This document shows positions 1 through 64,000 of a stretch of DNA of 64,000 nucleotides, piece after piece (the first letter of the stretch is position 1; each line of letters starts with the position of its first letter). The translations under genes were made by a program, and so were the position numbers. Under the pieces are notes generated by a model. The model worked only from the letters and a program-made list of their open reading frames with translations, made no database searches and had not been told where the DNA came from. This DNA is from Candidatus Omnitrophota bacterium (GTDB taxonomy: Bacteria > Omnitrophota > Gorgyraeia > JABMRN01 > RBG-13-46-9): the NCBI GenBank assembly GCA_016782425.1, contig JADHYN010000002.1, forward strand, positions 40,807-104,806. The letters run 5' to 3'.

Positions 1-353
1 TTCGGGGGCCTGCCGGAAGTCGGAGAAAGCTTCCAAATGTTATATTGTTTTTTGTAACGTTTCTTTATATCCTTTATGCACAATCCCTGCCAGACACCGT
101 GATTAAGTTCGTTAAGTTCGTTTAATTTTTTGATTTTGATATTATGAGGTATTGCTATTTCTCTGGCTGTTGAGACGCTGCAGGATACAGGGCTTGAATA
201 GATATTGTCAATTTTGAATTTTGAAAGCTCCACAGAAATTTTCTGCGCCTCTTTTTCACCTTCGGCGTTTAGGGGTATATCGAGCGCGCCCTGAACCCTC
301 TTTTCCCTGTCCCAGTTTGTCTGTCCGTGTCTTATAAGTATCAACTGTGCCAT
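1..353 (-). CDS. histidine phosphatase (phosphoglycerate-mutase-like) family protein, N-terminal part only; runs off the left edge
   Basis: Own translation of the minus strand from ATG at 353 gives MAQLILIRHGQTNWDREKRVQGALDIPLNAEGEKEAQK..., with the RHG catalytic motif. It is absent from the ORF track because there is no stop in the window. Confidence 0.7.
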   Translation of the reverse strand, partial: MAQLILIRHGQTNWDREKRVQGALDIPLNAEGEKEAQKISVELSKFKIDNIYSSPVSCSVSTAREIAIPHNIKIKKLNELNELNHGVWQGLCIKDIKKRYKKQYNIWKLSPTSGRPP

Positions 354-355
354 TT

Positions 356-1831
356 CTAAATCTTTAAAGCGAATTTCTCTCCGAAATCAATAAGCTTGAG
401 TGCTTCTTTCTCGTTGCGTCCTTCAGAATATATGCGCAACTTCGGTTCGGTACCGGAGGGCCTCAGCATGAGCCAGCTTCCGTTGGAACGCATGAATTTG
501 AAACCGTCGAACGACTTTACATTAACTACGTGCATGCCAAGGATTTTTTTAAACGGTCGTGTCCCTAATTTTGCTACCAGGCGTTTCTTTTTACCCGACG
601 AAAGGGGCAGGTCATGGCGTTTATAAACATAGGTGCCATACATTTTATTTATGTCTTCTACAATTTTTGCGAGGGGCTTCTTTCTTGAGGCTATCATCTC
701 TAAAATGAGTAGCCCCGATACTATGGCGTCTCTTTCCGGTAACCAGTTCTTGACCGCAACGCCTCCTGTTTCTTCCCCGCCTACTAATATGTCCTCTTTT
801 TTAATGATTTCAGCTATGTATTTAAAGCCGACGGATGTTTCGTAGGTTTTAAGACGGTACCTCTTGCATATCTTGTCTATTAACGCGGTACCGCAAATAG
901 TCTGAACAACGCCGCCCTTCAGGCCTCTGTCCTCAAAAAGATAGAGTAAAAGCAGTGTCATGACCTTGTGCCCGCTCAAAACTTTTCCGGTTGCAAGTAT
1001 TATGCCGAGTCTGTCAGCGTCTCCGTCGGTAACCAGGCCGATGTCAAAACGGCCTTTTTTGACGGCTGCTGCCGTCTCTTTCAAAAGCCGCTCATTGGGC
1101 TCGGGTGCTCTTCCGCCGAAATATGGATCTCTTGTACCGTTTATCGTGGTAACTTTATTACCCGTGCCTTTGAGTACCTCTTCTAGGTATTTCGCACCTG
1201 CTCCGTTCATGCTGTCTACTAAAACTTTTAATTTTGCTTTTTTCAAGAGTGCCATATCTGCATATTTTTTCGCGTATTTAAGGTGGAGCGGAATGATGTT
1301 CTCGAATTTTATAAGCCCTTTCTTTGTGGCTACTTCTTTGTCCATAAATTTTACTTTTGATTTGTATAGCCTGGATTCCATGAAGTCCGTCGCCTTCTTA
1401 CCAGCAGAACCTCCAAAGCACCCTTTGTATTTTATGCCGTTATACTGCGCCGGGTTGTGGCTTGCCGTGACCATAACCCCGCCGATAAGTTTTTTGTGTT
1501 TTATCTTGAAACTTACAGACGGTGTAGGTGTGGGTCTATCCGCCAAAATCACTTTTATGCCGTTTGCGGCAAATACGCAGGAGATGAGTTCTGCATACCT
1601 CTCCGATAAGAAGCGTGTGTCGTAACCGACAACGACGGTAAATTTTCTTCCGTAAAACTCGTATTTTTTATTTTTGATTTTTTCCGCCCGAGGCGGATCC
1701 GCCTTTGGCGGAGATTTTTGATTTTTAATGTAGTCCGCTATCGCCTGCGCGACAATTTCAACATTTTCAAAAGTAAAGTCCTCGCTTATAACGGCTCTCC
1801 ATCCGTCTGTCCCGAATTTAATTTTGTCCAT
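356..1831 (-). CDS. phosphoglucomutase/phosphomannomutase family protein
   Basis: GTDGWRA N-terminus, active-site loop TASHNPAQYNGIK, and Mg site DGDADR. Start moved to ATG 1831 (MDKIKFGTDGWR) behind a GAAGGGGG SD; the track start at 1846 is a TTG. Confidence 0.9.
   Translation of the reverse strand: MDKIKFGTDGWRAVISEDFTFENVEIVAQAIADYIKNQKSPPKADPPRAEKIKNKKYEFYGRKFTVVVGYDTRFLSERYAELISCVFAANGIKVILADRPTPTPSVSFKIKHKKLIGGVMVTASHNPAQYNGIKYKGCFGGSAGKKATDFMESRLYKSKVKFMDKEVATKKGLIKFENIIPLHLKYAKKYADMALLKKAKLKVLVDSMNGAGAKYLEEVLKGTGNKVTTINGTRDPYFGGRAPEPNERLLKETAAAVKKGRFDIGLVTDGDADRLGIILATGKVLSGHKVMTLLLLYLFEDRGLKGGVVQTICGTALIDKICKRYRLKTYETSVGFKYIAEIIKKEDILVGGEETGGVAVKNWLPERDAIVSGLLILEMIASRKKPLAKIVEDINKMYGTYVYKRHDLPLSSGKKKRLVAKLGTRPFKKILGMHVVNVKSFDGFKFMRSNGSWLMLRPSGTEPKLRIYSEGRNEKEALKLIDFGEKFALKI
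1662..1726. repeat. heptamer-flanked double CCGCC-N3-GGCGG hairpin element, in-frame inside the phosphohexomutase CDS
   Basis: Reads (TATTTTT)2 GATTTTT T CCGCC CGA GGCGG AT CCGCC TTT GGCGG A (GATTTTT)2. A sister copy lies at 12227-12269. Confidence 0.8.
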
Positions 1832-1890
1832 GTTTACCCCCTTCAATGAGACTTGTACTTATGAAAATTTCTTTGAACTTCTTCTGTGAA

Positions 1891-1921
1891 CCCCGTTAGA
1901 AATATCTTATTTCTAACGGGG
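1891..1921. repeat. perfect 13-bp-stem hairpin CCCCGTTAGAAAT-atctt-ATTTCTAACGGGG (member of a repeat family)
   Basis: Read directly. The same arms recur at 19635-19646, 19738-19767 and 19789-19800, with a variant at 59061-59110. No T-run follows on either strand here. Confidence 0.8.
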
Positions 1922-1939
1922 TGAAGGAACGAATTGAAT

Positions 1940-2992
1940 TTACCGTTTGGTTGTCATTACCGAATATACCCTTGATATATCCTCAATTGTAGCTACGGCT
2001 ATTACAGCATTGTTTTTTACCACGGGGAGCGCTCTCATGTCGTTATCCTGCATTAAATTTTGGGCTTTATCTAACGAATCGGACTCCCTCAAAACGGGAA
2101 TATTTTTCCTCATGATATCAGAAACAGGCGCTGACATACCGCGCTGATGTATCCCGCCTATGATGTCCTTGCGCGTGACAAAACCGATCATCTGCCCGCC
2201 TTCAATAATAGGAAAGTCCTCCTGGTGGCTATGAAAAATAAGTTCCAGCACCTTTGATAGCGTCGCCGTCTTTTCTAACGTAAGAAACTGAGAAGATACG
2301 ATGTCCTTAATAGTAAATTTTTTTAATGTCTCCTTGATATCCACCTGCAGTTCTTCTGAAGAGGCTGCCATGTAAATAAATACCGCTATGACAATGAGAA
2401 TTATATGTCCGTGGATAAGGCCTATGTATCCAAATAGAAGCGCAAAAACGTGGCCGAAATTTACGGCTATTCTTGTGGCTTTTTGAAAACCCATTCTTTG
2501 CGCCAAAATGGACCTCAGGATCCTCCCGCCATCCATTGGAAAAGCCGGTATGAGGTTGAATGCCGCCAGTATCAGATTGATCCAGTATATGTGCGCAATC
2601 GTATGTTTAAAGGTCCTCACCGAAAGCGGGCTAAACAGAATTTCCGGTCCTAATAGATAATATAGAGGGAAGAAAAACACAAGAACAACAGTTATGTTCA
2701 AGAGCGGCCCTGCCAGCGATATCAGAAATTCCTGATAGGGTTTATCCGGTATTTTGCTCATTGACGCAACACCGCCGATTGGAAGAAGCGTGATCTCCTT
2801 GACCTGAATGCCGAATTTCTTCGCCACAAGGCTGTGGGCAAGTTCGTGTAGAACAACAAAAAAGAATATCGCCACAATAAGAAAAAGCCATTTGAGCCCC
2901 AATCCCAAGACGAGAAACAAAAGGAGAAAGAATGTAATATGAACTTTTATTGATATGCCGGCAATTTCAAATAACTTTATTGATCTTCTCAT
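1940..2992 (-). CDS. site-2 protease (M50 family) with C-terminal CBS pair
   Basis: HELAHS (HExxH) within hydrophobic helices, several TM segments, NLIPAFPMDGG second motif, and C-terminal CBS-like repeats. Confidence 0.85.
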   Translation of the reverse strand: MRRSIKLFEIAGISIKVHITFFLLLFLVLGLGLKWLFLIVAIFFFVVLHELAHSLVAKKFGIQVKEITLLPIGGVASMSKIPDKPYQEFLISLAGPLLNITVVLVFFFPLYYLLGPEILFSPLSVRTFKHTIAHIYWINLILAAFNLIPAFPMDGGRILRSILAQRMGFQKATRIAVNFGHVFALLFGYIGLIHGHIILIVIAVFIYMAASSEELQVDIKETLKKFTIKDIVSSQFLTLEKTATLSKVLELIFHSHQEDFPIIEGGQMIGFVTRKDIIGGIHQRGMSAPVSDIMRKNIPVLRESDSLDKAQNLMQDNDMRALPVVKNNAVIAVATIEDISRVYSVMTTKR

Positions 2993-4257
2993 AAGGTTAG
3001 TGCCTTTTTTAGTCTATTTTTATCGCTTGCGTTTATTGGCCCGATCGCCGCAAAATTCAGATTTTTCTTATTGAAAATCATATTTGCTATCCTTTTTATA
3101 TCAAGGACGCTTACCTTCTCTACATTCTTAAATATTTCCCTGACCGACGGCGCTTTCTCTTCTGAGGTTATCCTCTCACCCAGCCACAGCATCCTTGCAG
3201 TCGTGTCCTCCAGTGCAAGAAGAAGCTGGCCTCTTATATATTCTTTCGCGCGATACAATTCGTCGGGGGTAACAAAGTTGTTTTTTATATTTTTGAGCTC
3301 GTGGATGATCTCCGTCGAGGCTTCTAGGAATTTGTTCTTGCCGATGCCGGCGTGCACGACAAAAGCACCTGTCTCCTTATATTTTTTTACGCTTGAGGAT
3401 ATGTCATAGCATAACGGTTTTTTCTCCCGGAGTCTCTCAAAAAGTCGCGACGACATGTTGCCGCCGAGAATAATGTTTAAAAGCGCAATGGCGTATCTCA
3501 TTTTATGAGTCCGGTTTATGCTGTGGAGACCAAAGGCTACATGTATCTGTTCTGCACGTTTGTATAAAAGTCTGATGTTTTTTTTCCTTTTTGTCTTTTT
3601 GGCTGGGTGGTAGGCGAAATTTTTTCTTGCCGAAGGCATGAAAAAAGTACCTTTGGCAAATTTGAGAGTTTTTTTGCTATCAACTTTACCTGTTACCACG
3701 ATAGACATGTTGGCGGGTTGGTAATACCGGTCTTTAAAATCGGCGAGATCCCCTCTTTTGAAATTTTTTACGGTATTTATATATCCTGCAATGGGGCGGC
3801 CTAACGCGTGATCCGGCCACATTGTCTCTGCAAGGATATCAAATACGTGATGGGACGGCTGGTCGATATACATCTTTATCTCTTCCGAGATAACACGTTT
3901 TTCTTTCTCCAATTCGGCGGGGTCTAGTTGCGGATTTAATACCATATCACTCAGTATATCAAGACCGAGCCCCAAGTACTTAGACGGCAATTTAACGAGA
4001 TAACATGTTACTTCCTCGCTTGTAAAACCGTTAAAGCTACCGCCTACCCCTTCTATTGCTTCTTTCAGGGCGTCTCTTGTCCTTGAATAAGTGCCTTTAA
4101 ATAACATGTGTTCCAGGAGATGGCTCATGCCGCAAAACTTACTATCTTCGTATCTTCCCCCCACGCCGATCCATACGCCTATGGAGACCGAATCCATGTG
4201 CGGCATGTTTGATGTTATAATCTTTAATCCGTTCTTTAGAACTTCTTTCCTATACAT
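2989..4257 (-). CDS. M16 (pitrilysin) family zinc peptidase
   Basis: HLLEHMLFKG is the inverted zinc motif HxxEH. The 422-aa two-lobe length fits the family. 4-nt overlap with the next gene. Confidence 0.85.
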   Translation of the reverse strand: MYRKEVLKNGLKIITSNMPHMDSVSIGVWIGVGGRYEDSKFCGMSHLLEHMLFKGTYSRTRDALKEAIEGVGGSFNGFTSEEVTCYLVKLPSKYLGLGLDILSDMVLNPQLDPAELEKEKRVISEEIKMYIDQPSHHVFDILAETMWPDHALGRPIAGYINTVKNFKRGDLADFKDRYYQPANMSIVVTGKVDSKKTLKFAKGTFFMPSARKNFAYHPAKKTKRKKNIRLLYKRAEQIHVAFGLHSINRTHKMRYAIALLNIILGGNMSSRLFERLREKKPLCYDISSSVKKYKETGAFVVHAGIGKNKFLEASTEIIHELKNIKNNFVTPDELYRAKEYIRGQLLLALEDTTARMLWLGERITSEEKAPSVREIFKNVEKVSVLDIKRIANMIFNKKNLNFAAIGPINASDKNRLKKALTL

Positions 4258-4259
4258 GT

Positions 4260-4301
4260 TACCTGTTACCTGCTACCTGCTACCTGCTACCTGTTACCTG
4301 C
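4260..4301. repeat. tandem heptamer array (TACCTGY)x6
   Basis: Read directly. It fills the ruvX-stop/M16-start spacer and contains the ruvX stop codon (TAG on the minus strand). Confidence 0.9.
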
Positions 4302-4706
4302 CTGTGCGTTCAAATAGCTTTGCAGTATGACCTGTGCGGCGAGTTTATCAATTTTCTTCTTTCTCTTACTCCTCGAAGTGCCGGCATCGATCATGATCCG
4401 CTCAACTTGCATCGTGCTCATTCTTTCATCCCACAGTTTTATGGGAATATCAAATCTTTGTTTAAGTGTATCTGTAAAAGAAATTGCATCCTTGGCCTGG
4501 GGACCGTATGAGCCGTTCATGTTAAGCGGAAGGCCCACCACGATTTCTTTAACTGCTTCTTTTGATACGATCTTCCTTAGCTCTTCAAAAAGATCTTCGT
4601 CTTTTTGCCTTTCAAGGATCGATAATCCTTGCGCAGTAATGCCGAGCGCATCGCTTATTGCTACGCCTATTCTTTTGGATCCCATATCAATACCCAGTAT
4701 CTTCAT
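4287..4706 (-). CDS. ruvX: Holliday junction resolvase-like protein RuvX/YqgF
   Basis: 139 aa; MKILGIDMGSKRIGVAISD N-terminus typical of the YqgF family. Confidence 0.9.
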   Translation of the reverse strand: MKILGIDMGSKRIGVAISDALGITAQGLSILERQKDEDLFEELRKIVSKEAVKEIVVGLPLNMNGSYGPQAKDAISFTDTLKQRFDIPIKLWDERMSTMQVERIMIDAGTSRSKRKKKIDKLAAQVILQSYLNAQAGNR

Positions 4707-4707
4707 T

Positions 4708-5739
4708 TTAACTTTTTTCTAAACCGGCTACGAGTTTCTTAACACTTTCGGCGTTTTTCTTATCGCATACAAGTGTACCGTTCCGGGTGTGTACTACTAT
4801 TACATTCTCAAGTCCCACTACGCCCAGGGCGTCTTTTCCGGAATTATATATAATAGAATCACTGGTATCCATCAAAACTGTTTTACCAAAACAGATATTG
4901 CCTTTTCTGTCTTTTTTGAAGAGCTCTTTTACGCTCTTCCAGCTTCCCAGATCGCACCATGGGAAGTCCCCTTTTATGCAATAAAGATTTTTTGCTTTTT
5001 CCATGATCTGGTAATCTATTGATACGTCTTTCATGCGCGAATATGCTTTTCTTTTATCGCGTTTATTCTTTTTTATCCGCAGGAGCTCTCTGTGTAAAAG
5101 AGGGGTGTATCTTCTCATTGCCTCCAGAATGTCTTCTGCCCTAAAAATAAATATGCCCGCGTTCCAGAGATAATTAGGGCTTTTTACGAGCCTGGCTGCT
5201 ACTTTTGCCTTCGGTTTTTCTATAAATTTTGCTATTGAGTAAATCCTGCCGCGCTTTCGGGATCTTAAGTGTATATAGCCGTATGCCGTGCTTGGCTCTT
5301 TAGGTTTTATGCCGATGCACAACAACGCGTTTTTTGTATTGCTTACGAAATCTACGCCGCTTTTTATGAGTTTCCTAAAAGCTTTTGATTCGTTTATCAA
5401 GGCATCCGTGGGTAGCACCACCATTATATCTTCCGGATTGCGCTCGATTGCCGCAAGGCCAATGGCGCTTGCAGTACTCCTGCCGAAGGGTTCTGCTAAA
5501 ATATTTCGTCCTGGAATGCCCTTCGTAAATCTTCTTAACAGTCCTTCTTGCGCTTTATCGACTACGACGATTATGTTTTTTCTTTTTATTAATCCGCCAA
5601 GCCTCTCAACGGTCTCTATGAAAAGTGGTTTTCTTTTTCCTATCCTTATGAAGGATTTGGAAAGTTTTTTTGTCGACAGCGGCCAGAGTCGCGTGCCTTT
5701 CCCGCCAGCCAATAGGCATGCATAAACGTTCTTTTTCAT
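4708..5739 (-). CDS. mannose-1-phosphate guanylyltransferase (sugar nucleotidyltransferase)
   Basis: LAGGKGTRLWPLS nucleotidyltransferase motif. The 343-aa length fits GDP-mannose pyrophosphorylase without a PMI domain. Confidence 0.75.
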   Translation of the reverse strand: MKKNVYACLLAGGKGTRLWPLSTKKLSKSFIRIGKRKPLFIETVERLGGLIKRKNIIVVVDKAQEGLLRRFTKGIPGRNILAEPFGRSTASAIGLAAIERNPEDIMVVLPTDALINESKAFRKLIKSGVDFVSNTKNALLCIGIKPKEPSTAYGYIHLRSRKRGRIYSIAKFIEKPKAKVAARLVKSPNYLWNAGIFIFRAEDILEAMRRYTPLLHRELLRIKKNKRDKRKAYSRMKDVSIDYQIMEKAKNLYCIKGDFPWCDLGSWKSVKELFKKDRKGNICFGKTVLMDTSDSIIYNSGKDALGVVGLENVIVVHTRNGTLVCDKKNAESVKKLVAGLEKS

Positions 5740-6548
5740 TTTCCGTCAATTCCTTTCCTTAAACTATTCGTAAATTTGGAAACTTTTTTATACAAATCCT
5801 TGCTTTTTGCATTCTCTTCAATAACTTTAATAACGGCGCTTCCGACAATAACGCCGTCTGCAAGATGCGATATTCTTCTTGCCTGTTTCGGGTTCGAAAC
5901 ACCGAATCCGACACAAACGGGTTTTTTTGTGATTTTTTTAAGTCTTTTGACGTTTTTAATTATATCGCTTGGTAGCCTTGTTCTCGTGCCTGTTACGCCT
6001 GTCAGGGAAACATAGTAAATAAACCCCCTGCTTTTTGCTGCTATATTTTTGAGCCTCTTTTTCGTGCTTGTCGGCGCTGCTAAAAAAACGGTTGCGAAAT
6101 CTCTTTTCTTGGCGGCACCTATAAGTTCCTTTGCTTCTTCCGGCGGTAGATCCGGGACGATAACGCCATCGACACCTGCATTTTTGGAGTCCTTAACAAA
6201 ATTTTTTATGCCGTAATGAGAAACGAGGTTATAATACGTCATAAATACGAGGGGTAGCTTAACCTTTTTTCTTACCGAGTGCACCATTTGCAAAATAGAT
6301 TTTATGTTGGCGCCGCTTAGAATTGCCCTCTGGGATGCCCTTTGTATTGTAGGGCCATCAGCGAGGGGGTCAGAAAACGGTATGCCAAGCTCGACCAAAT
6401 CCACCCCGTTTTTTTCAAGTTCCGCGACAAGCTTTCCTGTCTTTTTAAGATCCGGATCGCCTGCTGTTATGTAAACTATGAATGCTTTTTTACGCTGTTT
6501 TTTTAGTTTCGTGAATAATTTATCTATTCTGTTCATTTTAGTCCTCAT
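5736..6548 (-). CDS. trpA: tryptophan synthase alpha chain
   Basis: [15 protein letters not shown] motif; position after trpB with a 4-nt overlap. Confidence 0.9.
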
Positions 6549-7744
6549 TCGAACTTTATATGTTCCTTAACAATATCTATATCCTTATCGCCCCGTCCTG
6601 ACAGGCAAAGAATGACTATCTTATCTTTCTGCAATCTAGGCGCCAGTTTCAACAGATGATATATTGCGTGTGACGGCTCCAGCGCCGGAATAATACCCTC
6701 GTATTCGGACAGGAGCCTGAATCCGCGAAGGGCGTCTCTATCCGTAACAGCAAAATATTTAGCTCTCTTGATATGCTTATAGTAAGAATGTTCCGGCCCG
6801 ACGCCTGGGTAATCAAGGCCCGCTGAAATAGAATGGGCGATGTTAATCTGGCCGTCTCTATCCTGCAACAGGCAACTTCTCGATCCATGCAGGACTCCCA
6901 CTTCTCCCTTAAGTAGCGCTGCTGCGTGTTTTTTCGTTGCAATCCCGGAACCGCCTGCTTCCACGCCGATAAATTTCACTTTTTTATCATTAAAAAACGG
7001 ATGAAACAGCCCGATGGAATTGCTACCGCCGCCGACACATGCAACGAGATAGTCGGGAAGCCTTTTTTCCATTTTTAGAATCTGGGACTTTGCCTCTTTT
7101 CCGATTACAGATTGAAACTCCCTGACCATAAAGGGATACGGATGAGGGCCTACTACTGAACCCAGGACATAATGCGTATCTCTCACATTGGTAACCCAGT
7201 CTCTTATTGCTTCATTCGTGGCGTCTTTTAATGTTTGTGAACCACCCTCAACCGGGATAACCCGCGCTCCCATAAGCTTCATCCTGTAGACATTCAGGGA
7301 TTGCCGTTTTATATCTTCGGTGCCCATATATATATCACAGACAAATCCGAACATCGCAGCTACCGTAGCTGTTGCTACGCCGTGCTGGCCTGCTCCGGTT
7401 TCCGCGATGAGACGGCGCTTACCCATTTTCTTCGCAAGAAGCGCCTGTCCTATGGTATTGTTTATTTTATGCGCGCCGGTATGAGCGAGGTCTTCGCGTT
7501 TTAGATAAATCTTGGCGCCTTTTAATTTCTTTGTAAGGCGCTCTGCAAAATAGAGAGGCGTGGGTCTTCCTGCGTATTTACTTAAATAATAGCCGAATGC
7601 CTTTTGGAACTTTTTGTCTTTTAACGCTTTCTTTAACTCGTGTTCCAGTTCCTCCAGCGCGTGCATGAGTGTCTCCGGCACGAATTTCCCGCCGAAACCG
7701 CCGAAATAACCGCTTCTCGTCGGTAATTTATATCTTTTTCGCAT
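6545..7744 (-). CDS. trpB: tryptophan synthase beta chain
   Basis: HTGAHKINN (PLP lysine) and GGGSNSIG; 399 aa. Confidence 0.95.
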
Positions 7745-8348
7745 TATCTATGAACTCCTTTAAAAGTTTGTAATCTTTCTTTCCCGGCGATTTCTCGACG
7801 CCGCTCGCCACATCTACAGCGTATGGCGATATCTTGCTTATTGCCGCTCTTACGTTTTCAGGCATGAGCCCACCTGCTATAAAAACGGGCTTTTTAAAAA
7901 CCTTTCCTTTTAAAATATCCCAGTTAAAGCTTTTCCCTGTTCCGCCGGGGGTACCCTTCACGTATGTGTCGAAAAGATAATAGTCCACGTTATCGTATTT
8001 ATCCACATCTTTTATGCTCGTTGCATCTTTCACCTTAAAGGATTTTATTATTTCAAAATCCTTCTTTAGTTTTTTGCAATAAGCCGGGTCTTCATTCCCG
8101 TGCAGCTGTAGTAGATCGAGATGGCACCTCTTGGCTATGGACCTTACGTTTTCGGGGTCCTGATTTAAAAATAGCCCTACTTTTAGTATATCCTTTGGCA
8201 AATCTTCGATGATAACACGCGCGTCTGCTGGGTCTACTCTCCTTGGGCTTTTCTCAAAAAAAATAAACCCCACAAAATCGGCCCCTAATTCGTGCGCTTT
8301 TAAAGCATCTCTTAAGCCGGTGATACCGCAGATTTTGACCTTTATCAC
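7728..8348 (-). CDS. trpF: phosphoribosylanthranilate isomerase
   Basis: KICGIT N-terminus, 206-aa TIM-barrel length, operon context. Confidence 0.9.
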
Positions 8349-8351
8349 AGT

Positions 8352-9128
8352 TTAATACCTGAGAATCTCTCTCATTTTAGCGGCAATATCATCGGTCTCC
8401 ATGAATGCCTCTCCGATCAGGACAGCGTTTATGCCCAAGCTCTTCAAAAACATTACGTCCTCGTATGTCTTTATGCCGCTTTCGGAAACCCTGACCTTGC
8501 CCTCGGGAATAAGCCTTATCAACCTTTGAGTAGTGGAAAGATCCACCTTGAATGTACTGAGTTCTCTATTGTTTATTCCTATGATTGAAGCGCCTGTTTT
8601 TAGGGCTTTCTCAACGTCTTCCTCGTTGTGGACTTCCATTAAAACATCCATGCCTAAATTCTTGGCTATCTTATAAAAACCTGTAAGCTCTGCTTCTGTC
8701 AATATCTGGGCTATGAGGAGGATAGCATCTGCGCCATAATATAGGGATTCGTAAACCTGGTATTCATCTATAATAAAATCCTTGCGAAGAAGCGGAATGG
8801 TAATCTTTCCCTTGATATCTTTAAGCGTTTTTAAGTTTCCTTCGAAAAATCTTTCATCCGTCAAGACAGAAACGGCGCCAGCGCCGTTGGCCTGATACGT
8901 CAGGGCAATTTTTAGCGGATTAAAGTCGCCCCTTATAATACCCCTCGAAGGAGAAGCCTTTTTCAGCTCAGCGATTAAATTTATATGGTGCGGCCGCGCT
9001 ATATTCCGCTTAAAGGCGCTTTTTATATAAATCTTCTTCGCAAGCCCTTTAAGCTTCTGCTCGGGCATCTCAACCCGGGCTCTTTCAATTTCTTTTCTCT
9101 TTTCGTTTATTATCTTTGAGAGTATCAT
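8352..9128 (-). CDS. trpC: indole-3-glycerol phosphate synthase
   Basis: IAELKKASPSRG and IGINNRELSTF motifs. Confidence 0.9.
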   Translation of the reverse strand: MILSKIINEKRKEIERARVEMPEQKLKGLAKKIYIKSAFKRNIARPHHINLIAELKKASPSRGIIRGDFNPLKIALTYQANGAGAVSVLTDERFFEGNLKTLKDIKGKITIPLLRKDFIIDEYQVYESLYYGADAILLIAQILTEAELTGFYKIAKNLGMDVLMEVHNEEDVEKALKTGASIIGINNRELSTFKVDLSTTQRLIRLIPEGKVRVSESGIKTYEDVMFLKSLGINAVLIGEAFMETDDIAAKMREILRY

Positions 9129-9130
9129 AA

Positions 9131-9165
9131 TAACAGCTATAAGCTATACGCTTTAAGTTTTAAGC
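9131..9165. repeat. tandem heptamer array TAACAGC TATAAGC TATACGC TTTAAGT TTTAAGC
   Basis: Read directly. It fills the trpD-stop/trpC-start spacer and contains the trpD stop codon. Unit family AAGYTNT, as at 32334-32368 and 32720-32754. Confidence 0.8.
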
Positions 9166-10172
9166 TTATTGGTTAGCTCTTTTAATTTCTCTAATTTTTC
9201 TAGCGCGGCGCCTGAGTCGATCGACTCCTTGGCTTTCTTTATCCCGTCTCTCAGCGTATCGGCTATACCTGTAATGTAAATAGCCGCGCCCGCATTTAAC
9301 GTAACAATATCCCGCTTAAAACCCTTCTTTTTGTTAAGTATATCCAGCGTCACTCTTACGTTAAAAGCAGTATCGCCGCCTTTTAACTCTTCTTTTTTTG
9401 AACGCGGAAGGCCCAAATCCTCCGGTTTTATGGTATATATTTTGACTTTTTTATCTTTAAGTTCCGCAACAGTGGTTGAGTCCGTGGTTGTCATTTCATC
9501 TAACCCGTCTTTTCCGTGCACTATCATCGCCCTCTCGGATCCCAGGTTATTGAGAACGTTCGCCAATGTTTCCACGAGATCTTCGTCGTAAACGCCCAAA
9601 AGCTGATATTCGGCGCCTGCTGGATTTGTCAACGGCCCTAAAATATTAAAAATTGACCGCGCTTTGATCTTTTTCCGTGCAGGCATGGCATATTTCATGG
9701 CAAGGTGGAGCTTCGGTGCAAAAAGAAAACCTATGCCAACCTCGTCAATGCATTTCTCAATTGTGTCTTTTTCAATAGCTATATTCACGCCGAGACACTC
9801 CAAAAGGTCCGCACTTCCGCATTTACTTGATACTGCTTTATTGCCGTGCTTGGCAACGCTGCAACCCGCGCCCGAAGCAACAAAGGCGCTGATTGTCGAG
9901 ATATTAAACGTATTGGCCGAGTCGCCACCTGTGCCGCAGGTATCGAGTAAATGCGGCTTTTTGGGGTTTATTTTCGTGGCGAACTTGCGCATGATGCGCG
10001 CGGCGCCCGTTATTTCTTCTACAGTTTCTTTCTTCTCTTTAAGCGCCAAGAGAAAAGACGCAATATCATCTACTTCTGCTTTTCCGCCCATAATCTCGGT
10101 AAAAACCGCTTCTGTCTCGTTTTCCGAGAGGTTCTCTTTTCTCTTTGCCTTTTCTGTAGCTTTTTTTATCAC
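9153..10172 (-). CDS. trpD: anthranilate phosphoribosyltransferase
   Basis: DTCGTGGDS motif; 339 aa. Confidence 0.9.
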   Translation of the reverse strand: MIKKATEKAKRKENLSENETEAVFTEIMGGKAEVDDIASFLLALKEKKETVEEITGAARIMRKFATKINPKKPHLLDTCGTGGDSANTFNISTISAFVASGAGCSVAKHGNKAVSSKCGSADLLECLGVNIAIEKDTIEKCIDEVGIGFLFAPKLHLAMKYAMPARKKIKARSIFNILGPLTNPAGAEYQLLGVYDEDLVETLANVLNNLGSERAMIVHGKDGLDEMTTTDSTTVAELKDKKVKIYTIKPEDLGLPRSKKEELKGGDTAFNVRVTLDILNKKKGFKRDIVTLNAGAAIYITGIADTLRDGIKKAKESIDSGAALEKLEKLKELTNKLKT

Positions 10173-10738
10173 TTTTTTATCTCTAAGAAATTTTTTAATA
10201 TCTTTTTCCCTTCGGAGGTCAAAATTGATTCGGGGTGAAATTGCACTCCCCAGGTGGGGTGTTTCTTATGCTTTATGCCCATGATTTCTTTTTTCTTCGT
10301 CTCGGCGATAATTTCCAGAGTCCTGGGAAGGGACTTTCGTTCTATAATCAAAGAATGATACCGTGTGGCCTCGAACGGGTTTTTAACATTCTTGAAAATC
10401 GTTTTCCTCGTGTGGTGTATAAATGATGTCTTTCCGTGCATTATGTATTTGGCTCTTTTGATCTTCCCGCCGAAAACTTCTCCGATGCACTGGTGTCCGA
10501 GACAAACACCTAAAATAGGAATCGAGCCCGAGAACTTCTTTATTACATTGTTGGAAATGCCCGCATCCCGCGGCATGCCAGGCCCCGGTGATATAATGAT
10601 ACTCCGAGGTTTCATCTTTTTTATTTTGTTCAGTGTCAATGCGTCGTTTCTGAAAACCAAAGGATCCTCTCCCAGCTCACCGAGATACTGGACGAGGTTG
10701 TAGGTAAAAGAGTCGTAATTATCTATTACTAAAATCAC
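10169..10738 (-). CDS. trpG: anthranilate synthase component II (glutamine amidotransferase)
   Basis: GVCLGHQ catalytic Cys and the HPES triad end. Confidence 0.9.
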   Translation of the reverse strand: MILVIDNYDSFTYNLVQYLGELGEDPLVFRNDALTLNKIKKMKPRSIIISPGPGMPRDAGISNNVIKKFSGSIPILGVCLGHQCIGEVFGGKIKRAKYIMHGKTSFIHHTRKTIFKNVKNPFEATRYHSLIIERKSLPRTLEIIAETKKKEIMGIKHKKHPTWGVQFHPESILTSEGKKILKNFLEIKK

Positions 10739-12222
10739 TCTAATCCCCTTTCAGCTTCCTTGAGAGCCTTTAGCATCGCTTTTGATTTATTGAGCGTCTC
10801 CTGGTACTCTCTATCGGGCTTAGAATCAGCAACGATTCCTGCACCCGCCTGAAAATAAGCAGTTTTCCCTTTTATGAAAATAGTCCTGATGGCTATGCAC
10901 GTATCCAGATTTCCTGAAAAACTGAAATATCCGACGCTTCCGGCGTAAATACCCCTTTTGACGTTCTCGAGTTCATCGATTATTTCCATGGCGCGTATCT
11001 TGGGTGCACCTGCTACCGTGCCGGCCGGAAACGAGGCCCTGGCAAGGTCGAATATGTCGCACTTGCGTTTTAAGGTTCCGGATACGTCGCTTACGATATG
11101 CATGACATGGGAGTATTTCTCTATCACCATGAATTCCGAAACCTTTACGGTATCAAACCTCGAGACCCTTCCTATGTCATTTCTCCCGAGGTCAACAAGC
11201 ATGATGTGCTCCGCTCTTTCCTTCGGATCCTTTAAAAGCTCCTTTGCAAGAAGCTTGTCCTCTTTTCTATCCCGGCCTCTTCGCCTCGTTCCGGCGATCG
11301 GCCTGAGTTCTGCTTCTCGGTTTTCGCATCTCACCATGATCTCAGGCGATGCACCGATAAGTTTCAGATTGCCGAACTTTAGGTAAAACATGTAGGGAGA
11401 CGGATTTATGCTTCTAAGTGCGCGGTATATGTCAAAAGAATCGCACTCTACTTCTTTTTTGAATCTCTGAGAAAGAACTACCTGAATAATATCGCCGTTT
11501 CTTATATATTCCTTGGCTTTTTTCACGCTTTGCATGAATTGTGTTCTCGTGAAATTCGATTTTATGGGATTTTTTCTTGCTCTTTTTTTCATTGTTTTCG
11601 AAGCGCCTATCGGCATTCTTTTAGGCATGGATAGGTGTTTTATGATTTCTTCTATCTTCCGCACTGCCTTCTCATATGATGCGGAAGGGCTCTTGCCGAC
11701 AAAGGCATTCGAAACAACCTTTATTTTACGATCCACGTGATCAAAAATAAGAATGGTATCGGTCAGGGCAAAAAGAGAATCAGGCAAGTTTAAATCGTCC
11801 TTATTTCTGTCCGGTATCTTCTCGAAGAATCTGACAACGTCATAACCCATGTATCCGACCAACCCCCCGGAAAACCTGGGAAGCCCTTTAACCGGCACGT
11901 AAGAGAATTTCTTCATGATCTTCTTGATTTCAGCAAGCGGATCTTTCTGCATCTTATAAACCTTTTTTTTCTTGCCCTCCAGTATTGTAATTTTCTTGCC
12001 CTTGCTAATGAAAATTAATGAGGGATTGCTGCCAAGAAAGGAGTAACGCGCTATTCTTTCTCCGCCCTCGACGGATTCGAGAAGATAGGAAAATTTTCCT
12101 TTGTTTATTTTTGTAAAAGCAGAAAGCGGCGTCTCAAAATCAGCCAGTATCTCCCTGTAAACGGGGATGAGATTTCCCTTCTTCGCCAGCTTTATGAATT
12201 CTTTCTTACTTGGGTAATGCAT
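10735..12222 (-). CDS. trpE: anthranilate synthase component I
   Basis: LVDLGRNDIGRV and GAGIVADS chorismate-binding motifs; 495 aa. Confidence 0.9.
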   Translation of the reverse strand: MHYPSKKEFIKLAKKGNLIPVYREILADFETPLSAFTKINKGKFSYLLESVEGGERIARYSFLGSNPSLIFISKGKKITILEGKKKKVYKMQKDPLAEIKKIMKKFSYVPVKGLPRFSGGLVGYMGYDVVRFFEKIPDRNKDDLNLPDSLFALTDTILIFDHVDRKIKVVSNAFVGKSPSASYEKAVRKIEEIIKHLSMPKRMPIGASKTMKKRARKNPIKSNFTRTQFMQSVKKAKEYIRNGDIIQVVLSQRFKKEVECDSFDIYRALRSINPSPYMFYLKFGNLKLIGASPEIMVRCENREAELRPIAGTRRRGRDRKEDKLLAKELLKDPKERAEHIMLVDLGRNDIGRVSRFDTVKVSEFMVIEKYSHVMHIVSDVSGTLKRKCDIFDLARASFPAGTVAGAPKIRAMEIIDELENVKRGIYAGSVGYFSFSGNLDTCIAIRTIFIKGKTAYFQAGAGIVADSKPDREYQETLNKSKAMLKALKEAERGLE

Positions 12223-12226
12223 TTTT

Positions 12227-12269
12227 GATTTTTTCCGCCCTAGGCGGAGATATTTGATATTTGATATTA
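12227..12269. repeat. heptamer-flanked CCGCC-CTA-GGCGG hairpin element (intergenic copy)
   Basis: Reads GATTTTT T CCGCC CTA GGCGG A GATATTT GATATTT GATATTA. It occupies the trpE-start/hisI-stop spacer and includes the hisI stop. Confidence 0.8.
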
Positions 12270-12644
12270 TTTTCTATATACGTCTTTCGGATCAAATATG
12301 CGTTTTTCGACTATCTTTTCATTCCCGCTCTTATCGATCTCTCTATAGTAGCACGTAAAATACCCTTTGTGGCAGGCAGCGGTTTTCTGCTCGACTTTAA
12401 AAAGAAGCGAGTTATCCGTACAATCGACCAGGACTTCCTTTACGATCTGCACATTTCCCGATGTTTCCCCTTTCAGCATGACCCTGTTTTTTGACCTTCT
12501 AAAAACATAGACCTTGCCTTCTTTAATAGTTTTCTCGAGAGCCTCTTTATCCATGTAGCAAAGGGTCAGTACTTTATTTGTCTTGCAATCCTGCACGACA
12601 GCGGGTATTAAACCTTTTTCGTTAAAGATTAGCTTATTTATCAT
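12267..12644 (-). CDS. hisI: phosphoribosyl-AMP cyclohydrolase (HisI only, no HisE fusion)
   Basis: 125 aa; [17 protein letters not shown] core and conserved C-terminal Cys residues ([11 protein letters not shown]). Confidence 0.85.
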
Positions 12645-13396
12645 TGTCTTACCTCTACGCCTTTTGATTTTAGATACTCTTTAACCTCACCTATCGTGAA
12701 CTCTTTGAAATGAAAAACGCTTGCAACGAGCGCCGCGTCTGCTTTACCTTCTGTTAGGGCTTCGTAAAAATGTTCCAAACTGCCGCAGCCACCGCTTGCT
12801 ATAATGGGTATGTTAACTGCTTCTGCTATTTTTTTATTAAGTTCTATATCATAACCTTCTTTTGTGCCGTCTCTATCCATGCTTGTAAGTAAAATCTCTC
12901 CTGCACCCAAAGAAGCGACCTTCCTTGCCCATTCTATCGCGTCTAATCCCGTAGGGATACGCCCGCCGTTTATATAGACTTCCCACTTTCCATTCGTTTT
13001 TTTAGCATCGATGGCAACTACGATGCATTGTGTCCCGAATTTATCGGAGGCCTCTTTTATAAACTCCGGCCTTTTGACTGCCTGGGTATTCAGCGAAACT
13101 TTATCGCAGCCCGCATTTAAAAGATTTCTTATGTCCGCGAGCGAACCGATGCCGCCTCCAACGGTAAACGGCATGAAAACCTCCTCGGCAACGCGTCTCA
13201 CCACTTCCACCATTGTTTTTCGTTTTTCAAAGCTGGCTGTTATGTCCAAAAACACAAGTTCATCCGCGCCTTCATCGTTGTAAACTTTGGCATTCTCGAC
13301 GGGATCGCCGGCATCTCTAAGGTTTACGAAATTTATCCCCTTTACGACTCTTCCCTCCTTAACATCAAGACATGGAATAATTCTCTTAGCCAACAC
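12641..13396 (-). CDS. hisF: imidazole glycerol phosphate synthase cyclase subunit
   Basis: RIIPCLDV N-terminus, SGGCGS; 251 aa. Confidence 0.95.
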
Positions 13397-14105
13397 TTAA
13401 GGCCTCCTTTAGATCGAGTTTCCCTTCGTAAAGGGCTTTGCCTACGATAACCGCCTGAAGAATTCCTTTTTCAAGCCCTTTAAGAGTTTTTATATCGTTT
13501 ATACTCGAGATTCCACCCGATGCTGTTACTTTCAATGACGTTGACTGTAAAATCGACTTTAATGTTTCCAGGTTTGGTCCGGTCATCATGCCATCCCTGG
13601 ATATATCCGTATATATGATTCTGGTTGCGCCGAGTTCTTCCAGCTTTTTAATGTATTCTGAAACATCCTTTTCGGAAATCTCTCTCCATCCTTTTATTGC
13701 AACTTTTCCTTCTTTGGTGTCAACCGCAAAAATTATTTTATCGTGAAATTTTCCCACTAAGCGCTTGCAAAAAGCCTCATCCGTAACAGCGCTCGTACCG
13801 ACAACAGCAAAATGTACCCCTATTTTTAAAGCGCTGTCTATGTCCTTCTCGGTTCTTAAACCGCCTCCTAATTCGATATCAATTCCGACATCCTTGACTA
13901 TTTCACTTATAACATCTGTGTTTACAGGCTTTCCAATTCTTGCGCCGTCCAGATCGACAATATGCAAGAGTCGTGCTCCGAGGTCCTTCCATTTTCTGGC
14001 GGTTAAGATAGGGTTTTCCGAATAAACCTTTTCCTTATCGAACTCGCCGCGCTGGAGCCTTACTACTTTTTTGTCGATAATGTCTATTGCGGGGATTATG
14101 TTCAT
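13386..14105 (-). CDS. hisA: ProFAR isomerase
   Basis: IIPAIDI N-terminus; HisA/HisF barrel repeats. Confidence 0.9.
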
Positions 14106-14111
14106 GATTCG

Positions 14112-14726
14112 TTATAACTTAACAAAGTTCTCCAATAACTTAAGTCCTAAATCCTGGCTCCTCTCCGGATGAAACTGAACAGCGTATATGTTATCTTTAC
14201 ACACCATGGATGTAAAATTCGTGCCATAGCTTGTCGTAGCTGCTACAATATCCTTATCGTCTGGGTCAGCATAATAAGAGTGATCGAAATAGAAATACGA
14301 ACCATCCTTAATATCCTCAAGAAGTCTTTGGTTTTTAGCATTCGGTCTTTGGTCTATACTGTTCCATCCCATGTGCGGTACTTTGATTCCGCTTCCTTCG
14401 GTGAAACGTTTAATCTTACCTTTAAATATGCCTAAACCTTTCGCATTGCCTTCTTCGCTCTCCTCGAAAAGGATCTGAAGCCCAAGGCATATTCCCAGAT
14501 AGACTCCTCCCGAATCAAGGAATTGCCTTAGCGGCTCGATAAGACCCCTCTTCTTAAGCCCTGTCATGGCATCCCCAAATGCGCCTACACCGGGTAAAAC
14601 AAGTTTATCTGCCTTTTCTACATCCTTGGGGGATTCGCTTATTTTTGGCTTCCCTTTCAGGAAATTCAGCGCGTTGTATACGCTACGCAGGTTCCCCAAA
14701 CCGTAGTCGATTACGATGATGCCCAT
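14112..14726 (-). CDS. hisH: imidazole glycerol phosphate synthase glutaminase subunit
   Basis: PGVGAFG, GICLGLQ catalytic Cys, FHPE. Confidence 0.9.
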   Translation of the reverse strand: MGIIVIDYGLGNLRSVYNALNFLKGKPKISESPKDVEKADKLVLPGVGAFGDAMTGLKKRGLIEPLRQFLDSGGVYLGICLGLQILFEESEEGNAKGLGIFKGKIKRFTEGSGIKVPHMGWNSIDQRPNAKNQRLLEDIKDGSYFYFDHSYYADPDDKDIVAATTSYGTNFTSMVCKDNIYAVQFHPERSQDLGLKLLENFVKL

Positions 14727-14729
14727 TTC

Positions 14730-15380
14730 TTAAAGAATACCCTTCGTTGATGGTACAGCCTTTTGTCTTCTCGGATCGATTTCGGTGGCGCGGTCCAGGG
14801 CTATAGCAAGCGCCTTAAATACTGCTTCCAGCATGTGGTGCATGTCGCTTCTTGATATAACATCCACATGTAAGTTCATGCCTATGTTCTTGGCTAACGT
14901 CTCAAGGAAATCATTTCCGTCTACCATCGAATAGTTCTCGCCAGGCTTATTGCTTCGTATTTCAGAAAGCTTAGGTTGCATGCCTCCCATCATGGGGAAT
15001 TTTATTCCTTCGTATGCGAATCTATTGCTTATGTCAATGGCTACCCGCGCGCGTGCCTGGTCCATAGGTACTTCCGAAGAACCGAATCGCCTGATTCCCC
15101 TACATGCGCCTAGGGCCTTTTTAAACGCCTGGCCGATGCAAATAGCCACGTCCTCGTTCGTGTGGTGCATGTCCACCTCCAGGTCGCCCTTGACCTTCAG
15201 TTTTAGGTCAAATAACCCGTGAAAAGCAAAAAGGGTGAGCATGTGATCGAGAAAGCCTATGCCTGTTTTTACATCGCCTTTGCCTTTACCGTCAATGATG
15301 AGCTCGCCTGCTATTTTTGTCTCGGTTGTTTTTCTGTGAATTTTTGCTTTTCTTTTTTTGGAACTCTTCTTTTTCGCCAT
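14730..15380 (-). CDS. hisB: imidazoleglycerol-phosphate dehydratase
   Basis: DMHHTNEDV and HHMLEAVFKA metal-binding motifs. Confidence 0.9.
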   Translation of the reverse strand: MAKKKSSKKRKAKIHRKTTETKIAGELIIDGKGKGDVKTGIGFLDHMLTLFAFHGLFDLKLKVKGDLEVDMHHTNEDVAICIGQAFKKALGACRGIRRFGSSEVPMDQARARVAIDISNRFAYEGIKFPMMGGMQPKLSEIRSNKPGENYSMVDGNDFLETLAKNIGMNLHVDVISRSDMHHMLEAVFKALAIALDRATEIDPRRQKAVPSTKGIL

Positions 15381-15393
15381 CTATTTACCTCCC

Positions 15394-16614
15394 TTATTTG
15401 AACCTCACATTCACTGAATCCATGTGTTTCGGAAGTCCCTCAAGTCCTGTAAGTTTTTCGATGGAGGGCTTTACTTCCTCTAATGCCTTTTTCGTATACG
15501 AGATAATGTGTGAGCTTTTCACAAAATCCTCTATTCCAAGACCTGAGAAGAACCTTGCCGTTCCGCCGGTAGGCAAAACATGGCTTGGACCTGCTACATA
15601 ATCTCCGACTGCAACTGGTGTGTAAGGGCCAATGAAAATTGCACCCGCGTTCCTAATCTTTTTCAATACGTTTCTCGGGTTTTTAACCATGATTTGAAGG
15701 TGTTCGGGTGCCAGGCGGTTTGTAACTTCTATAGCTTCATCCATATTTCTGGTTAGAATAACACATCCTCTATCAACCTCTCTTTTTACCGCTTTTACAA
15801 GCCTTTTTGAAGGCGTTACCAATACTGCAAACCCCTTGTAGTGCTCTGCCTGCGCCAAAAGATCGGTTTTCACGTATTGCGCATCGGCATGTTTGTTGGC
15901 CAGGATCACGACTTCGCTCGGACCGGCAAGCATGTCTATATCACAATAACCGAATACCTGGCGTTTCGCTTCCGTAACGTACATATTGCCCGGCCCTACA
16001 ATTTTATCTACCTTCGGCACGGTCTTTGTCCCGAATGCAAGCGCCGCAATGCCCTGCGCGCCGCCAATCTTGTAGATCTCGTCAACTTTAAGGAGGTTCG
16101 CCATAACCAGTATGTAGGGGTTAATCGAACTGAATCTGTTAGGCGGCGAAACAATAACTATTCGTTTGACCCCGGCGATCCTTGCAGGGAGAACCGTCAT
16201 GTATACGCTGGATACAAGAGGAACTGTCCCGCTTGGCACATAAGCACCAATGCTGTCTATCGGTGTAATTTTCTCTCCGAGTATGATGCCGTCCTTGCCC
16301 TTGGTCTTCCAGGATTTTTTAATCTGTTTTTTGTAAAACTTGTTTATATTCTCGGTAGCTGTCTTGAGAGCAGTTACAATCTCCGGTTTGATATCCTGAT
16401 ACGCGCCGGAAATCTCGCATTCTGTCACCTTTATATCCTTCGGTTTCATTTTCACTTTGTCGAACTTCCGCGTGTACCGGATTACCGCCTCGTCGCCGTA
16501 AAGCCGCACGTCGTCCAGAATCTTCTTTACGCTTTCGGTAACTCTTTTTTTAAAGTGCGAGTTACGATTGACCAGTTTCTCAAAATTTGCACTTCCTATT
16601 TTTACAAGTTTCAT
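15394..16614 (-). CDS. hisD: histidinol dehydrogenase
   Basis: GPGNMYVTEAKR, AGPSEV, QAEH motifs; 4-nt overlap with the alaS stop. Confidence 0.9.
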   Translation of the reverse strand: MKLVKIGSANFEKLVNRNSHFKKRVTESVKKILDDVRLYGDEAVIRYTRKFDKVKMKPKDIKVTECEISGAYQDIKPEIVTALKTATENINKFYKKQIKKSWKTKGKDGIILGEKITPIDSIGAYVPSGTVPLVSSVYMTVLPARIAGVKRIVIVSPPNRFSSINPYILVMANLLKVDEIYKIGGAQGIAALAFGTKTVPKVDKIVGPGNMYVTEAKRQVFGYCDIDMLAGPSEVVILANKHADAQYVKTDLLAQAEHYKGFAVLVTPSKRLVKAVKREVDRGCVILTRNMDEAIEVTNRLAPEHLQIMVKNPRNVLKKIRNAGAIFIGPYTPVAVGDYVAGPSHVLPTGGTARFFSGLGIEDFVKSSHIISYTKKALEEVKPSIEKLTGLEGLPKHMDSVNVRFK

Positions 16615-19178
16615 TTCGAAGTTCCTCCGATAATATCTGTGGCTGATTTTTCAGCAAATTCAAACACTTCGCCGAGCTTTGAAGGATTTTTACCTCCGGC
16701 CTGGGCGAAATCCGGCCTGCCGCCGCCCGAACCCCCAACTATTTTTGCCATATCTTTTATCCATTTAGAAGCATCAAGCCCCTGCAAAATTAAATCTTTT
16801 GTAATTGCTACGACAAGATTTGTCTTACCATCGATTCTGCTACCGAGCACAACAATTGAACTTTTTTCCTTTGACTTTATTTTATCTGATAAACTGCGTA
16901 AAATCTCCATATCTGCGTTTTTTATTTCTTTTGTAATCAATTTTGTATTTTTTATCTTCTTTGCCTTTTTAATAATAAGATCTATGTTTTCTGTAGCTTC
17001 TTTGAGTTTTTCTTTCGCAAGGATTTTTTCCCTTTCTTTCTTCGTAAGCGCCCTTGCCTTGTCTTTTTCTATCTTTTTTTGTTCTTTTATCCATTCACAC
17101 GCTTTGTCAGATGTTACAGCTTCTATTCTTCTTATGCCGGATGCAACGGAGCCCTCACGTACGATTTTAAAAATACCTATCTCTTTTGTATTATCTACGT
17201 GTGTCCCGCCACATACTTCTTTCGATACGCCCCCGGCCGAGACAACAGTAACTTCTTTCTTGTATTTTTCGCCAAAGAGGGCGATGGCGCCTCCGGCTTT
17301 GGCATCCTCAAGTGATTTTTTCTCCTTTTTTATCGGAGTCGCTTTTTTTATCTCTTCATTTACGATTGATTCTACCTTTTCAAGCTCCCTCTCGGTCAGC
17401 TTTTTCATGTGCGTAAAATCAAATCTCAATCTATCCTCGGCTACCAGAGACCCCGCCTGGTGAACATGTTCTCCTAAAACCTTCCGCAGGGCGCTATGTA
17501 AAAGATGGGTTGCGGTGTGATTTTTGGCGATATTCTCTTTTCTCTCTCTGTACAGTGCTATTTCAACCGGATTCCCATCCGCAACGCTTCCTTTTACAAC
17601 CTTTGCGACATGAACAACTTTATCGTCTATTTTAACGGTATTAAGGATTTCCAGCTTTCCGCTATTGGCTTTTATGGTTCCTGTATCTCCGATCTGGCCT
17701 CCTGCCTCTGTATAAAATGAAGCCCCTTGCGGATCTGTCATAAGTTCCACTATATCGCCCTCACCTGCGGTTTTCACGACTTCCTTTCCTTTAACCATAA
17801 AGGCAATTTTCGCCTTCAAGGGTATCTTATCGGAACGCGGTACTTTCGGCGCTTTCGCAAAAAGATTAAGCGCAAAAATATCCTCTTCGATTTTACTCTT
17901 TTTTCGCGAAAGCGCTTTTCTTTTTTCCATCAGCTTTTCAAATGCAACTATATCTATATTTACCTTTATCTTTTTTGCTGCATTTTCTATAACTTCTAAA
18001 GGAAGCCCATATGTATCGACCAATTTGAATATATCGTTGCCATCAAGCGTTTTAGTTTTATCTTTAACAGCCTCTAGATTTTCGTGTAGAATAGGCAATG
18101 CGACAGAAAGTGTGTGTCTAAACTTTTCTTCTTCTTCTTTTACTATGAAGCATATCCCTTCTCTTTTGCTTAATAACTCCGGATAAGCATCTTTCATAAT
18201 TTCTACGACTTTTGGCACAATATTGAATAGAAAGGGAACTTGTGTTTTTCCACGAATATAAGCTTTTCTTATAAGTTTTCTTATTACATATCCGCGTTCT
18301 TCGTTTGAAGGAGCCACGCCATCACATATAGCGAATGTTGCAGCTCGTATGTGATCGGCAATTGCACAATAGTCCTCCTTCTTTTTAAGAAACGGATTAT
18401 GGTTTTTAATTGCTTCTATAATCGGCGTAAAAAGGTCCGTCTCGAAATTTGTCTTAACGCCCTGCATGAGAGACGCAATTCTTTCAAGCCCCATGCCCGT
18501 GTCAATACTTTTAGTTGGAAGCGGGACAATCTTTCCGCCGTCTTTTCTGTCAAATTGCGTAAATACCAGATTCCAGACCTCCACGAATCTGCCGCAGCTA
18601 CACGATGGATCGCATCCCTTTCTCTTGCAACCTACGTTTTTACCCCAATCGTAAAATATCTCGGAGCACGGCCCGCAGGGGCCGTTCGGCCCTTTTTTCG
18701 GAGCGTTGCTGGGCCAGAAATTATCCTTGGCGCCGAGTTTTACAATCCTTTCCTCCGGTACTTTTATTATATCCTTCCAAATATTGTAAGATTCCTGGTC
18801 TTCTTCGTAGACGGATGCCCACAGCTTCTTTTTTTCTAAACCCATGGTCTTTGTCATGAACTCCCACGCCCATTCGATTGCTTCTTTTTTAAAATAATCG
18901 CCGAACGAAAAATTGCCTAACATCTCGAAAAAAGTATGATGAGAAGGCGTTTTTCCCACTTTTTCCAGGTCCGCCGTCCTCAGGCACTTCTGCGAAGAAG
19001 CCGCTCTTTTATACTTTACATTGTGACCGAGGAATTGTTCCTTAAACTGGTTCATCCCGGCACTCGTAAATAAAAGCGTGGGATCGGCTTTGGGAACCAG
19101 CGAATCGCTCTCTACGACCTGGTGCTTTTTTGATTTAAAAAAATCCAAAAACTTTTTTCGTATGTCCTTGCTGAGCAT
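16611..19178 (-). CDS. alaS: alanine--tRNA ligase
   Basis: FTSAGMNQFK, HHTFFEMLGNFSFGDYFK, and a C-terminal DHHA1-type GGGRPDFAQAGG. Confidence 0.95.
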   Translation of the reverse strand: MLSKDIRKKFLDFFKSKKHQVVESDSLVPKADPTLLFTSAGMNQFKEQFLGHNVKYKRAASSQKCLRTADLEKVGKTPSHHTFFEMLGNFSFGDYFKKEAIEWAWEFMTKTMGLEKKKLWASVYEEDQESYNIWKDIIKVPEERIVKLGAKDNFWPSNAPKKGPNGPCGPCSEIFYDWGKNVGCKRKGCDPSCSCGRFVEVWNLVFTQFDRKDGGKIVPLPTKSIDTGMGLERIASLMQGVKTNFETDLFTPIIEAIKNHNPFLKKKEDYCAIADHIRAATFAICDGVAPSNEERGYVIRKLIRKAYIRGKTQVPFLFNIVPKVVEIMKDAYPELLSKREGICFIVKEEEEKFRHTLSVALPILHENLEAVKDKTKTLDGNDIFKLVDTYGLPLEVIENAAKKIKVNIDIVAFEKLMEKRKALSRKKSKIEEDIFALNLFAKAPKVPRSDKIPLKAKIAFMVKGKEVVKTAGEGDIVELMTDPQGASFYTEAGGQIGDTGTIKANSGKLEILNTVKIDDKVVHVAKVVKGSVADGNPVEIALYRERKENIAKNHTATHLLHSALRKVLGEHVHQAGSLVAEDRLRFDFTHMKKLTERELEKVESIVNEEIKKATPIKKEKKSLEDAKAGGAIALFGEKYKKEVTVVSAGGVSKEVCGGTHVDNTKEIGIFKIVREGSVASGIRRIEAVTSDKACEWIKEQKKIEKDKARALTKKEREKILAKEKLKEATENIDLIIKKAKKIKNTKLITKEIKNADMEILRSLSDKIKSKEKSSIVVLGSRIDGKTNLVVAITKDLILQGLDASKWIKDMAKIVGGSGGGRPDFAQAGGKNPSKLGEVFEFAEKSATDIIGGTSK

Positions 19179-19179
19179 C

Positions 19180-19635
19180 TTATATTTCTCTCACAATCTC
19201 CTCGATAATATCGAAACGGAACCCGCGTCTTGCAAGAAAATCAAAAAGCTTTTTTCTTGCCTTTTGTTTCGGTAAACTTTTCAAGCTTTCTATTTTTTTC
19301 TCTGCGATACTTCTTGCGGTATGGCTCTCGTTTTCGCCCTTCTCGGACAATGCCTTATCAATAAGAGAGCCTGATATTCCTTTATCCCTTAGCTCCCTGC
19401 GAAGAAGAATATCCCCTTTAGGGTTTCGGCGCATTCTTGACTCGATCCACAGCTTCGCAAACTTAACATCATTTATAATCTTTTTTTCTTTTAAAAGGGA
19501 AATAACCCTTTGGGCAGTTTTGTGGTCAAAACCTTTTTTGTACAACCTGTCTTTTAATTCTTTTTCGCTCCTTGGCCTGATACTAAAAAGTCTATAGGCG
19601 TAGGCCGCCGCCCTCTCGGTCTTATCTTTTTTCAC
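19180..19635 (-). CDS. recX: RecX-like regulatory protein (GTG start)
   Basis: 151 aa of repeated three-helix units, basic, in the classical position next to alaS and downstream of recA. The call is by resemblance and context only. Confidence 0.7.
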   Translation of the reverse strand: MKKDKTERAAAYAYRLFSIRPRSEKELKDRLYKKGFDHKTAQRVISLLKEKKIINDVKFAKLWIESRMRRNPKGDILLRRELRDKGISGSLIDKALSEKGENESHTARSIAEKKIESLKSLPKQKARKKLFDFLARRGFRFDIIEEIVREI

Positions 19636-19732
19636 CCCGTTAGAACCCTTCCATATCTTCGCAATACATCTTATTTGTGTCCTTTTTACAAACGTAACTT
19701 CCTTATTTTAAAAATTGCCTTATTCAACCTCC

Positions 19733-19767
19733 AAAAAATTTCTAACGGGGTTCAGCCCGTTAGAAAT
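19733..19767 (-). terminator. intrinsic terminator after htrA, built from the CCCGTTAGAAAT repeat
   Basis: The minus strand reads ATTTCTAACGGG-ctgaac-CCCGTTAGAAAT followed by TTTTT(T): a 12-bp stem plus U-run, 25 nt after the htrA stop. Confidence 0.75.
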
Positions 19768-19792
19768 TTGTGTACAACAAATATTAAAATTT

Positions 19793-21322
19793 CTAACGGG
19801 CTTCATCTTCCCTAACGGTAAAATAGCCTCGATCGGTCCTCACGAGAGTAAGCCCTTCTGCCTCATTTGTAACGTCGATATAGCCCGAAAGATTTCTTAT
19901 CGTTGTCCTGTTTATCTCTCTTATCACATCGCCCTTTCTCAATCCCGCTTCGTAACCGGGGCTTGAAGGGTCGATATCGATAATAACCACCCCTTCTTTA
20001 TCTTTGAGATTCAATTCGCGGCTCATTTCATTGGTAATATCGGAAACCGTAAGTCCCCGCCATTTTTTAGATTCTTGCGGAGTCCTGGTTTCCCTCCTCT
20101 GTGCGAGTTCAACCCTTGATGGCCTTTTCCCGATCCTAACCGGTACTGTTTTTTTAACCCTGTCGCGTATGACTTCAACTTGGGCAATCTGGCCGATTTC
20201 TGCATTTGTCGCCTCTTTTAAAAGATCAGTAACCGCAGCTATTTTCTTGCCGTTAAATGCTATTACGATATCTCCTTCCTTCAAGCCGCCTTTTTCTGCG
20301 GGGCTATCCGGTGTTACCTGTGAAATCAACGCGCCTTTCCGATCCGGCAAATTGAAATATTCCGCCATCTCGGGCGTTATCTCCTGCACTGCAACCCCAA
20401 GCCAGCCATAGACGATCTCTTTTCCTTCTATTAAATCGTCCAAAATGCGCCTTGCTGCGTTTATCGGAATGGCAAATCCCACGCCTTGATAACCGCCGCT
20501 TGTAGAAAATATAGCGACGTTTATACCTATTACCTTCCCGCTCAAATCGCAAAGGGGCCCTCCGCTGTTACCCGGGTTTATGGCAGCATCCGTTTGTATC
20601 ATGTCAACATGTCCTATTTCTCCACCGGGAGCGGGTATCTGCCTGTGCAGGGCGCTGATAACACCAACCGTAACAGTGGGCTTCGGGCTTCTTATGATAT
20701 GGCCGAAGGGATTTCCAAGTGCCACAGCCCATTCGCCTATCTGAACAAGATCCGAATCTCCGAGCTCAACTGTTGGTAAATTTTTGGCCTTTATCTTAAC
20801 GATTGCCAGATCGCTTCTCGGGTCTTTACCCTTTACGGTACCGGCAAAGCTTCTTCCATCGGGAAGGGTTATGCTAATTTTTTCTGCCCCTTCTATCACG
20901 TGATTATTGGTCAGTATATAACCTTTTTTGTCGATGATAAAACCGCTACCTAATCCGCTTTGTTTGAATTCTCTCTCAGGGAATTGATTGAAGAAATCCT
21001 CGAAAAATTTCTCAAACGGATCTTCTCCGTTATCAAACGGGCTTTTAAAGCGCTTAAATCGGAAGCGCGAGCTCGGAATTCCCACTTTCTGAGTACGTTC
21101 TGTAGATACGGCGACAACGGCCTTTCCGACTTTGTCGGCTACGTTTATAAAGGCGTTTTGGATATCAACCTCGCCTCTTACGTCTTTCACCTTAGTGCTT
21201 GTAACGGCTGGCCTAGCGTTTTTACCCGTTTTTGTCCTTACGGGTCTGGGGCGCAATGATAAAATGAAAATCAAAGCAAGCGCGACCATCAGTATAACGA
21301 GATAAAAAACGGATCTTCTCAT
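19793..21322 (-). CDS. HtrA/DegP-family periplasmic serine protease with two PDZ domains
   Basis: N-terminal TM/signal segment, TNNHV (His), GNSGGPL (Ser), and two PDZ-like repeats. The start overlaps the recA stop (ATGA). Confidence 0.9.
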
Positions 21323-22353
21323 TTTGAGCTACCCCCTTTTCCGATCTCTGCCATTACTTCTTTCTCGATTTTGTTTAAAATACTCGAGTTCTCCTTCAGG
21401 AAAAGCCTTGCGTTTTCTTTGCCCTGGCCTAATTTCTCTTCGCCATAGGCGTACCATGTGCCGACTTTTTTTACGATGCTTTTTGATTCTGCGATATCCA
21501 ATACATTTGCAGATCTCGAAATTCCCTCGTCATACATTATGTCAAACTCGGCCTTCCGGAAAGGAGGGGCTACTTTATTTTTAACAATATTCGCGCGAAC
21601 CCTGTTTCCGACTACTTCATCACCTTTTTTAAGCGATGCGATTCTTCTTAGGTCTATTCTTACCGATGCGTAAAACTTAAGGGCCCGGCCGCCCGGTGTC
21701 GTCTCGGGATTTCCCCACACGATGCCGATTTTTTCCCGGATCTGGTTTATGAAAATAACGCATGTCTTCGACTTGCTTATGGCTCCTGATAATTTCCTGA
21801 GCGCCTGGCTCATGAGCCGCGCTTGCATGCCCATAAATGACTGCCCCATCTCGCCTTCGATTTCGGCTCTCGGTGTAAGCGCCGCAACAGAATCTATCGC
21901 GATTACGTCAATGGCGCTACTTCTCACCAGCGTTTCCGCTATCTCGAGTGCTTGCTCACCCGTGTCAGGCTGTGAGATCAAGAGGTTATCCAGGTTTACG
22001 CCTATTTTTTTGGCATACGTTGCGTCAAAAGCGTGTTCTGCATCGATAAATGCTGCCTGGCCGCCTCTTTTCTGAACATTTGTGATTATATTCAGCGTGA
22101 GGGTCGTCTTGCCACTGGCTTCGGGTCCGTATACTTCTATCACCCTGCCGCGCGGCACCCCACCGATACCCAATGCAATATCCAGCGCAATCGATCCTGT
22201 CGGAATAGCTGGTATATCCAGCTTAAAGTCCTGCCCAAGTTTCATAATCGAACCCTTCCCGAACTGTTTCTCGATTTGATTAAGGGCAAGCTCCAGCGCC
22301 TTTGCCTTTGTCATGTCGAGGTTCTCTTCCATTTTTTTCTTTGTTTTTGGCAT
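21319..22353 (-). CDS. recA: recombinase RecA
   Basis: [10 protein letters not shown] Walker [15 protein letters not shown]; 344 aa. Confidence 0.97.
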
Positions 22354-22438
22354 AAATTACCTCCTCTTAAATAGTGTTACTTATACCCTACACTATAACC
22401 CTTTATATTACCTTGAAATAGGTTATATATTATACATA

Positions 22439-22468
22439 GGCACCCCCCTCCTTGTAAAGCATTTTTCA
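22439..22468 (-). promoter_or_regulatory. candidate recA promoter TTTACA-N18-TATAAT
   Basis: Hexamers read on the minus strand about 85 nt upstream of the recA ATG. Confidence 0.35.
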
Positions 22469-22489
22469 CTGAGACCTGTCCTTGCCTGG

Positions 22490-22512
22490 TTGGCGACCGC
22501 GTCGGTCGCCAA
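22490..22512. repeat. REP palindrome copy A
   Basis: 9-bp GC-rich stem with a 5-nt loop; ends 4 nt before the RAYT stop codon. Confidence 0.9.
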
Positions 22513-22516
22513 GTGG

Positions 22517-23155
22517 TTAATCAAACAGCAAAGTCTTTATTTCCGCTAATTCCCGTTGATAAGAAATTCCATTTATAACAAATCCTTTGTACCAACCTGC
22601 TTCTATGTGTAAAAGACCTTCATATCTGCACAATTTTTCCTTGTCGTTGTTTTCCGGTATATACTCTCGATAGGAAGAATGCTTCCATTCTTCTGGTTTC
22701 TCAACAAGATACGCTGTAACTGGATTTAAATGTACATATCGTGTTAAATGGAGTAACTGTTCATCAGTCTCAACCAATACCTTCTTGGACCTACTTTCCC
22801 ATAACGGCCCTTTTCGTTTATGCTTAAGGTTAAAATAACGGGTATAACTGTTAAGAAGGTTATTTGTAAAAATTGATATTCCATATTCCCTTAACGGTTG
22901 TAATATAAAATGCAAATGGGTAGGCATAAGACAATATGCGATTATTTCTGCAAGCTTTTCTTTTCCAATTAAAAAACTAGCTTTATTACTAAGGTAATTT
23001 GTTTTAGTCGTATATGATCTTGCAAATTTCGAAAAATTAACTGCTGGATTTTCTACCTGATAATAGTAGACCGCGGCCATCATCCGTAAGTAATCATAGT
23101 TATTGTTAAAAATCTTAAATCCTGCTATGCTTTTATTAAAAACATGATAAACCAT
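22517..23155 (-). CDS. IS200/IS605-like Y1 transposase of the REP-associated (RAYT) type
   Basis: HUH motif MPTHLHFIL; catalytic Tyr context LTRYVHLNPV; 212 aa; AAGGAG SD 5 nt upstream; REP copies on both sides. Confidence 0.8.
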   Translation of the reverse strand: MVYHVFNKSIAGFKIFNNNYDYLRMMAAVYYYQVENPAVNFSKFARSYTTKTNYLSNKASFLIGKEKLAEIIAYCLMPTHLHFILQPLREYGISIFTNNLLNSYTRYFNLKHKRKGPLWESRSKKVLVETDEQLLHLTRYVHLNPVTAYLVEKPEEWKHSSYREYIPENNDKEKLCRYEGLLHIEAGWYKGFVINGISYQRELAEIKTLLFD

Positions 23156-23172
23156 CTCTACTCCTTAACCCC

Positions 23173-23194
23173 TTGGCGACCGCGTCGGTCGCCA
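23173..23194. repeat. REP palindrome copy B
   Basis: Same sequence as copy A with the last base changed; directly upstream of the RAYT SD. Confidence 0.9.
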
Positions 23195-23268
23195 CGAGGT
23201 CCCCTTCATATATAAGACAACTGAAATGTAATTTTGCTGCAAAATTTTTTAAAATATTTTCGAGCTGC

Positions 23269-23291
23269 TTGGCGACCGACGCGGTCGCCAA
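23269..23291. repeat. REP palindrome copy C (loop inverted)
   Basis: Identical over 26 nt (TTGGCGACCGACGCGGTCGCCAAATG) to the copy at 46402. Confidence 0.9.
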
Positions 23292-23304
23292 ATGGTCTTT
23301 CTCC

Positions 23305-23332
23305 TTGAATTATTTCTACTGAGCGATATAAT
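23305..23332 (+). promoter_or_regulatory. candidate cinA promoter TTGAAT-N16-TATAAT
   Basis: The -10 hexamer ends 8 nt before the cinA ATG, and no SD lies in between. Confidence 0.45.
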
Positions 23333-23340
23333 AACTCTGT

Positions 23341-24585
23341 ATGCGTGCAGAAATTATTTCGATAGGAACGGAAATCCTTTTAGGCCATATCGTAAATACA
23401 AACACCGCTTATCTATCAAAAAAAATGGCTCTTTTAGGAATAGACGTGTATCGCCATACCACTGTAGGCGATAATCCGATGAGGATTGTTTCTTTATTGA
23501 AGGAGGCGCTTTCGCGATCTGATATCGTGTTTACGACTGGAGGGTTGGGCCCTACGGTCGATGATATCACGCTAAACGCCATAGGTAGTGCTCTTTCCCG
23601 GTCGTTGGTATTCAACAAGGGAATAGAAAAAAGTATTGCAAAACACTTCAGAAAAAGAGGACTTAAGAAGGCACCCAAAGACGCCGTAAAGCAGGCATAT
23701 ATCCCCCGGGGCGCGCGATGGTTCGAAAATAAGGTAGGTACTGCCCCTGCGGTTCTTGTTGAATACGGAAAAAAATTAATAGTCGCCCTTCCCGGCCCTC
23801 CCAGAGAACTAATCCCTTTATGTGAAAAGAATATTATACCTTATTTAAAGAGAAAAGGGCTTGCCGGAAACTGGACCATAAAGACAAAGGCGATAAAAAC
23901 CGTCGGGCTCGTCGAGGCAGAGGTAAACAGGGCTGTAAAGGATCTTCTCTCCATGGGTCCCGAAACGACGGTGGGAATCTACGCGCATCTTGGTGAAGTA
24001 GATCTTAAAATAACCTCAAAAGCAAAAAGTGAAAAAAGCGCTAACCGCGATATCAAAAAAGTCGAGAAAACGATAAGAAAAAGACTTGGCAAATATATAT
24101 ATGGCACGGATACGGAAACCCTGGAATATGCGCTGGGGACAATGCTTGAAAAAAAGAAAAAGACGCTCGCTATCGCCGAGTCCTGCACCGGGGGCCTCAT
24201 AGCTAACCGAATAACAAATATAAGCGGCAGCTCCAAGTACTTTAAAATGGGTGTGGTTGCCTATTCGAATAAATCAAAAATCAATTTACTCGGTGTTTCA
24301 GATGCTAAAATCAAAAAGTCCGGCGCGGTATCAGGAGGGGTTGCTCTCGATATGGCAAAGGGCATAAAAAATCTATCGAAATCGGATATTGCTATAGGCA
24401 TAACAGGTATTGCCGGTCCAAAAGGTAAAGCAAAGAAAAAACCCATCGGCCTGGTATATATTGCGCTGATAAGCGATAAGGTAAAAGTGGTAAAAGAATA
24501 TCGTTTTAAAGGAACTCGCGAAGAAATAAAACTCCAGTCTTCAATTGCGGCTCTTGATCTCGCAAGGCAACATGGCTCAAAATGA
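23341..24585 (+). CDS. cinA: competence/damage-inducible protein CinA (MoCF-like N domain plus PncC-type C domain)
   Basis: MRAEIISIGTEILLGHIVNTN N-terminus; C-terminal ESCTGGL motif; 414 aa. Confidence 0.9.
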   Translation: MRAEIISIGTEILLGHIVNTNTAYLSKKMALLGIDVYRHTTVGDNPMRIVSLLKEALSRSDIVFTTGGLGPTVDDITLNAIGSALSRSLVFNKGIEKSIAKHFRKRGLKKAPKDAVKQAYIPRGARWFENKVGTAPAVLVEYGKKLIVALPGPPRELIPLCEKNIIPYLKRKGLAGNWTIKTKAIKTVGLVEAEVNRAVKDLLSMGPETTVGIYAHLGEVDLKITSKAKSEKSANRDIKKVEKTIRKRLGKYIYGTDTETLEYALGTMLEKKKKTLAIAESCTGGLIANRITNISGSSKYFKMGVVAYSNKSKINLLGVSDAKIKKSGAVSGGVALDMAKGIKNLSKSDIAIGITGIAGPKGKAKKKPIGLVYIALISDKVKVVKEYRFKGTREEIKLQSSIAALDLARQHGSK

Positions 24586-25142
24586 GAACATTTATAGCAT
24601 TAGAACTATCTGATGAAATAAAAGAAGAATTTTCGCGTCTAGAGGAGAAGCTTAAAACCGCTGAAGCAGACGTGAAATGGGTCAAGCCGCATAATATACA
24701 CCTTACACTGAAATTCCTGGGAGACGTCGAAGAAAGTAAAATCGGGCAAATTAAAAACGTTCTCGACGGGATTTCAGCCCAAAATAACTCCTTCGAGATA
24801 AGTCTTTTCAAGCTGGGTGCCTTTCCAAATTTAAATCAATTGCGCGTCCTGTGGGTGGGGCTTGAGAAGGGTTTTTCTGAGGCAGAAAAAATTGCAAATT
24901 CAATTGAAGATAATTTAGAAAAAATAGGCTTCCCCAAGGAAAAAAGGCCGTTCAGTGCTCATTTTACTCTCGGAAGGGTAAAATCCGGCAAGAACAAAAA
25001 TCAATTAAAAGAATTAATTAGTTCCCTCGAAGTCCGGCCAAAATCCTGCGTAATAAAACATATTACGCTTTTCCAATCTACGTTGACGCCGAAAGGACCG
25101 ATTTACGCTTCGCTCCACAGAGCGAAACTTACGGATAGGTAG
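24582..25142 (+). CDS. thpR: RNA 2',3'-cyclic phosphodiesterase (2H family)
   Basis: Two HxT/S motifs, HLTLKF and HFTLGR; 186 aa. Confidence 0.85.
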   Translation: MRTFIALELSDEIKEEFSRLEEKLKTAEADVKWVKPHNIHLTLKFLGDVEESKIGQIKNVLDGISAQNNSFEISLFKLGAFPNLNQLRVLWVGLEKGFSEAEKIANSIEDNLEKIGFPKEKRPFSAHFTLGRVKSGKNKNQLKELISSLEVRPKSCVIKHITLFQSTLTPKGPIYASLHRAKLTDR

Positions 25143-25671
25143 GGTACGAAACGAGTCTGGGAAAGGGTATTTTCTTTATTCTTTTACTCTTAAGGATCGT
25201 TTTGACGCCCGGTATGATCTGAAAACCTATTTTTGAATCTTCGAATATACCTTCACAAAAAACTTCAAATTTTGGCATGCGGTGTTTTTCCCTTACATCA
25301 AAAATCCTGATTATAAAATCCTTCCCGTTTACTGTAAACGGGTAATACCGGGTAAAGCCTTTTCTCTTGAAATCGATATTATCGAGATCAAAGCTAATGC
25401 CGAATTCCCTCTCCCAGATAGCGGAATCCAGGGTCATCTTCTCTTTTATTTTTGCCTTCGATAGACGTTCTCTGGCGTCTAGTTGATATAGACCAAGGGC
25501 AAAAGTTAAAACATTAAATTCCTTAAGAAATGTCAGGGCTTGGCTGGTTTCTATTGGACTAACTTTTTGATTTAACCGTAAGGGTGAGGTCCCTATATTC
25601 GAAGATGTGGCTACTGTAGCATGAACCAAAAACAAACAAATCAATATTAACAAGAGCTTGTCTTTGTTCAC
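25129..25671 (-). CDS. hypothetical secreted protein
   Basis: N-terminal signal-like segment LLLILICLFLVHA; no recognisable motif; 14-nt convergent overlap with thpR. Confidence 0.4.
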   Translation of the reverse strand: MNKDKLLLILICLFLVHATVATSSNIGTSPLRLNQKVSPIETSQALTFLKEFNVLTFALGLYQLDARERLSKAKIKEKMTLDSAIWEREFGISFDLDNIDFKRKGFTRYYPFTVNGKDFIIRIFDVREKHRMPKFEVFCEGIFEDSKIGFQIIPGVKTILKSKRIKKIPFPRLVSYPTYP

Positions 25672-25772
25672 TTTATCTCGCTTGCTTTTTATTAGTTTTA
25701 TTATACCAAATTAATTACCGTTTATCAAGTAAAAAAACTGATTTATTTTATTGATTTTTTATCAAATTGATA

Positions 25773-25800
25773 TTGACAAACCTGAAATATGCGCTATACT
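25773..25800 (+). promoter_or_regulatory. sigma70-type promoter TTGACA-N16-TATACT
   Basis: Consensus -35 and near-consensus -10 read directly, about 135 nt upstream of the XRE-cupin gene. Confidence 0.6.
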
Positions 25801-25811
25801 TAAATGAGGAC

Positions 25812-25848
25812 ACTACTTGCGTAAACCCATTGGGTTTACGCAAGTAGT
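25812..25848. promoter_or_regulatory. 37-bp perfect palindrome ACTACTTGCGTAAACCCA-T-TGGGTTTACGCAAGTAGT (candidate operator or leader hairpin)
   Basis: Read directly; begins about 5 nt after the predicted transcription start. Confidence 0.6.
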
Positions 25849-25862
25849 ATATCCGAATTTAT

Positions 25863-25903
25863 CCAGCACTTATTTCAATGCATATTTCCGAAATAAGTGC
25901 TGG
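25863..25903. promoter_or_regulatory. inverted repeat CCAGCACTTATTTC-N13-GAAATAAGTGCTGG
   Basis: 14-bp perfect arms; ends 18 nt before the GGAGG SD of the XRE-cupin gene. Confidence 0.55.
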
Positions 25904-25935
25904 GTTCACTGGAGAAATTTGGAGGAAATAAACTT

Positions 25936-26487
25936 ATGAAGATTGGAAAAAAAATAAAAACTTTCAGAAAAGAACGGAAAATAACACTTAAGGAACTCTC
26001 GGAAAAAAGCGGTGTGCAGATTGCCACCTTAAGCCGGATAGAAAACGACATCATGACAGGCACCCTCCAGTCGCATATCGGCATCTGTAAAGCGCTCGGC
26101 ATCTCGTTATCTGACTTTTATCGAGAAGTGGAAGAGGACCACAAAACACTTTCTTTAATTAGGCAAAAAGAAAAACGCCAGTCTTTCGTTCATTCAAAGA
26201 AATCTTCAACGGAAATGCTGGCGGCAAAAGTCATGAGTAAGCAGATGATGCCGCTTCTAATTAAAATTCAAAAGGGTGGCGAAACCCACAAAGAAGAAAA
26301 TAAAGTCGGAACAGAAAAATTCGTATATGTGCTGGAAGGCAAGCTTCGCGCAAAGATAGGAAAAGAAGAGTACCGCCTCTCAAAGGGTGACAGCATATAT
26401 TTCGAGGCTTCTCTCCCTCATGTTTTTTATAATAACAGCAAAGGCGAGGCACGCGTTATTGTTGTATTAACTCCACCGTCATTTTAA
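25936..26487 (+). CDS. XRE-family HTH transcriptional regulator with C-terminal cupin domain
   Basis: HTH_3-like ITLKELSEKSGVQIATLSRIEN and cupin-like VLEGKLRAKIG...GDSIYFEASLPH. ATG 25936 is preferred (GGAGG 10 nt upstream) over the track's GTG at 25897. Confidence 0.8.
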   Translation: MKIGKKIKTFRKERKITLKELSEKSGVQIATLSRIENDIMTGTLQSHIGICKALGISLSDFYREVEEDHKTLSLIRQKEKRQSFVHSKKSSTEMLAAKVMSKQMMPLLIKIQKGGETHKEENKVGTEKFVYVLEGKLRAKIGKEEYRLSKGDSIYFEASLPHVFYNNSKGEARVIVVLTPPSF

Positions 26488-26500
26488 TAAGGGGGTAAAT

Positions 26501-26863
26501 ATGTCTATAAGAAAGAAAATTTTAATTTGTGATGACGAAGAAGGTGTGAGAGAATCGTTAAAACTTATTCTTGAAGATGACTATGATTTGGCTTTCGCAT
26601 CAACCGGGATTGAAGTAATCGATAATTTAAAAAAAGAACCTATCGATCTTATAATGCTCGATATCAAAATGCCAAAGATGAATGGCCTTGAAACACTAAG
26701 GGAACTAAAAAATGTCTCCCCTAAAACAAAAGTTGTAATCGTAAGCGGGTATCGTTCCGTAGAAGCTGCAAATGAGGCCATAAAAAGCGGTGCAAGCGAT
26801 TACATGGTTAAGCCATTTGACACCGACCAGATTTTAAAAACCCTTAATAAAATCCTACAATAA
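26501..26863 (+). CDS. receiver-only response regulator (CheY-like)
   Basis: ILICDDEE, LDIKMPKMNG, VSGY, MVKPF; 120 aa with no output domain. Confidence 0.85.
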   Translation: MSIRKKILICDDEEGVRESLKLILEDDYDLAFASTGIEVIDNLKKEPIDLIMLDIKMPKMNGLETLRELKNVSPKTKVVIVSGYRSVEAANEAIKSGASDYMVKPFDTDQILKTLNKILQ

Positions 26864-26864
26864 A

Positions 26865-28478
26865 ATGAACTGGTATGGAATAGTCCAGCTGACAAATGGG
26901 ATTTTCAGTTTTTTTATTGGTATTTTTGTATTGACGCGGGACGTTAAAAACAAAATATACAGACTGTTTAGTATATTTTGTTTTTTTATTTCTATTTGGT
27001 GCGTTAGCTATTCCCTGTGGTGTTTACAAGCCGAGGTTAAGCCGGCTCTTTTCTGGTTTAAAATGTTAATATTTGGGGCTATCTTTATACATACTTTTTA
27101 TTTACATTTTGCTCTTTTATTGCTTGATAAAATTAGGGAGTTAAAATATATTCTATTTTTTTCATATGCCATAAGTATTTTATTTGCCATTCTGGATTTC
27201 ACACCTTTTCTTATAGTAAATTTTAATCAAGCTAAATTTTCTTTTAAATTTTGGCCTGATGCTAATTTGTTAATGTCATCATTTATCTTTATCGAAGTAT
27301 TTATTGCTTATTACACGGGATATTTGTTTTATAGAGAATACCGTGCGACTAGTGACTATTCTAGAAAAAATCAAATGAAATATTTATTCATACTTACATT
27401 TCTGGGGTTTAGCGGGGGTTTCACAAATTGGTTTTATTGGTATGACATACCGATATCTCCTTTTGGAAATGTCCTTGTTACGGTGTATTTATCATTAACG
27501 ACTTATGCCATTCTAAAACATCATCTGCTCGATATCGATTTAGTTATACGTAAGGGGTTAATCTATTCTGTGTTGGTGACAATAATTTCGATAGCATATC
27601 TTTTATTGGTATTTGCAAGTGAAACCATATTCAGGGGATTTATGGGGTATAAATCTATCCCATGGACTTTGTCTATAATATTGCTGTTTGCCATTCTGTT
27701 TCAACCGTTGAAAAGTAAAATTCAATATTTTGTAGACAGAATATTTTTTAAGAAGACAACCCAAGAAATGGAGCAGGAAAATATACGATTGCGTGAAGAA
27801 CTACAAAGAAGTGAAAAACTGAAGGCTGTTGGAACGCTGGCTGCCGGAATGGCGCATGAAATCAAAAATCCGCTCACCAGTATTAAAACATTTACCGAAT
27901 ATCTACCCAAGAAATATAATGATAAAAAATTTATAGACAAATTCCAGAGAATAGTTAGTTCCGAAGTTGACAAGATTAATGATATCGTTGGACAATTATT
28001 AGATTTTGCTAAACCTAAGCCGCTTGATTTAAAAGATTGGAATATACAGAACCTGCTTGACGAAACATTAGATTTTTTATCGAATGATCTAATAAAACAT
28101 AAGATAAAAGTCATAAAAAATTATACAGTTTTGAATCCTACGATACGAATCGACCCCAGACAAATAAAACAGGCAATTCTAAATATAATATTGAATGCTA
28201 TTGATGCTATGAAGAATAAAGGCGGGCAATTAATGGTTTTTTTACATAAAGACAGCGAACAATATAAGATTGGAATTGAAGATACTGGTTGCGGAATTAA
28301 CAGGAAAGATTTGCCGCATCTTTTTGACCCATTCTATTCCACTAAAGATACAAATACCGGATTAGGTTTAAGTATCGTTCACGGAATTATTGAAAAACAT
28401 AACGGAAGGATCGAGGTAGAAAATGCGTTAGGAAAAGGAACAAAATTCACTATTTATCTACCAAAAATCTCACCCTGA
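26865..28478 (+). CDS. sensor histidine kinase with N-terminal multi-TM (7TM-type) sensor
   Basis: About 7 hydrophobic helices, H-box AAGMAHEIKNPLT, and N/G boxes (NAIDAM, GTGLGLSIV). Confidence 0.85.
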   Translation: MNWYGIVQLTNGIFSFFIGIFVLTRDVKNKIYRLFSIFCFFISIWCVSYSLWCLQAEVKPALFWFKMLIFGAIFIHTFYLHFALLLLDKIRELKYILFFSYAISILFAILDFTPFLIVNFNQAKFSFKFWPDANLLMSSFIFIEVFIAYYTGYLFYREYRATSDYSRKNQMKYLFILTFLGFSGGFTNWFYWYDIPISPFGNVLVTVYLSLTTYAILKHHLLDIDLVIRKGLIYSVLVTIISIAYLLLVFASETIFRGFMGYKSIPWTLSIILLFAILFQPLKSKIQYFVDRIFFKKTTQEMEQENIRLREELQRSEKLKAVGTLAAGMAHEIKNPLTSIKTFTEYLPKKYNDKKFIDKFQRIVSSEVDKINDIVGQLLDFAKPKPLDLKDWNIQNLLDETLDFLSNDLIKHKIKVIKNYTVLNPTIRIDPRQIKQAILNIILNAIDAMKNKGGQLMVFLHKDSEQYKIGIEDTGCGINRKDLPHLFDPFYSTKDTNTGLGLSIVHGIIEKHNGRIEVENALGKGTKFTIYLPKISP

Positions 28479-30075
28479 CCAAAGCTCCGTCCCCCTCTCC
28501 GCTCTCTATAGCAATCACACCTTTATTATTCTCTATTATTTGATGAACTATGAATAGACCCAGGCCTGTTCCTTTTTCTTTAGTTGTATAGAAGGGGTTG
28601 AAGATGTCTTTTAGTTTTTCTTTGGGGATGCCTTTCCCCGTATCCTGGATAGATATTTCAAGGGTATTGTTTATATCTTGAGTCTTAATGGAAAGCTCTC
28701 CCCCTTCCGGCATGGCCTCTATGCTATTTAGGATTATGTTAATGAAGGCTTGTTTTAACTGGTTTTCATCGCAGGTTATACTGGGGTATTTTGAGTTATA
28801 GCTTTTATTTAGTTTGATATGCTTTTTTATGAATTCATTACTGTATAAGTCCAATACATAGTTTAAGATATTGTGTATATTGTAGGGTTTTAGATTTATC
28901 TTATCTGTCTTTGAGTAGTCTAAGAGCTGATTTATTATATTTGTGATTTTATCTATCTCTTTAGGGACTATGGATTTAAACTTTTCCTTAAATTCAGGAT
29001 CCTGGTATTTCTTATCAACATATTCTACGAATGTCTTTATGCTTGTCAGGGGGTTCTTTATCTCGTGTGCCATGCCTGCAGCAAGGGTGGATACTGTCTT
29101 AAGGCGCTCGCTTCTTTCAAGTTCTGTCTCAAGGAGGCGCTTTTCTCTCTCGATCTGGTCTATTGTCCCTTTGAAGAAGTATTTATCAATAGATCGCTGT
29201 ATCTTATTCTTTAAGGGGGTAAACATTATCGAAAATAGGGCTATTATAGCGATAGCCAGTGGAATAGAGTGATAGCCCGCTACTACGCTAAAGATTCTTT
29301 CTAACAGATATACTACGATAAAGTAAAGAATCGTTATAATGGATATCAAAATGGAATAAATGAAGGTTTTTTTGATAACGACTTCGATATTGAGAAGGTG
29401 ATGTTTTAAAATGGCGTAGGCAATAATAAAAAGTGAAACTAGAATAAAAATAAATCCGAAAGGATAGCATTCTACGCCATAATTGACAACAAAATCCAAT
29501 GATGCTGGTATGAAAAAAATCAGTGATAATAAAATATATTTAATTTGATTACGTTTCTTAATATCTGGTGAAGTTTTGAATTCTTTAAATAAAGAAATGG
29601 CACCATGCAAAGCAAGAAAAGCCAGAAGTACCAAATAAAATGGATGAAGAAAACTGGCCTTGGGGTAATAGCCCCAAAAGTATTTATAATATCCGGATGT
29701 AAAAAGACTAGTAAACCAGGTTAGTAATAAAAATATAGTGCCGAATATATACGCGGTAAAAATAATCTTATTTTCTTTATTTAAAAAAGACATTAAAAAA
29801 TGATAATAAACAATTGGGAGAAATATTACGCCAGAATAGCCGATTTTTAGTAAGACCGGTATTAATCTTTCATAAGGGAAGCTAAATAGAATAAACCAGG
29901 AAAACTGCCATATAAATGTTGCCAGACAAAGTGAGAAAAAGGTCACATTGGTCTTTGACGTTCTATTTTTCAATAACACAAAGGTGCCTAAAAGAATAAA
30001 AAGCGACGCACTTATTAATGGAGGAAATATATATTTTATCATTCCTGTTTTTGTTGATTTAAAAAATCGGGACAC
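28450..30075 (-). CDS. sensor histidine kinase, paralog of 26865-28478
   Basis: Same architecture, with H-box AAGMAHEIKNPLT identical to the paralog. The convergent 3' ends overlap by 29 nt. Confidence 0.85.
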   Translation of the reverse strand: MSRFFKSTKTGMIKYIFPPLISASLFILLGTFVLLKNRTSKTNVTFFSLCLATFIWQFSWFILFSFPYERLIPVLLKIGYSGVIFLPIVYYHFLMSFLNKENKIIFTAYIFGTIFLLLTWFTSLFTSGYYKYFWGYYPKASFLHPFYLVLLAFLALHGAISLFKEFKTSPDIKKRNQIKYILLSLIFFIPASLDFVVNYGVECYPFGFIFILVSLFIIAYAILKHHLLNIEVVIKKTFIYSILISIITILYFIVVYLLERIFSVVAGYHSIPLAIAIIALFSIMFTPLKNKIQRSIDKYFFKGTIDQIEREKRLLETELERSERLKTVSTLAAGMAHEIKNPLTSIKTFVEYVDKKYQDPEFKEKFKSIVPKEIDKITNIINQLLDYSKTDKINLKPYNIHNILNYVLDLYSNEFIKKHIKLNKSYNSKYPSITCDENQLKQAFINIILNSIEAMPEGGELSIKTQDINNTLEISIQDTGKGIPKEKLKDIFNPFYTTKEKGTGLGLFIVHQIIENNKGVIAIESGEGDGALVRVRFLVDK

Positions 30076-30209
30076 ATCCTATTATTATTTCACTTGCGTT
30101 GTCTTGTACCGTTTCCGGTTTTTCATTCAACCTGTCCCCAAAAGTGAACTTAAAACTGTCCCTATACAGAAGCAAGATAGTCCTCCTACTTCGTATCCCT
30201 TTGATAACA

Positions 30210-31580
30210 TTATTTCTTATTACTATTTAAGATTTTCCCTTTTTCGTAGGCAAGTAGGAAAGCGCTTACAACGATGGGATCGAATTGTGTGCCTGAAGAT
30301 GCCTGAATTTCCTGGATGGCAGCATCTGTCATCTGCCGGTGGCGATAGGACCTGTTTGTCGTAATGGCATCGAAAGCATCGCACACGGCTATAATTCTTG
30401 CTATAAGCGGTATTTGGCCTCCTTTTAATCCTTCCGGATACCCTTTTCCGTCATAGCGTTCCTGGTGATATCTAATTTCCCGGGCCACGCTGCCTAATTC
30501 CTTAATGGGGGTAAGAATGGCCGCGCCTATGGCGGGGTGTTCTTTTATTTTCACATATTCTTTCTTTGTAAGTCTGGTCTTTTTACTTAATATGGCGTCT
30601 GGAATACCGATTTTACCGACATCATGTAGAAGTGCCGATATATGTAGCGTTTCCTTAAAATTCTTATACGCCAGGGCCTCCGGAATCCCTTCTAATTCGC
30701 TTGCCGCAGCCAGGCAATATCCTGTTACCCTCTCAGTATGGCCGTGTGTATAGGGGTCTCTTGCGTCTATCGCTGTTGCCAGTGCAATAGCGGTATGCAT
30801 AAAAACGCGGTGTTCCTTGTTGTATAACTCTTTAATCTCCTCGATCCGCTCTTGTAAGCTTTGAATGAGCTGAGCATTGGCAATGGCCATAGAGGCATCG
30901 TTGGCCAATGTCATGAAAAATCCTATCTCTTGTCTTGTAAACTTTTGTTTTGAGATTTTATCGCCTAAAACGAGAATGCCTATTAAACCTTTTTTGTAAT
31001 AAAGCGGTATGCACATATTCGCTTTTAAAATGTCCATCTGCCTCAGAACAAGCTCTATTAAACCGGCCAGATCCTTGTGCTTTTCAAGTGATTCTTTATT
31101 TTTCAAAAGAGCGGCAATCTCCTCGCTAACTAATACCCCGTTTTCGGAAAGTACATAGTTTTTTCTTTCGTCAAACATTTTAATTAAAGGATTCTCAAAC
31201 GTCATTCTGATAAAACCAACCGGGATCTTCGTGCCACCTTCACCCTTGCTATCAATTAAAATAAAAGCATTTTTGTCTTCTTTATACAAAAGAACCGCTG
31301 TGTGGGTAATCCCGAGCTGTTCATCAATAATGTTAACTATCATTTTTATCAGGTGCTCGGGTTTCTTAAAACGGATCATAAGCCTTGAGGCATTTTCCAG
31401 AAACACCTGATAATCCTTTTCCGCCTTTGGCCATTTTTGCACGTTTTCGGCGCCCATGGGTATCAGCGCGCCTTCTGTATCGGTTAATTTATCCAGCATC
31501 CACTGCTGAATCTTAAACCAGCCTTTGTGGTCGATTTTATTCTTAATAAGATCTCTATGCATTTTTCCCCTCTTTTGCAT
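30210..31580 (-). CDS. GAF domain plus HD-GYP phosphodiesterase (c-di-GMP hydrolase family)
   Basis: HDVGKIGIP (HD) and HQERYDGKGYPEGL (GYP); central GAF-like region. Confidence 0.85.
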   Translation of the reverse strand: MQKRGKMHRDLIKNKIDHKGWFKIQQWMLDKLTDTEGALIPMGAENVQKWPKAEKDYQVFLENASRLMIRFKKPEHLIKMIVNIIDEQLGITHTAVLLYKEDKNAFILIDSKGEGGTKIPVGFIRMTFENPLIKMFDERKNYVLSENGVLVSEEIAALLKNKESLEKHKDLAGLIELVLRQMDILKANMCIPLYYKKGLIGILVLGDKISKQKFTRQEIGFFMTLANDASMAIANAQLIQSLQERIEEIKELYNKEHRVFMHTAIALATAIDARDPYTHGHTERVTGYCLAAASELEGIPEALAYKNFKETLHISALLHDVGKIGIPDAILSKKTRLTKKEYVKIKEHPAIGAAILTPIKELGSVAREIRYHQERYDGKGYPEGLKGGQIPLIARIIAVCDAFDAITTNRSYRHRQMTDAAIQEIQASSGTQFDPIVVSAFLLAYEKGKILNSNKK

Positions 31581-31926
31581 ATGACATGACTATTGATTCT
31601 AAGTTTTCCAGTACAAGTGGCTTCGTAATATATTCAAGGGCTCCTATTTTACGCGCGGTATCCATTTTATCCTGGTCTTCGATAGCGGTTACCATTATCA
31701 CTTTCGCTTTTTTATTAACGCCTTTCATTTTTCTTAGTGTTTCGATGCCGTCCATTTCCTTCATTCTAACATCCAAGAGCACTATGTGCGGTTTTTCTCT
31801 TTTGAATATTCTTAAGCCCTCGGATCCGTTTAGTGCCGTAAAAACCTGGAAGTTTCTTTCTTCGAAAAAACTCCTTACAAAATCGCAAACGTCTATTTCA
31901 TCGTCAACAACAAGGATTTTTGTCAT
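31555..31926 (-). CDS. receiver-only response regulator
   Basis: ILVVDDE, LLDVRMKEMDG, ITKPL; 123 aa. Confidence 0.85.
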   Translation of the reverse strand: MTKILVVDDEIDVCDFVRSFFEERNFQVFTALNGSEGLRIFKREKPHIVLLDVRMKEMDGIETLRKMKGVNKKAKVIMVTAIEDQDKMDTARKIGALEYITKPLVLENLESIVMSYAKEGKNA

Positions 31927-32297
31927 AAATCCTCCTTAAGAGATTTTCCGGAATACGCCTTGCTTATAACGTCCTCTAATACCTTTAAAGAATTAAGCGG
32001 TTTGTCCAGATAAGCGTAAGCGCCGGCATTTAACATACGGGCTTTTGTCTTTCCTGCGTCATCGAACGCCGTTACAAAAATCACTTTTGTCTTTGGCTGT
32101 TTGGATTTCAGCAAACCTAATATTTCGTCACCGCTTATTCCTGGCATCTTAAGATCCAATATGGCAATATCCGGATTTTTATTATTGATTAATTCGATAC
32201 CTTGCACTGCTTTGGAGGCAACGTGTATTTCATACCCTCGCAATTCAAAATACTCCTTTAACATCTCGATGAACTCAAGTTCATCGTCTACGGCCAC
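31923..32297 (-). CDS. receiver-only response regulator (start uncertain; GTG at 32297 clips strand beta-1)
   Basis: ILDLKMPGISG, VTAF, LDKPL. The frame stays open upstream (..IIEKKPRIVAVDDE) but has no ATG/GTG/TTG there. Confidence 0.7.
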   Translation of the reverse strand: MAVDDELEFIEMLKEYFELRGYEIHVASKAVQGIELINNKNPDIAILDLKMPGISGDEILGLLKSKQPKTKVIFVTAFDDAGKTKARMLNAGAYAYLDKPLNSLKVLEDVISKAYSGKSLKEDL

Positions 32298-32333
32298 TAT
32301 CCTCGGCTTCTTTTCTATAATAAACCCCGTTTC

Positions 32334-32368
32334 AGTTTTAAGTAATAAGTTTTAAGTTCTAAGTTTTT
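32334..32368. repeat. heptamer array AGTTTTA AGTAATA AGTTTTA AGTTCTA AGTTTTT
   Basis: Read directly; overlaps the last codons and the stop of the four-helix-bundle gene. Confidence 0.85.
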
Positions 32369-32705
32369 TGGAAAAAGAATAAAGCATTCTACTTATTTCT
32401 TTTCCATTAACTATATGTTTTTCAGTTTCTTTTATATTTATCAATTTTAATCTTGCGGATAAATCTAATGCTGTTAATACCTCATTAACAGATCTATAGG
32501 CATAAGATATAAACTGTAAAAACTCTTTATTGCTTGACGTTCCGGCACCTTCAGCTATATTAAGAGGGATTGAAATAACTGCTCTTTTGATTTGAGATGT
32601 TAAATTATATATTTCCGTGGTCGGTAAACTTTTAGACATTTTATAAATATCCTCGCAGTACTCCATGGCTTTCTTATATATCTGTAATTTTCGATAATCT
32701 TGCAT
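32352..32705 (-). CDS. four-helix-bundle protein (23S rRNA intervening-sequence protein / Avd-like family)
   Basis: LTSQIKRAVISIPLNIAEG core typical of this family; 117 aa; no SD upstream. Confidence 0.8.
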   Translation of the reverse strand: MQDYRKLQIYKKAMEYCEDIYKMSKSLPTTEIYNLTSQIKRAVISIPLNIAEGAGTSSNKEFLQFISYAYRSVNEVLTALDLSARLKLINIKETEKHIVNGKEISRMLYSFSKKLRT

Positions 32706-32719
32706 AATCTAAACAATAA

Positions 32720-32754
32720 CTTATAACTTACAACTTAAAACTTATAACTATTTA
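32720..32754. repeat. heptamer array CTTATAA CTTACAA CTTAAAA CTTATAA CTATTTA (inverted relative to 32334-32368)
   Basis: Read directly. Its reverse complement is (AAGTTNT)n, the same unit as the left array. It overlaps the stop of the upstream kinase gene. Confidence 0.85.
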
Positions 32755-34893
32755 CGCGCTTACTTTTTTGGCAGAGGCTGGGAATTCGAGCGTAAACACC
32801 GTTCCGTCGCCTACTTTGCTTTTAACGGATATTTTGCCGCCATTTTTTTCCACAACCTGGCGAACGATAAAAAGGCCAAGCCCCGTTCCTTTGCCCGGTT
32901 CTTTTGTCGTATAGAATGGATTGAATATCTGCCCGAGTTTATCTTCGGGTATTCCATGACCTGTATCTTCGATGTCTATGAAAACTTTACCGCCTGTTTC
33001 TCTTGCTTTTATTACGATCCTTCCTCTTTCTTTTATCGCTTGTGCGGCATTTCGTAGCAAATTGAAAAATATCTCCTGAAGCTGTTTCTTATCGCCGGAG
33101 ATAAGCGATAAATTCTCGCCTATTTCTTTTATGATATCGATTTTATCCAGTTTTAACTCATAACCAACTAACGCTAAAACTTCGTCTATTTCTTCCTTTA
33201 TATCTATATCGTGAGAGACCAGCCCTTTTGATGGTTTCGCAAAACTGGAAAGCCTTTTTGTTATAGCTGTTGCCCTGTCGGTTTCATGTATGACCTTTTC
33301 CATGATCTTTTGTGCTTTTTCGAGAAGTTCATCAGGGGTCTTGTTCTTATATAACCCGTCTTTCATGTTCAATATAAACACTTCGCACTGTCCTCTTGCG
33401 ATCCCCAAGGGATTGCATATTTCGTGATTTATTCCGGCTGAAAGCGTTCCTATGACTGCCATTTTTTCCCTTTGCGCGGCTTCTGCCTGCGTTTTCCCTA
33501 ATTCTTCAAACATTTCGGCGTTGCTTAACGCTATAGCAAGCGTTCTCGCTAATGGCAACAGTATGTCCATATCATCCTGGGTATACTCCTCATCAGATTT
33601 TTTCTTGCCGAGAGTAAGAATGCCCATCATCCCCCCTTGCGATGTTGCAAGCGGTATTGCGAGTTCCAGTTTTAAACGATTCATGTCCTCTATAATTTTT
33701 TCCGGCATCTTGTATTCTTTTATGTGCGCACTTACTGAAAGGCACGTTTTTGTTCTCGCAAGAAATGACGCAAGGGTGTTATCTATTTTTAACACCATAT
33801 TCTTCTCTTTTATTCCCTGTGAAGCCATTAAATTATATTCGTTTTTATCTTCATTTAGAAGGAAAACTCCGCAACTCTGGAGTTTTATAATGTCTGAGAG
33901 TTTGTTTACCGTTAATTTTACAAGCCTGTTTAAATCTAAAACTGTTAATACCTCGCTTGTAAATGTCTTGAGCAATTCTTTGTAATCGTATTTCTTCTGA
34001 AAGAGGTATTTGTCAGTTACGTTTATAAGGAAATTTTCGATTTTTCTTAATGAGAAGATAATTAGTATACTACTTAATATAAGACCTGCTACTCTATCGC
34101 CAAGGCCAGCGCTTTGTGATATGAATTCTTGAATAACTAATGTAGGTAATACAAGCATCGCGGATACCGCTGCTAAAAGACCCGCAAACACAAGGGTCTT
34201 CTTGATAATAACTTCTATGTCCATCAATTGATGGCGAACGATGGCATAACCCATTAATAGAGGATAAAAAAATACGCCAAAATTGCCAAATGGATATATA
34301 TAAACACCAAAACATGGCAAAAAACATAAAAAGCCCCCGCCCCAACCGAGTGCAGCTCCAATGAAAAAGTACGTTATCTGCATTCGTTTCCTCATGTCAT
34401 GAGTTTTCCTATACGCAGCATACAACTCATAGTGACTATAAATTATCAATCCATATATTGAAGCAAATATAAACAAATATAATAAAGGTCCGGGCGGGTT
34501 GACCCAATAAAATTGTGAGAACAAAAACTTTACATTTCCAATAAATAGGTTCTTACTAAATAGGTCATAAAAAAGAAATATAAAACAGGATATATAACTA
34601 AGTATAATTAGTAATCTGCGTTTAATATCCAAAAAAGTACAAACAAAATGTAAAAATAAAGTAGGCAAGAAAATAATTCCTATATATGTTAACTGCCACC
34701 ATAAAAATGCATCATTTGGATTATCATGGATAGTAGATAGTTTTAATCCTCCAAAAGCCCATATCGCGACCCCTAAACTATATGCTGTCCATATATTATT
34801 GAGTTTCTTGCCCTGGCCTTTAATAGCAAGAAATATTGCCATTGATAGACTAGACAGCCCCACCAGTAAACTTGATAAACCAAAAGCATTCAT
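32752..34893 (-). CDS. sensor histidine kinase: 7TM-type N domain, GAF, HisKA, HATPase
   Basis: The N-terminal helices share the AIVRHQLMDIEVIIKK block with the other two kinases. H-box SAGINHEICNPL; GTGLGLFIV. Confidence 0.85.
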   Translation of the reverse strand: MNAFGLSSLLVGLSSLSMAIFLAIKGQGKKLNNIWTAYSLGVAIWAFGGLKLSTIHDNPNDAFLWWQLTYIGIIFLPTLFLHFVCTFLDIKRRLLIILSYISCFIFLFYDLFSKNLFIGNVKFLFSQFYWVNPPGPLLYLFIFASIYGLIIYSHYELYAAYRKTHDMRKRMQITYFFIGAALGWGGGFLCFLPCFGVYIYPFGNFGVFFYPLLMGYAIVRHQLMDIEVIIKKTLVFAGLLAAVSAMLVLPTLVIQEFISQSAGLGDRVAGLILSSILIIFSLRKIENFLINVTDKYLFQKKYDYKELLKTFTSEVLTVLDLNRLVKLTVNKLSDIIKLQSCGVFLLNEDKNEYNLMASQGIKEKNMVLKIDNTLASFLARTKTCLSVSAHIKEYKMPEKIIEDMNRLKLELAIPLATSQGGMMGILTLGKKKSDEEYTQDDMDILLPLARTLAIALSNAEMFEELGKTQAEAAQREKMAVIGTLSAGINHEICNPLGIARGQCEVFILNMKDGLYKNKTPDELLEKAQKIMEKVIHETDRATAITKRLSSFAKPSKGLVSHDIDIKEEIDEVLALVGYELKLDKIDIIKEIGENLSLISGDKKQLQEIFFNLLRNAAQAIKERGRIVIKARETGGKVFIDIEDTGHGIPEDKLGQIFNPFYTTKEPGKGTGLGLFIVRQVVEKNGGKISVKSKVGDGTVFTLEFPASAKKVSA

Positions 34894-35037
34894 AATTATA
34901 TTTTATCCTTTTTCCAGTTATAATCCTTTAATAAAGTAATCCAAAATCTTGGCAATTAATATTCCAATCTTAATATTATTCTAAAGTTGGCTTCAACATT
35001 CTTCAATTGTATACTATTCCATAGAATGTAATTGAGT

Positions 35038-36474
35038 CTAATAGAATTTTTTATTCTTTAGAATTAATTTTGCAGCTCTCCTGCCAGAATACGCCACTGA
35101 AGTTATGCCCCCTTGTCCCAAACCGCTAGTTGACCAATGTCCGGCTAAATATAATCCTTGTACGTCAGTCTCTTTTGGCACTAAAAAGTTAGCTATTTGA
35201 TTTACCGTGGACGCCCATCCATACATTGCACCTTGTCGATTTAGCGTATATTTATTAAAATCAAGGGGCGTTGCTATTGCTTTCACTTCTATAAAATCCG
35301 AAAGATTAGGTATCAATTTTTCAGCTTTTCTAATCATTTTTCTATATATTATTTCTTTATATTTTTTCCAGAATTTTTCATTATGAAACGGCGCACATAC
35401 ATATATCTGCATTGTGCTCTTATTTTTAGGAGATAAACTAGAATCGTGTAATGAAGGAAAAGTACATACTATATAATCAAGCTCTGGTTTTAATATGTTA
35501 ACTGCATAATGTTCATAACAACTGTCTATATTCCATGTATTAAAATACCAAATGGCACAATGGTCTTTTAGAATCTTTTTTAAATCAACTTTTAATCCCA
35601 AAAATACCGCAAAAACAGATGGAGATACCTCCATATTGTTTACTTTTTTCAAAAATTTTTTCTCTTTTATGTCTAATAAATTATTAAATGTATGGGTTGC
35701 ATCTGCATTTGAAACAACAAATTTCGACATTATAATCTCTCCATTTTCTAATCCTATGCCTTGAATGCGTTTATTTTCTGTTATTATCCTTGTAACTTTT
35801 TCTGATAATCTTACACTGCCTCCATAATCATTAAATCTTTGCCCCAAAGAATCGGCAAAGACTTGCGTTCCACCTTTTGGATAATAACCTCCATCTAAAA
35901 TATATTCCCTATATAAAGTGATACCAGTAATAGCGGACAGTCTCGCTGCCGGCAAACCCATATTCCCTAAAAGCACACTTAAACTTGCTATCAATTTTTT
36001 GTCATTAAAATATTGATTAAGAAGATGTTTAAAAGTCTTTTTTTTAGTTTTGGAATATATATGAAGAAAATTCTTTTTTAAAATAAAAGTAAAAAAATTT
36101 TCGATGTTTTCTTTTTCATGTGGAAATTTTTTTTTGATTTCCATTATAGTGTTTCTTCGGTCTTTTCTGATATAAATAACTTTATTTGGTAATACGATTT
36201 TATCGCATGGATCTATTTGTACAAATTCAAAATACTTCTTTAAATTATGTTCTGTAATAAGTCTTCCTATTTCACCACCGTTTCTGCCTCCACCTATATA
36301 ATGAACAGCAACATCGAAAGTAAAACCATTTCTAGTAAAAGACGAACAATATCCTCCCAGTTTATTATGCTGCTCTACAATCAAAACTCTCATTCCTGCT
36401 TTCGCCAAATAGCAACCACAAACCAACCCCCCTATCCCTGCCCCGATTATTACAACATCATATTTAGTATCCAT
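35038..36474 (-). CDS. FAD-dependent oxidoreductase of the phytoene-desaturase (CrtI-like) family
   Basis: YDVVIIGAGIGGL dinucleotide fold followed by VLIVEQHNKLGGY; 478 aa. Confidence 0.75.
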   Translation of the reverse strand: MDTKYDVVIIGAGIGGLVCGCYLAKAGMRVLIVEQHNKLGGYCSSFTRNGFTFDVAVHYIGGGRNGGEIGRLITEHNLKKYFEFVQIDPCDKIVLPNKVIYIRKDRRNTIMEIKKKFPHEKENIENFFTFILKKNFLHIYSKTKKKTFKHLLNQYFNDKKLIASLSVLLGNMGLPAARLSAITGITLYREYILDGGYYPKGGTQVFADSLGQRFNDYGGSVRLSEKVTRIITENKRIQGIGLENGEIIMSKFVVSNADATHTFNNLLDIKEKKFLKKVNNMEVSPSVFAVFLGLKVDLKKILKDHCAIWYFNTWNIDSCYEHYAVNILKPELDYIVCTFPSLHDSSLSPKNKSTMQIYVCAPFHNEKFWKKYKEIIYRKMIRKAEKLIPNLSDFIEVKAIATPLDFNKYTLNRQGAMYGWASTVNQIANFLVPKETDVQGLYLAGHWSTSGLGQGGITSVAYSGRRAAKLILKNKKFY

Positions 36475-36480
36475 ATCAGT

Positions 36481-37074
36481 CTATATATAATCTACTGTGT
36501 CGGAAATTGGTTTTCTCGGTGAACGTTTACCCTTTTCTGCTGAATAACCAAACGTCAAAATTGCTATCAATTCATTATTGGTATTAAAAATTTTGTTAAT
36601 TTCATTTTTGCAGAACAAGGGGGTATCAAGCCAACAAGAACTAATTCCTAAATCTTCCGCAACGAGTATCATATTTTGAATTGCTGCTGAAATTGCAGAA
36701 AGCTGGGCTGCCTTAATTATTCGCGCAAATTTTGAATAAATTAGTTTGAATTTTTCCTTTAATTTTTCTAAATCTTTTGAATTGTAAACAACAATTATAA
36801 ATGGGGCCTTATCGATTATATTTGCTGCTGAAGATAACATGATATTAATCGCTATACCTGTTTTTTTAGACTTTTTAAGAAGCTCAGTAATTTGCTTTAT
36901 TCTTTTTTTCTCTGTCACAACAACAAATTTCCAAGGTTGTATCTTTAGAAAACTGGGTACTGATGGGCCCCAAATTCCTGCCTCTACAATTTTATCAATT
37001 ATTTCTTTTGGAATTGGCTTATCTTTATATTTTCTTATAGTTTTTCTGTCTTTAATTAAGCTAAAAATATCCAT
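36481..37074 (-). CDS. nitroreductase family protein
   Basis: DRKTIRKYKDKPIP N-terminal motif and 197-aa length typical of the family. Confidence 0.7.
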   Translation of the reverse strand: MDIFSLIKDRKTIRKYKDKPIPKEIIDKIVEAGIWGPSVPSFLKIQPWKFVVVTEKKRIKQITELLKKSKKTGIAINIMLSSAANIIDKAPFIIVVYNSKDLEKLKEKFKLIYSKFARIIKAAQLSAISAAIQNMILVAEDLGISSCWLDTPLFCKNEINKIFNTNNELIAILTFGYSAEKGKRSPRKPISDTVDYI

Positions 37075-37081
37075 CTTGTTA

Positions 37082-38356
37082 TTATTCTATTGTTTTCCCA
37101 AACCACTTCGCTAAAGCAACCAAAGTTAACATCGGAGGTATGCCAGGTGCATATGGTAAAACGCTTGCATCGCAGATAAAGAGATTTTTTATTTGCGTTT
37201 CTAACCTATTATTAACTACCTTTCCAATTGCCGCTGTTCCACCCGGATGAGCACCGCGGGGTTTCGTTATAAGTATACTTTTGGGATCGACGCCACATTT
37301 TATAAGAATTTCCTTAGCGATATCGCTACCCTTCTTTAATTTTTCCAGATCATCAGGGGTGGGGTCTTTTTCAATTCTGCCATCTTTACGAACTTTGCCA
37401 ATATTATCATCCCTTATCTTGGTCATAATTCCTAACATCTTATTAAGCTTAAATATTTTCCAGATATATTTTGCTTCTACGCTGGGAAAAAATCCTACAA
37501 TATTATCAACGAATGGCGATAGAATAAATCCCCCTTCTTGATGATACCTATCACATACCACTGCCATTGCTACTTCTTTCGTTTGATTAAAGCCTTCTCT
37601 AAATCCATAAGTTACATTGAACAAATCTACAAACAAATTTTCTCCTGCTTCAATCCCGGAATTCTGTAAAATAATAGGTGTTCCGATTCCCCCTGCACAA
37701 AGAATAGTTTTGTCCGCAAAAAAAGTCTTTTTCATAAAATTCGATTTGCTTCCTTCGATGCCTATGGCTTCCCTATCAGAAACCAAAACTTTTTTAACAG
37801 AAAACCTGGGGACTATATCGACCCTTTCTTTATCTATATCCTTTAGAAGTTCTACTGCAGTCCATTTTGCTCCGTATTTACATCCTAAGGCACAACCCCC
37901 GCAGGAATTACATCTGTTAATTGCGCCAAATTTTGGCATGATACGCGTTTTATGGCCCAACTTATTTGCCGTCATCATGATCTCGGTGGAAGCCTTGCCA
38001 ATAGGGAAGTCCTCTGCATTGACAGAACATTCTTTTTTTGCCAAATTCAGTTCTTCTTTGAGGTCAATTCCAATTTTATCCATCCCTTCTTCGGAGGGCT
38101 CCACCGCGTTGCCGCAACTTACAATACTTGTGCCTCCTACACCAAAAACTCTATAAATCAAAGTCCCCTGAACGCTTCTTGCAAGAGCAAATCTGTCATA
38201 AAATAATGCCGCGTATGCAATGTTACCTAAAGATTTTACGAAATTTCCTTTTTCCACTATAAGGACTTTCTTATTATTTTTGCAAAGCTCCTTTGCAAGG
38301 GCTAACCCGCTTAAACCCGCTCCTACAAGTATGTAATCATATTTCCTTTGCATCAA
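37082..38356 (-). CDS. GMC-like FAD oxidoreductase
   Basis: YDYILVGAGLSGLALA...VLIVEKG, a Cys-rich CNSCGGCALGCKYGAKW block, and C-terminal GAHPGGTAAIG...ICDASVLP. Confidence 0.7.
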   Translation of the reverse strand: MMQRKYDYILVGAGLSGLALAKELCKNNKKVLIVEKGNFVKSLGNIAYAALFYDRFALARSVQGTLIYRVFGVGGTSIVSCGNAVEPSEEGMDKIGIDLKEELNLAKKECSVNAEDFPIGKASTEIMMTANKLGHKTRIMPKFGAINRCNSCGGCALGCKYGAKWTAVELLKDIDKERVDIVPRFSVKKVLVSDREAIGIEGSKSNFMKKTFFADKTILCAGGIGTPIILQNSGIEAGENLFVDLFNVTYGFREGFNQTKEVAMAVVCDRYHQEGGFILSPFVDNIVGFFPSVEAKYIWKIFKLNKMLGIMTKIRDDNIGKVRKDGRIEKDPTPDDLEKLKKGSDIAKEILIKCGVDPKSILITKPRGAHPGGTAAIGKVVNNRLETQIKNLFICDASVLPYAPGIPPMLTLVALAKWFGKTIE

Positions 38357-39447
38357 GTGCCTATTTTACTCATATATTTATCTATCAAGAAATATTGTAG
38401 GATTTTTGAAAAAACCTGGGCATTACACTCAGGCATAACAAAACCGTAATTTTCCAGAATTTCAGTTGTATATCGAGAGTCCAGTTTTGCATTGGAATTC
38501 AAAGCAAAAATGCTGTTTTGCAATATCGCTCTTTGCGCGGGTGTACACTTGTTTATATTAAAGTTATTCAAGGAAACTATTTTTGGTTTTTTGAATTCCA
38601 TTATTTCGCTGGCTGATTCTATGATATCTGACATCGAAACCTGTCCTTCAGGAAATGGGTGATAATTTTTATTCTTTTCTTTCGTATGCAAAGAAATGAT
38701 ATATATCCCAAATGCAACACTATCTACCGGAACAAGGTTTATATGGGTATCCAAAAGTGGCAACGCATCGAAAATACCCACTTTACAAAGATCGATAAAA
38801 TTATATATATTTCTAGATTGAAGAATTTTGCCGGTTGTCGATTCTCCAATAACTAAAGACGGCCTGAATACATCTATCCAAAGCCCGCCTTTTCGATATT
38901 TCGCAACCAATTTTTCTCCCTCAAATTTGCTTTGTTCATAAGAGGTATTAAATTTCTGTCCTACGTCTAAATCTTTTTCATTAAATCTTTTCCTGCAATC
39001 GCCACAGACATAGGCGGTACTAAAATAGTTTATTTTCTTGAGTTTTCCTTTTTTCTGATATTCACAAGCCAGATCCAAGACATTCCTTGTTCCGCCCACG
39101 TTCACCTTTTTTATTTCTTTGAGCGGCCAATTTACATCAGTAACTGCAGCACTGTGAAATATTTCATCTATTTCGTTCTTTAGTAAATCTCTTGATTTTT
39201 TATTAAAACTCAGATTTTTTTTTGTTATATCACCTTCAAGGATTATTAAATTATCGAGTTTACCGGATATATTTTTATTGCCCCAAAAATTGAGAACACC
39301 TATTACTCTATCTCTGGCTTTTTTACCATTTTTACTTCTGGAAAGTACATAGACTTTGTGTCCCTTTTGTAAAAAAATTTTTACCAGATAGGAACCGATC
39401 AACCCTGTCGCGCCGGTTAGAAATATGGTATTCTTATTTTCGCCCAT
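38353..39447 (-). CDS. thioester-reductase-type SDR (NAD_binding_4 / fatty acyl reductase-like)
   Basis: TGATGLIGSYL Rossmann motif; catalytic YEQSK (YxxxK); 364 aa. Confidence 0.75.
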   Translation of the reverse strand: MGENKNTIFLTGATGLIGSYLVKIFLQKGHKVYVLSRSKNGKKARDRVIGVLNFWGNKNISGKLDNLIILEGDITKKNLSFNKKSRDLLKNEIDEIFHSAAVTDVNWPLKEIKKVNVGGTRNVLDLACEYQKKGKLKKINYFSTAYVCGDCRKRFNEKDLDVGQKFNTSYEQSKFEGEKLVAKYRKGGLWIDVFRPSLVIGESTTGKILQSRNIYNFIDLCKVGIFDALPLLDTHINLVPVDSVAFGIYIISLHTKEKNKNYHPFPEGQVSMSDIIESASEIMEFKKPKIVSLNNFNINKCTPAQRAILQNSIFALNSNAKLDSRYTTEILENYGFVMPECNAQVFSKILQYFLIDKYMSKIGT

Positions 39448-40682
39448 TATTGGTCTTCTCTAATTTTGTTAGCGGGTTTTCCAAAAGCAGTGCAGGCATT
39501 ATTGCCTCCAAAAGCAAAACTGTTATTTAAAACAGTGTTCAATTTCACTTTTCTGGCTTTATTCGGAACGCAATCTATATCGCATTCGGGATCCGGAGTT
39601 TCAAAATTTATTGTTGGCGGAATTATTCCTTCCTTTATGGCTAAACAGCAAGATAGGGCTTCAATAGCGCTTGCTGCTCCCATTGTATGGCCTAACATTG
39701 ATTTTATTGAACTTACAGGAGGAAGTTTCTTGGAGCTATTGCCAAAAACCTCTTTAATTGCCTGACATTCCGTTTTATCATTCGGGATTGTGCCGGTTCC
39801 GTGGGCGCTTATGTAATCAACATCATTTGGTTTAATGCCTGCATTTTTCATTGTTTTTATCATAACCTTTTTGATTCCTTTAAGACTGGGAATGGTCATA
39901 TGGTAGGCATCGCAACTTAATCCATATCCTAAAATTTCAGCGTAAATATTTGCACCTCTTTTCCTTGCAGATTCTAATTCTTCCAGGATTAAAACCGCTG
40001 CTCCTTCGCCAACCATCATTCCTTTTCTATCTTTATCAAACGGCTTGCATAAATTTGGCGACATAGCATACAAACGACCGAAACCCGTAAATCCTATTCT
40101 TGAAAATGGGTCTGATCCGCCTATCAAAGCGCAATTAACCATCTTTTCTCTGATTAAATCATAGCCGTATCCTACGGAATAATTTCCTGCTGCACAGGCC
40201 GTGGGTATTACAACACTCATACCTTTTAATTTAAAAAATCGATTAACATTATTTGATATTGCGCTGCTTTGATATTTTGAAACAGTGATAGCCCATACAT
40301 CGTCTTCACCTAATGCCGCCCAATGCCTATCAATCTCTTCAATCATACCTCCTTCACCCATCGTCGTTCCGAATATTACAGCAATTTTATTTTTGGATAA
40401 TTGAGATGTCTTTAATCCGGTGTCGTTTAATGCCTCCTTTGTCGCCGCCACAGCAAATTGGGATGCCCGTCCAAAATCTCGCAGTCTACTTTTTGGAATA
40501 AAATTTATTGGATCAAAATTTTTTATCTCACCGCCCCTCTGAATATCATAATTTGAGATATCAAACGCAGTTACCTTGCTTATTCCTGATTTTCCATCTA
40601 TAAGATTTTTCCAGAATTCATCTTTACCAATTCCAATGGATGACACAATTCCTAATCCGGTTACAACAACACGTCTTTTCAT
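39447..40682 (-). CDS. beta-ketoacyl-ACP synthase (FabF/KS-alpha type, catalytically complete)
   Basis: Cys in PTACAAGN, His in SAHGTGT, His in GHTMGAAS. Confidence 0.9.
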   Translation of the reverse strand: MKRRVVVTGLGIVSSIGIGKDEFWKNLIDGKSGISKVTAFDISNYDIQRGGEIKNFDPINFIPKSRLRDFGRASQFAVAATKEALNDTGLKTSQLSKNKIAVIFGTTMGEGGMIEEIDRHWAALGEDDVWAITVSKYQSSAISNNVNRFFKLKGMSVVIPTACAAGNYSVGYGYDLIREKMVNCALIGGSDPFSRIGFTGFGRLYAMSPNLCKPFDKDRKGMMVGEGAAVLILEELESARKRGANIYAEILGYGLSCDAYHMTIPSLKGIKKVMIKTMKNAGIKPNDVDYISAHGTGTIPNDKTECQAIKEVFGNSSKKLPPVSSIKSMLGHTMGAASAIEALSCCLAIKEGIIPPTINFETPDPECDIDCVPNKARKVKLNTVLNNSFAFGGNNACTAFGKPANKIREDQ

Positions 40683-41104
40683 TGTATTGCCTTAAAAGTA
40701 AATTCTCCTTTTGCGACAGTTTTACCGTTAACCGACGCTATTGCATTAATAATCCCGGCATCTTTTGTAATTTTTACCGGTGTAACTTCAACCCTTAACG
40801 TATCACCTGGAACAACAGGTTGAAGAAAACGCGTTTTTATACTTCCTAAATAATATGTTGGGTTTTCTTTTTTATCTTCATCATAAAATAACATCGCTCC
40901 TGTCTGGGCCATTACTTCAGAAATAAGAACGCCCGGCATAATTTTTCTTTCCGGGAAGTGCCCTTGGAAAAAGGGTTCATTTACAGAGACATTTTTTATG
41001 CCGATGGCGCGTTTCCCTTTCTCAAATTCTATAACTCTATCTACCATCAAGAAAGGATAACGCTGATGTAAAGCTTTTTTAATTGTATTTAATCCTAATT
41101 CCAT
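40679..41104 (-). CDS. 3-hydroxyacyl-ACP dehydratase (FabZ-like hot-dog)
   Basis: HFPERKIMPGVLISEVMAQTG motif. Confidence 0.85.
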   Translation of the reverse strand: MELGLNTIKKALHQRYPFLMVDRVIEFEKGKRAIGIKNVSVNEPFFQGHFPERKIMPGVLISEVMAQTGAMLFYDEDKKENPTYYLGSIKTRFLQPVVPGDTLRVEVTPVKITKDAGIINAIASVNGKTVAKGEFTFKAIQ

Positions 41105-41125
41105 AATAAATTCCTATTTAATAAA

Positions 41126-41380
41126 TTATTTATTTACGAGATCTTTTACAAGTTCTAATGTTTGCTTTAAATTCGTTAACTTCATTAGGTTTTCTTCGGG
41201 AATTTTGATTTTATATTTTTTCTCAAGAGATGCCAGGATCTCTAAAGCCATCATTGAGTCCATTCCTAAATCTTCTACAAAATTTGCTTCGGGAGTAATT
41301 TTTTCTGGTTCTACCTCGGCAATTTCTGAAATAACGGATTTAATCTCTTTTTCCAAATTCTGCATATTTATTTTAGGCAT
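41126..41380 (-). CDS. acyl carrier protein
   Basis: 84 aa; LGMDSMMALEI phosphopantetheine-attachment Ser. Confidence 0.85.
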   Translation of the reverse strand: MPKINMQNLEKEIKSVISEIAEVEPEKITPEANFVEDLGMDSMMALEILASLEKKYKIKIPEENLMKLTNLKQTLELVKDLVNK

Positions 41381-41393
41381 GTATCGCTACCTC

Positions 41394-42137
41394 CTACATG
41401 GCCAAGCCGCCATCTATGGTTATTACCTGTCCTGTTATATATTTTGCTTCATCCGAAGCAAGAAATGCCGCAACTTTGGCGACCTCATCTGCTTTACCAA
41501 ATCTATTCAAAGGAATCCTTTTTAATAATTCTTTTCTATAATTTTCTTTTAAACCCTGCACCATATCTGTGTCAATATAACCCGGTGCAATTGCGTTCAC
41601 TCTTACATTGTAAGGTCCAACTTCTTTTGCCAATGCCTTTGTAAGGCCTATAATGCCGGCTTTACTGGCCGAATAATTTACTTGCTTTGGCATGCCTTTT
41701 AAACCAGCCACCGATGTTAGATTTATAATATTTCCGCTTTTCTGCTTCATAAAAGTGACTATAGCCGCTCGTACAAGATTAAACGCTCCTGATAAGTTTG
41801 TAGATATAACATCTTCCCAATCCTGTTCCTCCATGAGCATAAGCGCTTTATCGCGCAGTATGCCGGCATTGTTTACTATTATATCAAGTCTTCCGAAATG
41901 GCTTTTGACGCCCTCAACCATAACTTTTATGGAATCGTATTCTTTTACGTCCTGTCGAAACGTGAGCACCTTACCACCTTTTTCTTCGATTTCTTTTTTT
42001 ACTTTGAGGGCTTTGTCTTCGCTTTTTAGAAAATTAAATGCTACATTTACCCCTTGTCTGGCAAATTCCCGCACAATAGCCTCACCTATGCCGCGCGAAC
42101 CACCTGTTACTATCGCAACCTTATCTTTTAAAAGCAT
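41394..42137 (-). CDS. 3-oxoacyl-ACP reductase (FabG-like SDR)
   Basis: TGGSRGIG, NNAG, YSASKAG. Confidence 0.9.
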   Translation of the reverse strand: MLLKDKVAIVTGGSRGIGEAIVREFARQGVNVAFNFLKSEDKALKVKKEIEEKGGKVLTFRQDVKEYDSIKVMVEGVKSHFGRLDIIVNNAGILRDKALMLMEEQDWEDVISTNLSGAFNLVRAAIVTFMKQKSGNIINLTSVAGLKGMPKQVNYSASKAGIIGLTKALAKEVGPYNVRVNAIAPGYIDTDMVQGLKENYRKELLKRIPLNRFGKADEVAKVAAFLASDEAKYITGQVITIDGGLAM

Positions 42138-43379
42138 TTATAGTTTCCCTATCGTCAGACTCGAATTGTTCCCTGTAGGACTAAAAGAATTTACTAAAAT
42201 ATTATTGATCTCCTGTTCCCTTGTCTTATTAGGTACACAGTCAAGATCGCATCTTCTATCCAGTTTTTTGTAATTTACCGTTGGAGGAAGGAAGTTCTCC
42301 TCCATAACCCCTATGCTAGCTCCCAGGTTCATCGCGCCTGATGCGGAAAAACTATCGCCAATCATCGACTTGATAGAGCTTATCGGGATCTTTTTCGCCT
42401 TTTTTCCAAATACATTTTTAACGGCTCTTGTTTCCATAACGTCGCAGTCAAGTGTGGAATTCGCACTTGCGCTTATATAAGCGATATCGCCTTCCTTGAG
42501 ACCCATATCTTCCAAGCAATATTTAATTGACTCCGTAGCGCCTTTTGCTTTCGGGCTATATATGTTTTTGCTCTCGGGGTCAAACGAAGTGCCATAGCCG
42601 AGAACTTCCGCGTAGACTTTAGCGTCTCTTGCGCGAGCGTGCTCTAGCTCTTCCAGAACAACTATACAAGCACCTTCACCCATTACTATGCCGTTTCGCC
42701 GCTTATCAAAGGGGCAATCGATTTCCTCTTTCCCCGGTCTGGAGCCGGCTAAGTGCCCGATCTTGTGAAATCCTTTATATGTCTGTTCGCAAAGCTCTTC
42801 AACGCCGCCTGTTAAAACAACTTTATATTCATATAGGTTTATCATGTTCATCGCATAATAGATAGCGTCTAAACTTGAACAAAACCCTGTAGCGATGGTG
42901 CTATTAAATCCTTGTATATTAAACTTAATTGAAATATGGCTTGCGGGTGAATTTATAACGGTATTTGGGAAAAGCGCCGGATTTACAGCCCTTGGTCCTT
43001 CACGAAGTGCCTCTTTATCAAATTCGCTTATTGAGCGTACGCTACCCATTGTAGAACCAAGGGATACGCCACATATATCCGTATCCTTCTCAGGAACAGG
43101 ACAAGGTAATTTTGCATCTTCCAAGGCCAATTTTGAGGCACACAAAACCAATAATGTTGTCCTATCTAAATTACGTAATCCTTTTTGGCCCAAAATCGTC
43201 TTTGGGTTAAAATTCGATATCTCACCGGCAAGTTTTGTCCTAAGGTTAGAAGTGTCAAAAAGTGTAACCGGCTTTACTCCTGAAGCGCCTTTTTTCAATG
43301 CACTCCAGAATTCATGCTTCCCAATCCCATTGGGCGCCAGAACTCCTATGCCGGTTATAACTATTCTTTTTTTCATCAT
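42138..43379 (-). CDS. ketosynthase-like partner protein (chain-length-factor-like; both catalytic His residues replaced)
   Basis: KS fold. Cys is kept (ATGFCSS), but the His positions read SASANST and SMIGDSFSASG. Start moved to ATGATG at 43379 (MMKKRIVITGIG), removing a 37-aa extension. Confidence 0.8.
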   Translation of the reverse strand: MMKKRIVITGIGVLAPNGIGKHEFWSALKKGASGVKPVTLFDTSNLRTKLAGEISNFNPKTILGQKGLRNLDRTTLLVLCASKLALEDAKLPCPVPEKDTDICGVSLGSTMGSVRSISEFDKEALREGPRAVNPALFPNTVINSPASHISIKFNIQGFNSTIATGFCSSLDAIYYAMNMINLYEYKVVLTGGVEELCEQTYKGFHKIGHLAGSRPGKEEIDCPFDKRRNGIVMGEGACIVVLEELEHARARDAKVYAEVLGYGTSFDPESKNIYSPKAKGATESIKYCLEDMGLKEGDIAYISASANSTLDCDVMETRAVKNVFGKKAKKIPISSIKSMIGDSFSASGAMNLGASIGVMEENFLPPTVNYKKLDRRCDLDCVPNKTREQEINNILVNSFSPTGNNSSLTIGKL

Positions 43380-43413
43380 TAAAAATCCTTCAAAAAAAAT
43401 ATACCTATGACAA

Positions 43414-43617
43414 TCAGCGATTGTTTGAGTTCTCTTTACCCGCAATCCATTTATCAATAGTTGACTTCTTGAATCGCCACGCAGAGCCAACCTTGAAACC
43501 GGGTACTTTGCCTTCTTGAGCGTGCTTGTATATCGTAACCTTCTTCATTCTCAAGTACTTAGCAAGCTCATCGATCGTCATTAGGCTGAATTTGCTTTTG
43601 TCGGTCATTTTAGACAC
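43414..43617 (-). CDS. small excisionase-family (MerR-superfamily) HTH DNA-binding protein
   Basis: MTIDELAKYLRMKKVTIYKHAQEGKVPGFKVGSAWRFKKSTIDKWI; 67 aa. Confidence 0.7.
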   Translation of the reverse strand: MSKMTDKSKFSLMTIDELAKYLRMKKVTIYKHAQEGKVPGFKVGSAWRFKKSTIDKWIAGKENSNNR

Positions 43618-43705
43618 CTCTTCTTATTATTACTAGTTAATACTTATTGTTATTTCGTAATATATTATATTACAAAGTGGTATAAAGAAATATGGGGTGC
43701 TATTA

Positions 43706-43733
43706 AGTATAATGACGAAATCGGATTTGTCAA
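43706..43733 (-). promoter_or_regulatory. sigma70-type promoter TTGACA-N16-TATACT for the HTH/lipid operon
   Basis: Read on the minus strand, about 85 nt upstream of the HTH ATG. Confidence 0.6.
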
Positions 43734-43741
43734 GCGGGGGC

Positions 43742-43771
43742 AAAAAAATAGCCCCATCTGTTAGTGGGGCC
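43742..43771 (-). terminator. intrinsic terminator after the GGDEF gene
   Basis: The minus strand reads GCCCCA-ctaacaga-TGGGGC followed by TATTTTTTTG. Confidence 0.7.
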
Positions 43772-43800
43772 TGTTAAATTTCTATCTAAACTCTCTTACC

Positions 43801-44682
43801 TTACCTTAATATATAGCAATTACCCCCTTTTGATTTCGCTTCATATAGTGCTTCGTCAGCGCGTTTTAGCAGGTAATTCATTTCCACCTTCTTTATATCT
43901 TTGACCTCTATTACACCCATGCTAATTGAAGTATTAATCTTGTTCTTCTCAAATATAATCGGCTTTTTCATGGCCTTTTGCAGCCTTTCCGCCGCAACAA
44001 GGGCCTCTTCCTTTCTTTTATGTGAGAGCATAACCATGAATTCATCCCCGCCAAAGCGGCCTATCAGGTCTATTTTACGCGTTTGGCGTTTTAGTCTTTC
44101 TGCAAATTCGCGTATGACCTTATCGCCTGCGAGATGCCCCAAGGTATCGTTTATTTCTTTAAAATTATCTATATCCATTAAAATAAATGTTAACGGTATA
44201 TTATTACGAAGTGATTTTTCAAGCTCTTCTTCTGCCTTTTTTAAAAAATAACCTTTATTAAAAGTACCTGTCATCCAGTCAAATGTCGCTTCGTCCTTTA
44301 ATTTATCGTGCTTTTCCTTTAATTCTAGAAAATTCTTTATTCGGGCGGTGAGTTCATCGGGAGATACCGGTTTTACGAGATAATCAACCGCTCCGCCGTG
44401 GAGCGCCCTTAACTTATCGTCTATCTTAATGCTTGCAGTAAGAAATATGACGGGAATATATCTTTCTCCGAAATAAGTCCTTATCTTATCCAGGACCTCA
44501 AAGCCCGTCATCCCCGGCATAGAAACATCCAGAATAATGAGATTCGGTGATTCCTTCTTAAAAATCTCGATTGCCTCCATGCCATTTTTTGCTGCTACAA
44601 CCTCATAACCTTCCGATAATAGTATTGTCTTGAGAACTTCTAAAATGCTTGAATCATCATCGCAAACTAGAATCTTGATCAT
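43801..44682 (-). CDS. response regulator-diguanylate cyclase (REC-GGDEF)
   Basis: ILVCDDD, LDVSMPGMTG, and GGDEF in RFGGDEFMV with an RxxD I-site (RKID) five residues upstream. Confidence 0.9.
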   Translation of the reverse strand: MIKILVCDDDSSILEVLKTILLSEGYEVVAAKNGMEAIEIFKKESPNLIILDVSMPGMTGFEVLDKIRTYFGERYIPVIFLTASIKIDDKLRALHGGAVDYLVKPVSPDELTARIKNFLELKEKHDKLKDEATFDWMTGTFNKGYFLKKAEEELEKSLRNNIPLTFILMDIDNFKEINDTLGHLAGDKVIREFAERLKRQTRKIDLIGRFGGDEFMVMLSHKRKEEALVAAERLQKAMKKPIIFEKNKINTSISMGVIEVKDIKKVEMNYLLKRADEALYEAKSKGGNCYILR

Positions 44683-44759
44683 TTTCCACCTCTAAGCCTA
44701 ATATTTTATTATAGGTGATATTACCTGCTGCCATTCTATACAATATTAACATATTTAAA

Positions 44760-45803
44760 TCATACCTGCAAATCGTATTCAACGCTCATTAAATCTTCTT
44801 CGGCTTCCTTTGTTTTTCCCATTTTCTCCAATATCTGAGCCCGTTGTCCCCGTAAATACGGCATATACGGATTATCCTTATCTTTACTAATTATACCCGT
44901 AATATACAGATACGCATCTTCATACCTTTTTTGGTCTTTAAGCAATATTGCACGATAATACTCAACCCGGCGAATAACAGATAAACTACGGGAATTCATA
45001 ATAACGTCCTTATATAGCTTTTCACTCTTTTTATAATAGCCGAGAAGATGGTATGTTCGGGCTTTTGTCATCTTGAATTCATAGATATCTTTCATTTCGG
45101 GCTTGATCTTATTAAGATATCTTTCATTAATTATATATACAATGGGGCGAATTAACCTCAATGGTATAAATCTTAAAAAATCAAACCTCACCCCTTCTTT
45201 CGTTATTACATATGTAGGTAAATTGCAGTATACGGCCAAATAAGAAGGGTCAGCCCATCTTTTTTCGTATTCTGCTCTCAGCTTAACCCTCTTATTATCG
45301 GCAATAATGCTTAAATCTTCTTTTATGTCGGACTGAGTGGCAAAATTGCCGTTTTTATTCACAAGATCAAGCTTGTAAGCCGGGTCTACAATTATCCATT
45401 TCTTATCAGGCGCGAGAACCTCTGCTATAGAATGCGGTGAGGCACCTGATGCTGATTGAAGAAATAGAAGCCTTGAGGTTATTCCGATACTCCTGGCCAA
45501 TTGCATAAATACACGTGCCTGCTGGTCACACCATCCAATACCGTAAATCAGCTTCTCGATAGCGCAAGTAGCCAGCCTATTATGATAGCCGTGGATGGAA
45601 AGGACATTTTCATGGACGAAATCCCTGATAGCAACCACCTTATCGTAAAAATTTTCCGATTTATCGGTAAGGCTTCTGGTAATAACGTAAGACATAATCT
45701 TGTTGTACCTTTTTTCAGAAATTGAGGAAAAAAATAGGAAATAAGAAGGGGCGGTTAGTAAAATAATAATTATTATAAGAAAAATAAAACCCTTTTTTTT
45801 CAT
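44760..45803 (-). CDS. membrane-anchored transglutaminase-like protein with C-terminal TPR repeats
   Basis: GWCDQQARVF (Cys), PHSIAEV (His), IIVDP (Asp) core and TPR-like YY..A repeats. Start set at ATG 45803 (MKKKGFIFLIII) with AGGAG 7 nt upstream, rather than 45950. Confidence 0.6.
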   Translation of the reverse strand: MKKKGFIFLIIIIILLTAPSYFLFFSSISEKRYNKIMSYVITRSLTDKSENFYDKVVAIRDFVHENVLSIHGYHNRLATCAIEKLIYGIGWCDQQARVFMQLARSIGITSRLLFLQSASGASPHSIAEVLAPDKKWIIVDPAYKLDLVNKNGNFATQSDIKEDLSIIADNKRVKLRAEYEKRWADPSYLAVYCNLPTYVITKEGVRFDFLRFIPLRLIRPIVYIINERYLNKIKPEMKDIYEFKMTKARTYHLLGYYKKSEKLYKDVIMNSRSLSVIRRVEYYRAILLKDQKRYEDAYLYITGIISKDKDNPYMPYLRGQRAQILEKMGKTKEAEEDLMSVEYDLQV

Positions 45804-45985
45804 AGGATTACTCCTGTATGGGAGATATTGTAGCATTTTTTGGAGTAAATTCCACTTTTTTATTATTACATATATCCTTTCGCCGCACGTTCGGACCGGT
45901 TTCCTGTCTAAATAAGCCAATTCAACAAAGTAATTTAAAAAATCCACCATTTAGGGTATAATCTCAATAACATAAGGATTTTCGC

Positions 45986-48727
45986 ATGGACCGAAATCTA
46001 CCGGAAAAATTTAAAAAGATCTCATCCGAATATAGCAATCAAATTGCAATCAAGTATAAAAAGGATAATAAATGGGCTACTATTACCTACGGTGATTTTA
46101 ATAACACCCTTGAATCGCTATGCAACTTTTTATTAACAAAAAATATTAAAAAGGATGATAAGATCGCTATCCTCCTGAAAAACAGGCCTGAATGGCCGCT
46201 TGTATTTTTCGCATCGCTTTCCATAGGGGCTGCCTGTGTACCTATGAATCCCGAATTAACCCAGAAGGAAATCCAAAATATACTTAATAATTCTGAGTCA
46301 AAAATCGTCTTTACGGACGACGGGTTTTTACGTCTAAAAAAGGAAATCCTGCAAAACTGCCCTTCTGTAAAAGAAGTTATTTCCGTGGATTCAGAATCAG
46401 TTTGGCGACCGACGCGGTCGCCAAATGTTAGTAGCGACCGCCATGCCGATCCGGGTGATACAGCATGCATTCTATACACCTCGGGTACCACTGATGAGCC
46501 AAAAGGCGTTATGCTTTCGCACAAGAATTTGCTTTCGAACTGCGAATCGCTTTATAAATTAAACCTGATTACCCGGAAAGACAGCGTAGTTTCCATTCTT
46601 CCGCTCCACCATACCTATCCGCTAACCATAACGATGCTTCTCCCGCTTTTATACGGCGGCATGATAGTCTATCCCGGTACGCTGCGCGGAGAAGCCGTTT
46701 TACAAGCATTAAAAGAGACCAATCCTACTGTTTTTGTTGCCGTGCCGCAGATTTTTTATACGTTTCATCAAAAGATTGTGGATCTACTGAAGAATATCCC
46801 CTTTCCCCTAAAGCTCTTGCTTAATGCTACAACCAATCTTTTATATCGGATTCGGCGTAAAACACGCATCAATTTATCACGCTACCTATTTTTCAGTCTC
46901 CAAAAAAAATTCGGAAAATCGATGCGTTTATTTGTAAGCGGGGGCGCGAAGCTCGATGAAAACGTCGAACAGGACCTTTTCAAATTCGGATTTACGATAT
47001 TGGAAGGTTACGGCCTTACGGAAACCTCGCCTGTCTTAGCCTTGAATCCTTTAAAAAATCCAAAAATAGGTTCGGTAGGACTTGCGATACCAGAGGTGGA
47101 ATTAAGAATAATAAATAAGGATGAGAATGGCCTGGGTGAGGTCATAGCGCGCGGCCCGAATATTATGGAAGGATACTACAAAAGAAGTGATTTAACCGCC
47201 GATGTGATAAAAGACGGGTGGTTTTATACGGGTGATTTAGGATTTTTTGATAAAGACGGCTATTTGTTTTTGACCGGGAGGTCGAAGGATATAATTGTAT
47301 TGAGTTCGGGTAAGAATATATATCCGGAAGAAATAGAAGAGGCTTACTCTAAAGACGTGCCTGCAGAGGAAATATGCGTATTCGAAGTGCCGTCTAAAAA
47401 GGGAGCCAAAGAAACGGAAGTCCTATGGGCTGTTATTGTTCCCGATCTTAAATTCTTCAAAAAATACGGAGAGGTGAATTTAAAAAATGTTATAAAAGAA
47501 AGAATTGACAATGTATCGAGATCCTTACCTCCCCACAAAAGGCTTATGGGTTTTTCCATAACGCTTGATGAGCTTCCGCGTACGCTTTTGGGTAAAGTTA
47601 AAAGGTTTGCCGTTAAAGAAATTTACATACCAAAGATACTAGAGGAAGAAAAAACCATACCGGAAAAAGAGGACTTATCCCGGGAAGACCGTGAATTAGT
47701 AAATACCTATTTCGGTAAAAAGATAATAGATTATCTTAAAAAAACGGCCAAAGTTGACAAGGCGATTGTCCCGGCTAATTCGCTGGAACTCGACCTCGGG
47801 ATAGATTCATTAGGCAGAATTGACCTTGCCTTCGGCCTTGAAAAGCTGTTTGGAACGGAAATAGAAGATGAAATTATCGGCCGTTCGTTTACGGTAAAGG
47901 ACTTAATTCTGGGCTGCATGGAATCGCTTTTGCCGAAAGATACCAAAACCAAGCGGGAAGGCAAAAAAGGAATAGATTTTGGGCCTGATTACTGGGTAAA
48001 ACTTCTCCGGGTTCCCCCAAAAAAGGAAAGCCTGGATAAAATTGATTTAAACCCGGGTTTTGGCGCCTGGCTGGGTGGCTTTATTTTCACGTTATTGCAT
48101 TGGTTGGTCTATAAATTGTTTTATAGCCTAAAAGTAGAAGGAAAGGAAAATTTTCCCGAAAGCGGACCATATATATTATACGTGAATCATTCGAGTTACT
48201 TCGACGGGTTCCTTGTTGCGGTGTCTTTGCCTAAATTTCCGAGATTAGAGTTATTTTTTGTAGGCTTCAGGCCGTATTTTACCGTACCCATTATCAGGAA
48301 CCTCGTAAAAATAGGAAGAATCATACCGCTTGACTTCTCCTCGCACCTTTTAGAGGCCTTACGAAGCTCGTATTATGTCGTTAAAAAAGGTAAAAGCCTG
48401 TGTTTATTCCCCGAGGGCTTGCGTACGCTTGACGGAGAGATAAAAGAATTTAAGAAAGGGTTCGGTATACTGGTAAAAGAAACGCAGGCAAAGCTTGTGC
48501 CGGTTGTTCTAGAAGGCGCTTACGAAGCATGGCCGAGGACTTCCAAATTTCCCAGACGCCACCCTATAAAGGTAAAGTTCGGCAAGCCACGGGATCCCGG
48601 AGATATGGAAAGAGAAGGCTATAAAATGGGCGCTAAAGACAGCTATGAAGCTATATGCCTTGCAGCAAGGGATGTGCTGGTAACGCTAAAAGAAACCACA
48701 ACTTATGGAGGCCGAAGGCCAACTTAA
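45986..48727 (+). CDS. tridomain protein: AMP-dependent acyl ligase, carrier (PP-binding) domain, and 1-acylglycerol-3-phosphate-type acyltransferase
   Basis: LYTSGTTDEPKGV, GYGLTETS, and YTGDLG adenylation motifs; LGIDSLGRIDL carrier Ser; NHSSYFD (HX4D) and FPEGLRT acyltransferase motifs. Confidence 0.85.
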   Translation: MDRNLPEKFKKISSEYSNQIAIKYKKDNKWATITYGDFNNTLESLCNFLLTKNIKKDDKIAILLKNRPEWPLVFFASLSIGAACVPMNPELTQKEIQNILNNSESKIVFTDDGFLRLKKEILQNCPSVKEVISVDSESVWRPTRSPNVSSDRHADPGDTACILYTSGTTDEPKGVMLSHKNLLSNCESLYKLNLITRKDSVVSILPLHHTYPLTITMLLPLLYGGMIVYPGTLRGEAVLQALKETNPTVFVAVPQIFYTFHQKIVDLLKNIPFPLKLLLNATTNLLYRIRRKTRINLSRYLFFSLQKKFGKSMRLFVSGGAKLDENVEQDLFKFGFTILEGYGLTETSPVLALNPLKNPKIGSVGLAIPEVELRIINKDENGLGEVIARGPNIMEGYYKRSDLTADVIKDGWFYTGDLGFFDKDGYLFLTGRSKDIIVLSSGKNIYPEEIEEAYSKDVPAEEICVFEVPSKKGAKETEVLWAVIVPDLKFFKKYGEVNLKNVIKERIDNVSRSLPPHKRLMGFSITLDELPRTLLGKVKRFAVKEIYIPKILEEEKTIPEKEDLSREDRELVNTYFGKKIIDYLKKTAKVDKAIVPANSLELDLGIDSLGRIDLAFGLEKLFGTEIEDEIIGRSFTVKDLILGCMESLLPKDTKTKREGKKGIDFGPDYWVKLLRVPPKKESLDKIDLNPGFGAWLGGFIFTLLHWLVYKLFYSLKVEGKENFPESGPYILYVNHSSYFDGFLVAVSLPKFPRLELFFVGFRPYFTVPIIRNLVKIGRIIPLDFSSHLLEALRSSYYVVKKGKSLCLFPEGLRTLDGEIKEFKKGFGILVKETQAKLVPVVLEGAYEAWPRTSKFPRRHPIKVKFGKPRDPGDMEREGYKMGAKDSYEAICLAARDVLVTLKETTTYGGRRPT
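46402..46424. repeat. REP palindrome copy D, in-frame inside the ligase CDS
   Basis: TTGGCGACCGACGCGGTCGCCAA, translated as VWRPTRSPN just upstream of the LYTSGTT motif. Confidence 0.9.
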
Positions 48728-48944
48728 GTTGTATGGCTTAAGTTTACCCCCACACCACTTTCTATACTATGTACAAAAATGGTGATAATGTATTATGATA
48801 GAGACAAAGCCTTTAATGACAAGAAATTGTAATTTTAGAAAGTGGTGGGGGATTAATTCGACAGTTCGGAGATGCATAACGTAGGAGATGGACTTATGAA
48901 AACCATAGATTTTCATAAGTCCAGGTCTCATTAAAGGAGAAAAA

Positions 48945-49742
48945 ATGAAGCTACTTTTGTGGCTTGTTATCTCTATTATTATTTTCTTGGTGGGCATAAG
49001 ATACATCGAAAAGCATAGTATATATTTTCCCATGAAGGAGATGTCTATCACACCCGAAGAAATAGGATTACCTTATGAAGATATTTACTTCGAAACACCC
49101 GATAACAAGAAATTAAACGGATGGTTTGTTCCGCATGATAACGCAAAATTCACAATCCTTTTTGTTCATGGAAATGCCGGAAATATAAGCCATAGATTAG
49201 AGAAAATTCTAATCTTTCATAACCTCGGGCATAATATATTTATCTTTGATTATCGCGGTTATGGAAAAAGCAATGGCTCGCCTTCTGAGGCGGGTCTATA
49301 TAAAGACGCAGAAGCTGCGTATAATTATTTGATAAATGAGCGCAAAATCCCGGAAGATAATATTATTCTTTATGGAGAATCGATTGGCGGAGCTGTTATT
49401 ATTGATCTCGCCAATAAAGTCAAAGTGCGCGCTTTGATCACAGAAGAGGTGTTTACATCGGTCAAGGACATGGCTAAAATCGCGTATCCTTTTCTCCCCT
49501 ACTTTATATTCTCAAGCAGATTTGATTCTATTCCCAAAATAAAAGGAGTAAAATGCCCTAAACTTATGATTCACAGCATAGATGACGAGATTGTGCCGTT
49601 TCGCCTGGGAGAGAAACTATTCAATGCCGCCAATCCACCAAAGACATTTCTTAAAATAAGGGGTTCTCACAACACGGCTTTTTTGGATTCGGAAGAGCAG
49701 TTTAAAGAAGGAATAAAAACTTTTTTAAACGGCCTCAAGTAA
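48945..49742 (+). CDS. alpha/beta hydrolase with N-terminal membrane anchor
   Basis: HGNAGN oxyanion region, GESIGG nucleophile elbow, and C-terminal D...H pattern. AAAGGAG SD. Confidence 0.8.
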   Translation: MKLLLWLVISIIIFLVGIRYIEKHSIYFPMKEMSITPEEIGLPYEDIYFETPDNKKLNGWFVPHDNAKFTILFVHGNAGNISHRLEKILIFHNLGHNIFIFDYRGYGKSNGSPSEAGLYKDAEAAYNYLINERKIPEDNIILYGESIGGAVIIDLANKVKVRALITEEVFTSVKDMAKIAYPFLPYFIFSSRFDSIPKIKGVKCPKLMIHSIDDEIVPFRLGEKLFNAANPPKTFLKIRGSHNTAFLDSEEQFKEGIKTFLNGLK

Positions 49743-49761
49743 TGGCGGGTGCCTCGGGTGA

Positions 49762-50343
49762 TTATTTATTAATCACGATAGTTCCGAGGGAAGTACCTTC
49801 TTTTTCTTTCTTTATCTCTTCTATTCTTCTATTTAATTCCTCTATTTTTGCCTCGGCTCCGGCTTTTTCATTATTCAGCGCCTCTATCTCTGTCTTGATA
49901 TCATCGAAGGCCTTATTTGCTAACTCAAGCGGTTTTAAGAGGCTTGTCTTTTCCTTTTGATGTTGCGTGACGCTGGCGCTCAATCTGTTTATCCGGTCGT
50001 CTTTTTGCTTTATTGAATCGGCAAACTTTTGGCTTTTATTGGTCTCGGCGGTTAATTGTCCGGTAAGGCTTTTTACGTTTGCCCTGGAAATTTCAAGCTG
50101 TCGTTCGGCGTTCTTTTTTGATTCCTCGATTTCCTCCAAGGTCTCGGTAAGCGCCATCTTATCCTGCATGAGCTCTTCGAAGCTTGCCTGGAGCGCTTCC
50201 TTTTCTTCATTTATATTTTTCTTCGTAATAAATAAAAAAGTCGCAACTAAAATGGAAATCACGCATAGCGCGATTAATGCCGCCAGAGTAGTCTTATCGC
50301 GATTATTAATGATGTAATTTTTTATTTTATTTATCAGGCTCAT
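49762..50343 (-). CDS. membrane-anchored coiled-coil protein
   Basis: One N-terminal TM helix, then heptad-rich Glu/Lys/Leu sequence. 17-nt overlap with the secretin 3' end. Confidence 0.45.
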   Translation of the reverse strand: MSLINKIKNYIINNRDKTTLAALIALCVISILVATFLFITKKNINEEKEALQASFEELMQDKMALTETLEEIEESKKNAERQLEISRANVKSLTGQLTAETNKSQKFADSIKQKDDRINRLSASVTQHQKEKTSLLKPLELANKAFDDIKTEIEALNNEKAGAEAKIEELNRRIEEIKKEKEGTSLGTIVINK

Positions 50344-52288
50344 AGATTATATATAAACTGAAATCTTTCTTATGCTCCCTGATCGCCTGTGGAAATACCG
50401 GAAATGGAGCTGCTTTCTCTACGGCAGCTATTGCTATATCGTTAAAGAAAAAGTTTGTTGATTCCTTTACCCTGGGTTTGGAGGCGAGATTCCCTCCTGA
50501 GTATAAAGAAAATTTTATTCTGACTTTGTCACCCCTTAATATATGCGAATCTTTTTTGGGTACATAAATGTTATCCATTATTTTATTCTTTATGGTATAG
50601 AAATACTCCGCCGCACTTGAGATTTCTGCTTCCGGGGCTCTCTTTTCCCTTGCTTCTTTGATTTTTTTAGCCTTTTTCATCGGAATATCTTCTCTCAGAT
50701 AACCCGTTGATACTTCTATCGGTTTTCTTCTATCAAAAGTTGGTTTCTCCTGCATTGTAAATTTTCCTTTGCCATCAGGATACGAAGGAGGCGTCTTTAG
50801 ATAATCTGTCTCGCCCGAAATAATGTGCGGGGTAAGAAATATTACAAGCTCCTTCTTTGTCACCGAATCCTCCGTCTTAGAGAAAATCTGACCGACAAGG
50901 GGAATATCCCCCAAGAAAGGTACTTTGTTGGTTGTGCTCTTACGCTCATCTTTTATCAAACCGGCAATAATTATCGTTATCCCGTCTTTTACCATGACGC
51001 TTGTCTCAGCGTGGGTTGTGTCGACAATAGGAACTGTTGTAGACGGATCGCCGTATGTATAACTGCTTGTTGAGGAACTTACCTCCGGTCTTATTTTCAT
51101 GGAAACAAAACCATCGCGATTTATGGTTGGAGTAACGTATAGTTTTACCCCTATATCCAGGAAGTTAAGTTCCGTCGCTACTGTTGTAGTAGACGTTCCC
51201 TGCGTTACCGTATTCGTGGCATACGGCTCGCTTGAACCAACAAGTATCTTGGCTTCCTCATTATTTAAAACCGTGATCCTTGGACTTGATAAAATATTGG
51301 CATCGCCGACTTTTTTTAAGGCCTGGACCATTGCGGCATAATCGCCCTCGCCAAAGGCCCCTATCATAATTTCACCGCCCGGAACAAGCCCGCCGGCGGA
51401 AGCTAATTTGAATTGACTTTTTATCCCTATATCTTTTGATAAGACTTTTTGGAATTCATTGCTCACCACTTCCCAATCAATGCCCAATTTGTATTCATCG
51501 CTTAAGTTTATTTCGAGTATTTTCGCCTCGATCAGAACCTGTTGCACTTTGTCATCCAGAGCGCTTATTATTTCTTCTATTTCATCCATTCTTTCTTCTA
51601 AATCTGTGATAATGATTTTGTTTGTTCTCTCATCGATCTGCACCATTCCCACGCCCTTGGTGAGATTCTCCCCGATTTTATCCTTTATATCCGCTGTATT
51701 GGCATAATTCAGCTCAAATATCTTTGTAGTCGTGGGTTTATCTATTCTTTTTACCAGTTCGACCGCTTGCAAAACAGCCTGTGGCGCATCTATAATAACA
51801 ATGGTATTTGACGCTTCATCTACTATAACCTTCCCTATTTTTGTTTTTATCTGATTTAACGCCTTGTTTACCTCGGCGGGTTTTGCGTATTTGAGCTGTA
51901 TTATTTTTGCTTCTTTTTTATCGGCGTATTTCCTCCCGTACAGCGCTTCGTAATCTCTCTCGGTCATGACATATACGATATCGCCCTTTTTGTCGCTTGC
52001 GAGGTTATTTGCCAATAGAATTATCTCGAAGGCCTCCTTAACGTCCACATCTTTCAGAAACATGGTAACCCTGCCGCGGACATTGCTCCCCACGACAAGA
52101 TTCATTTTGCCTTTCGAGGCCAGTGTTTTTAAGACCTCAACGATATCCATGCCTTTTAAATCCAATGATATGGTGTCTTCGCTATCAATGGCACTCAGGC
52201 TCTCACCCGGGTGAAACTGTGCAAACGCGAAGGTGGAAGCAAAAAATACTGCCGACGCAAAGGCTATATATACAAAATATTTTTTCAT
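50327..52288 (-). CDS. secretin (GspD/PilQ family) with C-terminal TonB-C-like extension
   Basis: Signal peptide MKKYFVYIAFASAVFFASTFAFA and secretin core ...PFLGDIPLVGQIFS...ELVIFLTPHII, plus a 160-aa tail. Start ATG 52288 has GGAG 8 nt upstream; the alternative is 52306 (ATGA overlap). Confidence 0.85.
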   Translation of the reverse strand: MKKYFVYIAFASAVFFASTFAFAQFHPGESLSAIDSEDTISLDLKGMDIVEVLKTLASKGKMNLVVGSNVRGRVTMFLKDVDVKEAFEIILLANNLASDKKGDIVYVMTERDYEALYGRKYADKKEAKIIQLKYAKPAEVNKALNQIKTKIGKVIVDEASNTIVIIDAPQAVLQAVELVKRIDKPTTTKIFELNYANTADIKDKIGENLTKGVGMVQIDERTNKIIITDLEERMDEIEEIISALDDKVQQVLIEAKILEINLSDEYKLGIDWEVVSNEFQKVLSKDIGIKSQFKLASAGGLVPGGEIMIGAFGEGDYAAMVQALKKVGDANILSSPRITVLNNEEAKILVGSSEPYATNTVTQGTSTTTVATELNFLDIGVKLYVTPTINRDGFVSMKIRPEVSSSTSSYTYGDPSTTVPIVDTTHAETSVMVKDGITIIIAGLIKDERKSTTNKVPFLGDIPLVGQIFSKTEDSVTKKELVIFLTPHIISGETDYLKTPPSYPDGKGKFTMQEKPTFDRRKPIEVSTGYLREDIPMKKAKKIKEAREKRAPEAEISSAAEYFYTIKNKIMDNIYVPKKDSHILRGDKVRIKFSLYSGGNLASKPRVKESTNFFFNDIAIAAVEKAAPFPVFPQAIREHKKDFSLYIIYEPDK

Positions 52289-52302
52289 GTCTTTACTCCG
52301 TT

Positions 52303-52929
52303 TCATAAAACAAGTATTATTTGTCTTCCCTTATAGCTCAACACTACTTTCCCTCCGCCGATCTCGAGAATATCGACACCACTGAAAGACTGGCCTTTAT
52401 ACAGGTAATGGGTTTTTTGCGCTTCTTTATCTTCTATTATGGCCTGCGGTTCGTCACCGGCTATAATTCCCACCAGGTTGAATCTCTTGGTTATATCTAT
52501 CTCGGGAACCTGAGATTCTTCTTCTTTAATAAACGGGGCGCTGAAGAGATTCTTTCCTTTTATCTGCCTCGAATAGGTTGAATAATCCTTTACGTGTGGC
52601 GATACTGGTCTTTCCGGCGGTGCAAGATCTGTGCCAACGCGGCCGGTCTCTCCGGGAGGAACAATGGAACCGATGTCCTTATACGGACTGTACAAAAAAC
52701 TGTCGAGAAAATATATGGAAGCTATTATCAAAACAGCTACCAGGATCCTGTTTATGGGCTTCAGGAATACAGGTTTGAATATTTTATTCTTGAGGAAAAT
52801 CTTTTTGACGGCTTCGGTAAACAATGATTTTTGCGCCACGGCCGGTGTCGCCTCGCCCGTGTCGCTTCTCTTCTTATATTTTCCTTTTATAAGGTGGAGT
52901 AGCCGGTCTTCGGGCGAATCTGGTCTCAT
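52303..52929 (-). CDS. GspC/PilP/GspB-like secretin-associated inner-membrane protein
   Basis: One TM helix and the C-terminal pattern NLVGIIAGDEPQAIIED...GQSFSGVDILEIGGGKVVLSY. Sits between the ExeA-like ATPase and the secretin. Confidence 0.5.
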   Translation of the reverse strand: MRPDSPEDRLLHLIKGKYKKRSDTGEATPAVAQKSLFTEAVKKIFLKNKIFKPVFLKPINRILVAVLIIASIYFLDSFLYSPYKDIGSIVPPGETGRVGTDLAPPERPVSPHVKDYSTYSRQIKGKNLFSAPFIKEEESQVPEIDITKRFNLVGIIAGDEPQAIIEDKEAQKTHYLYKGQSFSGVDILEIGGGKVVLSYKGRQIILVL

Positions 52930-53745
52930 CTATATATCCTCTTTTTTTATGATTTCGAAAATCATCTGTTCGTCAACAATGTCTTTTTGTTTTATTATTA
53001 ACTCTTCAAGCGAATTATGGCACAAAACAGCGATTTTTCTCGGATAGCCCTGGCTGTATTCAAATATACGTTTTACGCTTTCCGGGGTAAATAAGTGCCT
53101 GTCCCTGGAAAGCCCCGCCTGTTTTAATCTGAAATTTATCATCTCTTTCGTTTCGTTCATATCGAGCGGATTTATTATGTACTTTAATGCAATCCTGTCA
53201 TAGAAATTTTTTACCCGCTTTATTTTGGGTAAGAGTTCCATCTGGCTCATTATGACAAGCTGCAGAAGTTTATATTCGTTCGTTTCATAGTTGAGAAGCG
53301 TTCTTAATACTTCTAAAAAATTAGAATGGAGCTTCTGCCCTTCATCGATCAAGAGAACTATTGTCTTATGTTCATCGATACCTTTTTTAAACAGGTATTT
53401 TTCTATCTCTTCCTTGTAATCGTGCGTCGTCCTTGTATCGGGCGTTATCCCGAATATCTTGACAAGTGTTTCTAAAAGCTGAAATTCGGAATTGTAGTCC
53501 GGATCAAGTATCATGTGGAAGACAAAATCGTTGTCGTTCGAAAATTCCTGCAGAAGGGCCCGTGAAAGTGTTGTCTTGCCGGTACCGACATCCCCAAGGA
53601 TTAAGCTTAAACCCCTCCTAAGGCGGATTCCTATTTCAAGCCTTTTCAGGACGGAATTATGGGCGGAAGAGCGGTATAAAAATGCCGGATCCGGGCTTGT
53701 GGAAAACGGTTCTTTTTTTAAATTCAGAACTTCGTAATAACCCAT
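52930..53745 (-). CDS. ExeA/GspA/MshM-like AAA ATPase
   Basis: Walker A GDVGTGKTTL and Walker B VLLIDEGQ; 271 aa. Confidence 0.8.
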   Translation of the reverse strand: MGYYEVLNLKKEPFSTSPDPAFLYRSSAHNSVLKRLEIGIRLRRGLSLILGDVGTGKTTLSRALLQEFSNDNDFVFHMILDPDYNSEFQLLETLVKIFGITPDTRTTHDYKEEIEKYLFKKGIDEHKTIVLLIDEGQKLHSNFLEVLRTLLNYETNEYKLLQLVIMSQMELLPKIKRVKNFYDRIALKYIINPLDMNETKEMINFRLKQAGLSRDRHLFTPESVKRIFEYSQGYPRKIAVLCHNSLEELIIKQKDIVDEQMIFEIIKKEDI

Positions 53746-53760
53746 ATTTATAGGCCTTTT

Positions 53761-53982
53761 TTAGAGCAAGTCTTTGATCTTGCGTAACGATTTTTTCTCT
53801 TTTCGATAATTTCGTATTCTGTTTAGCCTTTGAATCGTAGAGTCGTCAAAATACCTAAAATTTGTCTCCGGGCTTCTTCCGGTCTCTTTTATCAATCCGA
53901 GCTTCAAGTAATACTTTACTGTATAAATAGATAAGCCAGAAAACCGCGCGATATCCTTTATTAAATATAGTTTAGAAGTCAT
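53761..53982 (-). CDS. small MerR-family HTH protein
   Basis: YLIKDIARFSGLSIYTVKYYLKLGLI; 73 aa. Confidence 0.7.
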   Translation of the reverse strand: MTSKLYLIKDIARFSGLSIYTVKYYLKLGLIKETGRSPETNFRYFDDSTIQRLNRIRNYRKEKKSLRKIKDLL

Positions 53983-53985
53983 ATA

Positions 53986-54029
53986 TACTCTCTAAGTAGA
54001 GAGTAATGCTGTGCTCTCTACGTAGAGAG
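53986..54029. promoter_or_regulatory. two palindromic operator candidates of form CTCTCTA-N2-TAGAGAG
   Basis: TACTCTCTA-AG-TAGAGAGTA at 53986-54005 and CTCTCTA-CG-TAGAGAG at 54014-54029, with centres 26 bp apart. Confidence 0.6.
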
Positions 54030-54055
54030 TATACCATATCTTTTTGATTTGTCAA
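54028..54055 (-). promoter_or_regulatory. sigma70-type promoter TTGACA-N16-TATACT inside the secretion cluster
   Basis: Read on the minus strand. The -10 hexamer overlaps the distal palindrome. Confidence 0.6.
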
Positions 54056-54085
54056 GGGTTGGGACGTTTTTGGCTTTTGGGGTGG

Positions 54086-54619
54086 TTAGCCGAGGATGAT
54101 CTTGCCTATAAGGAATATGCCTTTAAGCCTATGTGAAGAGCTCAATCGTGAGGTTATTGTGAATTGTCGCACCCTCAGGTGCTCGGTGGATGCCTCTATT
54201 TCGTATAAAAACCGCGATAGTTCATCAAGGCTACCGCCTGTTGTAATCTCGAAGAGTATTTCTTTATAATTGCCTAATTTTCTTGAAGCCCTCGGCCGTA
54301 TATTAACTATATGGCAGGCGCTTTTCTTCGAAACATTCTCTATTTCCCTCAAGGCCTTTGCCTGTTCTTCTTCCTCGTTTTTACTTATCTCTATAACACC
54401 GTGGTATTTAGCGTATTCTTCCTCCAGCGATTGGTACATGTTGAGAAGTTTTGTATTTTTGTTTAATTGAACGATCTTTGATACTAATTGGGCATTGAGC
54501 GTTTTCCAGCGTCTGAGGACAGGCTCTATAATCAAGCTATACAGAATAGCTACCGTTGCCAGGGTTATGCAAATTGCTAATAGCGTTCGTTCGTTTTTCC
54601 CCAGATTTCTTATAAACAT
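54086..54619 (-). CDS. PilO/GspM-like bitopic assembly protein
   Basis: N-terminal TM helix, then coiled coil, then a small C-terminal domain. Lies directly after the PilM-PilN gene. Confidence 0.5.
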   Translation of the reverse strand: MFIRNLGKNERTLLAICITLATVAILYSLIIEPVLRRWKTLNAQLVSKIVQLNKNTKLLNMYQSLEEEYAKYHGVIEISKNEEEEQAKALREIENVSKKSACHIVNIRPRASRKLGNYKEILFEITTGGSLDELSRFLYEIEASTEHLRVRQFTITSRLSSSHRLKGIFLIGKIILG

Positions 54620-54623
54620 GGTT

Positions 54624-56054
54624 TTATACCCTGGATAACTGGCATATTATCTCAAACTCGGTTACCTGACTGCCTGATATGGATCTTTTCGCGGTATATT
54701 TTACCTTCACGTTTTCGAAATACTGCGATTTTTCCAATATTGTTATAAATTTAATGACTGCATCGAGAGACGGCGCGGTTCCCCTTAACGCTAAAGATCT
54801 ATCACTTTCATAGTCTATCAAATTGAAAGTTACGCCACCGGGTGTAACCTTGTAAATCTCGGCAACCACGTCGATTGCGAGCGGCTTTTTCTGCACCACG
54901 TTCTTTATTATCCTGATATCTTCCCTCATTCTTTTTGCCTTTTTAACCTTCGGCTCCATGGTCTTGATTTTTGAGTTCAAAAGGCCGAGATAACGAGATT
55001 TATCGAATATCTTTTTCGCTATGATTGTAAAAAAGATCAATGCGACGCAGGATAATAGAATTAATGTTTTTGAAAGATTCTTTTTTAAAACGGCAAGCTC
55101 GTTATCTTCTATCATGTTTACCGGAAGGAGATTGATCTCCATTTCCTTATCCTTCAAACAAAGACCGACGAGTCCGGCAAAAGACGTATCGCCTAAACTG
55201 GCTTCTACGTTTTTATCGAGTGTTATATTTTTAGACTGGTCTATCACCTCAAGCGGTATGCCCAATTCTTCTCTTAAAACAGGCTCTATCGCTTTGACTA
55301 TGTTTCTCGCGCCTGTAATAATTACCTTCTCGACGGTTGATTTCTTTTCTTTCTGGTATGTTTCGATTGATTGTTTTATTTCATCGAGGGTGTCTTTATT
55401 AAAAGGCATTTCTACTTTGCTATATGTGAAAGCCCTGGTAAAGGCGAGTTTTCCTTTTTCAATGATATCTACATCTATATATGTTGAATCCACGTTTATG
55501 AGAGCAATGTTATTTTTCGACTCTCCTTTTGTCTTCTCCTTCATCGCCAAATACCAACCGAATAAGGACTCGGAACTAAGCACCATCTTTTTCACCATTA
55601 GATTGGCTCCCTTTAAAGTCTTGATAAAGAGGTTTATGGTGCTCGCCTGGGCAATGGCCATTAAAACATCGGAATAACCGTCCTTCAATTTCTCGATTAT
55701 CCTGTAGCCGACGATGATGTCCTCGTCCCTGTATGGCATCTGCCTTGCCGACTCCATTTCAACCATGCTTTTTATTTCATCGTCGTTCGTTGACGGAAGG
55801 CGCGCGCTCCTTGCCATTATGAGGTGTCTTGGAACGTTCAGGTATATTCTGCCGATGGGGAATTTGTGTGTCTTGAAAAGATTTGCTATTTCTTTTAGGA
55901 TGACTTCACTTTCTCTTGAAAAGAATTCTTTCTTCACAAGGCGGAATGCGGGCTCTTTCTTGGAGAAAATGATCCCAGCTACCTTTATGAAATCATTGTA
56001 TAGTTCAACCGAGACCGGCGCACCTTTAAGATTGAGCTTGTTCTTTTTTGCCAT
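54624..56054 (-). CDS. PilM-PilN fusion (actin-like ATPase fold fused to a PilN-type TM protein; GspL analogue)
   Basis: PilM-like N-terminal ~320 aa, then the INLLPV hallmark, a TM helix (TLILLSCVALIFFTII) and a PilN-like periplasmic part. Confidence 0.8.
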   Translation of the reverse strand: MAKKNKLNLKGAPVSVELYNDFIKVAGIIFSKKEPAFRLVKKEFFSRESEVILKEIANLFKTHKFPIGRIYLNVPRHLIMARSARLPSTNDDEIKSMVEMESARQMPYRDEDIIVGYRIIEKLKDGYSDVLMAIAQASTINLFIKTLKGANLMVKKMVLSSESLFGWYLAMKEKTKGESKNNIALINVDSTYIDVDIIEKGKLAFTRAFTYSKVEMPFNKDTLDEIKQSIETYQKEKKSTVEKVIITGARNIVKAIEPVLREELGIPLEVIDQSKNITLDKNVEASLGDTSFAGLVGLCLKDKEMEINLLPVNMIEDNELAVLKKNLSKTLILLSCVALIFFTIIAKKIFDKSRYLGLLNSKIKTMEPKVKKAKRMREDIRIIKNVVQKKPLAIDVVAEIYKVTPGGVTFNLIDYESDRSLALRGTAPSLDAVIKFITILEKSQYFENVKVKYTAKRSISGSQVTEFEIICQLSRV

Positions 56055-56114
56055 GTAACAACCTTATTTTCTTTTATATATTATACATGGAAGAAGTGCA
56101 TTCTTCAATCTTAA

Positions 56115-57143
56115 CTATTCCTCATGATAATATTTTATTTCTTCGTTTTCTCTTCCTACGACGCAGGTTATGATTTTCCCTATTTTGTGCACTTCCCCGT
56201 GTGATGTAATGCGGAAATTATCCGCCTTAAAAATAAAGTAATCCGCTACTTGAGTCAGTCTCGCGGATTCGCCGGGTTCTACATTTGGTATGGTCCCTAA
56301 ATCTTTAATGGGTCTATCGTCCTTGGTGGTTTCTTTGCCGTCAAAGCCTCTTCTATAGTGTATGATTTTATCGGCGAGATTCGGATAGGCATCCCCTTCA
56401 TCGTTTAATATCGCATTGAGCACTTCCCGGGAGGCAGTGTTTATGTTTATTTTACCCTCGGTGTAAACCGTTACATTGTCTTTGATCTCGTTAAAGATTT
56501 CCCTGGTAATACCTTTTACGAGGAGAAGTTCTTCTACAAGTTCAAAATCCCCGTTTTTGCATCCGTACGGATGTTCCAGGGATTCGCTATAATATGTGTT
56601 CTCGGCACCGCCCGGCGTAGAGGCTTCCGAATCACTATCCTGCCAATCTACCATGGCACTAATTATCTCGTCGGTAAGATCTGGGGATAAGCGTTTTAGT
56701 ATATTTTTATAATCTTCCTTTTTTTGATAGCAGCTTAATTTTATATTGATCTTTCTCTCCTCGTCCGCCATGCCGTAATAGGTGTATTCTTTTTCGTCGA
56801 TATCGCTTTTTTGTCTATAGAATACGCAAAATCTGCCATTTCCTAATTTATTAAAATTCGGACTGAATATGCTCTCGGGGGTTTCGTTTATTTTTAACGA
56901 TATTCCGCATTCGTATAAAGTATCGTAATCTTCTTTTCTGTCGCTTGATAGAAATTCTCGTGCTTTTACGATTCCGGCCTTTGCCGCGTAACGGGCCTCC
57001 AGCTCATCCATATTATACTTGGTGAGGCGCACTTCGATCGAAGACCTGAAACCTATGCCCATCGCAAGAAGAGAAAGTATCGCCATAATCCAGAGTGTAG
57101 TTATCAATATGGAGCTCTTATTATCATTCATTGCAAAGCTCAC
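56115..57143 (-). CDS. gspK: GspK-like minor pseudopilin
   Basis: SSILITTLWIMAILSLLAMG N-terminus lacking Glu5; ININTASREVLNAIL helix-hairpin-helix-like segment; 342 aa. Confidence 0.7.
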   Translation of the reverse strand: MSFAMNDNKSSILITTLWIMAILSLLAMGIGFRSSIEVRLTKYNMDELEARYAAKAGIVKAREFLSSDRKEDYDTLYECGISLKINETPESIFSPNFNKLGNGRFCVFYRQKSDIDEKEYTYYGMADEERKINIKLSCYQKKEDYKNILKRLSPDLTDEIISAMVDWQDSDSEASTPGGAENTYYSESLEHPYGCKNGDFELVEELLLVKGITREIFNEIKDNVTVYTEGKININTASREVLNAILNDEGDAYPNLADKIIHYRRGFDGKETTKDDRPIKDLGTIPNVEPGESARLTQVADYFIFKADNFRITSHGEVHKIGKIITCVVGRENEEIKYYHEE

Positions 57144-57772
57144 GTCTCTTCTTCCTCCTTACCGAGTTTGCCCGTGGGGATAAGGATAATGTTTTCAAAC
57201 GTCTTTTCCGTTTCTCGTAGTTCATCTTTTAATGTAAGCTTGATTTTTACTCCTCGCGGTATCTTATCGTCAAATTCCCATTCATCCCGCCATTCATATT
57301 CGCCTTCGGCTACGGGAGACTCATAACAATACTCGAAAGCCAGGCTTTTCAAACCCTCAAGAAGCGTCTCCTCCTCACCTCCACTTTCACTAAAACCATC
57401 TTTTAAGGTTGCCTGAATTCTCGTAAGTTTCCCATTAGCGTTGTCAAATCGGTACGCAACCTTTGCGAGTTCCCTGCTTATCACGTTGTTGTCGTAAATA
57501 TTTATGACACTCGGAAACGCTACGCTGTCGTTTAGCCATTCATATTCGATGCTGAAATCAGCCTCTCTTGCAAAATTGGCTGCGGCATTTTGCATGTCTT
57601 TGGATACAGCGTCAAAAAATATCCGCAGTCTTTGGTTATCCTCTATTATGGAATTTCCTCTTTGCCATATCCTGATCCCGGCATTAAAGGTATAATAAAT
57701 GCTTGCTGCAATGATGGAAAATATGGTCAATGCCACTAATAGCTCGATGAATGTAAACGCTTTTTTTCTCAT
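57140..57772 (-). CDS. GspJ-like minor pseudopilin
   Basis: Prepilin N-terminus MRKKAFTFIELLVALTIFSII; size and order fit GspJ. Confidence 0.65.
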   Translation of the reverse strand: MRKKAFTFIELLVALTIFSIIAASIYYTFNAGIRIWQRGNSIIEDNQRLRIFFDAVSKDMQNAAANFAREADFSIEYEWLNDSVAFPSVINIYDNNVISRELAKVAYRFDNANGKLTRIQATLKDGFSESGGEEETLLEGLKSLAFEYCYESPVAEGEYEWRDEWEFDDKIPRGVKIKLTLKDELRETEKTFENIILIPTGKLGKEEEET

Positions 57773-58137
57773 TCGGTTTTATTTTTAAGGTAGGTTGTGA
57801 TAAAGTATTTTGTAATTTCGGGTTGTTCTTTCTGGAAGGCCTCCAGCCTGACAAGGTTAAGATCCGAATCTTCGAGGCGCTCTGATGCCAGCTTCCAGGA
57901 ATATCCCTCGTCTTCTTCGAAATCCCCGCTTTCTCGGCCCTCTTCTATCTTGCCTTTCTCCTCAAATCCCCACATCTTTTGTTCCAATAAAAGCGATACT
58001 TTAAAGACTTCGGTTGAGCGCTCTATGGATTCTTTTGCCGACGAGAACGCGCGCATTACAAAAAGAACGCCGGCGGTGATTATAACGATGCTTATCACAA
58101 CTTCAAACAGCAAGAATCCTTTATTCTTTATCTTCAT
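57769..58137 (-). CDS. GspI-like minor pseudopilin
   Basis: MKIKNKGFLLFEVVISIVII prepilin-type N-terminus; 122 aa. Confidence 0.6.
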   Translation of the reverse strand: MKIKNKGFLLFEVVISIVIITAGVLFVMRAFSSAKESIERSTEVFKVSLLLEQKMWGFEEKGKIEEGRESGDFEEDEGYSWKLASERLEDSDLNLVRLEAFQKEQPEITKYFITTYLKNKTE

Positions 58138-58696
58138 CTTCTATTATATCTTTTATTTCTATCTCGCTTCCGAATCCCTTTACGTGCAATATGCGGCCTT
58201 CCCCGTTTTTATCGACTATTTTTATTTCGGCTTCATTCGACCGGCCGTCCGGATAAAAGACTATTTTTTTAACCTTGTCGCCAAACCGAAGCCCTTCCGG
58301 AAGCGAAAAGGTTCTTCCGTATCTTCCTCCGATTCTCTTGTAAACAGGCTTCTCGCCGAAGGAATCGAGTTTCATAATCCAATATGTCCCTTTTTTATGA
58401 TCGAGATTTAGTTTGTAGTTCGCCCTTTCGATAATGGCTATCTCCCGCATGTAATTTATCATTCTAGCCATGTTAAAGGCGGTATTTTTAAGCTGAATAT
58501 CCGAAAAAGTTCTTCTGAATAAAGGCGTCGAAAGGCTTATCAGGATGGATATGAGAAGGGCTACGAGTATTAGTTCTATTAATGTGAACCCGGCCCTTCC
58601 TGCCCCAAATAACTTCTTCTCAGTAAGGAAGGGCGGGGTGAATCCCCTGCCGGAATTATTATTGTGTTCCTTCTTCGTCCCAATTGGTGATGTCAT
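58121..58696 (-). CDS. GspH-like minor pseudopilin with long leader
   Basis: GRAGFTLIELILVALLISILISL prepilin motif preceded by a 36-aa leader. No in-frame alternative start lies closer. Confidence 0.65.
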   Translation of the reverse strand: MTSPIGTKKEHNNNSGRGFTPPFLTEKKLFGAGRAGFTLIELILVALLISILISLSTPLFRRTFSDIQLKNTAFNMARMINYMREIAIIERANYKLNLDHKKGTYWIMKLDSFGEKPVYKRIGGRYGRTFSLPEGLRFGDKVKKIVFYPDGRSNEAEIKIVDKNGEGRILHVKGFGSEIEIKDIIEDEDKE

Positions 58697-59141
58697 CGTC
58701 TCCGCCCTCTACGCCGTTTCTGCCGTAGGAGTATAAATCGTAGTCCACATTACGGGTACCGGGATATTTATAGACATAGGGGTTTCCCCAGGGGTCTACG
58801 GGTCTTTTTTTCAAATAAGGCCCCCTCCAGTTCGGCGCGCTTGTCGGCTTTGTTAAAAGGGCGTTCAGGCCTTCTTCTGTCTTGGGATAAGCACCGTTAT
58901 CGAGTTCATAGAGATCAAGGGCTGAGCCGATATTCAACTCTATATCTGCCTTGGCGGCTGCTTCTCTTGCCTGTTCGGTTCTCCCGGCGAGTCTGGGCAT
59001 GACCATAGCCACCAGAATGCTTATTATGATGACTACAAGCATGAGTTCTACAAGCGTAAACCCCGTTAGAGATTTCTTAACTACAGGTCTTGTCCCGATC
59101 TCTAACCGGGTAAATCCTTTTTTGTTCCGATGTGATTTCAT
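58659..59141 (-). CDS. gspG: type II secretion major pseudopilin GspG
   Basis: TGFTLVELMLVVIIISILVAMVMP..., AKADIELNIGSALDLYELDNGAYP, and WGNPYVYKYPG. Start set at ATG 59141 (GGAGG 5 nt upstream) rather than 59171. Confidence 0.9.
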   Translation of the reverse strand: MKSHRNKKGFTRLEIGTRPVVKKSLTGFTLVELMLVVIIISILVAMVMPRLAGRTEQAREAAAKADIELNIGSALDLYELDNGAYPKTEEGLNALLTKPTSAPNWRGPYLKKRPVDPWGNPYVYKYPGTRNVDYDLYSYGRNGVEGGDDDITNWDEEGTQ

Positions 59142-59163
59142 ATATACCTCCGGGTATTTAATA

Positions 59164-60381
59164 TTATCCAACCAAAAAATTTATCTCAAAAATGGGGAGA
59201 AGCATTGATATTACGATAAAACCCACAACTAAACCAAGCACTAAAATCAAAACCGGTTCTAAAAGTGACATCATGACTTTGACGGCGGCGTCTGTTTCCC
59301 TTTCATAACTTTCGGCTATTTTAAAAAGGGATTTCTCAACCCTGCCGCTTTCTTCTCCGACCGCTATCATGTTCACTACAAACGGCGGAATAATAGAACT
59401 TTTGGAAAAACCGAATGCAAGATTCGCCCCGCCTCGTACATGCGTTGATACTTTATTTACTTCTTTCTTTACGACAGCGTTATTTACCGTATCCAGGACA
59501 ACATCAAGAGACTGGAGTATCGGAACGCCGTTATTTAAAAGAGTAGCGAGTGTCCTTGTAAATCTTGCTATCTCCACTTTCTTTATGAGATTACCGAAAA
59601 GCGGCATATTCATTTTAAAATTATCTATGGCAAGCCTGCCGTCTCTCGTTTTATACAACCTCATAAAAATGAAACTTGCCAGTATAATAAAAAATAAAAT
59701 CAGCCACCAGTATCTTTTTATGGTATTGCTTATGCCGATCAGGACCAATGTCGGAATCGGCAGATTCTGGCCCAGATCGCCGAACATCGTTATCATCTTC
59801 GGTATTACAAACGTAAGTAAGACGACTATCGTAATCCCGCCCACGGCCGACATGAGAATAGGATAGGCAAGGGCCGAGCGGATCTTCGTCTGAATCTCAA
59901 GCTGCTTCTCGTTAAAGTCGGAGAGGCGCTTTAATATGTTCTCGAGCGCTCCCCCTGTCTCGCCGGATCTTACCATGCTGACGAATAAATTTGAAAATAT
60001 TTTCGGGTGCCTGGCAAGGGCTGTTGAAAGCGAATTTCCGTCGATACAAAAATCTCGCACATCCGCTACGACATCCTTAAGGCGCCTATTTTCCGTCTGG
60101 TCGTGTAGTATATCAAGCGCCTTTACGATGGTAAGCCCGCCTTCCAGCAAGTCCGAAAGCTGCCTTGTAAAGTTTGTTATGTCTTTAAGACTGGCTCTTT
60201 CCCGGAAAAATCCGGATTTTTTCTCGAGGGCTTTCCTTGATTTTATGTACTCGTCGATGGAGAGAAGATAATACCCCATGTTGGATATCTTCTGAATGGC
60301 AGAGCCCTTGTTATCGGCTACTATGGTACCCTCTACGACGTCGGAAGGACTTTTTTTCGCCTTGTAAATAAATTTAGGCAT
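59164..60381 (-). CDS. gspF: type II secretion/T4P platform protein (GspF/PilC family)
   Basis: 405 aa with two T2SSF repeats and three TM segments. Confidence 0.9.
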   Translation of the reverse strand: MPKFIYKAKKSPSDVVEGTIVADNKGSAIQKISNMGYYLLSIDEYIKSRKALEKKSGFFRERASLKDITNFTRQLSDLLEGGLTIVKALDILHDQTENRRLKDVVADVRDFCIDGNSLSTALARHPKIFSNLFVSMVRSGETGGALENILKRLSDFNEKQLEIQTKIRSALAYPILMSAVGGITIVVLLTFVIPKMITMFGDLGQNLPIPTLVLIGISNTIKRYWWLILFFIILASFIFMRLYKTRDGRLAIDNFKMNMPLFGNLIKKVEIARFTRTLATLLNNGVPILQSLDVVLDTVNNAVVKKEVNKVSTHVRGGANLAFGFSKSSIIPPFVVNMIAVGEESGRVEKSLFKIAESYERETDAAVKVMMSLLEPVLILVLGLVVGFIVISMLLPIFEINFLVG

Positions 60382-60385
60382 TATC

Positions 60386-62098
60386 TTATTCTGCGTGCTC
60401 TTCCTGCTGGGTTACCCTTATAACTTCAGAAGGGGTGGTAATCCCCATTTTTACCTTTTGCCATCCGTCCTGACGTAACGTATGCATGCCGAGGGAGACG
60501 GCTTTTCTCTTGATCTCGTCGGATGCGGCCCTGTCGAGTATCACCTTTCTTATTTCTTCGGTTACGACCAATACCTCGTAGATGGCGGTTCTGCCTTTAT
60601 ACCCTGTATATTTACACGACTCGCATCCCTTGCCTTCAAGCATCTTTACTTTTAAGGCTTCTTTTTTTGTTACCTCCAATTCCCTCAGGATCTCTTTATC
60701 GGGTTTCGATTCTCTTTTGCATTCAGGGCATATAACCCTTACGAGTCTTTGCGCGAGAAAAGCGTTTACAGATGAGGCCACAAGAAACGGTTCCACCCCC
60801 ATGTCGACAAGCCTTGTTATGCCGCCGGCCGCGTCATTCGTGTGGAGAGTGGAAAATACAAGGTGCCCTGTGAGGGCAACTCTTATTGTTATCTCCGCTG
60901 TCTCATAATCCCTTACCTCTCCTACCATCATGATATCCGGGTCGTGCCTCAACATCGTTCTTAATCCGTTCGAAAATGTAAGGCCTATTTTGGGATAGAC
61001 CTGTATCTGCGTTATACCTTTCATCTGGTATTCGATAGGGTCTTCTATGGTGAGAATTTTCTTTTCTTTGTCGTTTATCTTGCTTAATGCCGCGTAAAGA
61101 GTGGTGGTTTTCCCGCTTCCGGTAGGGCCGGTAACAAATATTATGCCGTGAGGGGCTTTTATTAATTTTTCGAATATCTCCAGGTCTCTTTTGAGAAGCC
61201 CCAGGTTTCCAAGGCCGTATAGCACGTTTGTGGAAAGGAGCCTTATAACAACGGCTTCACCAAACGGCGTGGGAAGCAGGGATATCCTGAGATCGACTTC
61301 GTCCTTGGCTATTTTAATCTTTATCCTTCCGTCCTGCGGAAGCCGCCTTTCGGCAATGTCAAGATTTGCCATTACCTTGATACGCGAAATAATGGCGGAC
61401 TGGAAGCTTTTTATGTTCGGCGGGATTTTCGTGTCGTATAAAATTCCGTCAACCCTGTATCTTATTTTAAGTTCGTCCCCATAAGGCTCTATATGGATAT
61501 CCGTCGCCCTGTCTTTATATGCCTCCAGGAGAATCTGGTTTACGAATTTTATTATAGAGGCGTCTTCGGCTGACCTTGCGATGTCTTCTGTAACCTGCGA
61601 CTGGACGCTTAAGGGTTTTCTATCGGTAACCTCGGGCGTTATCTTCTCTATGGTTTCGGCGCCCACGCCGTAATATTTCTTTATGGCTTCGACGATATCG
61701 CTTTCGCTTGCGAGAACCGTCTTTATTTCTTTCTTTAATAAAAGTTTTAAATCGTCCAGGGTGTGTATGTCGAGCGGATTTGACATGGCGACTGTTATAA
61801 CATTTTTTTCAAAGCGGATCGGGATGAGTTTATAGTGCGTGGCGAATTTGGCGGGGATCTCTTCTATTGTCGAATGAGGTATCTTGAGGTCTTTTAGCTT
61901 TATGTATTTCTTGTCGAACTGCTCTGCCAAAACCTTGTATAATAATTCTTCTGTTACAAATCCTAATTTAATTAATATAGTACCCAATAAGCCGCCTGAG
62001 CTTTCCTGTTCCACCAGGGCACGCTCCAGCTGCTCTATGGTTATCAGGCCCTTTTGTACCAGCAATTGGCCTATAAGTTCGGATCTTCGGAGTGGCAT
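60386..62098 (-). CDS. gspE: type II secretion ATPase GspE with MshEN-type N domain
   Basis: Walker A GPTGSGKTTT, Asp/His boxes, tetracysteine CPECK...CESCK, and an N-terminal double 24-residue repeat. Confidence 0.95.
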   Translation of the reverse strand: MPLRRSELIGQLLVQKGLITIEQLERALVEQESSGGLLGTILIKLGFVTEELLYKVLAEQFDKKYIKLKDLKIPHSTIEEIPAKFATHYKLIPIRFEKNVITVAMSNPLDIHTLDDLKLLLKKEIKTVLASESDIVEAIKKYYGVGAETIEKITPEVTDRKPLSVQSQVTEDIARSAEDASIIKFVNQILLEAYKDRATDIHIEPYGDELKIRYRVDGILYDTKIPPNIKSFQSAIISRIKVMANLDIAERRLPQDGRIKIKIAKDEVDLRISLLPTPFGEAVVIRLLSTNVLYGLGNLGLLKRDLEIFEKLIKAPHGIIFVTGPTGSGKTTTLYAALSKINDKEKKILTIEDPIEYQMKGITQIQVYPKIGLTFSNGLRTMLRHDPDIMMVGEVRDYETAEITIRVALTGHLVFSTLHTNDAAGGITRLVDMGVEPFLVASSVNAFLAQRLVRVICPECKRESKPDKEILRELEVTKKEALKVKMLEGKGCESCKYTGYKGRTAIYEVLVVTEEIRKVILDRAASDEIKRKAVSLGMHTLRQDGWQKVKMGITTPSEVIRVTQQEEHAE

Positions 62099-62221
62099 AT
62101 TGATAGAATATCATATTTAAATACCAAAATCAAGGGTAGCTGCTTGTCAATAAAAAACCCGCAGGTCAGTTAAAACCCGCAGGTTTATGTATGAAGCCTG
62201 CTTTTTGGAAGCTGCTAAAAC

Positions 62222-63457
62222 TTATTTTTCAAATTGGACTTCGTCTATATAAATTATACCTACCTTGTCAATGGCATTCCCGTTTTCGAAGGTAAACACT
62301 AATTCGCTTATACGACTCTTATCGAGAGTTACATTATCCCAGTCTTTGAAACTTGAAAGAGGAATCTTAAATTGCTTCCAGTCTATCGTAACGCGATCAT
62401 CATCGGTTTTGCGGATTACATAGAAGGGCTCGCCTGCGCCGATCCCGGAAAAATCATGGAGTTCGATTTTTATCCCTTCTGGATTATTAGCAGTATCTTC
62501 TGCTCTTATCGAGAAAGATATATAAGTGTAGCTACTGAAATTATGAGATATTTTCGTCCATCTATCGTATCCACCGCCAAAAATAAACGCGCAGTAAGCG
62601 TAGCCGGAATTTACGTTATAGTCCAGTCGTAACCCGCGTGGATAATTGTTCCACCTATCCGAACCGTCATCAAAACCATAACTGCATGAGCCTCCGTCTC
62701 CACCAGAACCTATATTTCCGCCGAGCGCATTTACACCTACGTTGTCGCCGAAATGATCTATTCTCACAATACTTTCTACGGAAACATCTGTAATAAATTC
62801 AATTTTGTCAATGTAAATAGTTCCTTGATCTGGGCTTCCGTTAGTGCGACTATTGTCACCTTCAAATGTAAAAACTAATTCTTTCATCGAACTCCAACTG
62901 CTTATATTTGCGAAGTTGTGGAAAGGAATCGTTACACGCTGCCAGCTTGTTGTAACACCGCCGTCTAAATAGTCAGTAACATACATTGATGCTTGATTTG
63001 TATTATTACTTCCGCCGTTATTTTTAATTTCGATTTTAAAATATTCCCCTCCGACAGCCCCCTTAACATAAAAAGAAACGCCTAGGTACCCACGGGTACT
63101 AAAATTCGTAGATTTCAGTTTAGTATAATATCCGGAATAGCTTGTAAGGGCAGTTACATTGTAATCCAGTTTTAAACAGAAATCTCCATCGAAAGGCGCG
63201 CTTGGATCATTTGAGACAGTACAGGTTCCACCATTACCAGGAAATATGCCTGTCACTCCATCCCAATGATTTTTTATTCCGCCGTCATTAAAATTATCAA
63301 GAACGGGGCTATTCAGATCGATATCTTCAACTTTAGTAGCTCCTGCTCCTACAGAAACAGTTTCATCTATAACAATGGCTGGGCATTCGGTCCATACTCC
63401 CACCGTTGCCATTGTAGTTATCATCAAGATTAACAGTACCCTTACAAATACTTTCAT
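62222..63457 (-). CDS. secreted protein with two tandem beta-sandwich (CBM11/CIA30-like) domains
   Basis: Signal peptide. Internal duplication with each half ending ...ELVFTFE...G(T/I)IYID(K/E)(I/V)(E/Q)F, and each containing L(K/R)LDYNV. Confidence 0.5.
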   Translation of the reverse strand: MKVFVRVLLILMITTMATVGVWTECPAIVIDETVSVGAGATKVEDIDLNSPVLDNFNDGGIKNHWDGVTGIFPGNGGTCTVSNDPSAPFDGDFCLKLDYNVTALTSYSGYYTKLKSTNFSTRGYLGVSFYVKGAVGGEYFKIEIKNNGGSNNTNQASMYVTDYLDGGVTTSWQRVTIPFHNFANISSWSSMKELVFTFEGDNSRTNGSPDQGTIYIDKIEFITDVSVESIVRIDHFGDNVGVNALGGNIGSGGDGGSCSYGFDDGSDRWNNYPRGLRLDYNVNSGYAYCAFIFGGGYDRWTKISHNFSSYTYISFSIRAEDTANNPEGIKIELHDFSGIGAGEPFYVIRKTDDDRVTIDWKQFKIPLSSFKDWDNVTLDKSRISELVFTFENGNAIDKVGIIYIDEVQFEK

Positions 63458-63490
63458 TTCATATCCTTTTTATTAGGTAATATTCTACAA

Positions 63491-64000
63491 TTATTCGTGT
63501 GTTAAGTCAAAATAAATGCTTGCAGAATATTCGCCGGCTGAAGCATTCTTAAATACCCCACCTAAATAAACACGATAAGTAGAATCAACGGGATCTCTCT
63601 CGCCTAATCCAGGCGGAACAGCAGCCAGATGCGCCCAGGTATAGCTACCGTAACACGTTACGGAATATTCCTGGCCGGTCTGATTAGCGCTATCCCAGTC
63701 GCCGTCATTCTTATCTTTTACGTAATTCCAGGTTAAGTTACTGCCGCTGTATATATCCGAATGATTTCTGCAGGGGACACCACCTGCTTGAACATCAGGA
63801 TATACCCTCCATAAAAGCGGAACTCTGTGCCTTCCGTCAGCCGTCATCAACCCATTAAACTGGTCTCCCAGATATTGCGGATCTCCGTTTGTGTTATTGG
63901 TATAAATCCATATCTTCCAGTTTTCTGCGTCAACCCCGTATTTAACCTCTATGTACTGATTGGCCGGGGCGTATTCATTGCCGGGGTTATTATCGAAACT
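63491..64000 (-). CDS. hypothetical (probably secreted) protein, C-terminal part; frame stays open to the right edge
   Basis: Own translation continues upstream of the track's Met (..FDNNPGNEYAPANQYIEVKYGVDAENWKIWIYTNNTNGDPQYLGDQFNGLMTADG..) without stops. Confidence 0.45.
   Translation of the reverse strand, partial: SFDNNPGNEYAPANQYIEVKYGVDAENWKIWIYTNNTNGDPQYLGDQFNGLMTADGRHRVPLLWRVYPDVQAGGVPCRNHSDIYSGSNLTWNYVKDKNDGDWDSANQTGQEYSVTCYGSYTWAHLAAVPPGLGERDPVDSTYRVYLGGVFKNASAGEYSASIYFDLTHE

Follow-up and report, generated by a model that had tools for sequence, protein, structure and literature searches.

Escherichia coli Aas (b2836, 2-acyl-GPE acyltransferase/acyl-ACP synthetase) joins an acyltransferase and an acyl ligase, in that order, in one polypeptide. 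A carrier domain is absent, and free holo-ACP takes its place; acyl-ACP is made on the enzyme, which then acylates a lysophospholipid delivered by LplT, and the aas and lplT genes are found in one operon or as a fusion (PMC11416262). In the LplT-Aas fusions (NCBIfam PRK08633/PRK06814), for example that at locus L016 from Gastranaerophilaceae, the order is MFS-acyltransferase-ligase, again with no carrier domain.

The second related system is the ether-lipid enzyme ElbD, for which PMC9131029 gives the domain order FAR-ACS-ACP-AT. This review also describes ElbD as a protein that purifies soluble and whose ACS and ACP activities were confirmed in vitro, and it states, citing Lorenzen et al. 2014, that most ElbD-like proteins outside the myxobacteria lack the FAR domain and come with no lipid data. 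Split elbD genes, encoding a reductase and an A-ACP-AT protein, are reported from Poribacteria and Acidobacteria (bioRxiv 10.64898/2026.06.23.733905). Environmental lipid studies use ElbD BLAST matches as an ether-lipid marker; in a Black Sea study Omnitrophota MAGs were scored as having such homologues (93 of 267 MAGs), the phylum ranking second by the number of MAGs with matches. In Pontiella ElbD homologues are present and no ether lipids were found, and the literature cautions that such homologues need not mean ether lipids (PMC11868695).

Here we examine a gene within a 64,000-nucleotide stretch of an Omnitrophota MAG (the window). Its 913-aa product is one member of a large family that has been noticed before and can be described as 'ElbD without its reductase' or as an E. 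coli Aas relative with rearranged domains. The architecture is recorded in the literature and is of a known, as yet uncharacterised kind.

Results

Domain organisation of the tridomain protein

The features of the locus are collected in Table 1. The product of the tridomain gene matches a protein from an Omnitrophota MAG at NCBI with 100% identity and has more than 100 full-length homologues of the same architecture. The first-pass annotation had read it as a single polypeptide with a ligase, a PP-binding domain and a PlsC-type acyltransferase, and the open reading frame, the Pfam matches and all of the motifs that it quoted are indeed present.

Table 1. Coordinates in the window of the tridomain gene, its encoded domains and the genes around it
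Feature	Position	Strand	Description
Response-regulator-GGDEF gene	43801-44682		Lies between the KS/reductase operon and the tridomain gene
Transglutaminase/TPR gene	44760-45950		Lies between the KS/reductase operon and the tridomain gene
Tridomain gene	45986..48727	+	ATG start, 913 aa; acyl-adenylating ligase, phosphopantetheine carrier, PlsC-type acyltransferase (ORF and Pfam)
Ligase	46025..47596	+	AMP-binding N-domain, residues 14-398; C-domain, residues 449-537 (Pfam)
Carrier (PP-binding) domain	47720..47878	+	Residues 579-631; Pfam 22.9 bits, above the cut-off of 20.8
Phosphopantetheine attachment Ser608	codon 47807-47809	+	Motif DLGIDSLGR
Hydrophobic helix GAWLGGFIFTLLHWLVYKLFYS	48059..48124	+	Residues 692-713, directly before the acyltransferase fold; AF2 pLDDT about 88-95
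PlsC/AGPAT-type acyltransferase (PF01553)	48128..48511	+	Residues 715-842; Pfam E 1e-20
Membrane-anchored alpha/beta hydrolase	48945..49742	+	265 aa; Pfam Hydrolase_4/Abhydrolase_1

The N-domain of the ligase is matched by the AMP-binding Pfam model with an E-value of 1.6e-79 and contains a helical insertion of approximately 45 aa at about residues 262-306. The C-domain match (AMP-binding_C, E 1.5e-4) scores 23.0 bits, slightly under the cut-off of 24.5, and its Lys537 is invariant. The nearest solved relatives are acyl-, oxalyl- and malonyl-CoA ligases (E 1e-47 to 1e-40), ahead of FAAL and AasS structures at about 1e-25; given this closer kinship to CoA ligases, the enzyme may also form acyl-CoA.

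The AlphaFold model of the protein has a mean pLDDT of 85.4 and places helices over residues 566-648, which correspond to the carrier segment. In phmmer searches this segment gave many matches to solved ACPs, the best at E 5e-5. Foldseek searches with the full-length model returned, among the 50 matches listed, only ligases and A-PCP proteins, and the acyltransferase fold was therefore assessed by sequence search. The McyG A-PCP didomain aligned with the tridomain protein across 696 columns, and among the fits of lowest rmsd are structures in a thioester-forming or CoA-bound state, one of them luciferase 4g37 (rmsd 3.7), solved in the second of its catalytic conformations.

Residue conservation was measured across 102 full-length homologues (43-70% identity) and also checked in a 20-sequence subset. 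The motifs are GIDSLGR at residues 604-610, NHSSYFD at 734-740 and FPEG at 808-811, the last two containing acyltransferase motif I (N734-H735-x4-D740) and constituting motif III (F808-P809-E810-G811), respectively. Asp607, Ser608, His735, Asp740, Pro809 and Glu810 are invariant in the 102 sequences, and Leu609, Phe808 and Gly811 are at least 90% conserved. The first-pass annotation had proposed a chemistry in cis that runs from the adenylating ligase through the carrier to the PlsC-type acyltransferase, and the domains together with these invariant residues lend it support. The modelled helix ahead of the acyltransferase (residues 692-713) is likely to be a monotopic membrane anchor.

Comparison with Aas and PlsC

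Both enzyme domains of the protein are homologous to those of Aas, with 27% identity over 430 aa for the ligase (E 3e-36) and 25% identity over 136 aa for the acyltransferase (E 2e-11). As the annotation had rightly observed, the two proteins carry the same pair of activities in opposite order, the tridomain protein being arranged ligase-carrier-acyltransferase with a carrier in cis where Aas has none. The expected chemistry is nevertheless the same, namely the passage of a free fatty acid to a carrier thioester and then to a lipid ester. The scores against the NCBIfam Aas equivalogs are far under the cut-offs (NF005959, 172.9 versus 886; NF006386, 274.2 versus 1221; NF005291, 216.4 versus 1349). 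The LplT-Aas fusions show 33% identity in the ligase and 32% in the acyltransferase, which makes them about as close to the tridomain protein as the ElbD-like proteins are, and they group weakly with it in trees of both domains.

The nearest solved acyltransferase fold is that of Thermotoga maritima PlsC (5kym, E 6.7e-10), a lysophosphatidic acid (LPA) acyltransferase with which the protein has the HX4D and FPEG motifs in common. PlsC differs in that it stands alone, takes acyl-ACP in trans and has 'FLDR' as its motif II. The Arg of motif II contacts the acceptor phosphate. In the tridomain protein motif II reads 'GRIIPLDF', with no Arg after the acidic residue, unlike PlsC and the ElbD-like proteins; the family pattern 'IPLD[FP]' is nearer to the 'VPLDP' of Aas than to the PlsC sequence or to the 'VP[IM]ER' of ElbD-like proteins.

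Taken with the gene neighbourhoods described below, these sequence comparisons incline us, on balance, to see in the tridomain protein a self-contained synthetase of acyl lipids that is Aas-like and would serve in lipid repair, remodelling or salvage. The steps that follow are derived from the domains and conserved residues, apart from those for which a homologue is cited. A free long-chain fatty acid would be adenylated by the ligase, and its acyl group then loaded onto the phosphopantetheine that the built-in carrier bears at Ser608; this carrier would stand in for the free holo-ACP used by E. coli Aas. Kept on the cytoplasmic side of the membrane by the helix at residues 692-713, the PlsC-type domain (His735/Asp740) would then use the acyl group to esterify a free hydroxyl on a glycerolipid, the most likely acceptor being a lysophospholipid. 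In the cell the enzyme may serve to repair or remodel membrane phospholipids, or to salvage free fatty acids and lysolipids. The family would then amount to a natural 'all-in-one' Aas with the carrier built in and the domains permuted, handy for studying carrier-mediated lysolipid acylation.

Hydrolase and permease partners

An alpha/beta hydrolase gene follows the tridomain gene, as the first-pass annotation had noted, after a 217-bp spacer in which we found no credible Rfam match and no clear terminator. Its product has an N-terminal TM segment, an HG oxyanion motif and a GESIG motif with Ser146, together with Asp214 and His241, and its best solved relative is the ABH domain of a MARTX toxin (6imp, E 1.5e-16). 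Orthologues with 45-74% identity abut the tridomain gene in eight other loci.

We then surveyed the neighbourhoods of 67 full-length tridomain loci. Alpha/beta hydrolases are the commonest conserved neighbour (15 loci, 13 of them with the gene on the same strand at +1 or -1), and MFS_1/ATG22-type permeases occur in 12 loci, in 11 of these on the same strand at -1 and often overlapping the start codon. Every other neighbouring Pfam family has three occurrences or fewer. The high partner rates seen in the first nine Omnitrophota loci (MFS 6/9, hydrolase 4/9) are superseded by these figures. In the window there is no MFS gene beside the tridomain gene, and the hydrolase is the sole one of the two partners there. 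To our knowledge the hydrolase and MFS cassette of Omnitrophota has not been described before.

The frequent upstream permease recalls the pairing of lplT with aas, although it is not LplT-like by sequence. An identification of the partner MFS as LplT was rejected, with no NCBIfam LplT match and a BLASTP E-value of 0.36 against E. coli LplT, and the MFS portion of the L016 fusion did not resemble it at the thresholds used. In the relatives the permease could bring in the acceptor or flip it across the membrane, the part that LplT plays for Aas. Lysolipid or free fatty acid could come from the membrane-anchored hydrolase, given its kinship with a toxin domain of phospholipase type. It counts against the Aas-like reading that about 60% of the surveyed loci have neither a hydrolase nor an MFS partner and that the window has no MFS, as do the Aas equivalog scores far under their cut-offs and the closeness of the ligase to CoA ligases.

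An alternative is that the enzyme assembles phospholipids de novo from scavenged fatty acids, its acyltransferase acylating glycerol 3-phosphate or lysophosphatidic acid in the manner of PlsB or PlsC as the primary membrane route. The solved structure closest to the acyltransferase is indeed an LPA acyltransferase, the built-in ligase and carrier would free such a route from any dependence on FASII or free ACP, and the family is very widespread in Omnitrophota. Against this, motif II is Aas-like and lacks the Arg of PlsC, the permease and lipase-like hydrolase partners are better suited to recycling, and type-II FAS-type genes are found inside the same window. We consider de novo assembly unlikely.

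The KS/thioester-reductase operon

The first-pass annotation had placed the tridomain gene next to a lipid operon whose product it might load onto a glycerolipid. The KS/reductase operon is near, but it does not adjoin the gene directly, for it lies on the opposite strand with two genes in between (Table 1). Nor is the proximity a conserved feature. A KS cluster adjoins the tridomain gene in only two of the 67 loci, namely the window and the syntenic locus L104, and none of the four other copies of the thioester-reductase operon has a tridomain gene nearby, so linkage to KS/reductase clusters does not characterise the family. An absence of such links among homologues, named by the annotation as the finding that would speak against its proposal, is nearly what the genomic contexts display, the exception being L104.

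At L104 the order is TGase-GGDEF-tridomain-(366 bp)-KS-FabG-ACP-FabZ-KS-CrtI-like-KS, with all genes co-directional. Its KS, FabG and GGDEF proteins are 80%, 85% and 70% identical to those of the window, and its tridomain protein 54%. The position of this tridomain gene directly upstream of the KS operon counts against the Aas-like reading and would fit a lineage-specific loader, in which the tridomain enzyme of the window/L104 sublineage attaches the specialised acyl product of the type-II KS operon to a glycerolipid. The window and L104 arrangements differ, yet in both the genes lie no more than 3 kb apart. The operon dehydratase in related loci matches ApeI/ApeP-like Pfam models, and a ligase gene and one resembling lysophospholipid acyltransferases are also part of clusters of the aryl-polyene type.

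Several observations argue against such a loader. Apart from the scarcity of KS adjacency, an equally close copy of the operon at L173 (KS 78%, FabG 85%, GGDEF 78%) is not accompanied by a tridomain gene in the 5.9 kb upstream or the 10 kb downstream of it, and the tridomain proteins of L081, L085 and L092 are closer to that of the window (63-65% identity) than the L104 protein is, yet these loci have no KS cluster. The operon and the tridomain gene of the window are divergent, and the two genes that separate them are unrelated. The operon has its own ACP, and with a thioester reductase at its end it should release an aldehyde or alcohol, neither of which is a substrate for an adenylating ligase. 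We therefore regard a loader function as quite unlikely, and the tridomain gene is best read as not being a dedicated part of the neighbouring operon. This sets it apart from the KS/thioester-reductase/signalling operon, which is a conserved unit and the more unusual feature of the region.

A more speculative scenario, and in our estimation an improbable one, combines elements of these readings. Many Omnitrophota are thought to be ultra-small and dependent on a host or prey. The MFS-tridomain-hydrolase cassette could then serve lipid piracy, in which foreign lysophospholipids would be imported or flipped, their acyl chains stripped or exchanged, and the lipids rebuilt into the cell's own membrane with no need for free ACP or CoA, while the window/L104 sublineage would have recruited the same enzyme for the specialised product of the type-II KS operon.

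Relationship to ElbD

Kinship with ElbD, as claimed in the first-pass annotation, is supported. The order ligase-carrier-acyltransferase is identical in M. xanthus ElbD and in ElbD-like proteins of Myxococcota and Acidobacteriota, and the FAR-less homologues of Lorenzen et al. 2014, as cited in PMC9131029, have exactly the architecture found here. The ElbD-like protein of L006 (1470 aa, FAR-ligase-ACP-AT) is collinear with the tridomain protein over its last three domains in a single HSP (30% identity over 919 aa, E 2e-135), which runs end to end and through the ligase region that holds the helical insertion. The annotation had, however, placed the ElbD reductase between the ACP and the acyltransferase, where the published order puts it first.

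The differences concern the reductase in particular. ElbD has an N-terminal FAR1-like reductase (NAD_binding_4 and Sterile) that the tridomain protein and more than 100 Omnitrophota homologues lack. Pfam detects this domain in L002, L006 and L015, and the 1468-aa ORF of L009 is alike by length and layout only. In neighbour-joining trees of the ligase and of the acyltransferase the FAR-containing proteins form a clade of their own (bootstrap 100% and 80%, respectively), with the tridomain protein and the Omnitrophota family outside it; the deep nodes of these trees are weak (18-58%). An upstream Lar_N protein and a downstream SDR/epimerase, which are elb-type partners, flank the ElbD-like genes of L006, L009 and L015. 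No Lar_N or SDR neighbours of this type were found around the window gene, in the Omnitrophota loci or in the neighbour survey. The hydrophobic helix ahead of the acyltransferase also distinguishes the protein, the matching ElbD-like segment being visibly less hydrophobic, and motif II differs as well.

The gene at 38353 had been put forward as the missing ElbD reductase. It does encode an NAD_binding_4 reductase 6.5 kb from the tridomain gene, but this is an NRPS-type thioester reductase with no FAR 'Sterile' domain and only 25% identity over 169 aa to the FAR domain of an ElbD-like protein, and it sits in a conserved operon that is self-contained, ACP included, and recurs four times with no tridomain gene. 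An ElbD-type ether-lipid enzyme acting with a reductase in trans, such as this one, so that a carrier-loaded fatty acid is reduced and the acyltransferase builds an alkyl-glycerol lipid precursor, has in its favour the collinearity with the L006 protein, the split elbD genes, the Omnitrophota homologues scored in the Black Sea study and the nearby reductase, but with no FAR domain, a place outside the FAR clade, no elb-type neighbours, a reductase that is not adjacent as it is in split elbD, the precedent of Pontiella and the mostly FAR-less homologues outside the myxobacteria with no lipid data (PMC9131029), we judge it very unlikely.

Distribution of the family and ElbD as a marker

Since the Omnitrophota proteins examined here have no reductase domain and no elb-type neighbours and lie outside the FAR clade, what ElbD hits in this phylum indicate is probably an acyl-lipid enzyme like Aas and not the synthesis of ether lipids. 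BLAST-defined 'ElbD homologues' of Omnitrophota would thus be a poor marker of ether-lipid capacity, and the chief worth of the present comparison lies in this caution on ElbD-based inference.

The family extends well beyond the window. With residues 560-913 as the query, 282 clusters (50% identity) were retrieved at E<=1e-30, and among the matches listed (150 of the 282 clusters) most are about 870-940 aa long with the aligned region at the C-terminus. The 913-aa protein itself shows the combination of AMP-binding, PP-binding (with the conserved Ser) and PF01553 domains within about 800-950 aa. For the metagenome scan the alignment was restricted to the carrier and acyltransferase. A profile scan of genome contigs with the full-length alignment was keyed on the ligase motifs and gave mostly generic acyl-CoA ligases and one close relative; the same scan also brought up ElbD-like and other tridomain proteins. 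Tridomain proteins occur in addition in Acidobacteriaceae, Nitrosomonas, Dehalococcoidia and Bacteroidales MAGs.

Domain architecture of the tridomain protein

The tridomain gene is an intact ORF with a 913-residue product, and an identical protein is on record for a Candidatus Omnitrophota MAG. The sequence itself shows that the adenylation apparatus is complete, that the carrier has its invariant attachment serine and that the PlsC-type catalytic dyad is complete as well, with a hydrophobic helix lying between carrier and PlsC-type acyltransferase (AT). Pfam and homologue conservation confirm the first-pass annotation of a ligase, a PP-binding (phosphopantetheine carrier) domain and a PlsC-type acyltransferase in one polypeptide, and every motif quoted there was found in its place.

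More than 100 full-length homologues (43-70% identity, nearly all ~900 aa) have this architecture in common, and those with a named source are from Omnitrophota. In an alignment of 102 homologues, also examined as a 20-sequence subset, the ligase P-loop residues and Lys537, the carrier D607-S608 and the acyltransferase H735, D740 and P809/E810 of FPEG are invariant, with L609, F808 and G811 conserved in at least 90%. Among solved structures, residues 560-913 matched PlsC of T. maritima (E 6.7e-10) and many ACPs, the best of them at E 5e-5. An AlphaFold2 model from the 102-sequence alignment (mean pLDDT 85.4) contains the ligase, helices over the carrier segment (residues 566-648), a long hydrophobic helix (residues 692-713) and an AT fold. 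Foldseek aligned ligases to this model; among the matches listed, those fitting with the lowest rmsd include structures in thioester-forming or CoA-bound states, such as luciferase 4g37 in the second of its catalytic conformations, and the McyG A-PCP didomain aligned across 696 columns. From the Pfam matches, invariant residues, solved-structure matches and model we conclude that the ligase, carrier and AT parts are all real and under selection.

The family is large: residues 560-913 as query gave 282 clusters at 50% identity with E<=1e-30; of the 150 matches listed, most were ~870-940 aa long with the matched part C-terminal. Since the ligase-carrier-AT architecture is already on record as 'ElbD-like without FAR' (PMC9131029; FAR, reductase domain) and Omnitrophota matches were previously counted as ElbD homologues (PMC11868695), the tridomain gene belongs to a known, uncharacterised group. 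The outcomes of our analysis are a corrected comparison with ElbD, the decoupling of this gene from the neighbouring operon, a hydrolase/MFS cassette around tridomain genes, and caution in taking ElbD BLAST matches as ether-lipid markers.

Features of the window, Pfam domains of the tridomain protein and genes at comparison loci
Feature	Position	Strand	Remarks
Tridomain gene	45986-48727	plus	ligase-carrier-AT
AMP-binding	residues 14-398		Pfam, E 1.6e-79
AMP-binding_C	residues 449-537		Pfam, E 1.5e-4; 23.0 bits, under the 24.5 cut-off
PP-binding	residues 579-631		Pfam, 22.9 bits, over the 20.8 cut-off
Acyltransferase, PlsC-type	residues 715-842		Pfam, E 1e-20
KS/thioester-reductase operon	28450-43617	minus
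Thioester reductase	38353-39447	minus	within the operon
ACP gene	41147-41365	minus	operon; missed by ORF lists at 100 aa
HTH_17 gene	43414-43617	minus	first gene of the operon
Response-regulator-GGDEF gene	43801-44682		next beyond the transglutaminase/TPR gene
Transglutaminase/TPR gene	44760-45950	minus	upstream of the tridomain gene, divergent
Promoter-like site	45934-45962		TTTAAA-17-TATAAT, by the tridomain start
Spacer	48728-48944		217 bp, tridomain gene to hydrolase
Hairpin 1 arms	48744-48764 / 48836-48856		21 nt, 86% complementary, 71-nt loop
Hairpin 2 arms	48889-48902 / 48910-48923		14 nt, perfect; just before the hydrolase ribosome-binding site
Alpha/beta hydrolase	48945-49742	plus	downstream of the tridomain gene
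T2SS/type-IV-pilus-like cluster	50327-56054	minus	beyond the hydrolase
Lar_N genes	L006 5840-7438; L009 6725-8323; L015 6564-8315		directly upstream of ElbD-like genes
FadL-like channel gene	L173 4465-5751		Toluene_X

Comparison with ElbD and Aas

The myxobacterial ether-lipid enzyme ElbD consists of a FAR1-like N-terminus followed by ACS, ACP and AGPAT (PMC9131029). Hence the order assumed at first pass, ligase-ACP-reductase-AGPAT, was wrong. The ACS and ACP activities of ElbD have been demonstrated in vitro, those of FAR and AT have not, and a review describes nearly all ElbD-like homologues in other phyla as lacking the FAR domain, with no lipid data, and ElbC as of unknown function (PMC9131029).

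Scanning one genome per species for relatives outside the phylum gave full-length matches at ~30% identity in several phyla, with three Pfam architectures: FAR (NAD_binding_4 + Sterile)-ligase-PP-AT proteins of 1470-1594 aa, here called ElbD-like (Pyrinomonadaceae, Bradymonadaceae, Polyangiaceae); tridomain proteins (Acidobacteriaceae, Nitrosomonas, Dehalococcoidia, Bacteroidales); and the classical MFS-AT-ligase fusion of LplT-Aas type (Gastranaerophilaceae). Our protein has the final three domains of ElbD in collinear order and aligns to a Pyrinomonadaceae ElbD-like protein in a single HSP of 919 aa at 30% identity, whereas E. coli Aas matches it as two permuted pieces (27% and 25%), in keeping with the opposite domain order noted previously. 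Domain by domain, the LplT-Aas fusion is as near to it as the ElbD-like proteins (ligase 33% vs 31-35% identity, AT 32% vs 23-31%). NJ trees place the FAR-containing proteins in a clade of their own (bootstrap 100% for ligase, 80% for AT). The Omnitrophota family falls outside that clade, beside the tridomain protein of Acidobacteriaceae (83%, ligase tree); its grouping with the LplT-Aas fusion and with the tridomain protein from Bacteroidales is only weak.

AT motif II is GRIIPLDF in our protein and FVPLDP in Aas; ElbD-like proteins have VP[IM]ER and PlsC has FLDR. The arginine of this motif contacts the phosphate of the acceptor. We take the motif only as a hint of an Aas-like acceptor.

Three loci have ElbD-like genes flanked by a Lar_N-domain gene (lactate-racemase N-terminal, E ~1e-37), a candidate counterpart of elbC, upstream and an SDR/epimerase downstream; neither lies beside any of the Omnitrophota homologues on eight long contigs and in the 67-locus neighbour survey.

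The neighbouring KS/thioester-reductase operon

The tridomain gene had been described as next to a lipid operon. It is near, at 2.5 kb from the first operon gene, but not directly adjacent, since the unrelated transglutaminase/TPR and GGDEF genes intervene and the strands are opposite. From HTH_17 the operon runs KS (ketosynthase-type), FabG, ACP, FabZ-like dehydratase, KS and thioester reductase (TR), then GMC oxidoreductase, nitroreductase, CrtI-family oxidoreductase and two-component genes. The dehydratase is ApeI/ApeP-like, and past the CrtI-family gene lie a 7TM-GAF histidine kinase, two response regulators, a GAF-HD-GYP protein and another kinase.

The reductase at 38353 had been proposed as the missing domain of ElbD. 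It belongs to the NRPS-type thioester reductases (TIGR01746), lacks a Sterile domain, has only 25% identity to an ElbD-like FAR over 169 aa, and sits in an operon with its own ACP. That operon would release an aldehyde or alcohol, neither being a substrate for an adenylating ligase; we discard the proposal.

The reductase has >400 homologues, mostly from Omnitrophota where named. Four other loci carry the unit as HTH_17-KS-KR-ACP-DH-KS-TR-(GMC)-nitroreductase-CrtI-like-7TM histidine kinase-response regulators-HD-GYP or in altered forms: L090 and L173 have nearly the gene order of the window (L173 without the GMC gene), and L172 and L091 are reordered or reduced. The tridomain gene is absent from the flanks of all four, and in the 67-locus survey operon homologues adjoin it only in the window and L104. 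Both observations speak against a tie between gene and operon. The operon is a conserved, self-contained Omnitrophota unit that looks more unusual than the tridomain gene; its product may be an acyl or polyketide chain in reduced form, with a link to signalling. In L173 a FadL-like outer-membrane fatty-acid channel stands between the response-regulator-GGDEF gene and the HTH_17-KS operon, a layout different from the window.

The exception, L104 (1-18768 of metagenome contig Ga0180431_10000715), is a long co-directional lipid supercluster in the order ligase (647 aa)-transglutaminase-GGDEF-tridomain-366 bp-KS-FabG-ACP-FabZ-KS-CrtI-like-KS, with no thioester reductase seen up to the contig end. 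Its first ligase has no AT domain, and the supercluster also holds a GDSL/AlgX-like hydrolase, two methyltransferase fragments and an FMN reductase. Because two different arrangements, those of the window and L104, both hold gene and operon close, we retain a lineage-specific functional link as an improbable alternative. The shared transglutaminase and GGDEF genes, however, mark the regions as syntenic, so the adjacency may be inherited rather than selected. L173 (KS 78%, FabG 85%, GGDEF 78%) is as close to the operon of the window as L104.

Hydrolase and MFS neighbours

Eight long Omnitrophota contigs and L001 first suggested an MFS-tridomain-hydrolase cassette. As nine loci risked over-reading, metagenome contigs were scanned with a carrier+AT-only alignment, which yielded 67 tridomain genes of full length together with their flanks. 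Clustering the neighbours all against all and running Pfam on the 122 immediate ones led to the same picture. Alpha/beta hydrolases occur at 15 of the 67 loci (on the same strand immediately downstream in 7 and immediately upstream in 6) and MFS_1/ATG22-type permeases at 12 (11 directly upstream on the same strand, the start codon often overlapped), every other family occurring at most three times. The nine closest hydrolases have in common an N-terminal TM segment, an HG motif, Ser146, Asp214 and His241; among solved structures the ABH domain of MARTX toxins comes closest (E 1.5e-16). The MFS permeases belong to a single orthologous group (38-67% identity). By sequence they are not LplT, so that the analogy with LplT is one of position only. 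The window has the hydrolase, as first annotated, and no MFS partner of this group. At L085 (1-8649), on an Omnitrophota contig, the MFS-tridomain pair has immediately upstream of it a giant ORF, listed with 8374 residues and extending past the end of the locus.

Proposed mechanism and role

Aas makes acyl-ACP and then acylates lysophospholipid brought by LplT (PMC11416262). Judging from its conserved residues and from what is known of Aas and of the ACS and ACP domains of ElbD, the tridomain protein probably follows a three-step chemistry, in which a fatty acid would be converted to acyl-AMP, passed to Ser608 of the carrier as a thioester and finally esterified to a glycerolipid acceptor at the membrane surface, the whole sequence proceeding without free ACP or CoA. 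An Aas-like physiological role is moderately likely. Partners such as the hydrolase and the MFS permease suggest a part in recycling lysolipids and free fatty acids, whether for repair, remodelling or salvage, more than in de novo or ether-lipid synthesis.

Intergenic regions and flanking cluster

Only 35 bp separate the listed start of the transglutaminase/TPR ORF from the start codon of the tridomain gene; a Met ~50 codons further in, followed by a hydrophobic segment (MKKKGFIFLIIIIILL), is the more likely start and would leave roughly 185 bp between the genes. The T2SS/type-IV-pilus-like cluster (secretin with a TonB_C-like tail, AAA_22 ATPase, PilM/N/O-like genes) adjoins the tridomain-hydrolase pair on the opposite strand in the window and on the same strand, upstream, in L086 (1-9981). 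The spacer before the hydrolase contains two hairpins; it lacks a T-run terminator and gave no credible match in Rfam. Unlike this arrangement, the tridomain and hydrolase genes of most relatives abut or overlap.

Follow-up and report, generated by a model that had tools for sequence, protein, structure and literature searches.

The 23-nt palindrome located within the adenylation-domain gene of a fatty-acid-activating enzyme in the window (the whole 64-kb stretch of DNA analyzed here, from an uncultured Omnitrophota bacterium) is probably a true member of the REP family that belongs to the RAYT locus of the same window, carried as a near-neutral passenger that has replaced codons of a protein loop. 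The RAYT locus was found to comprise the following features:

22517-23155, minus strand: RAYT-type Y1/HUH transposase gene encoding 212 aa; HUH motif THLHFI, Tyr motif RYVHLNPV
22490-22512, unstranded: REP copy A; plus-strand loop CGT; lies 5 nt past the stop codon of the RAYT gene
23173-23195, unstranded: REP copy B; GTGG head; plus-strand loop CGT; lies 18 nt upstream of the start codon of the RAYT gene
23269-23294, plus strand: REP copy C, 26 nt identical to the intragenic copy, upstream of a cinA-like gene

The transposase gene is the only one of RAYT type in the window; its ORF is bracketed by copies A and B, and copy C is inverted relative to copy B at a distance of 75 nt. The best NCBIfam match of the transposase was REP_Tyr_transpos (REP-associated tyrosine transposase; E-value 8e-16, 58 bits, curated cut-off 80), and its Pfam match to Y1_Tnp was above threshold (25.9 bits, cut-off 23). 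The only PDB match was E. coli TnpA-REP (4ER8; E-value 0.0018), with the HUH and YxxxNPV motifs aligned. Similar to the E. coli system, the transposase is flanked by cognate hairpins (REPtron arrangement); however, by these two scores (E-value 0.0018 and 58 bits) it is very distant in sequence, and its hairpin, with a perfect stem of 10 bp and a loop of 3 nt, differs from the bulged REP of E. coli. The sequence-only reading of this DNA had reported a 26-nt string at 46402 that was identical to the copy beside the RAYT gene, and this identity proved to be exact: TTGGCGACCGACGCGGTCGCCAAATG occurs at 46402-46427 and at 23269-23294, with 0 occurrences expected from shuffles of the window, and extends 3 nt past the palindrome on one side only. 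The core GGCGACCG-NNN-CGGTCGCC was detected at four sites (22492, 23175, 23271, and 46404; 0.00-0.01 expected), two of them flanking the RAYT gene, which confirms the proposal that the intragenic element is a genuine member of the family. With four full copies and one half-arm, the family exceeds the ~0 expected in 64 kb; within these 64 kb the intragenic copy is the sole dispersed one, and the heptamer GCGACCG was restricted to the four REPs and the half-arm. Neither degenerate or decayed copies in the window (up to 3 mismatches) nor a conserved target motif 5′ of the four copies were found. The head of the REPs was TTGG in three copies, GTGG in copy B and in the half-arm at locus L137, and GTAG in the half-arm of the window only. 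Other Omnitrophota RAYT homologues (~60% identity) are also flanked by palindromes, with a common core of ACC-N-ACG-N-GGT and outer stems that covary; many RAYT homologues were found on ~1-kb contigs. MAGs of Oscillospiraceae and Patescibacteria also contained the GGCGACCG stem, there joined to a canonical GTAG head. A scan of genome contigs with the loose pattern GGCGACCGNNNCGGTCGCC returned, among the matches listed, mostly high-GC chance matches.

The intragenic copy and its surroundings were mapped as follows:

45986-48727, plus strand: host gene, 913 aa, intact; AMP-binding (adenylation), PP-binding (ACP), and PlsC-type acyltransferase fusion
46391-46462, plus strand: variable loop, codons 136-159, flanked by the strands at 130-133 and 159-164 and immediately preceding the YTSGTT P-loop motif
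46402-46424, plus strand: intragenic REP palindrome (copy D), TTGGCGACCG-ACG-CGGTCGCCAA; 23 nt, 10-bp stem, 3-nt loop
46431-46441, plus strand: REP half-arm, GTAGCGACCGC, i.e., GT[A/G]GCGACCGC; encodes S149-(S/G)150-D151-R152

As far as is known, the REPs of E. coli are extragenic, whereas copy D is positioned in frame within a 913-aa ORF that retains all of its domains, as had been proposed from the sequence. The AMP-binding domain is recognized (PF00501, 1.6e-79), the PDB homologues are acyl-, oxalyl-, and malonyl-CoA ligases, and the protein matches 199 of the 205 alignment columns with at least 90% conservation, F139V being among the six exceptions; the Y164TSGTTDEPKG P-loop motif is invariant across the alignment. 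The palindrome spans V139 (third base), W140-P146 (entire codons), and N147 (first base), and is translated as WRPTRSPN (W140-N147) in the context ..SESVWRPTRSPNVSS.., 16-23 residues upstream of L163-Y164TSGTTDEPKG, and the REP is free of stop codons in all six frames. With flanking bases included, the stem of the gene copy reaches 11 bp and an additional G.U pair (46401-46425), and the RNA hairpin at this site is predicted at -19.5 kcal/mol (range -16 to -19.5 kcal/mol). The full unit is followed, after a 6-nt spacer, by an 11-nt arm only, such that the gene copy is a 1.5-mer and no full REPIN doublet; in a sister haplotype this half-arm reads GTGGCGACCGC, a perfect REP arm. Counting this half-arm together with the full copy, REP sequence accounts for at least 41 of the 72 nucleotides of the loop, and the most GC-rich 60-nt segment of the host gene falls in the loop.

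The placement of the REP in a variable region was borne out, as the loop differs in both length and sequence among orthologues and appears in the AF2 model as a coil of low confidence (pLDDT 57 for residues 141-150); residues 136-159 are probably surface-exposed. Although about 8-10 additional residues had been expected, the loop measures 24 aa compared with a median of 25 (range 8-45; 112 orthologues). At the REP site, 98 of 119 orthologues have the conserved Phe of an SDxFKxAL motif, and in the closest orthologues without a REP the codons at this site are AT-rich and specify SD(A/E)F(K/R).AL. Given this conserved Phe and the near-median loop length, the REP DNA replaced loop codons instead of adding to them, including the codon of the near-invariant Phe (F139V), with W140 adjoining the replaced position. 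Identity to the nearest orthologue without a REP is only 70%, so the empty site is not reconstructable, and insertion plus deletion is indistinguishable from direct replacement.

The loop DNA was also compared at eight loci, a sample subject to selection bias, and palindromes were detected in the same loop of other orthologues. The loop of orthologue P0098 contains a REPIN-like palindrome that is perfect over 52 nt and shares the GACCNACGNGGTC core, arranged as an inverted doublet with a 2-nt spacer, and its length nonetheless equals that of its 73-75% identical relatives. The loop of P0013 contains an insert of 57 nt that belongs to a second repeat family and is a plain +19-aa insertion. The palindromes of the three lineages differ in sequence, size, and exact position, and at least 115 of 120 orthologues are without such an element. 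Both the half-arm and the recurrent loop palindromes had been overlooked in the sequence-only reading. No orthologue in the alignment was found to conserve WRPTRSPN, and the only resembling peptide was VRPTRS of P0098, encoded by the related palindrome. Among other irregular loops, the 15-aa insert of P0070 resembles a tandemly duplicated FK.AI motif in which no palindrome was found, and the odd loop of P0021 showed no convincing palindrome. The relative closest to P0098 is P0084; its loop is 73% GC and contains GGCGACCGCC, an octamer that also occurs elsewhere in its 12.8-kb locus; that this loop holds a decayed REP is only a suspicion. The RAYT gene beside orthologue P0003 (locus L142) has unrelated flanks, AAAGGGGACGTTTCACTTTG, and the P0003 gene is without an insert.

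The REP-bearing sequence was the same in five independent assemblies, which represent three haplotypes and stem from different assemblers and samples:

Identical REP-bearing gene: NCBI MAG contig (108.6 kb); ENA ERZ24794679 (24.7 kb); Logan SRR12042682
REP-bearing gene with 5 distinguishing SNPs: ENA ERZ24794676 (77.3 kb); Logan ERR13325277

The REP allele is fixed in the sampled population. Haplotype divergence was ~0.14%, and five of the six distinct host-gene SNPs were synonymous (7 differences over two haplotype comparisons, with one position shared); the sole nonsynonymous difference, 46433 A/G, is in the half-arm. An assembly chimera or mis-join that placed the repeat in the gene, for which a check had been advised, is effectively refuted: repeats can mis-assemble MAGs, and many RAYT homologues are on the short contigs mentioned above, but the REP-bearing gene recurs in all five assemblies and its frame is kept across both junctions. 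Chance or convergence, in which a constrained peptide happens to have palindromic coding DNA, is likewise refuted. High-GC genomes do yield the same 21-mer by chance in an ATDAVA frame, as seen when metagenomes were scanned for the exact 21-mer: the 13 single matches, none a relative of the REP family of the window, were all inside long ORFs of contigs of 58-74% GC and readable as ATDAVA. The window, however, is 33-47% GC (mostly ~40%), where 0 matches are expected; moreover, the peptide is not conserved, and the one that comes near it, in P0098, is itself palindrome-encoded.

According to the preferred reading of a RAYT-family passenger, a full REP unit and a partial second arm now make up the REP-derived share of the hypervariable loop, having displaced ancestral SDxFKxAL-type codons with no growth of the loop, either by insertion followed by or coupled with a deletion of similar size or by replacement-type copying. 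We infer that the element was mobilized by the RAYT and that copying proceeded from the RAYT-proximal copy C or from a shared master. Persistence would most likely be that of a near-neutral passenger in a loop that tolerates almost any sequence; as the near-invariant Phe was lost, neutrality is assumed and not demonstrated, and an effect of the -19.5 kcal/mol mRNA hairpin, if any, would likewise be inferred. Weighing against this reading, the intragenic copy is the only dispersed one within the 64 kb covered, the metagenome scan found the exact 21-mer in no other low-GC contig, and the NCBIfam score of the transposase falls short of the curated cut-off (58 versus 80 bits). A route devoid of RAYT-catalyzed transposition, namely gene conversion or template-switching during replication, with copy C as the source, which was primed by microhomology and overwrote ~26-29 nt, is possible, if on the unlikely side. 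Such a route would account for the length-neutral outcome and the extra arm, as (i) there is zero net length change despite at least 41 nt of REP-derived sequence; (ii) the identity with copy C continues past the palindrome on a single side; (iii) an orphan third arm is a product of the type that hairpin-induced strand switching would be expected to leave; and (iv) the 52-nt palindrome of P0098 is similarly length-neutral. However, copies C and D share no flanking homology outside the unit, the same data fit insertion then deletion under selection for loop length, and P0013 has a plain insertion in the same loop. We consider it doubtful that palindromes of the RAYT family land recurrently, with replacement-type spread, in the loop that precedes the P-loop, or that this loop is a selected cassette for them. 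If so, at least three lineages would each have gained a REP, a REPIN, or a related palindromic unit in this loop independently, with two of these units overwriting it at unchanged length, which would favor replacement-type REP spread over simple insertion; the mechanism would be hairpin-driven template switching or RAYT strand exchange, possibly with a selected RNA or peptide role. Co-option is quite improbable, whether the hairpin is kept for ribosome pausing between sub-domains, as an RNase or mRNA-stability site, or as a RAYT handle, or the function resides in the Trp/Arg/Pro-rich peptide, where W140 would take the place of Phe139. The stability of the predicted mRNA hairpin, the still perfect palindrome next to a half-arm that has the only nonsynonymous SNP, the palindromes in the same loop of three lineages, and the aromatic W beside the replaced F are all consistent with such a role. 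Yet haplotypes this close make the perfection of the REP uninformative on selection, nearly all orthologues (the at least 115 of 120 noted above) do without such an element, the three palindromes are unlike one another, and comparable inserts are seen as mostly neutral in linkers and loops (Di Nocera 2013; PMC3733652).

Bertels and Rainey are said to have described REPINs in 2011 as inverted REP doublets that are intergenic; copies B and C resemble a REPIN in their inverted arrangement, the gene copy is followed by part of a second unit, and P0098 has a complete doublet, unlike the 1.5-mer of the window. The PVC group includes both Opitutus terrae and Omnitrophota. In the catalogue of intragenic GTAG/CGTC REPs by Di Nocera, De Gregorio, and Rocco (2013; BMC Genomics 14:522; PMC3733652), these elements were most frequent in O. 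terrae, where the GTAG-20 family accepts GTGG variants; many single REPs in known genes encode ~7-10 aa and dimers 15-30 aa, one case is an NRPS adenylation protein, and the inserts were read as neutral in loops and linkers. An intact ORF with a REP, initially regarded as unusual, therefore has many translated counterparts (PMC3733652). The palindrome of the window is similar to these REPs in being a short GC-rich hairpin of a RAYT-tied family with a single unit translated in an otherwise normal gene, and the P0098 doublet is comparable to their dimers. It differs in that (i) the heads are TTGG or GTGG, with GTAG in the half-arm only; (ii) the family appears to be low-copy in 64 kb, and the element causes no net lengthening; and (iii) related elements recur in one loop of orthologues, a recurrence that the survey did not report for any single site. 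Rickettsia palindromic elements (RPEs; Ogata et al. 2000, Science 290:347; 2002, Genome Res 12:808), in the account given by PMC10969869, are in-frame, translated palindromic selfish DNA that is judged fold-compatible in functional genes, with the RPE-1 type of ~100-150 bp adding 30-50 aa. RPEs are not known to have a dedicated transposase. The present palindrome is also in frame and translated within a protein-coding gene, but is unlike an RPE in its size (23-41 nt), its RAYT association, and its addition of zero residues.

Translated intragenic REPs are thus already known (Di Nocera 2013; Rickettsia RPEs), and the present case adds one more. It extends translated REP elements to Omnitrophota and provides a clean, population-supported case of selfish hairpin DNA that rewrites a protein loop at constant length. 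To our knowledge, Omnitrophota is a candidate phylum with few or no cultured members, and we know of no established in vivo mechanism of REP spread; with its recurrent loop palindromes, the gene is a natural test-bed for how REPs spread and where they survive. For annotation, REP-like palindromes need not signal intergenic DNA or assembly errors. At the protein level, the tryptic peptides predicted from the REP-encoded segment are EVISVDSESVWRPTR and SPNVSSDR.

Four copies of the REP core GGCGACCG-NNN-CGGTCGCC were found in the window: one within the ligase gene (gene copy), and three (copies A, B, and C) at the only RAYT-type gene (REP-associated tyrosine transposase) present, as follows.

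22490-22512, REP copy A, on one side of the RAYT ORF
22517-23155, minus strand, RAYT-type transposase ORF (212 aa), flanked by copies A and B
23173-23195, REP copy B, on the other side of the RAYT ORF
23269-23294, REP copy C, inverted relative to copy B, 75 nt apart
45986-48727, host ligase ORF (913 aa; domains: AMP-binding, AMP-binding_C, PP-binding, PlsC acyltransferase)

The 26-mer TTGGCGACCGACGCGGTCGCCAAATG matched exactly at 23269-23294 and 46402-46427, in agreement with the identity to the RAYT-adjacent copy reported by the sequence-only reading, and with three mismatches at 22487-22512 and 23170-23195; dinucleotide-preserving shuffles gave an expectation of no matches. No further degenerate core copies (up to 3 mismatches) were found in the 64 kb. 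Each unit has a perfect 10-bp stem and a 3-nt loop, ACG (CGT when inverted), with RNA folding energies of -16.4 to -19.5 kcal/mol; the gene copy was the most stable, since its stem is lengthened by flanking bases. The GC-rich palindrome is conspicuous because the window is 33-47% GC. A metagenome scan for the exact REP 21-mer returned matches only in high-GC contigs, all by chance. The heads, TTGG/GTGG in the window REPs and GTAG in the half-arm described below, are similar to the degenerate GTGG heads accepted for GTAG-20 of Opitutus terrae (PMC3733652).

The 212-aa transposase matched Pfam Y1_Tnp, and its top NCBIfam match was REP-associated tyrosine transposase (E 8e-16), at 58 bits and thus below the curated cut-off of 80. 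In the PDB it matched only 4ER8, the TnpA-REP of E. coli, and both the HUH motif (THLHFI) and the Tyr motif (RYVHLNPV) aligned. More than 3000 homologues were detected, with the closest (~60-64% identical) including proteins from Omnitrophota, Scalindua, and Tritonobacter. The same layout of gene and cognate hairpin was observed at two homologue loci: (i) L145, with CATTCTGACCGCGTAGGTCTGACCTACGCGGTCAGAATG at either side; and (ii) L148, with CACACCGCGTAGGTGTG upstream. The core of these hairpins, ACC-N-ACG-N-GGT, is also that of the window REP, while the outer stems covary among the three (GCG..CGC, CTG..CAG, and CAC..GTG); by sequence comparison, this is the picture expected for co-evolving RAYT/REP families. 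The window cluster (21319-24585) is bordered by recA on the minus strand (21319-22353) and by a cinA-like gene on the plus strand (23341-24585); these two genes are frequently neighbours or co-transcribed in bacteria.

Relatives of the host ligase in the PDB include acyl-, oxalyl-, and malonyl-CoA ligases and acyl-ACP synthetases, and the query matched 199 of 205 columns of at least 90% conservation among 51 homologues. The intragenic REP extends from the third base of V139 to the first base of N147, has no stop codon in any of the six frames, and is translated as WRPTRSPN, 16-23 residues upstream of the invariant Y164TSGTT P-loop; the in-frame placement about 20 residues before this motif in the adenylation domain had been read correctly. 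An assembly artefact, including the chimera raised earlier, was ruled out, as REP-bearing gene DNA was recovered in five assemblies: the NCBI MAG contig, ENA ERZ24794679, and Logan SRR12042682, and, with five distinguishing SNPs, ENA ERZ24794676 and Logan ERR13325277. Protein records likewise included the identical MBL7156741.1 and a 913-aa variant (P0122). The window and ERZ24794676 were 99.86% identical over the 22.6 kb in common. Two haplotype comparisons gave seven differences at six distinct positions in the ligase gene. Five of the six are C>T at third codon positions and synonymous, which fits purifying selection; the sole non-synonymous SNP (46433 A/G, S150G) lies immediately 3′ of the REP. 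The haplotypes also fail to align between the ketoacyl-synthase and GGDEF genes (window 43239-43498, ~260 bp; sister haplotype L137 7414-7513, ~100 bp), an indel or replaced patch.

The REP-derived DNA was found to extend beyond the palindrome. Apart from the four REPs, the heptamer GCGACCG occurs only once in the 64 kb, at 46434, 10 nt past the gene copy. This half-arm reads GTAGCGACCGC in the window and GTGGCGACCGC in the sister haplotype, the latter matching the copy B arm exactly, and may alternatively pair with the 3′ REP arm. The REP-derived DNA therefore covers at least 46401-46441, that is, at least 41 of the 72 nt of the loop (codons 136-159), encoding V139-R152. Judged from these arms, the element is a 1.5-mer and may have arisen by truncation of an inverted doublet.

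With 120 homologues aligned, loop length was measured between D135 and A160. The query segment is 24 aa compared with a median of 25 in 112 orthologues (range 8-45; 24-26 aa in 90), the opposite of the 8-10 extra residues anticipated from the sequence. The V139 column is Phe in 98 of 119 orthologues, as part of an S-D-x-F-K-x-A-L motif, and REP-encoded W140-S145 aligns with K-x-A-L-K. In the two nearest orthologues, the codons at the REP site are AT-rich (TCT GAT GCG TTT AAA GAA GCA TTA AAA...). Thus, the ordinary length and the position over this motif indicate that loop codons were replaced by the REP. An AlphaFold2 model from 52 sequences (mean pLDDT 83) placed residues 140-158 as coil between strands 130-133 and 159-164, with residues 141-150 at pLDDT 57, the lowest value within residues 1-550, the adenylation domain. 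Against solved ligases, HMMER gave gapped, low-confidence alignments here. The loop is probably surface-exposed.

Palindromes were also detected at this loop in other ligases, though the loci were picked for odd-looking loop peptides and are a biased sample for recurrence. Homologue P0098 (51% identical), the orthologous ligase from a different Omnitrophota lineage, carries a perfect palindrome of 25+25 nt with a 2-nt spacer (L121 4422-4473, 52 nt; also L122). Each arm includes a sub-hairpin, CAGACCT-ACG-AGGTCTG, which matches the window REP core apart from compensatory changes in the stem; its reading frame is also the same, giving RPTRS. On sequence, this palindrome has the REPIN form of two inverted REP-like units. 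Its 22-aa loop is not longer than those of P0080 and P0084 (73-75% identical to P0098), and no other copies were found on its 9-kb contig. P0013 has a clean 19-aa addition (NPVRRLGSPTLHSGLSNGV) relative to P0012, encoded by a 57-nt imperfect palindrome starting CCCCGTTAGAA (L123, about 10430-10487), and this terminal motif also marks a second palindromic family of the window, ACCCCGTTAGAAAT...ATTTCTAACGGGGT (1890-1922, 19635-19801, and 59061-59071; seven matches vs 0.9 expected at up to 1 mismatch), with four units (19635-19801) clustered in one intergenic region. The outer P0098 palindrome arms and the ATTCTAACC/ATTCTGACC palindromes flanking the L145 RAYT homologue are similar to this family. 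The P0084 loop (L150 10340-10420) has the highest GC content in its gene (73% compared with 49%) and may be a decayed REP; it includes GGCGACCGCC, equal to the window REP arm, an octamer that is not significant alone and recurs elsewhere in L150. No palindrome was found in the P0070 insert, where the FK.AI motif seems to have been duplicated in tandem, and nothing convincing was found in the P0021 loop.

Omnitrophota are rich in full-length ligase orthologues, the best REP-less one being 70% identical. The closest named orthologue, P0003, has no insert in its ligase gene; a different RAYT-like gene lies ~700 bp downstream (L142, Y1_Tnp gene 6059-6688), flanked by inverted AAAGGGGACGTTTCACTTTG repeats (6015-6035 and about 6755-6780). 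The simplest account, which we prefer, is that the loop received, in a stop-free frame, a single REP or a doublet from the resident RAYT family. The receiving loop would have tolerated almost any sequence, and ancestral loop DNA of about the same length would have been lost along with fixation or after it. Hairpin-driven template switching is compatible with the data, as both the length-neutral outcome and the orphan arm fit it; the two accounts are inseparable, since the nearest empty site differs by 30% at the protein level. To our knowledge, the in vivo copying mechanism of REPs is not established. A regulatory or peptide function of the intragenic REP is conceivable but unlikely, and nothing requires one.

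GTAG as well as CGTC REPs were described inside known genes of several species (Di Nocera et al. 2013, PMC3733652), most commonly in O. terrae and Rickettsia conorii, with roughly 7-10 aa encoded by a single unit and 15-30 aa by a dimer; an NRPS adenylation protein of Pseudomonas syringae is among the cases, which were read as probably neutral, in loops or linkers (PMC3733652). Rickettsia RPEs (Rickettsia palindromic elements) are the classic in-frame coding palindromes (PMC10969869). The ligase REP therefore belongs to an already known kind; less ordinary is that the replacement left loop length unchanged, that the element is a 1.5-mer, and that related palindromes recur at one loop in different lineages. 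The GGCGACCG stem was also found with canonical GTAG heads, as GTAGGGGCGACCG-NNN-CGGTCGCCC, in MAGs of Oscillospiraceae (L014, L042, L017, L067, and L090) and Patescibacteria (L098), which suggests a stem common to REP families of distant phyla. Two such REPs lie within 8 kb in each of L014 and L042, and L098 has an apparent dimer with a different second hairpin. Other repeats of the window include (i) a 28-nt repeat, ATTTTTGATTTTTTCCGCCC(G/T)AGGCGGA, at 1670-1697 and 12221-12248 (96% identical, CCGCC..GGCGG hairpin), probably the CCGCC element of the sequence-only reading; and (ii) a 14-nt tandem repeat (TACCTGCTACCTGC-like, at least 3 units) at 4253-4301, with a related copy at 3662-3697.

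Follow-up and report, generated by a model that had tools for sequence, protein, structure and literature searches.

A secretin in a type II secretion-like operon of Omnitrophota ends in a TonB/TolA-type C-terminal domain

The window analysed here, a 64-kb stretch of Omnitrophota DNA, encodes a secretin of 659 aa (positions 50327..52306, minus strand, as are all features given below) that ORF, Pfam and Foldseek analyses describe as GspD-like with a C-terminal tail. A Pfam scan of the 659-aa protein returned Secretin (PF00263, E = 4.5e-51), two copies of Secretin_N (PF03958) and a weak N0/STN match, which together make up the domain set of a GspD-like protein, and the structures closest to its full-length model, computed as a monomer, were PulD, GspD and ExeD (Foldseek). 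The NCBIfam model TIGR02517 scored 279 bits, under its equivalog cut-off of 351. Reading from the N-terminus, the protein begins with a putative Sec signal peptide (aa 1-29, ending ..AFAQ; 52220..52306), recognised by reading the sequence and modelled with a helix at residues 5-26. This is followed by the periplasmic N domains placed by Pfam and the full-length model (N0/STN at aa 45-115 and two Secretin_N at aa 132-250; 51557..52174), and then by the secretin core (aa 256-499; 50810..51541), which includes the Pfam Secretin match (aa 329-496), is beta-rich in the model and ends in ..ELVIFLTPHIISGE, with the terminus ..LTPHIISGE and its final HIISGE ending at aa 499. The NCBI protein P0001 (653 aa) is 100% identical to the window secretin, starts at the second ATG, 6 codons downstream of the ORF start, and is named 'TonB C-terminal domain-containing protein [Candidatus Omnitrophica bacterium]'.

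The secretin gene lies in an operon resembling that of a type II secretion system (T2SS). Immediately before it, with a stop that overlaps the secretin start by 4 nt, is the gene of a 208-aa GspC/GspB-like protein (52303..52929), which has weak Pfam matches to T2SSC (E = 1.5e-4) and T2SSB and is 38% identical to an orthologue in the related locus L001 that has PF11356. Next come a 271-aa AAA_22 ATPase of the ExeA/GspA/MshM kind (52930..53745; Pfam E = 2.5e-17; NCBIfam TIGR03015 at E = 1.9e-51, under the cut-off), devoid of any membrane or peptidoglycan-binding part, and a small MerR-type HTH gene (53761..53982), called as an ORF and assigned from its positional counterpart in L001/L002, which has PF13411 (MerR_1). 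The rest of the operon (54086..62098) encodes, judging from Pfam, GspE (MshEN plus T2SSE), GspF, GspG, three minor pseudopilins, GspK, a PilM-PilN fusion and PilO/GspM, and its gene order is the same in L001/L002 and L029. These genes supply a T2SS set, that is, GspE, F and G, minor pseudopilins including GspK, and an assembly platform, the last being formed by the PilM-PilN fusion and the PilO-like protein rather than by classical GspL/M. No pilotin-like lipoprotein or TPR gene was seen in the operon by Pfam scans. A CBM-containing protein flanks the operon, and large beta-helix and GH5 proteins do so in relatives.

The 160 residues after the core, which correspond exactly to 50330-50809 together with the stop codon, fall into three parts. 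The first (aa 500-540; 50687..50809) is Pro-rich, conserved and predicted to be disordered: it follows the pattern DYLxxPxxPPxGExxFTxPEKPxFERR..MxPGxFK, has a majority-residue fraction of 0.59-0.67 across 120 homologues and a pLDDT of about 40-55 in the full-length model, and is kept only in the near clade. The second, delimited by the alignment and models (aa 541-564; 50615..50686), is a Lys/Glu-rich linker with a short helix at aa 543-553; it is the least conserved block of the tail (majority fraction 0.22) and varies in length among homologues. An earlier note on this DNA had described a Lys/Glu/Pro-rich linker after the core, which was borne out by the composition of the 66-aa linker (aa 500-565), where K, E and P account for 38% of residues vs 22% in the whole secretin; the sequences quoted in that note were also found. 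The third part (aa 565-659; 50330..50614), defined by Pfam, AF2, Foldseek and profile searches, is the terminal domain, modelled as a helix (565-578), two strands (594-602 and 612-616), a second helix (619-632) and a last strand (646-654).

Sequence and structure searches agreed on the nature of this domain. The tail alone matched Pfam TonB_2 (PF13103) at 27.2 bits (E = 4e-6; gathering cut-off 22) over the last ~95 aa of the secretin, and the NCBIfam models tolA_full (E = 1e-5) and tonB_Cterm (E = 4e-4), both under their own cut-offs. A profile built from 39 family tails found the Helicobacter pylori TonB C-terminal domain (TonB-CTD; 6sly) among PDB sequences at E = 1.6e-6; the family profile was needed here, a single-sequence phmmer search of the tail against PDB sequences yielding noise only. 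The AF2 model of the tail, with a block-mean pLDDT of 92-98 in the domain proper and 77 and 81 at its two ends, has the alpha-beta-beta-alpha-beta topology of the TolA/TonB superfamily, and every one of its best 20 Foldseek matches in the PDB was a TonB-CTD, HasB, FusB or TolAIII (best 6sly, E = 3.4e-5, target TM 0.69; TolA 2x9a, target TM 0.71; target TM up to 0.73). Judged from these profiles and models, the resemblance exceeds chance, and the tail is confirmed as a true TonB/TolA-type C-terminal domain with the predicted fold of TonB-CTD/TolAIII. The proposal in the earlier note that the secretin ends in a ~160-aa TonB/TolA-like tail was thus upheld by the TonB_2 match, the AF2 fold and Foldseek. 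One refinement is that by sequence the tail is nearer to TonB_2 and TolA than to the classical TonB_C.

A survey of secretins across Omnitrophota, in which the matches listed are members of the phylum, found the fusion to be conserved. The tail is present in 46 of ~80 related secretin loci from species-representative Omnitrophota genomes, TonB_2 was matched by all but 3 of about 70 homologues (68/71 alignment members; 45-68% identity), and in a neighbour-joining tree of the cores the tail-bearing secretins form one large group. Omnitrophota Tad-pilus secretins likewise carry one or two TonB_C domains at the C-terminus, usually doubled, and these are classical TonB_C (E = 1e-33 to 1e-37). In this phylum the fusion spans two secretin classes, with 1-3 domain copies per secretin, and the same domain subfamily also occurs as secreted tandem arrays of 2-6 copies. 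Fusion of a secretin to a TonB/TolA domain is the norm in Omnitrophota and no accident, its conservation being evidence of selection on the fusion; the view that TonB_C normally sits on inner-membrane transducers holds for the studied cases. A frameshift artefact joining two genes was considered and dismissed, because the same single ORF recurs in >100 independent assemblies. In many tail-less Omnitrophota sister secretins the last residues form a short basic peptide, and the next gene encodes a protein with a TM helix, a coiled coil and TPRs; at some of these tail-less loci an AmiC-like amidase gene adjoins the secretin. A family HMM detected no free-standing TonB-like domain within ±6 kb of the tail-less sister secretins, and the idea that the domain had simply moved to a neighbouring gene was set aside: TM-coiled coil-TPR or amidase genes are found there instead. 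Literature searches found no described secretin-TonB_C fusion; the NCBI label already on these secretins is 'TonB family protein'.

The secretin tail is not a proton-motive-force transducer in the manner of TonB or TolA, since it lacks an inner-membrane anchor and ExbBD/TolQR are missing from the window. The N-terminus of the secretin is a putative cleavable-type signal peptide followed by the N domains and core, with no inner-membrane anchor helix, and no ExbB, ExbD, TolQ, TolR or MotAB was found in scans of about 50 ORFs from all along the 64-kb window or in the related loci whose genes were listed. Canonical TonB-dependent receptors are reported to be absent from an Omnitrophota genome collection (2026 preprint).

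Directly downstream of the secretin, with a start that overlaps the secretin stop by 17 nt, lies a gene for a 193-aa protein (49762..50343) that has only coiled-coil-type Pfam matches. This protein comprises an N-terminal TM helix (aa ~19-40), which on reading the sequence is without the TonB/TolA-type His/Ser motif, a ~140-aa coiled coil and a conserved C-terminus, its last 20 residues being ..KEKEGTSLGTIVINK. A positional orthologue follows the tail-bearing secretin directly in 19/19 distinct near-clade loci with downstream sequence. The 19 orthologues are about 30% identical apart from S-L-G-T-x-V, the most conserved stretch of their alignment, which in the near clade takes the almost invariant form SLGT[IV]V[IV] and is by far the best-conserved part of the protein. 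A search of a 5.8-billion-protein set found no homologues of the coiled-coil protein at E ≤ 1e-3, so the conservation of the motif rests on the 19 distinct near-clade loci plus the window. In the window the motif reads SLGTIVI (aa 185-191; 49771..49791) and is a candidate TonB-box/TolA-box-like strand; the likeness, over 5-7 residues, is suggested by sequence. The TolA box ADPLVISSGNDRA has L-V-I as key residues, and hydrophobic strands of this kind are bound by TolA/TonB through parallel beta augmentation (PMC7066135).

The distribution of this gene limits what can be ascribed to it. It is absent within 6 kb in the distant tail-bearing clade (39-47% identity, about 28 loci), and no coiled-coil gene lies downstream of the Tad-type secretins with TonB_C tails, so the general role of the domain must be independent of this partner. 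The partner gene and the conserved Pro-rich linker are both confined to the near clade, and the downstream protein could bind this linker, not the globular domain. By BLASTP the coiled-coil protein showed no sequence similarity to the TM-coiled coil-TPR proteins of the tail-less loci, and the two are equivalent in position only. The protein P0192, whose gene lies outside any secretion locus and which supports the architecture only, unites an anchor, a 620-aa coiled coil and the same domain subfamily in one chain, and shows the fused anchor-coiled coil-domain architecture in use.

The tail is probably a docking point in the periplasm and not an energy transducer. Our best reading, to which we give a probability of roughly 40%, is that it is a tethered docking module whose candidate partner is the downstream coiled-coil protein, the pair acting as a strut to the inner membrane. 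Secretins have roughly a dozen subunits, and a TonB/TolA domain would hang from every one of them on a flexible tether of ~65 residues. We infer that the domains would lie in the periplasm just beneath the outer membrane, where other secretins bind a pilotin through an S-domain or C-terminal peptide. If they retain the common activity of the fold, in which a short strand of a partner is captured through parallel beta-strand augmentation, they could together, as a ring, dock the channel to a periplasmic partner. In the near clade the best candidate for that partner is the co-translated downstream protein, with SLGT[IV]V[IV] as putative ligand. Its ~140-residue coiled coil would measure about 20 nm if one continuous helix, and anchor and stalk in this protein together with the globular head on the secretin would amount to a 'split TolA', the two proteins jointly strutting the secretin to the inner membrane. 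The secretin C-terminus has a precedent as a docking site in RcpA, whose last four residues bind the TPR pilotin TadD (PMC10499894), and by analogy the tail-less sister loci would be built alike, except that 'peptide' and 'binding domain' trade places. The more specific proposal of a 'split, inverted TolA', in which the separate anchored coiled coil plugs its TonB-box-like strand into the secretin head, is speculative, with odds of about three to one against it in our judgement. If true, a type II secretion channel would be braced, and possibly gated, by a means so far unrecognised, one that mirrors the peptide-into-TPR docking in the sister secretins and RcpA-TadD.

Somewhat unlikely, in our estimate, is that the tail is instead a general-purpose module for anchoring or assembly, without a peptide partner of its own. 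The domains would then bind peptidoglycan or an abundant outer-membrane component, or self-associate round the channel, and the multimer would be stabilised and positioned as it is elsewhere by S-domains, pilotins or AMIN domains, with the coiled-coil protein independent or acting via the Pro-rich linker. Such a module would fit the finding that the distant clade and the Tad secretins have the tail but not the coiled-coil gene, the lack of a pilotin-like lipoprotein in the operon, and the 1-3 copies per secretin and secreted arrays of 2-6 copies, which are typical of avidity-based binding; the AmiC-like amidase at some tail-less sister loci points to a cell-wall need as well. Reports of dimerisation of TonB C-terminal domains, and of their association with peptidoglycan, count in the same direction; a literature search on association of the TonB-CTD with peptidoglycan or LysM found nothing. 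The strict coupling of the two genes and the invariant C-terminal strand in the near clade are, however, left unexplained by a generic module.

Two further explanations appear much less probable. The ring of domains might recognise cargo or the pseudopilus by capturing, where the channel opens to the periplasm, a strand motif that exoproteins or pseudopilins would carry, given that TonB/TolA domains recognise strands on transporters, TolB, colicins and phage g3p (2x9a, 4g7x, 3qdr) and that the CBM-containing protein and, in relatives, beta-helix/GH5 proteins flank the operon. In solved secretins, however, the C-terminus is found on the outside of the barrel, close to the membrane, and not at the periplasmic entrance (S-domain knowledge; PMC10499894), and Tad secretins pass a pilus, not folded cargo, yet have the same kind of tail; we consider this reading very improbable. 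We give still less credence to reverse energy coupling, in which the tail would be the outer-membrane receptor end of a pmf-driven system and an ExbBD/TolQR-type motor would pull on it via the coiled-coil protein, gating or opening the secretin. The same fold does transmit force in the Ton and Tol systems (PMC7066135), and the candidate partner has a membrane anchor and sufficient length to cross the periplasm. Such coupling nonetheless has to contend with the lack of motor genes in the window and the listed related loci, a partner TM helix without the conserved His/Ser motif, and the occurrence of the tail without the partner in other clades.

To our knowledge, the targeting, stabilisation and envelope linkage of secretins have been worked out in just a handful of proteobacterial systems, namely pilotins, S-domains, AMIN domains and GspAB. 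The Omnitrophota, a phylum of tiny bacteria that are mostly uncultured and often depend on a host, make heavy use of type II/Tad machinery; they appear to solve the placement or linkage of the secretin by means of another protein module, one that is itself well understood. Should the tail dock a defined strand, this would provide a simple interaction that can be tested in vitro for an uncultured phylum, and a new example of the TonB/TolA fold outside energy transduction. The 'TonB family protein' label on these secretins meanwhile hides secretion systems and inflates TonB counts.

Compared with the TonB/TolA C-terminal domains (PF03544, PF13103 and TolA PF06519), the secretin tail has the same fold, a detectable sequence relationship and a C-terminal position after a Pro/Lys/Glu-rich linker, and presumably shares binding by strand augmentation. 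The carriers differ: an inner-membrane anchor with ExbBD/TolQR in TonB/TolA, but here an outer-membrane secretin with a Sec signal peptide, what would be one domain per channel subunit (about a dozen) and no evident TonB-dependent transporter or TolB partner. Like the pilotin-binding segments of PulD-PulS, GspD-AspS and RcpA-TadD, the tail comes directly after the secretin core, and the general role, docking of an accessory factor that places or stabilises the channel, is likely shared with S-domain/pilotin systems. S-domains, however, are short helical or unstructured peptides bound by a lipoprotein, whereas here the folded domain for binding belongs to the secretin and the peptide would come from the presumed partner, with no pilotin gene seen in the operon. 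As in GspA-GspB (ExeA-ExeB), genes for an AAA-type ATPase and a small GspB/C-like protein lie ahead of that for the secretin. ExeB, which binds the periplasmic domain of the secretin, was first described as TonB-like, from 39% overall similarity, a proline-rich region and conservation profiles, with no structural comparison (PMC4098917). In the Omnitrophota operon the TonB-like fold is on the secretin itself, and the ATPase is without a transmembrane or peptidoglycan-binding part. A further parallel comes from the same phylum: the Tad-type secretins (CpaC/RcpA-like) have the same kind of fusion at the same end, but belong to the T2SS-T3SS_pil_N plus Secretin class and carry classical TonB_C, usually doubled.

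The secretin gene is a minus-strand ORF of 659 aa (50327-52306), in whose product Pfam recognised a Secretin core at aa 329-496, Secretin_N twice and, weakly, N0/STN. The core ends in ..ELVIFLTPHIISGE at aa 499, with 160 residues remaining; the tail of that length claimed in an earlier note agrees exactly with its coordinates (50327-50809), and the sequences quoted there are present in the protein. In the first 66 tail residues, Lys, Glu and Pro together make up 38%, versus 22% in the whole secretin. Alignment with 120 homologues distinguished three parts: a Pro-rich part (aa 500-540; consensus DYLExPxxPPIGExxFTxPEKPxFERR..MxPGxFK) that is conserved, yet predicted to be disordered in the monomer model (pLDDT about 40-55); a Lys/Glu-rich linker with a short helix, variable in both sequence and length (aa 541-564); and a folded domain (aa 565-659), in which Y568, F599 and G605 are invariant and the motif AAPFPxFP is present. 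The full-length model runs from signal peptide through N0, two further N domains and core to tail, its best structural matches being the type II secretins PulD, GspD and ExeD, and this monomer model gave no sign of the tail packing against the core.

Four lines of evidence identify the tail as a TonB/TolA domain. Taken alone, it matched Pfam TonB_2 (PF13103) with 27.2 bits (E 4e-6), exceeding the curated cut-off of 22, as well as the NCBIfam models tolA_full (E 1e-5) and tonB_Cterm (E 4e-4), both under their cut-offs. As a single sequence it matched nothing among the PDB sequences; a family profile of 39 tails retrieved the H. pylori TonB-CTD (E 1.6e-6), followed by other TonB and HasB chains. 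An AlphaFold2 model of the tail (single chain, 71-sequence alignment) predicted the order helix, strand, strand, helix, strand over aa 565-654, with block-mean pLDDT of 92-98 in the domain and 77-81 at both ends. Foldseek searches of the PDB returned only TonB-CTD, HasB, FusB and TolAIII in the top 20, with 6sly (E 3.4e-5) and 2x9a TolA (target TM 0.71) as the best matches. The above-threshold TonB_2 match, the predicted fold and the Foldseek results thus agree on the TonB/TolA likeness that the earlier note had proposed; there is a significant match and no divergent fold, and both its observation and its interpretation hold. Lacking both a membrane anchor and neighbouring motor genes (no ExbB, ExbD, TolQ or TolR in the 64-kb window), the domain is not a TonB/TolA-type transducer.

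Surveys of T2SS-like and Tad secretins show that, throughout Omnitrophota, two different secretin classes carry a TonB-type domain at the C-terminus, and that the tail is real and under selection. The window secretin is 100% identical to a Candidatus Omnitrophica MAG protein at NCBI (P0001) named 'TonB C-terminal domain-containing protein'. Its best 120 homologue clusters (47-68% identity, full-length members of 627-703 aa) are all from Omnitrophota where the source names an organism, many of them under the name 'TonB family protein'. Among 70 homologues sharing 45-68% identity with the window secretin, 67 matched TonB_2; TonB_C was matched by 39 of the 71 alignment members. Scanning a single genome for each species gave 80 related loci, of which nearly all come from Omnitrophota MAGs and a few bear other labels; the secretin carries a tail of about 110-180 aa matching the tail HMM in 46 of them, and stops 7-75 aa past the core in about 30, with no TonB-like domain within 6 kb of these. 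In a neighbour-joining tree of the cores, tail-bearing secretins form one large group with a few tail-less sequences nested in it, two of which are merely cut by contig ends. Several contigs with the typical Omnitrophota operon were deposited as 'uncultured Planctomycetia', 'Cyanobacteriota', 'Methanosarcinales archaeon' or 'Auribacterota' (L014, L018, L022-L024 and others; L057; L068; L072), which are probably labelling or binning errors. Some Omnitrophota associate with methanogens, an association that the archaeal label may reflect.

The second class is represented by two double-domain secretins in Tad-pilus loci (RcpC, CpaC-type secretin, CpaE-CpaF fusion), built of T2SS-T3SS_pil_N, Secretin and two tandem C-terminal TonB_C domains (L083, 307-2238; L084, 10001-12394); these domains match classical TonB_C strongly. 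For one of the two secretins, each of the 120 best relatives has Secretin and TonB_C together, and its named relatives are nearly all Omnitrophota, with one labelled Phycisphaerae. Searched exhaustively by HMMER, the domain profile yielded 368 cluster representatives (E <= 1e-10); among the best 150 are secretins carrying one to three domains in tandem (the two Tad-locus secretins included), signal-peptide proteins of 2-6 tandem domains and small single-domain proteins. The 851-aa GspD-like secretin P0121 carries the tail-type subfamily three times in tandem, and proteins with a signal peptide and 3-6 tandem copies come from Omnitrophota and a Melainabacteria MAG (among P0122, P0387 and P0139).

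The secretin gene sits inside a tightly packed minus-strand operon that begins with GspE (with an MshEN domain), GspF and GspG and continues with three minor pseudopilins and a GspK-like protein. These are followed by a PilM-PilN fusion in one 476-aa protein (54624-56054), GspL-like in arrangement but built from pilus-type domains and conserved in the related loci L001 and L002, and by a PilO/GspM-like protein. Between the latter and an ExeA/MshM-like AAA_22 ATPase (271 aa, 52930-53745) lies a small MerR-type HTH gene (73 aa, 53761-53982), found at the same position in L001 and L002. The ATPase is without a transmembrane or peptidoglycan-binding part, and its best NCBIfam match, below cut-off, is a PEP-CTERM-associated ATPase model. 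A 208-aa GspC/B-like protein directly precedes the secretin, its stop overlapping the secretin start, and a 193-aa gene (49762-50343, minus strand) has its ATG 17 nt before the secretin stop; gene order is the same in a relative with 56% identity. A CBM30/CBM_11 carbohydrate-binding-domain protein (62222-63457, minus strand) is encoded directly upstream of gspE, and in relatives a 1486-aa beta-helix protein and a GH5 mannosidase follow the operon; all three are possible substrates of the secretion system. Outside this region, the window encodes housekeeping functions (trp and his operons, alaS, recA, htrA), sensor kinases and a cluster for lipid synthesis (37082-48727; two ketosynthases, KR, FabA-like dehydratase, NAD_binding_4 reductase and GMC oxidoreductase), near which are a 913-aa AMP-binding and acyltransferase fusion, a transglutaminase-like protein and a response regulator-GGDEF.

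Pilotins dock on the C-terminus of those secretins whose structures are solved. In the window's own (near) clade, the gene after the secretin, immediately downstream in all 19 distinct loci having downstream sequence, encodes a TM-helix anchor and a coiled coil of about 140 residues, with no TPR. This candidate partner ends in ..EKEG(V/T)SLGT[IV]V[IV].., and the SLGT[IV]V[IV] end is by far its best-conserved part, the rest being about 30% identical between genomes; a homologue search with its sequence gave no matches at E <= 1e-3. The strands that TonB and TolA capture by parallel beta augmentation are short and hydrophobic, as in the P. aeruginosa TolA box ADPLVISSGNDRA, in which L-V-I is critical (PMC7066135). 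Given the conserved partner strand and this binding mode, we propose, at a probability of roughly 0.4, that the secretin tail captures the SLGT[IV]V[IV] strand, whereby anchor and stalk from the partner and head from the secretin would form a TolA-like strut from inner membrane to channel. P0192 unites an anchor, a long coiled coil and a tail-subfamily domain in one protein, whose gene lies outside any secretion locus.

The main rival, which we consider rather unlikely, is that the tail serves as a generic anchor, to peptidoglycan, to an outer-membrane component or through self-association; the variable domain copy number per secretin and the secreted tandem arrays would fit such a role. Neither the distant tail-bearing clade (within 6 kb) nor the Tad secretins have such a coiled-coil neighbour gene, so that what the domain does in general must go beyond docking this partner. 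The conserved Pro-rich linker is confined to the near clade, and the partner might bind this linker rather than the folded domain.

The tail has already been caught by automatic annotation, though mislabelled, and is untreated in the literature searched: full-text searches returned no paper describing or discussing a secretin-TonB_C fusion. Precedent does exist for TonB-C on an outer-membrane protein. A 2026 Omnitrophota genome preprint counted as TonB-domain content two genes, annotated 'TonB C-terminal domain', that lie next to giant-protein loci, and noted that its genome collection lacks canonical TonB-dependent receptors (10.64898/2026.06.07.730766); since public annotation names such secretins after TonB, these two genes may encode secretins of the tail-bearing kind. 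What emerges is a secretin whose accessory domain is unusual and well characterised, together with a specific, testable idea of its ligand.

Among known systems, ExeB (GspB), which binds the N domains of the secretin, has been termed TonB-like on 39% overall similarity, a common proline-rich region and similar conservation profiles (PMC4098917). The gene after some tail-less Omnitrophota sister secretins encodes an AmiC-like amidase, a lipoprotein-like N-acetylmuramoyl-L-alanine amidase with Amidase_3 and a Cu_amine_oxidN1-type N domain (L056, 7441-8532; L063, 7546-8619). Many others terminate in a short, basic ..[KR]KPxK.. peptide, and the gene after them encodes a membrane-anchored protein with a coiled coil and, at its C-terminus, a TPR domain (L055, L059, L066, L067, L068, L074 and L081). 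This pairing recalls RcpA-TadD docking, where the last four RcpA residues bind the TPR groove of TadD (PMC10499894), except that here the TPR protein is anchored in the inner membrane.
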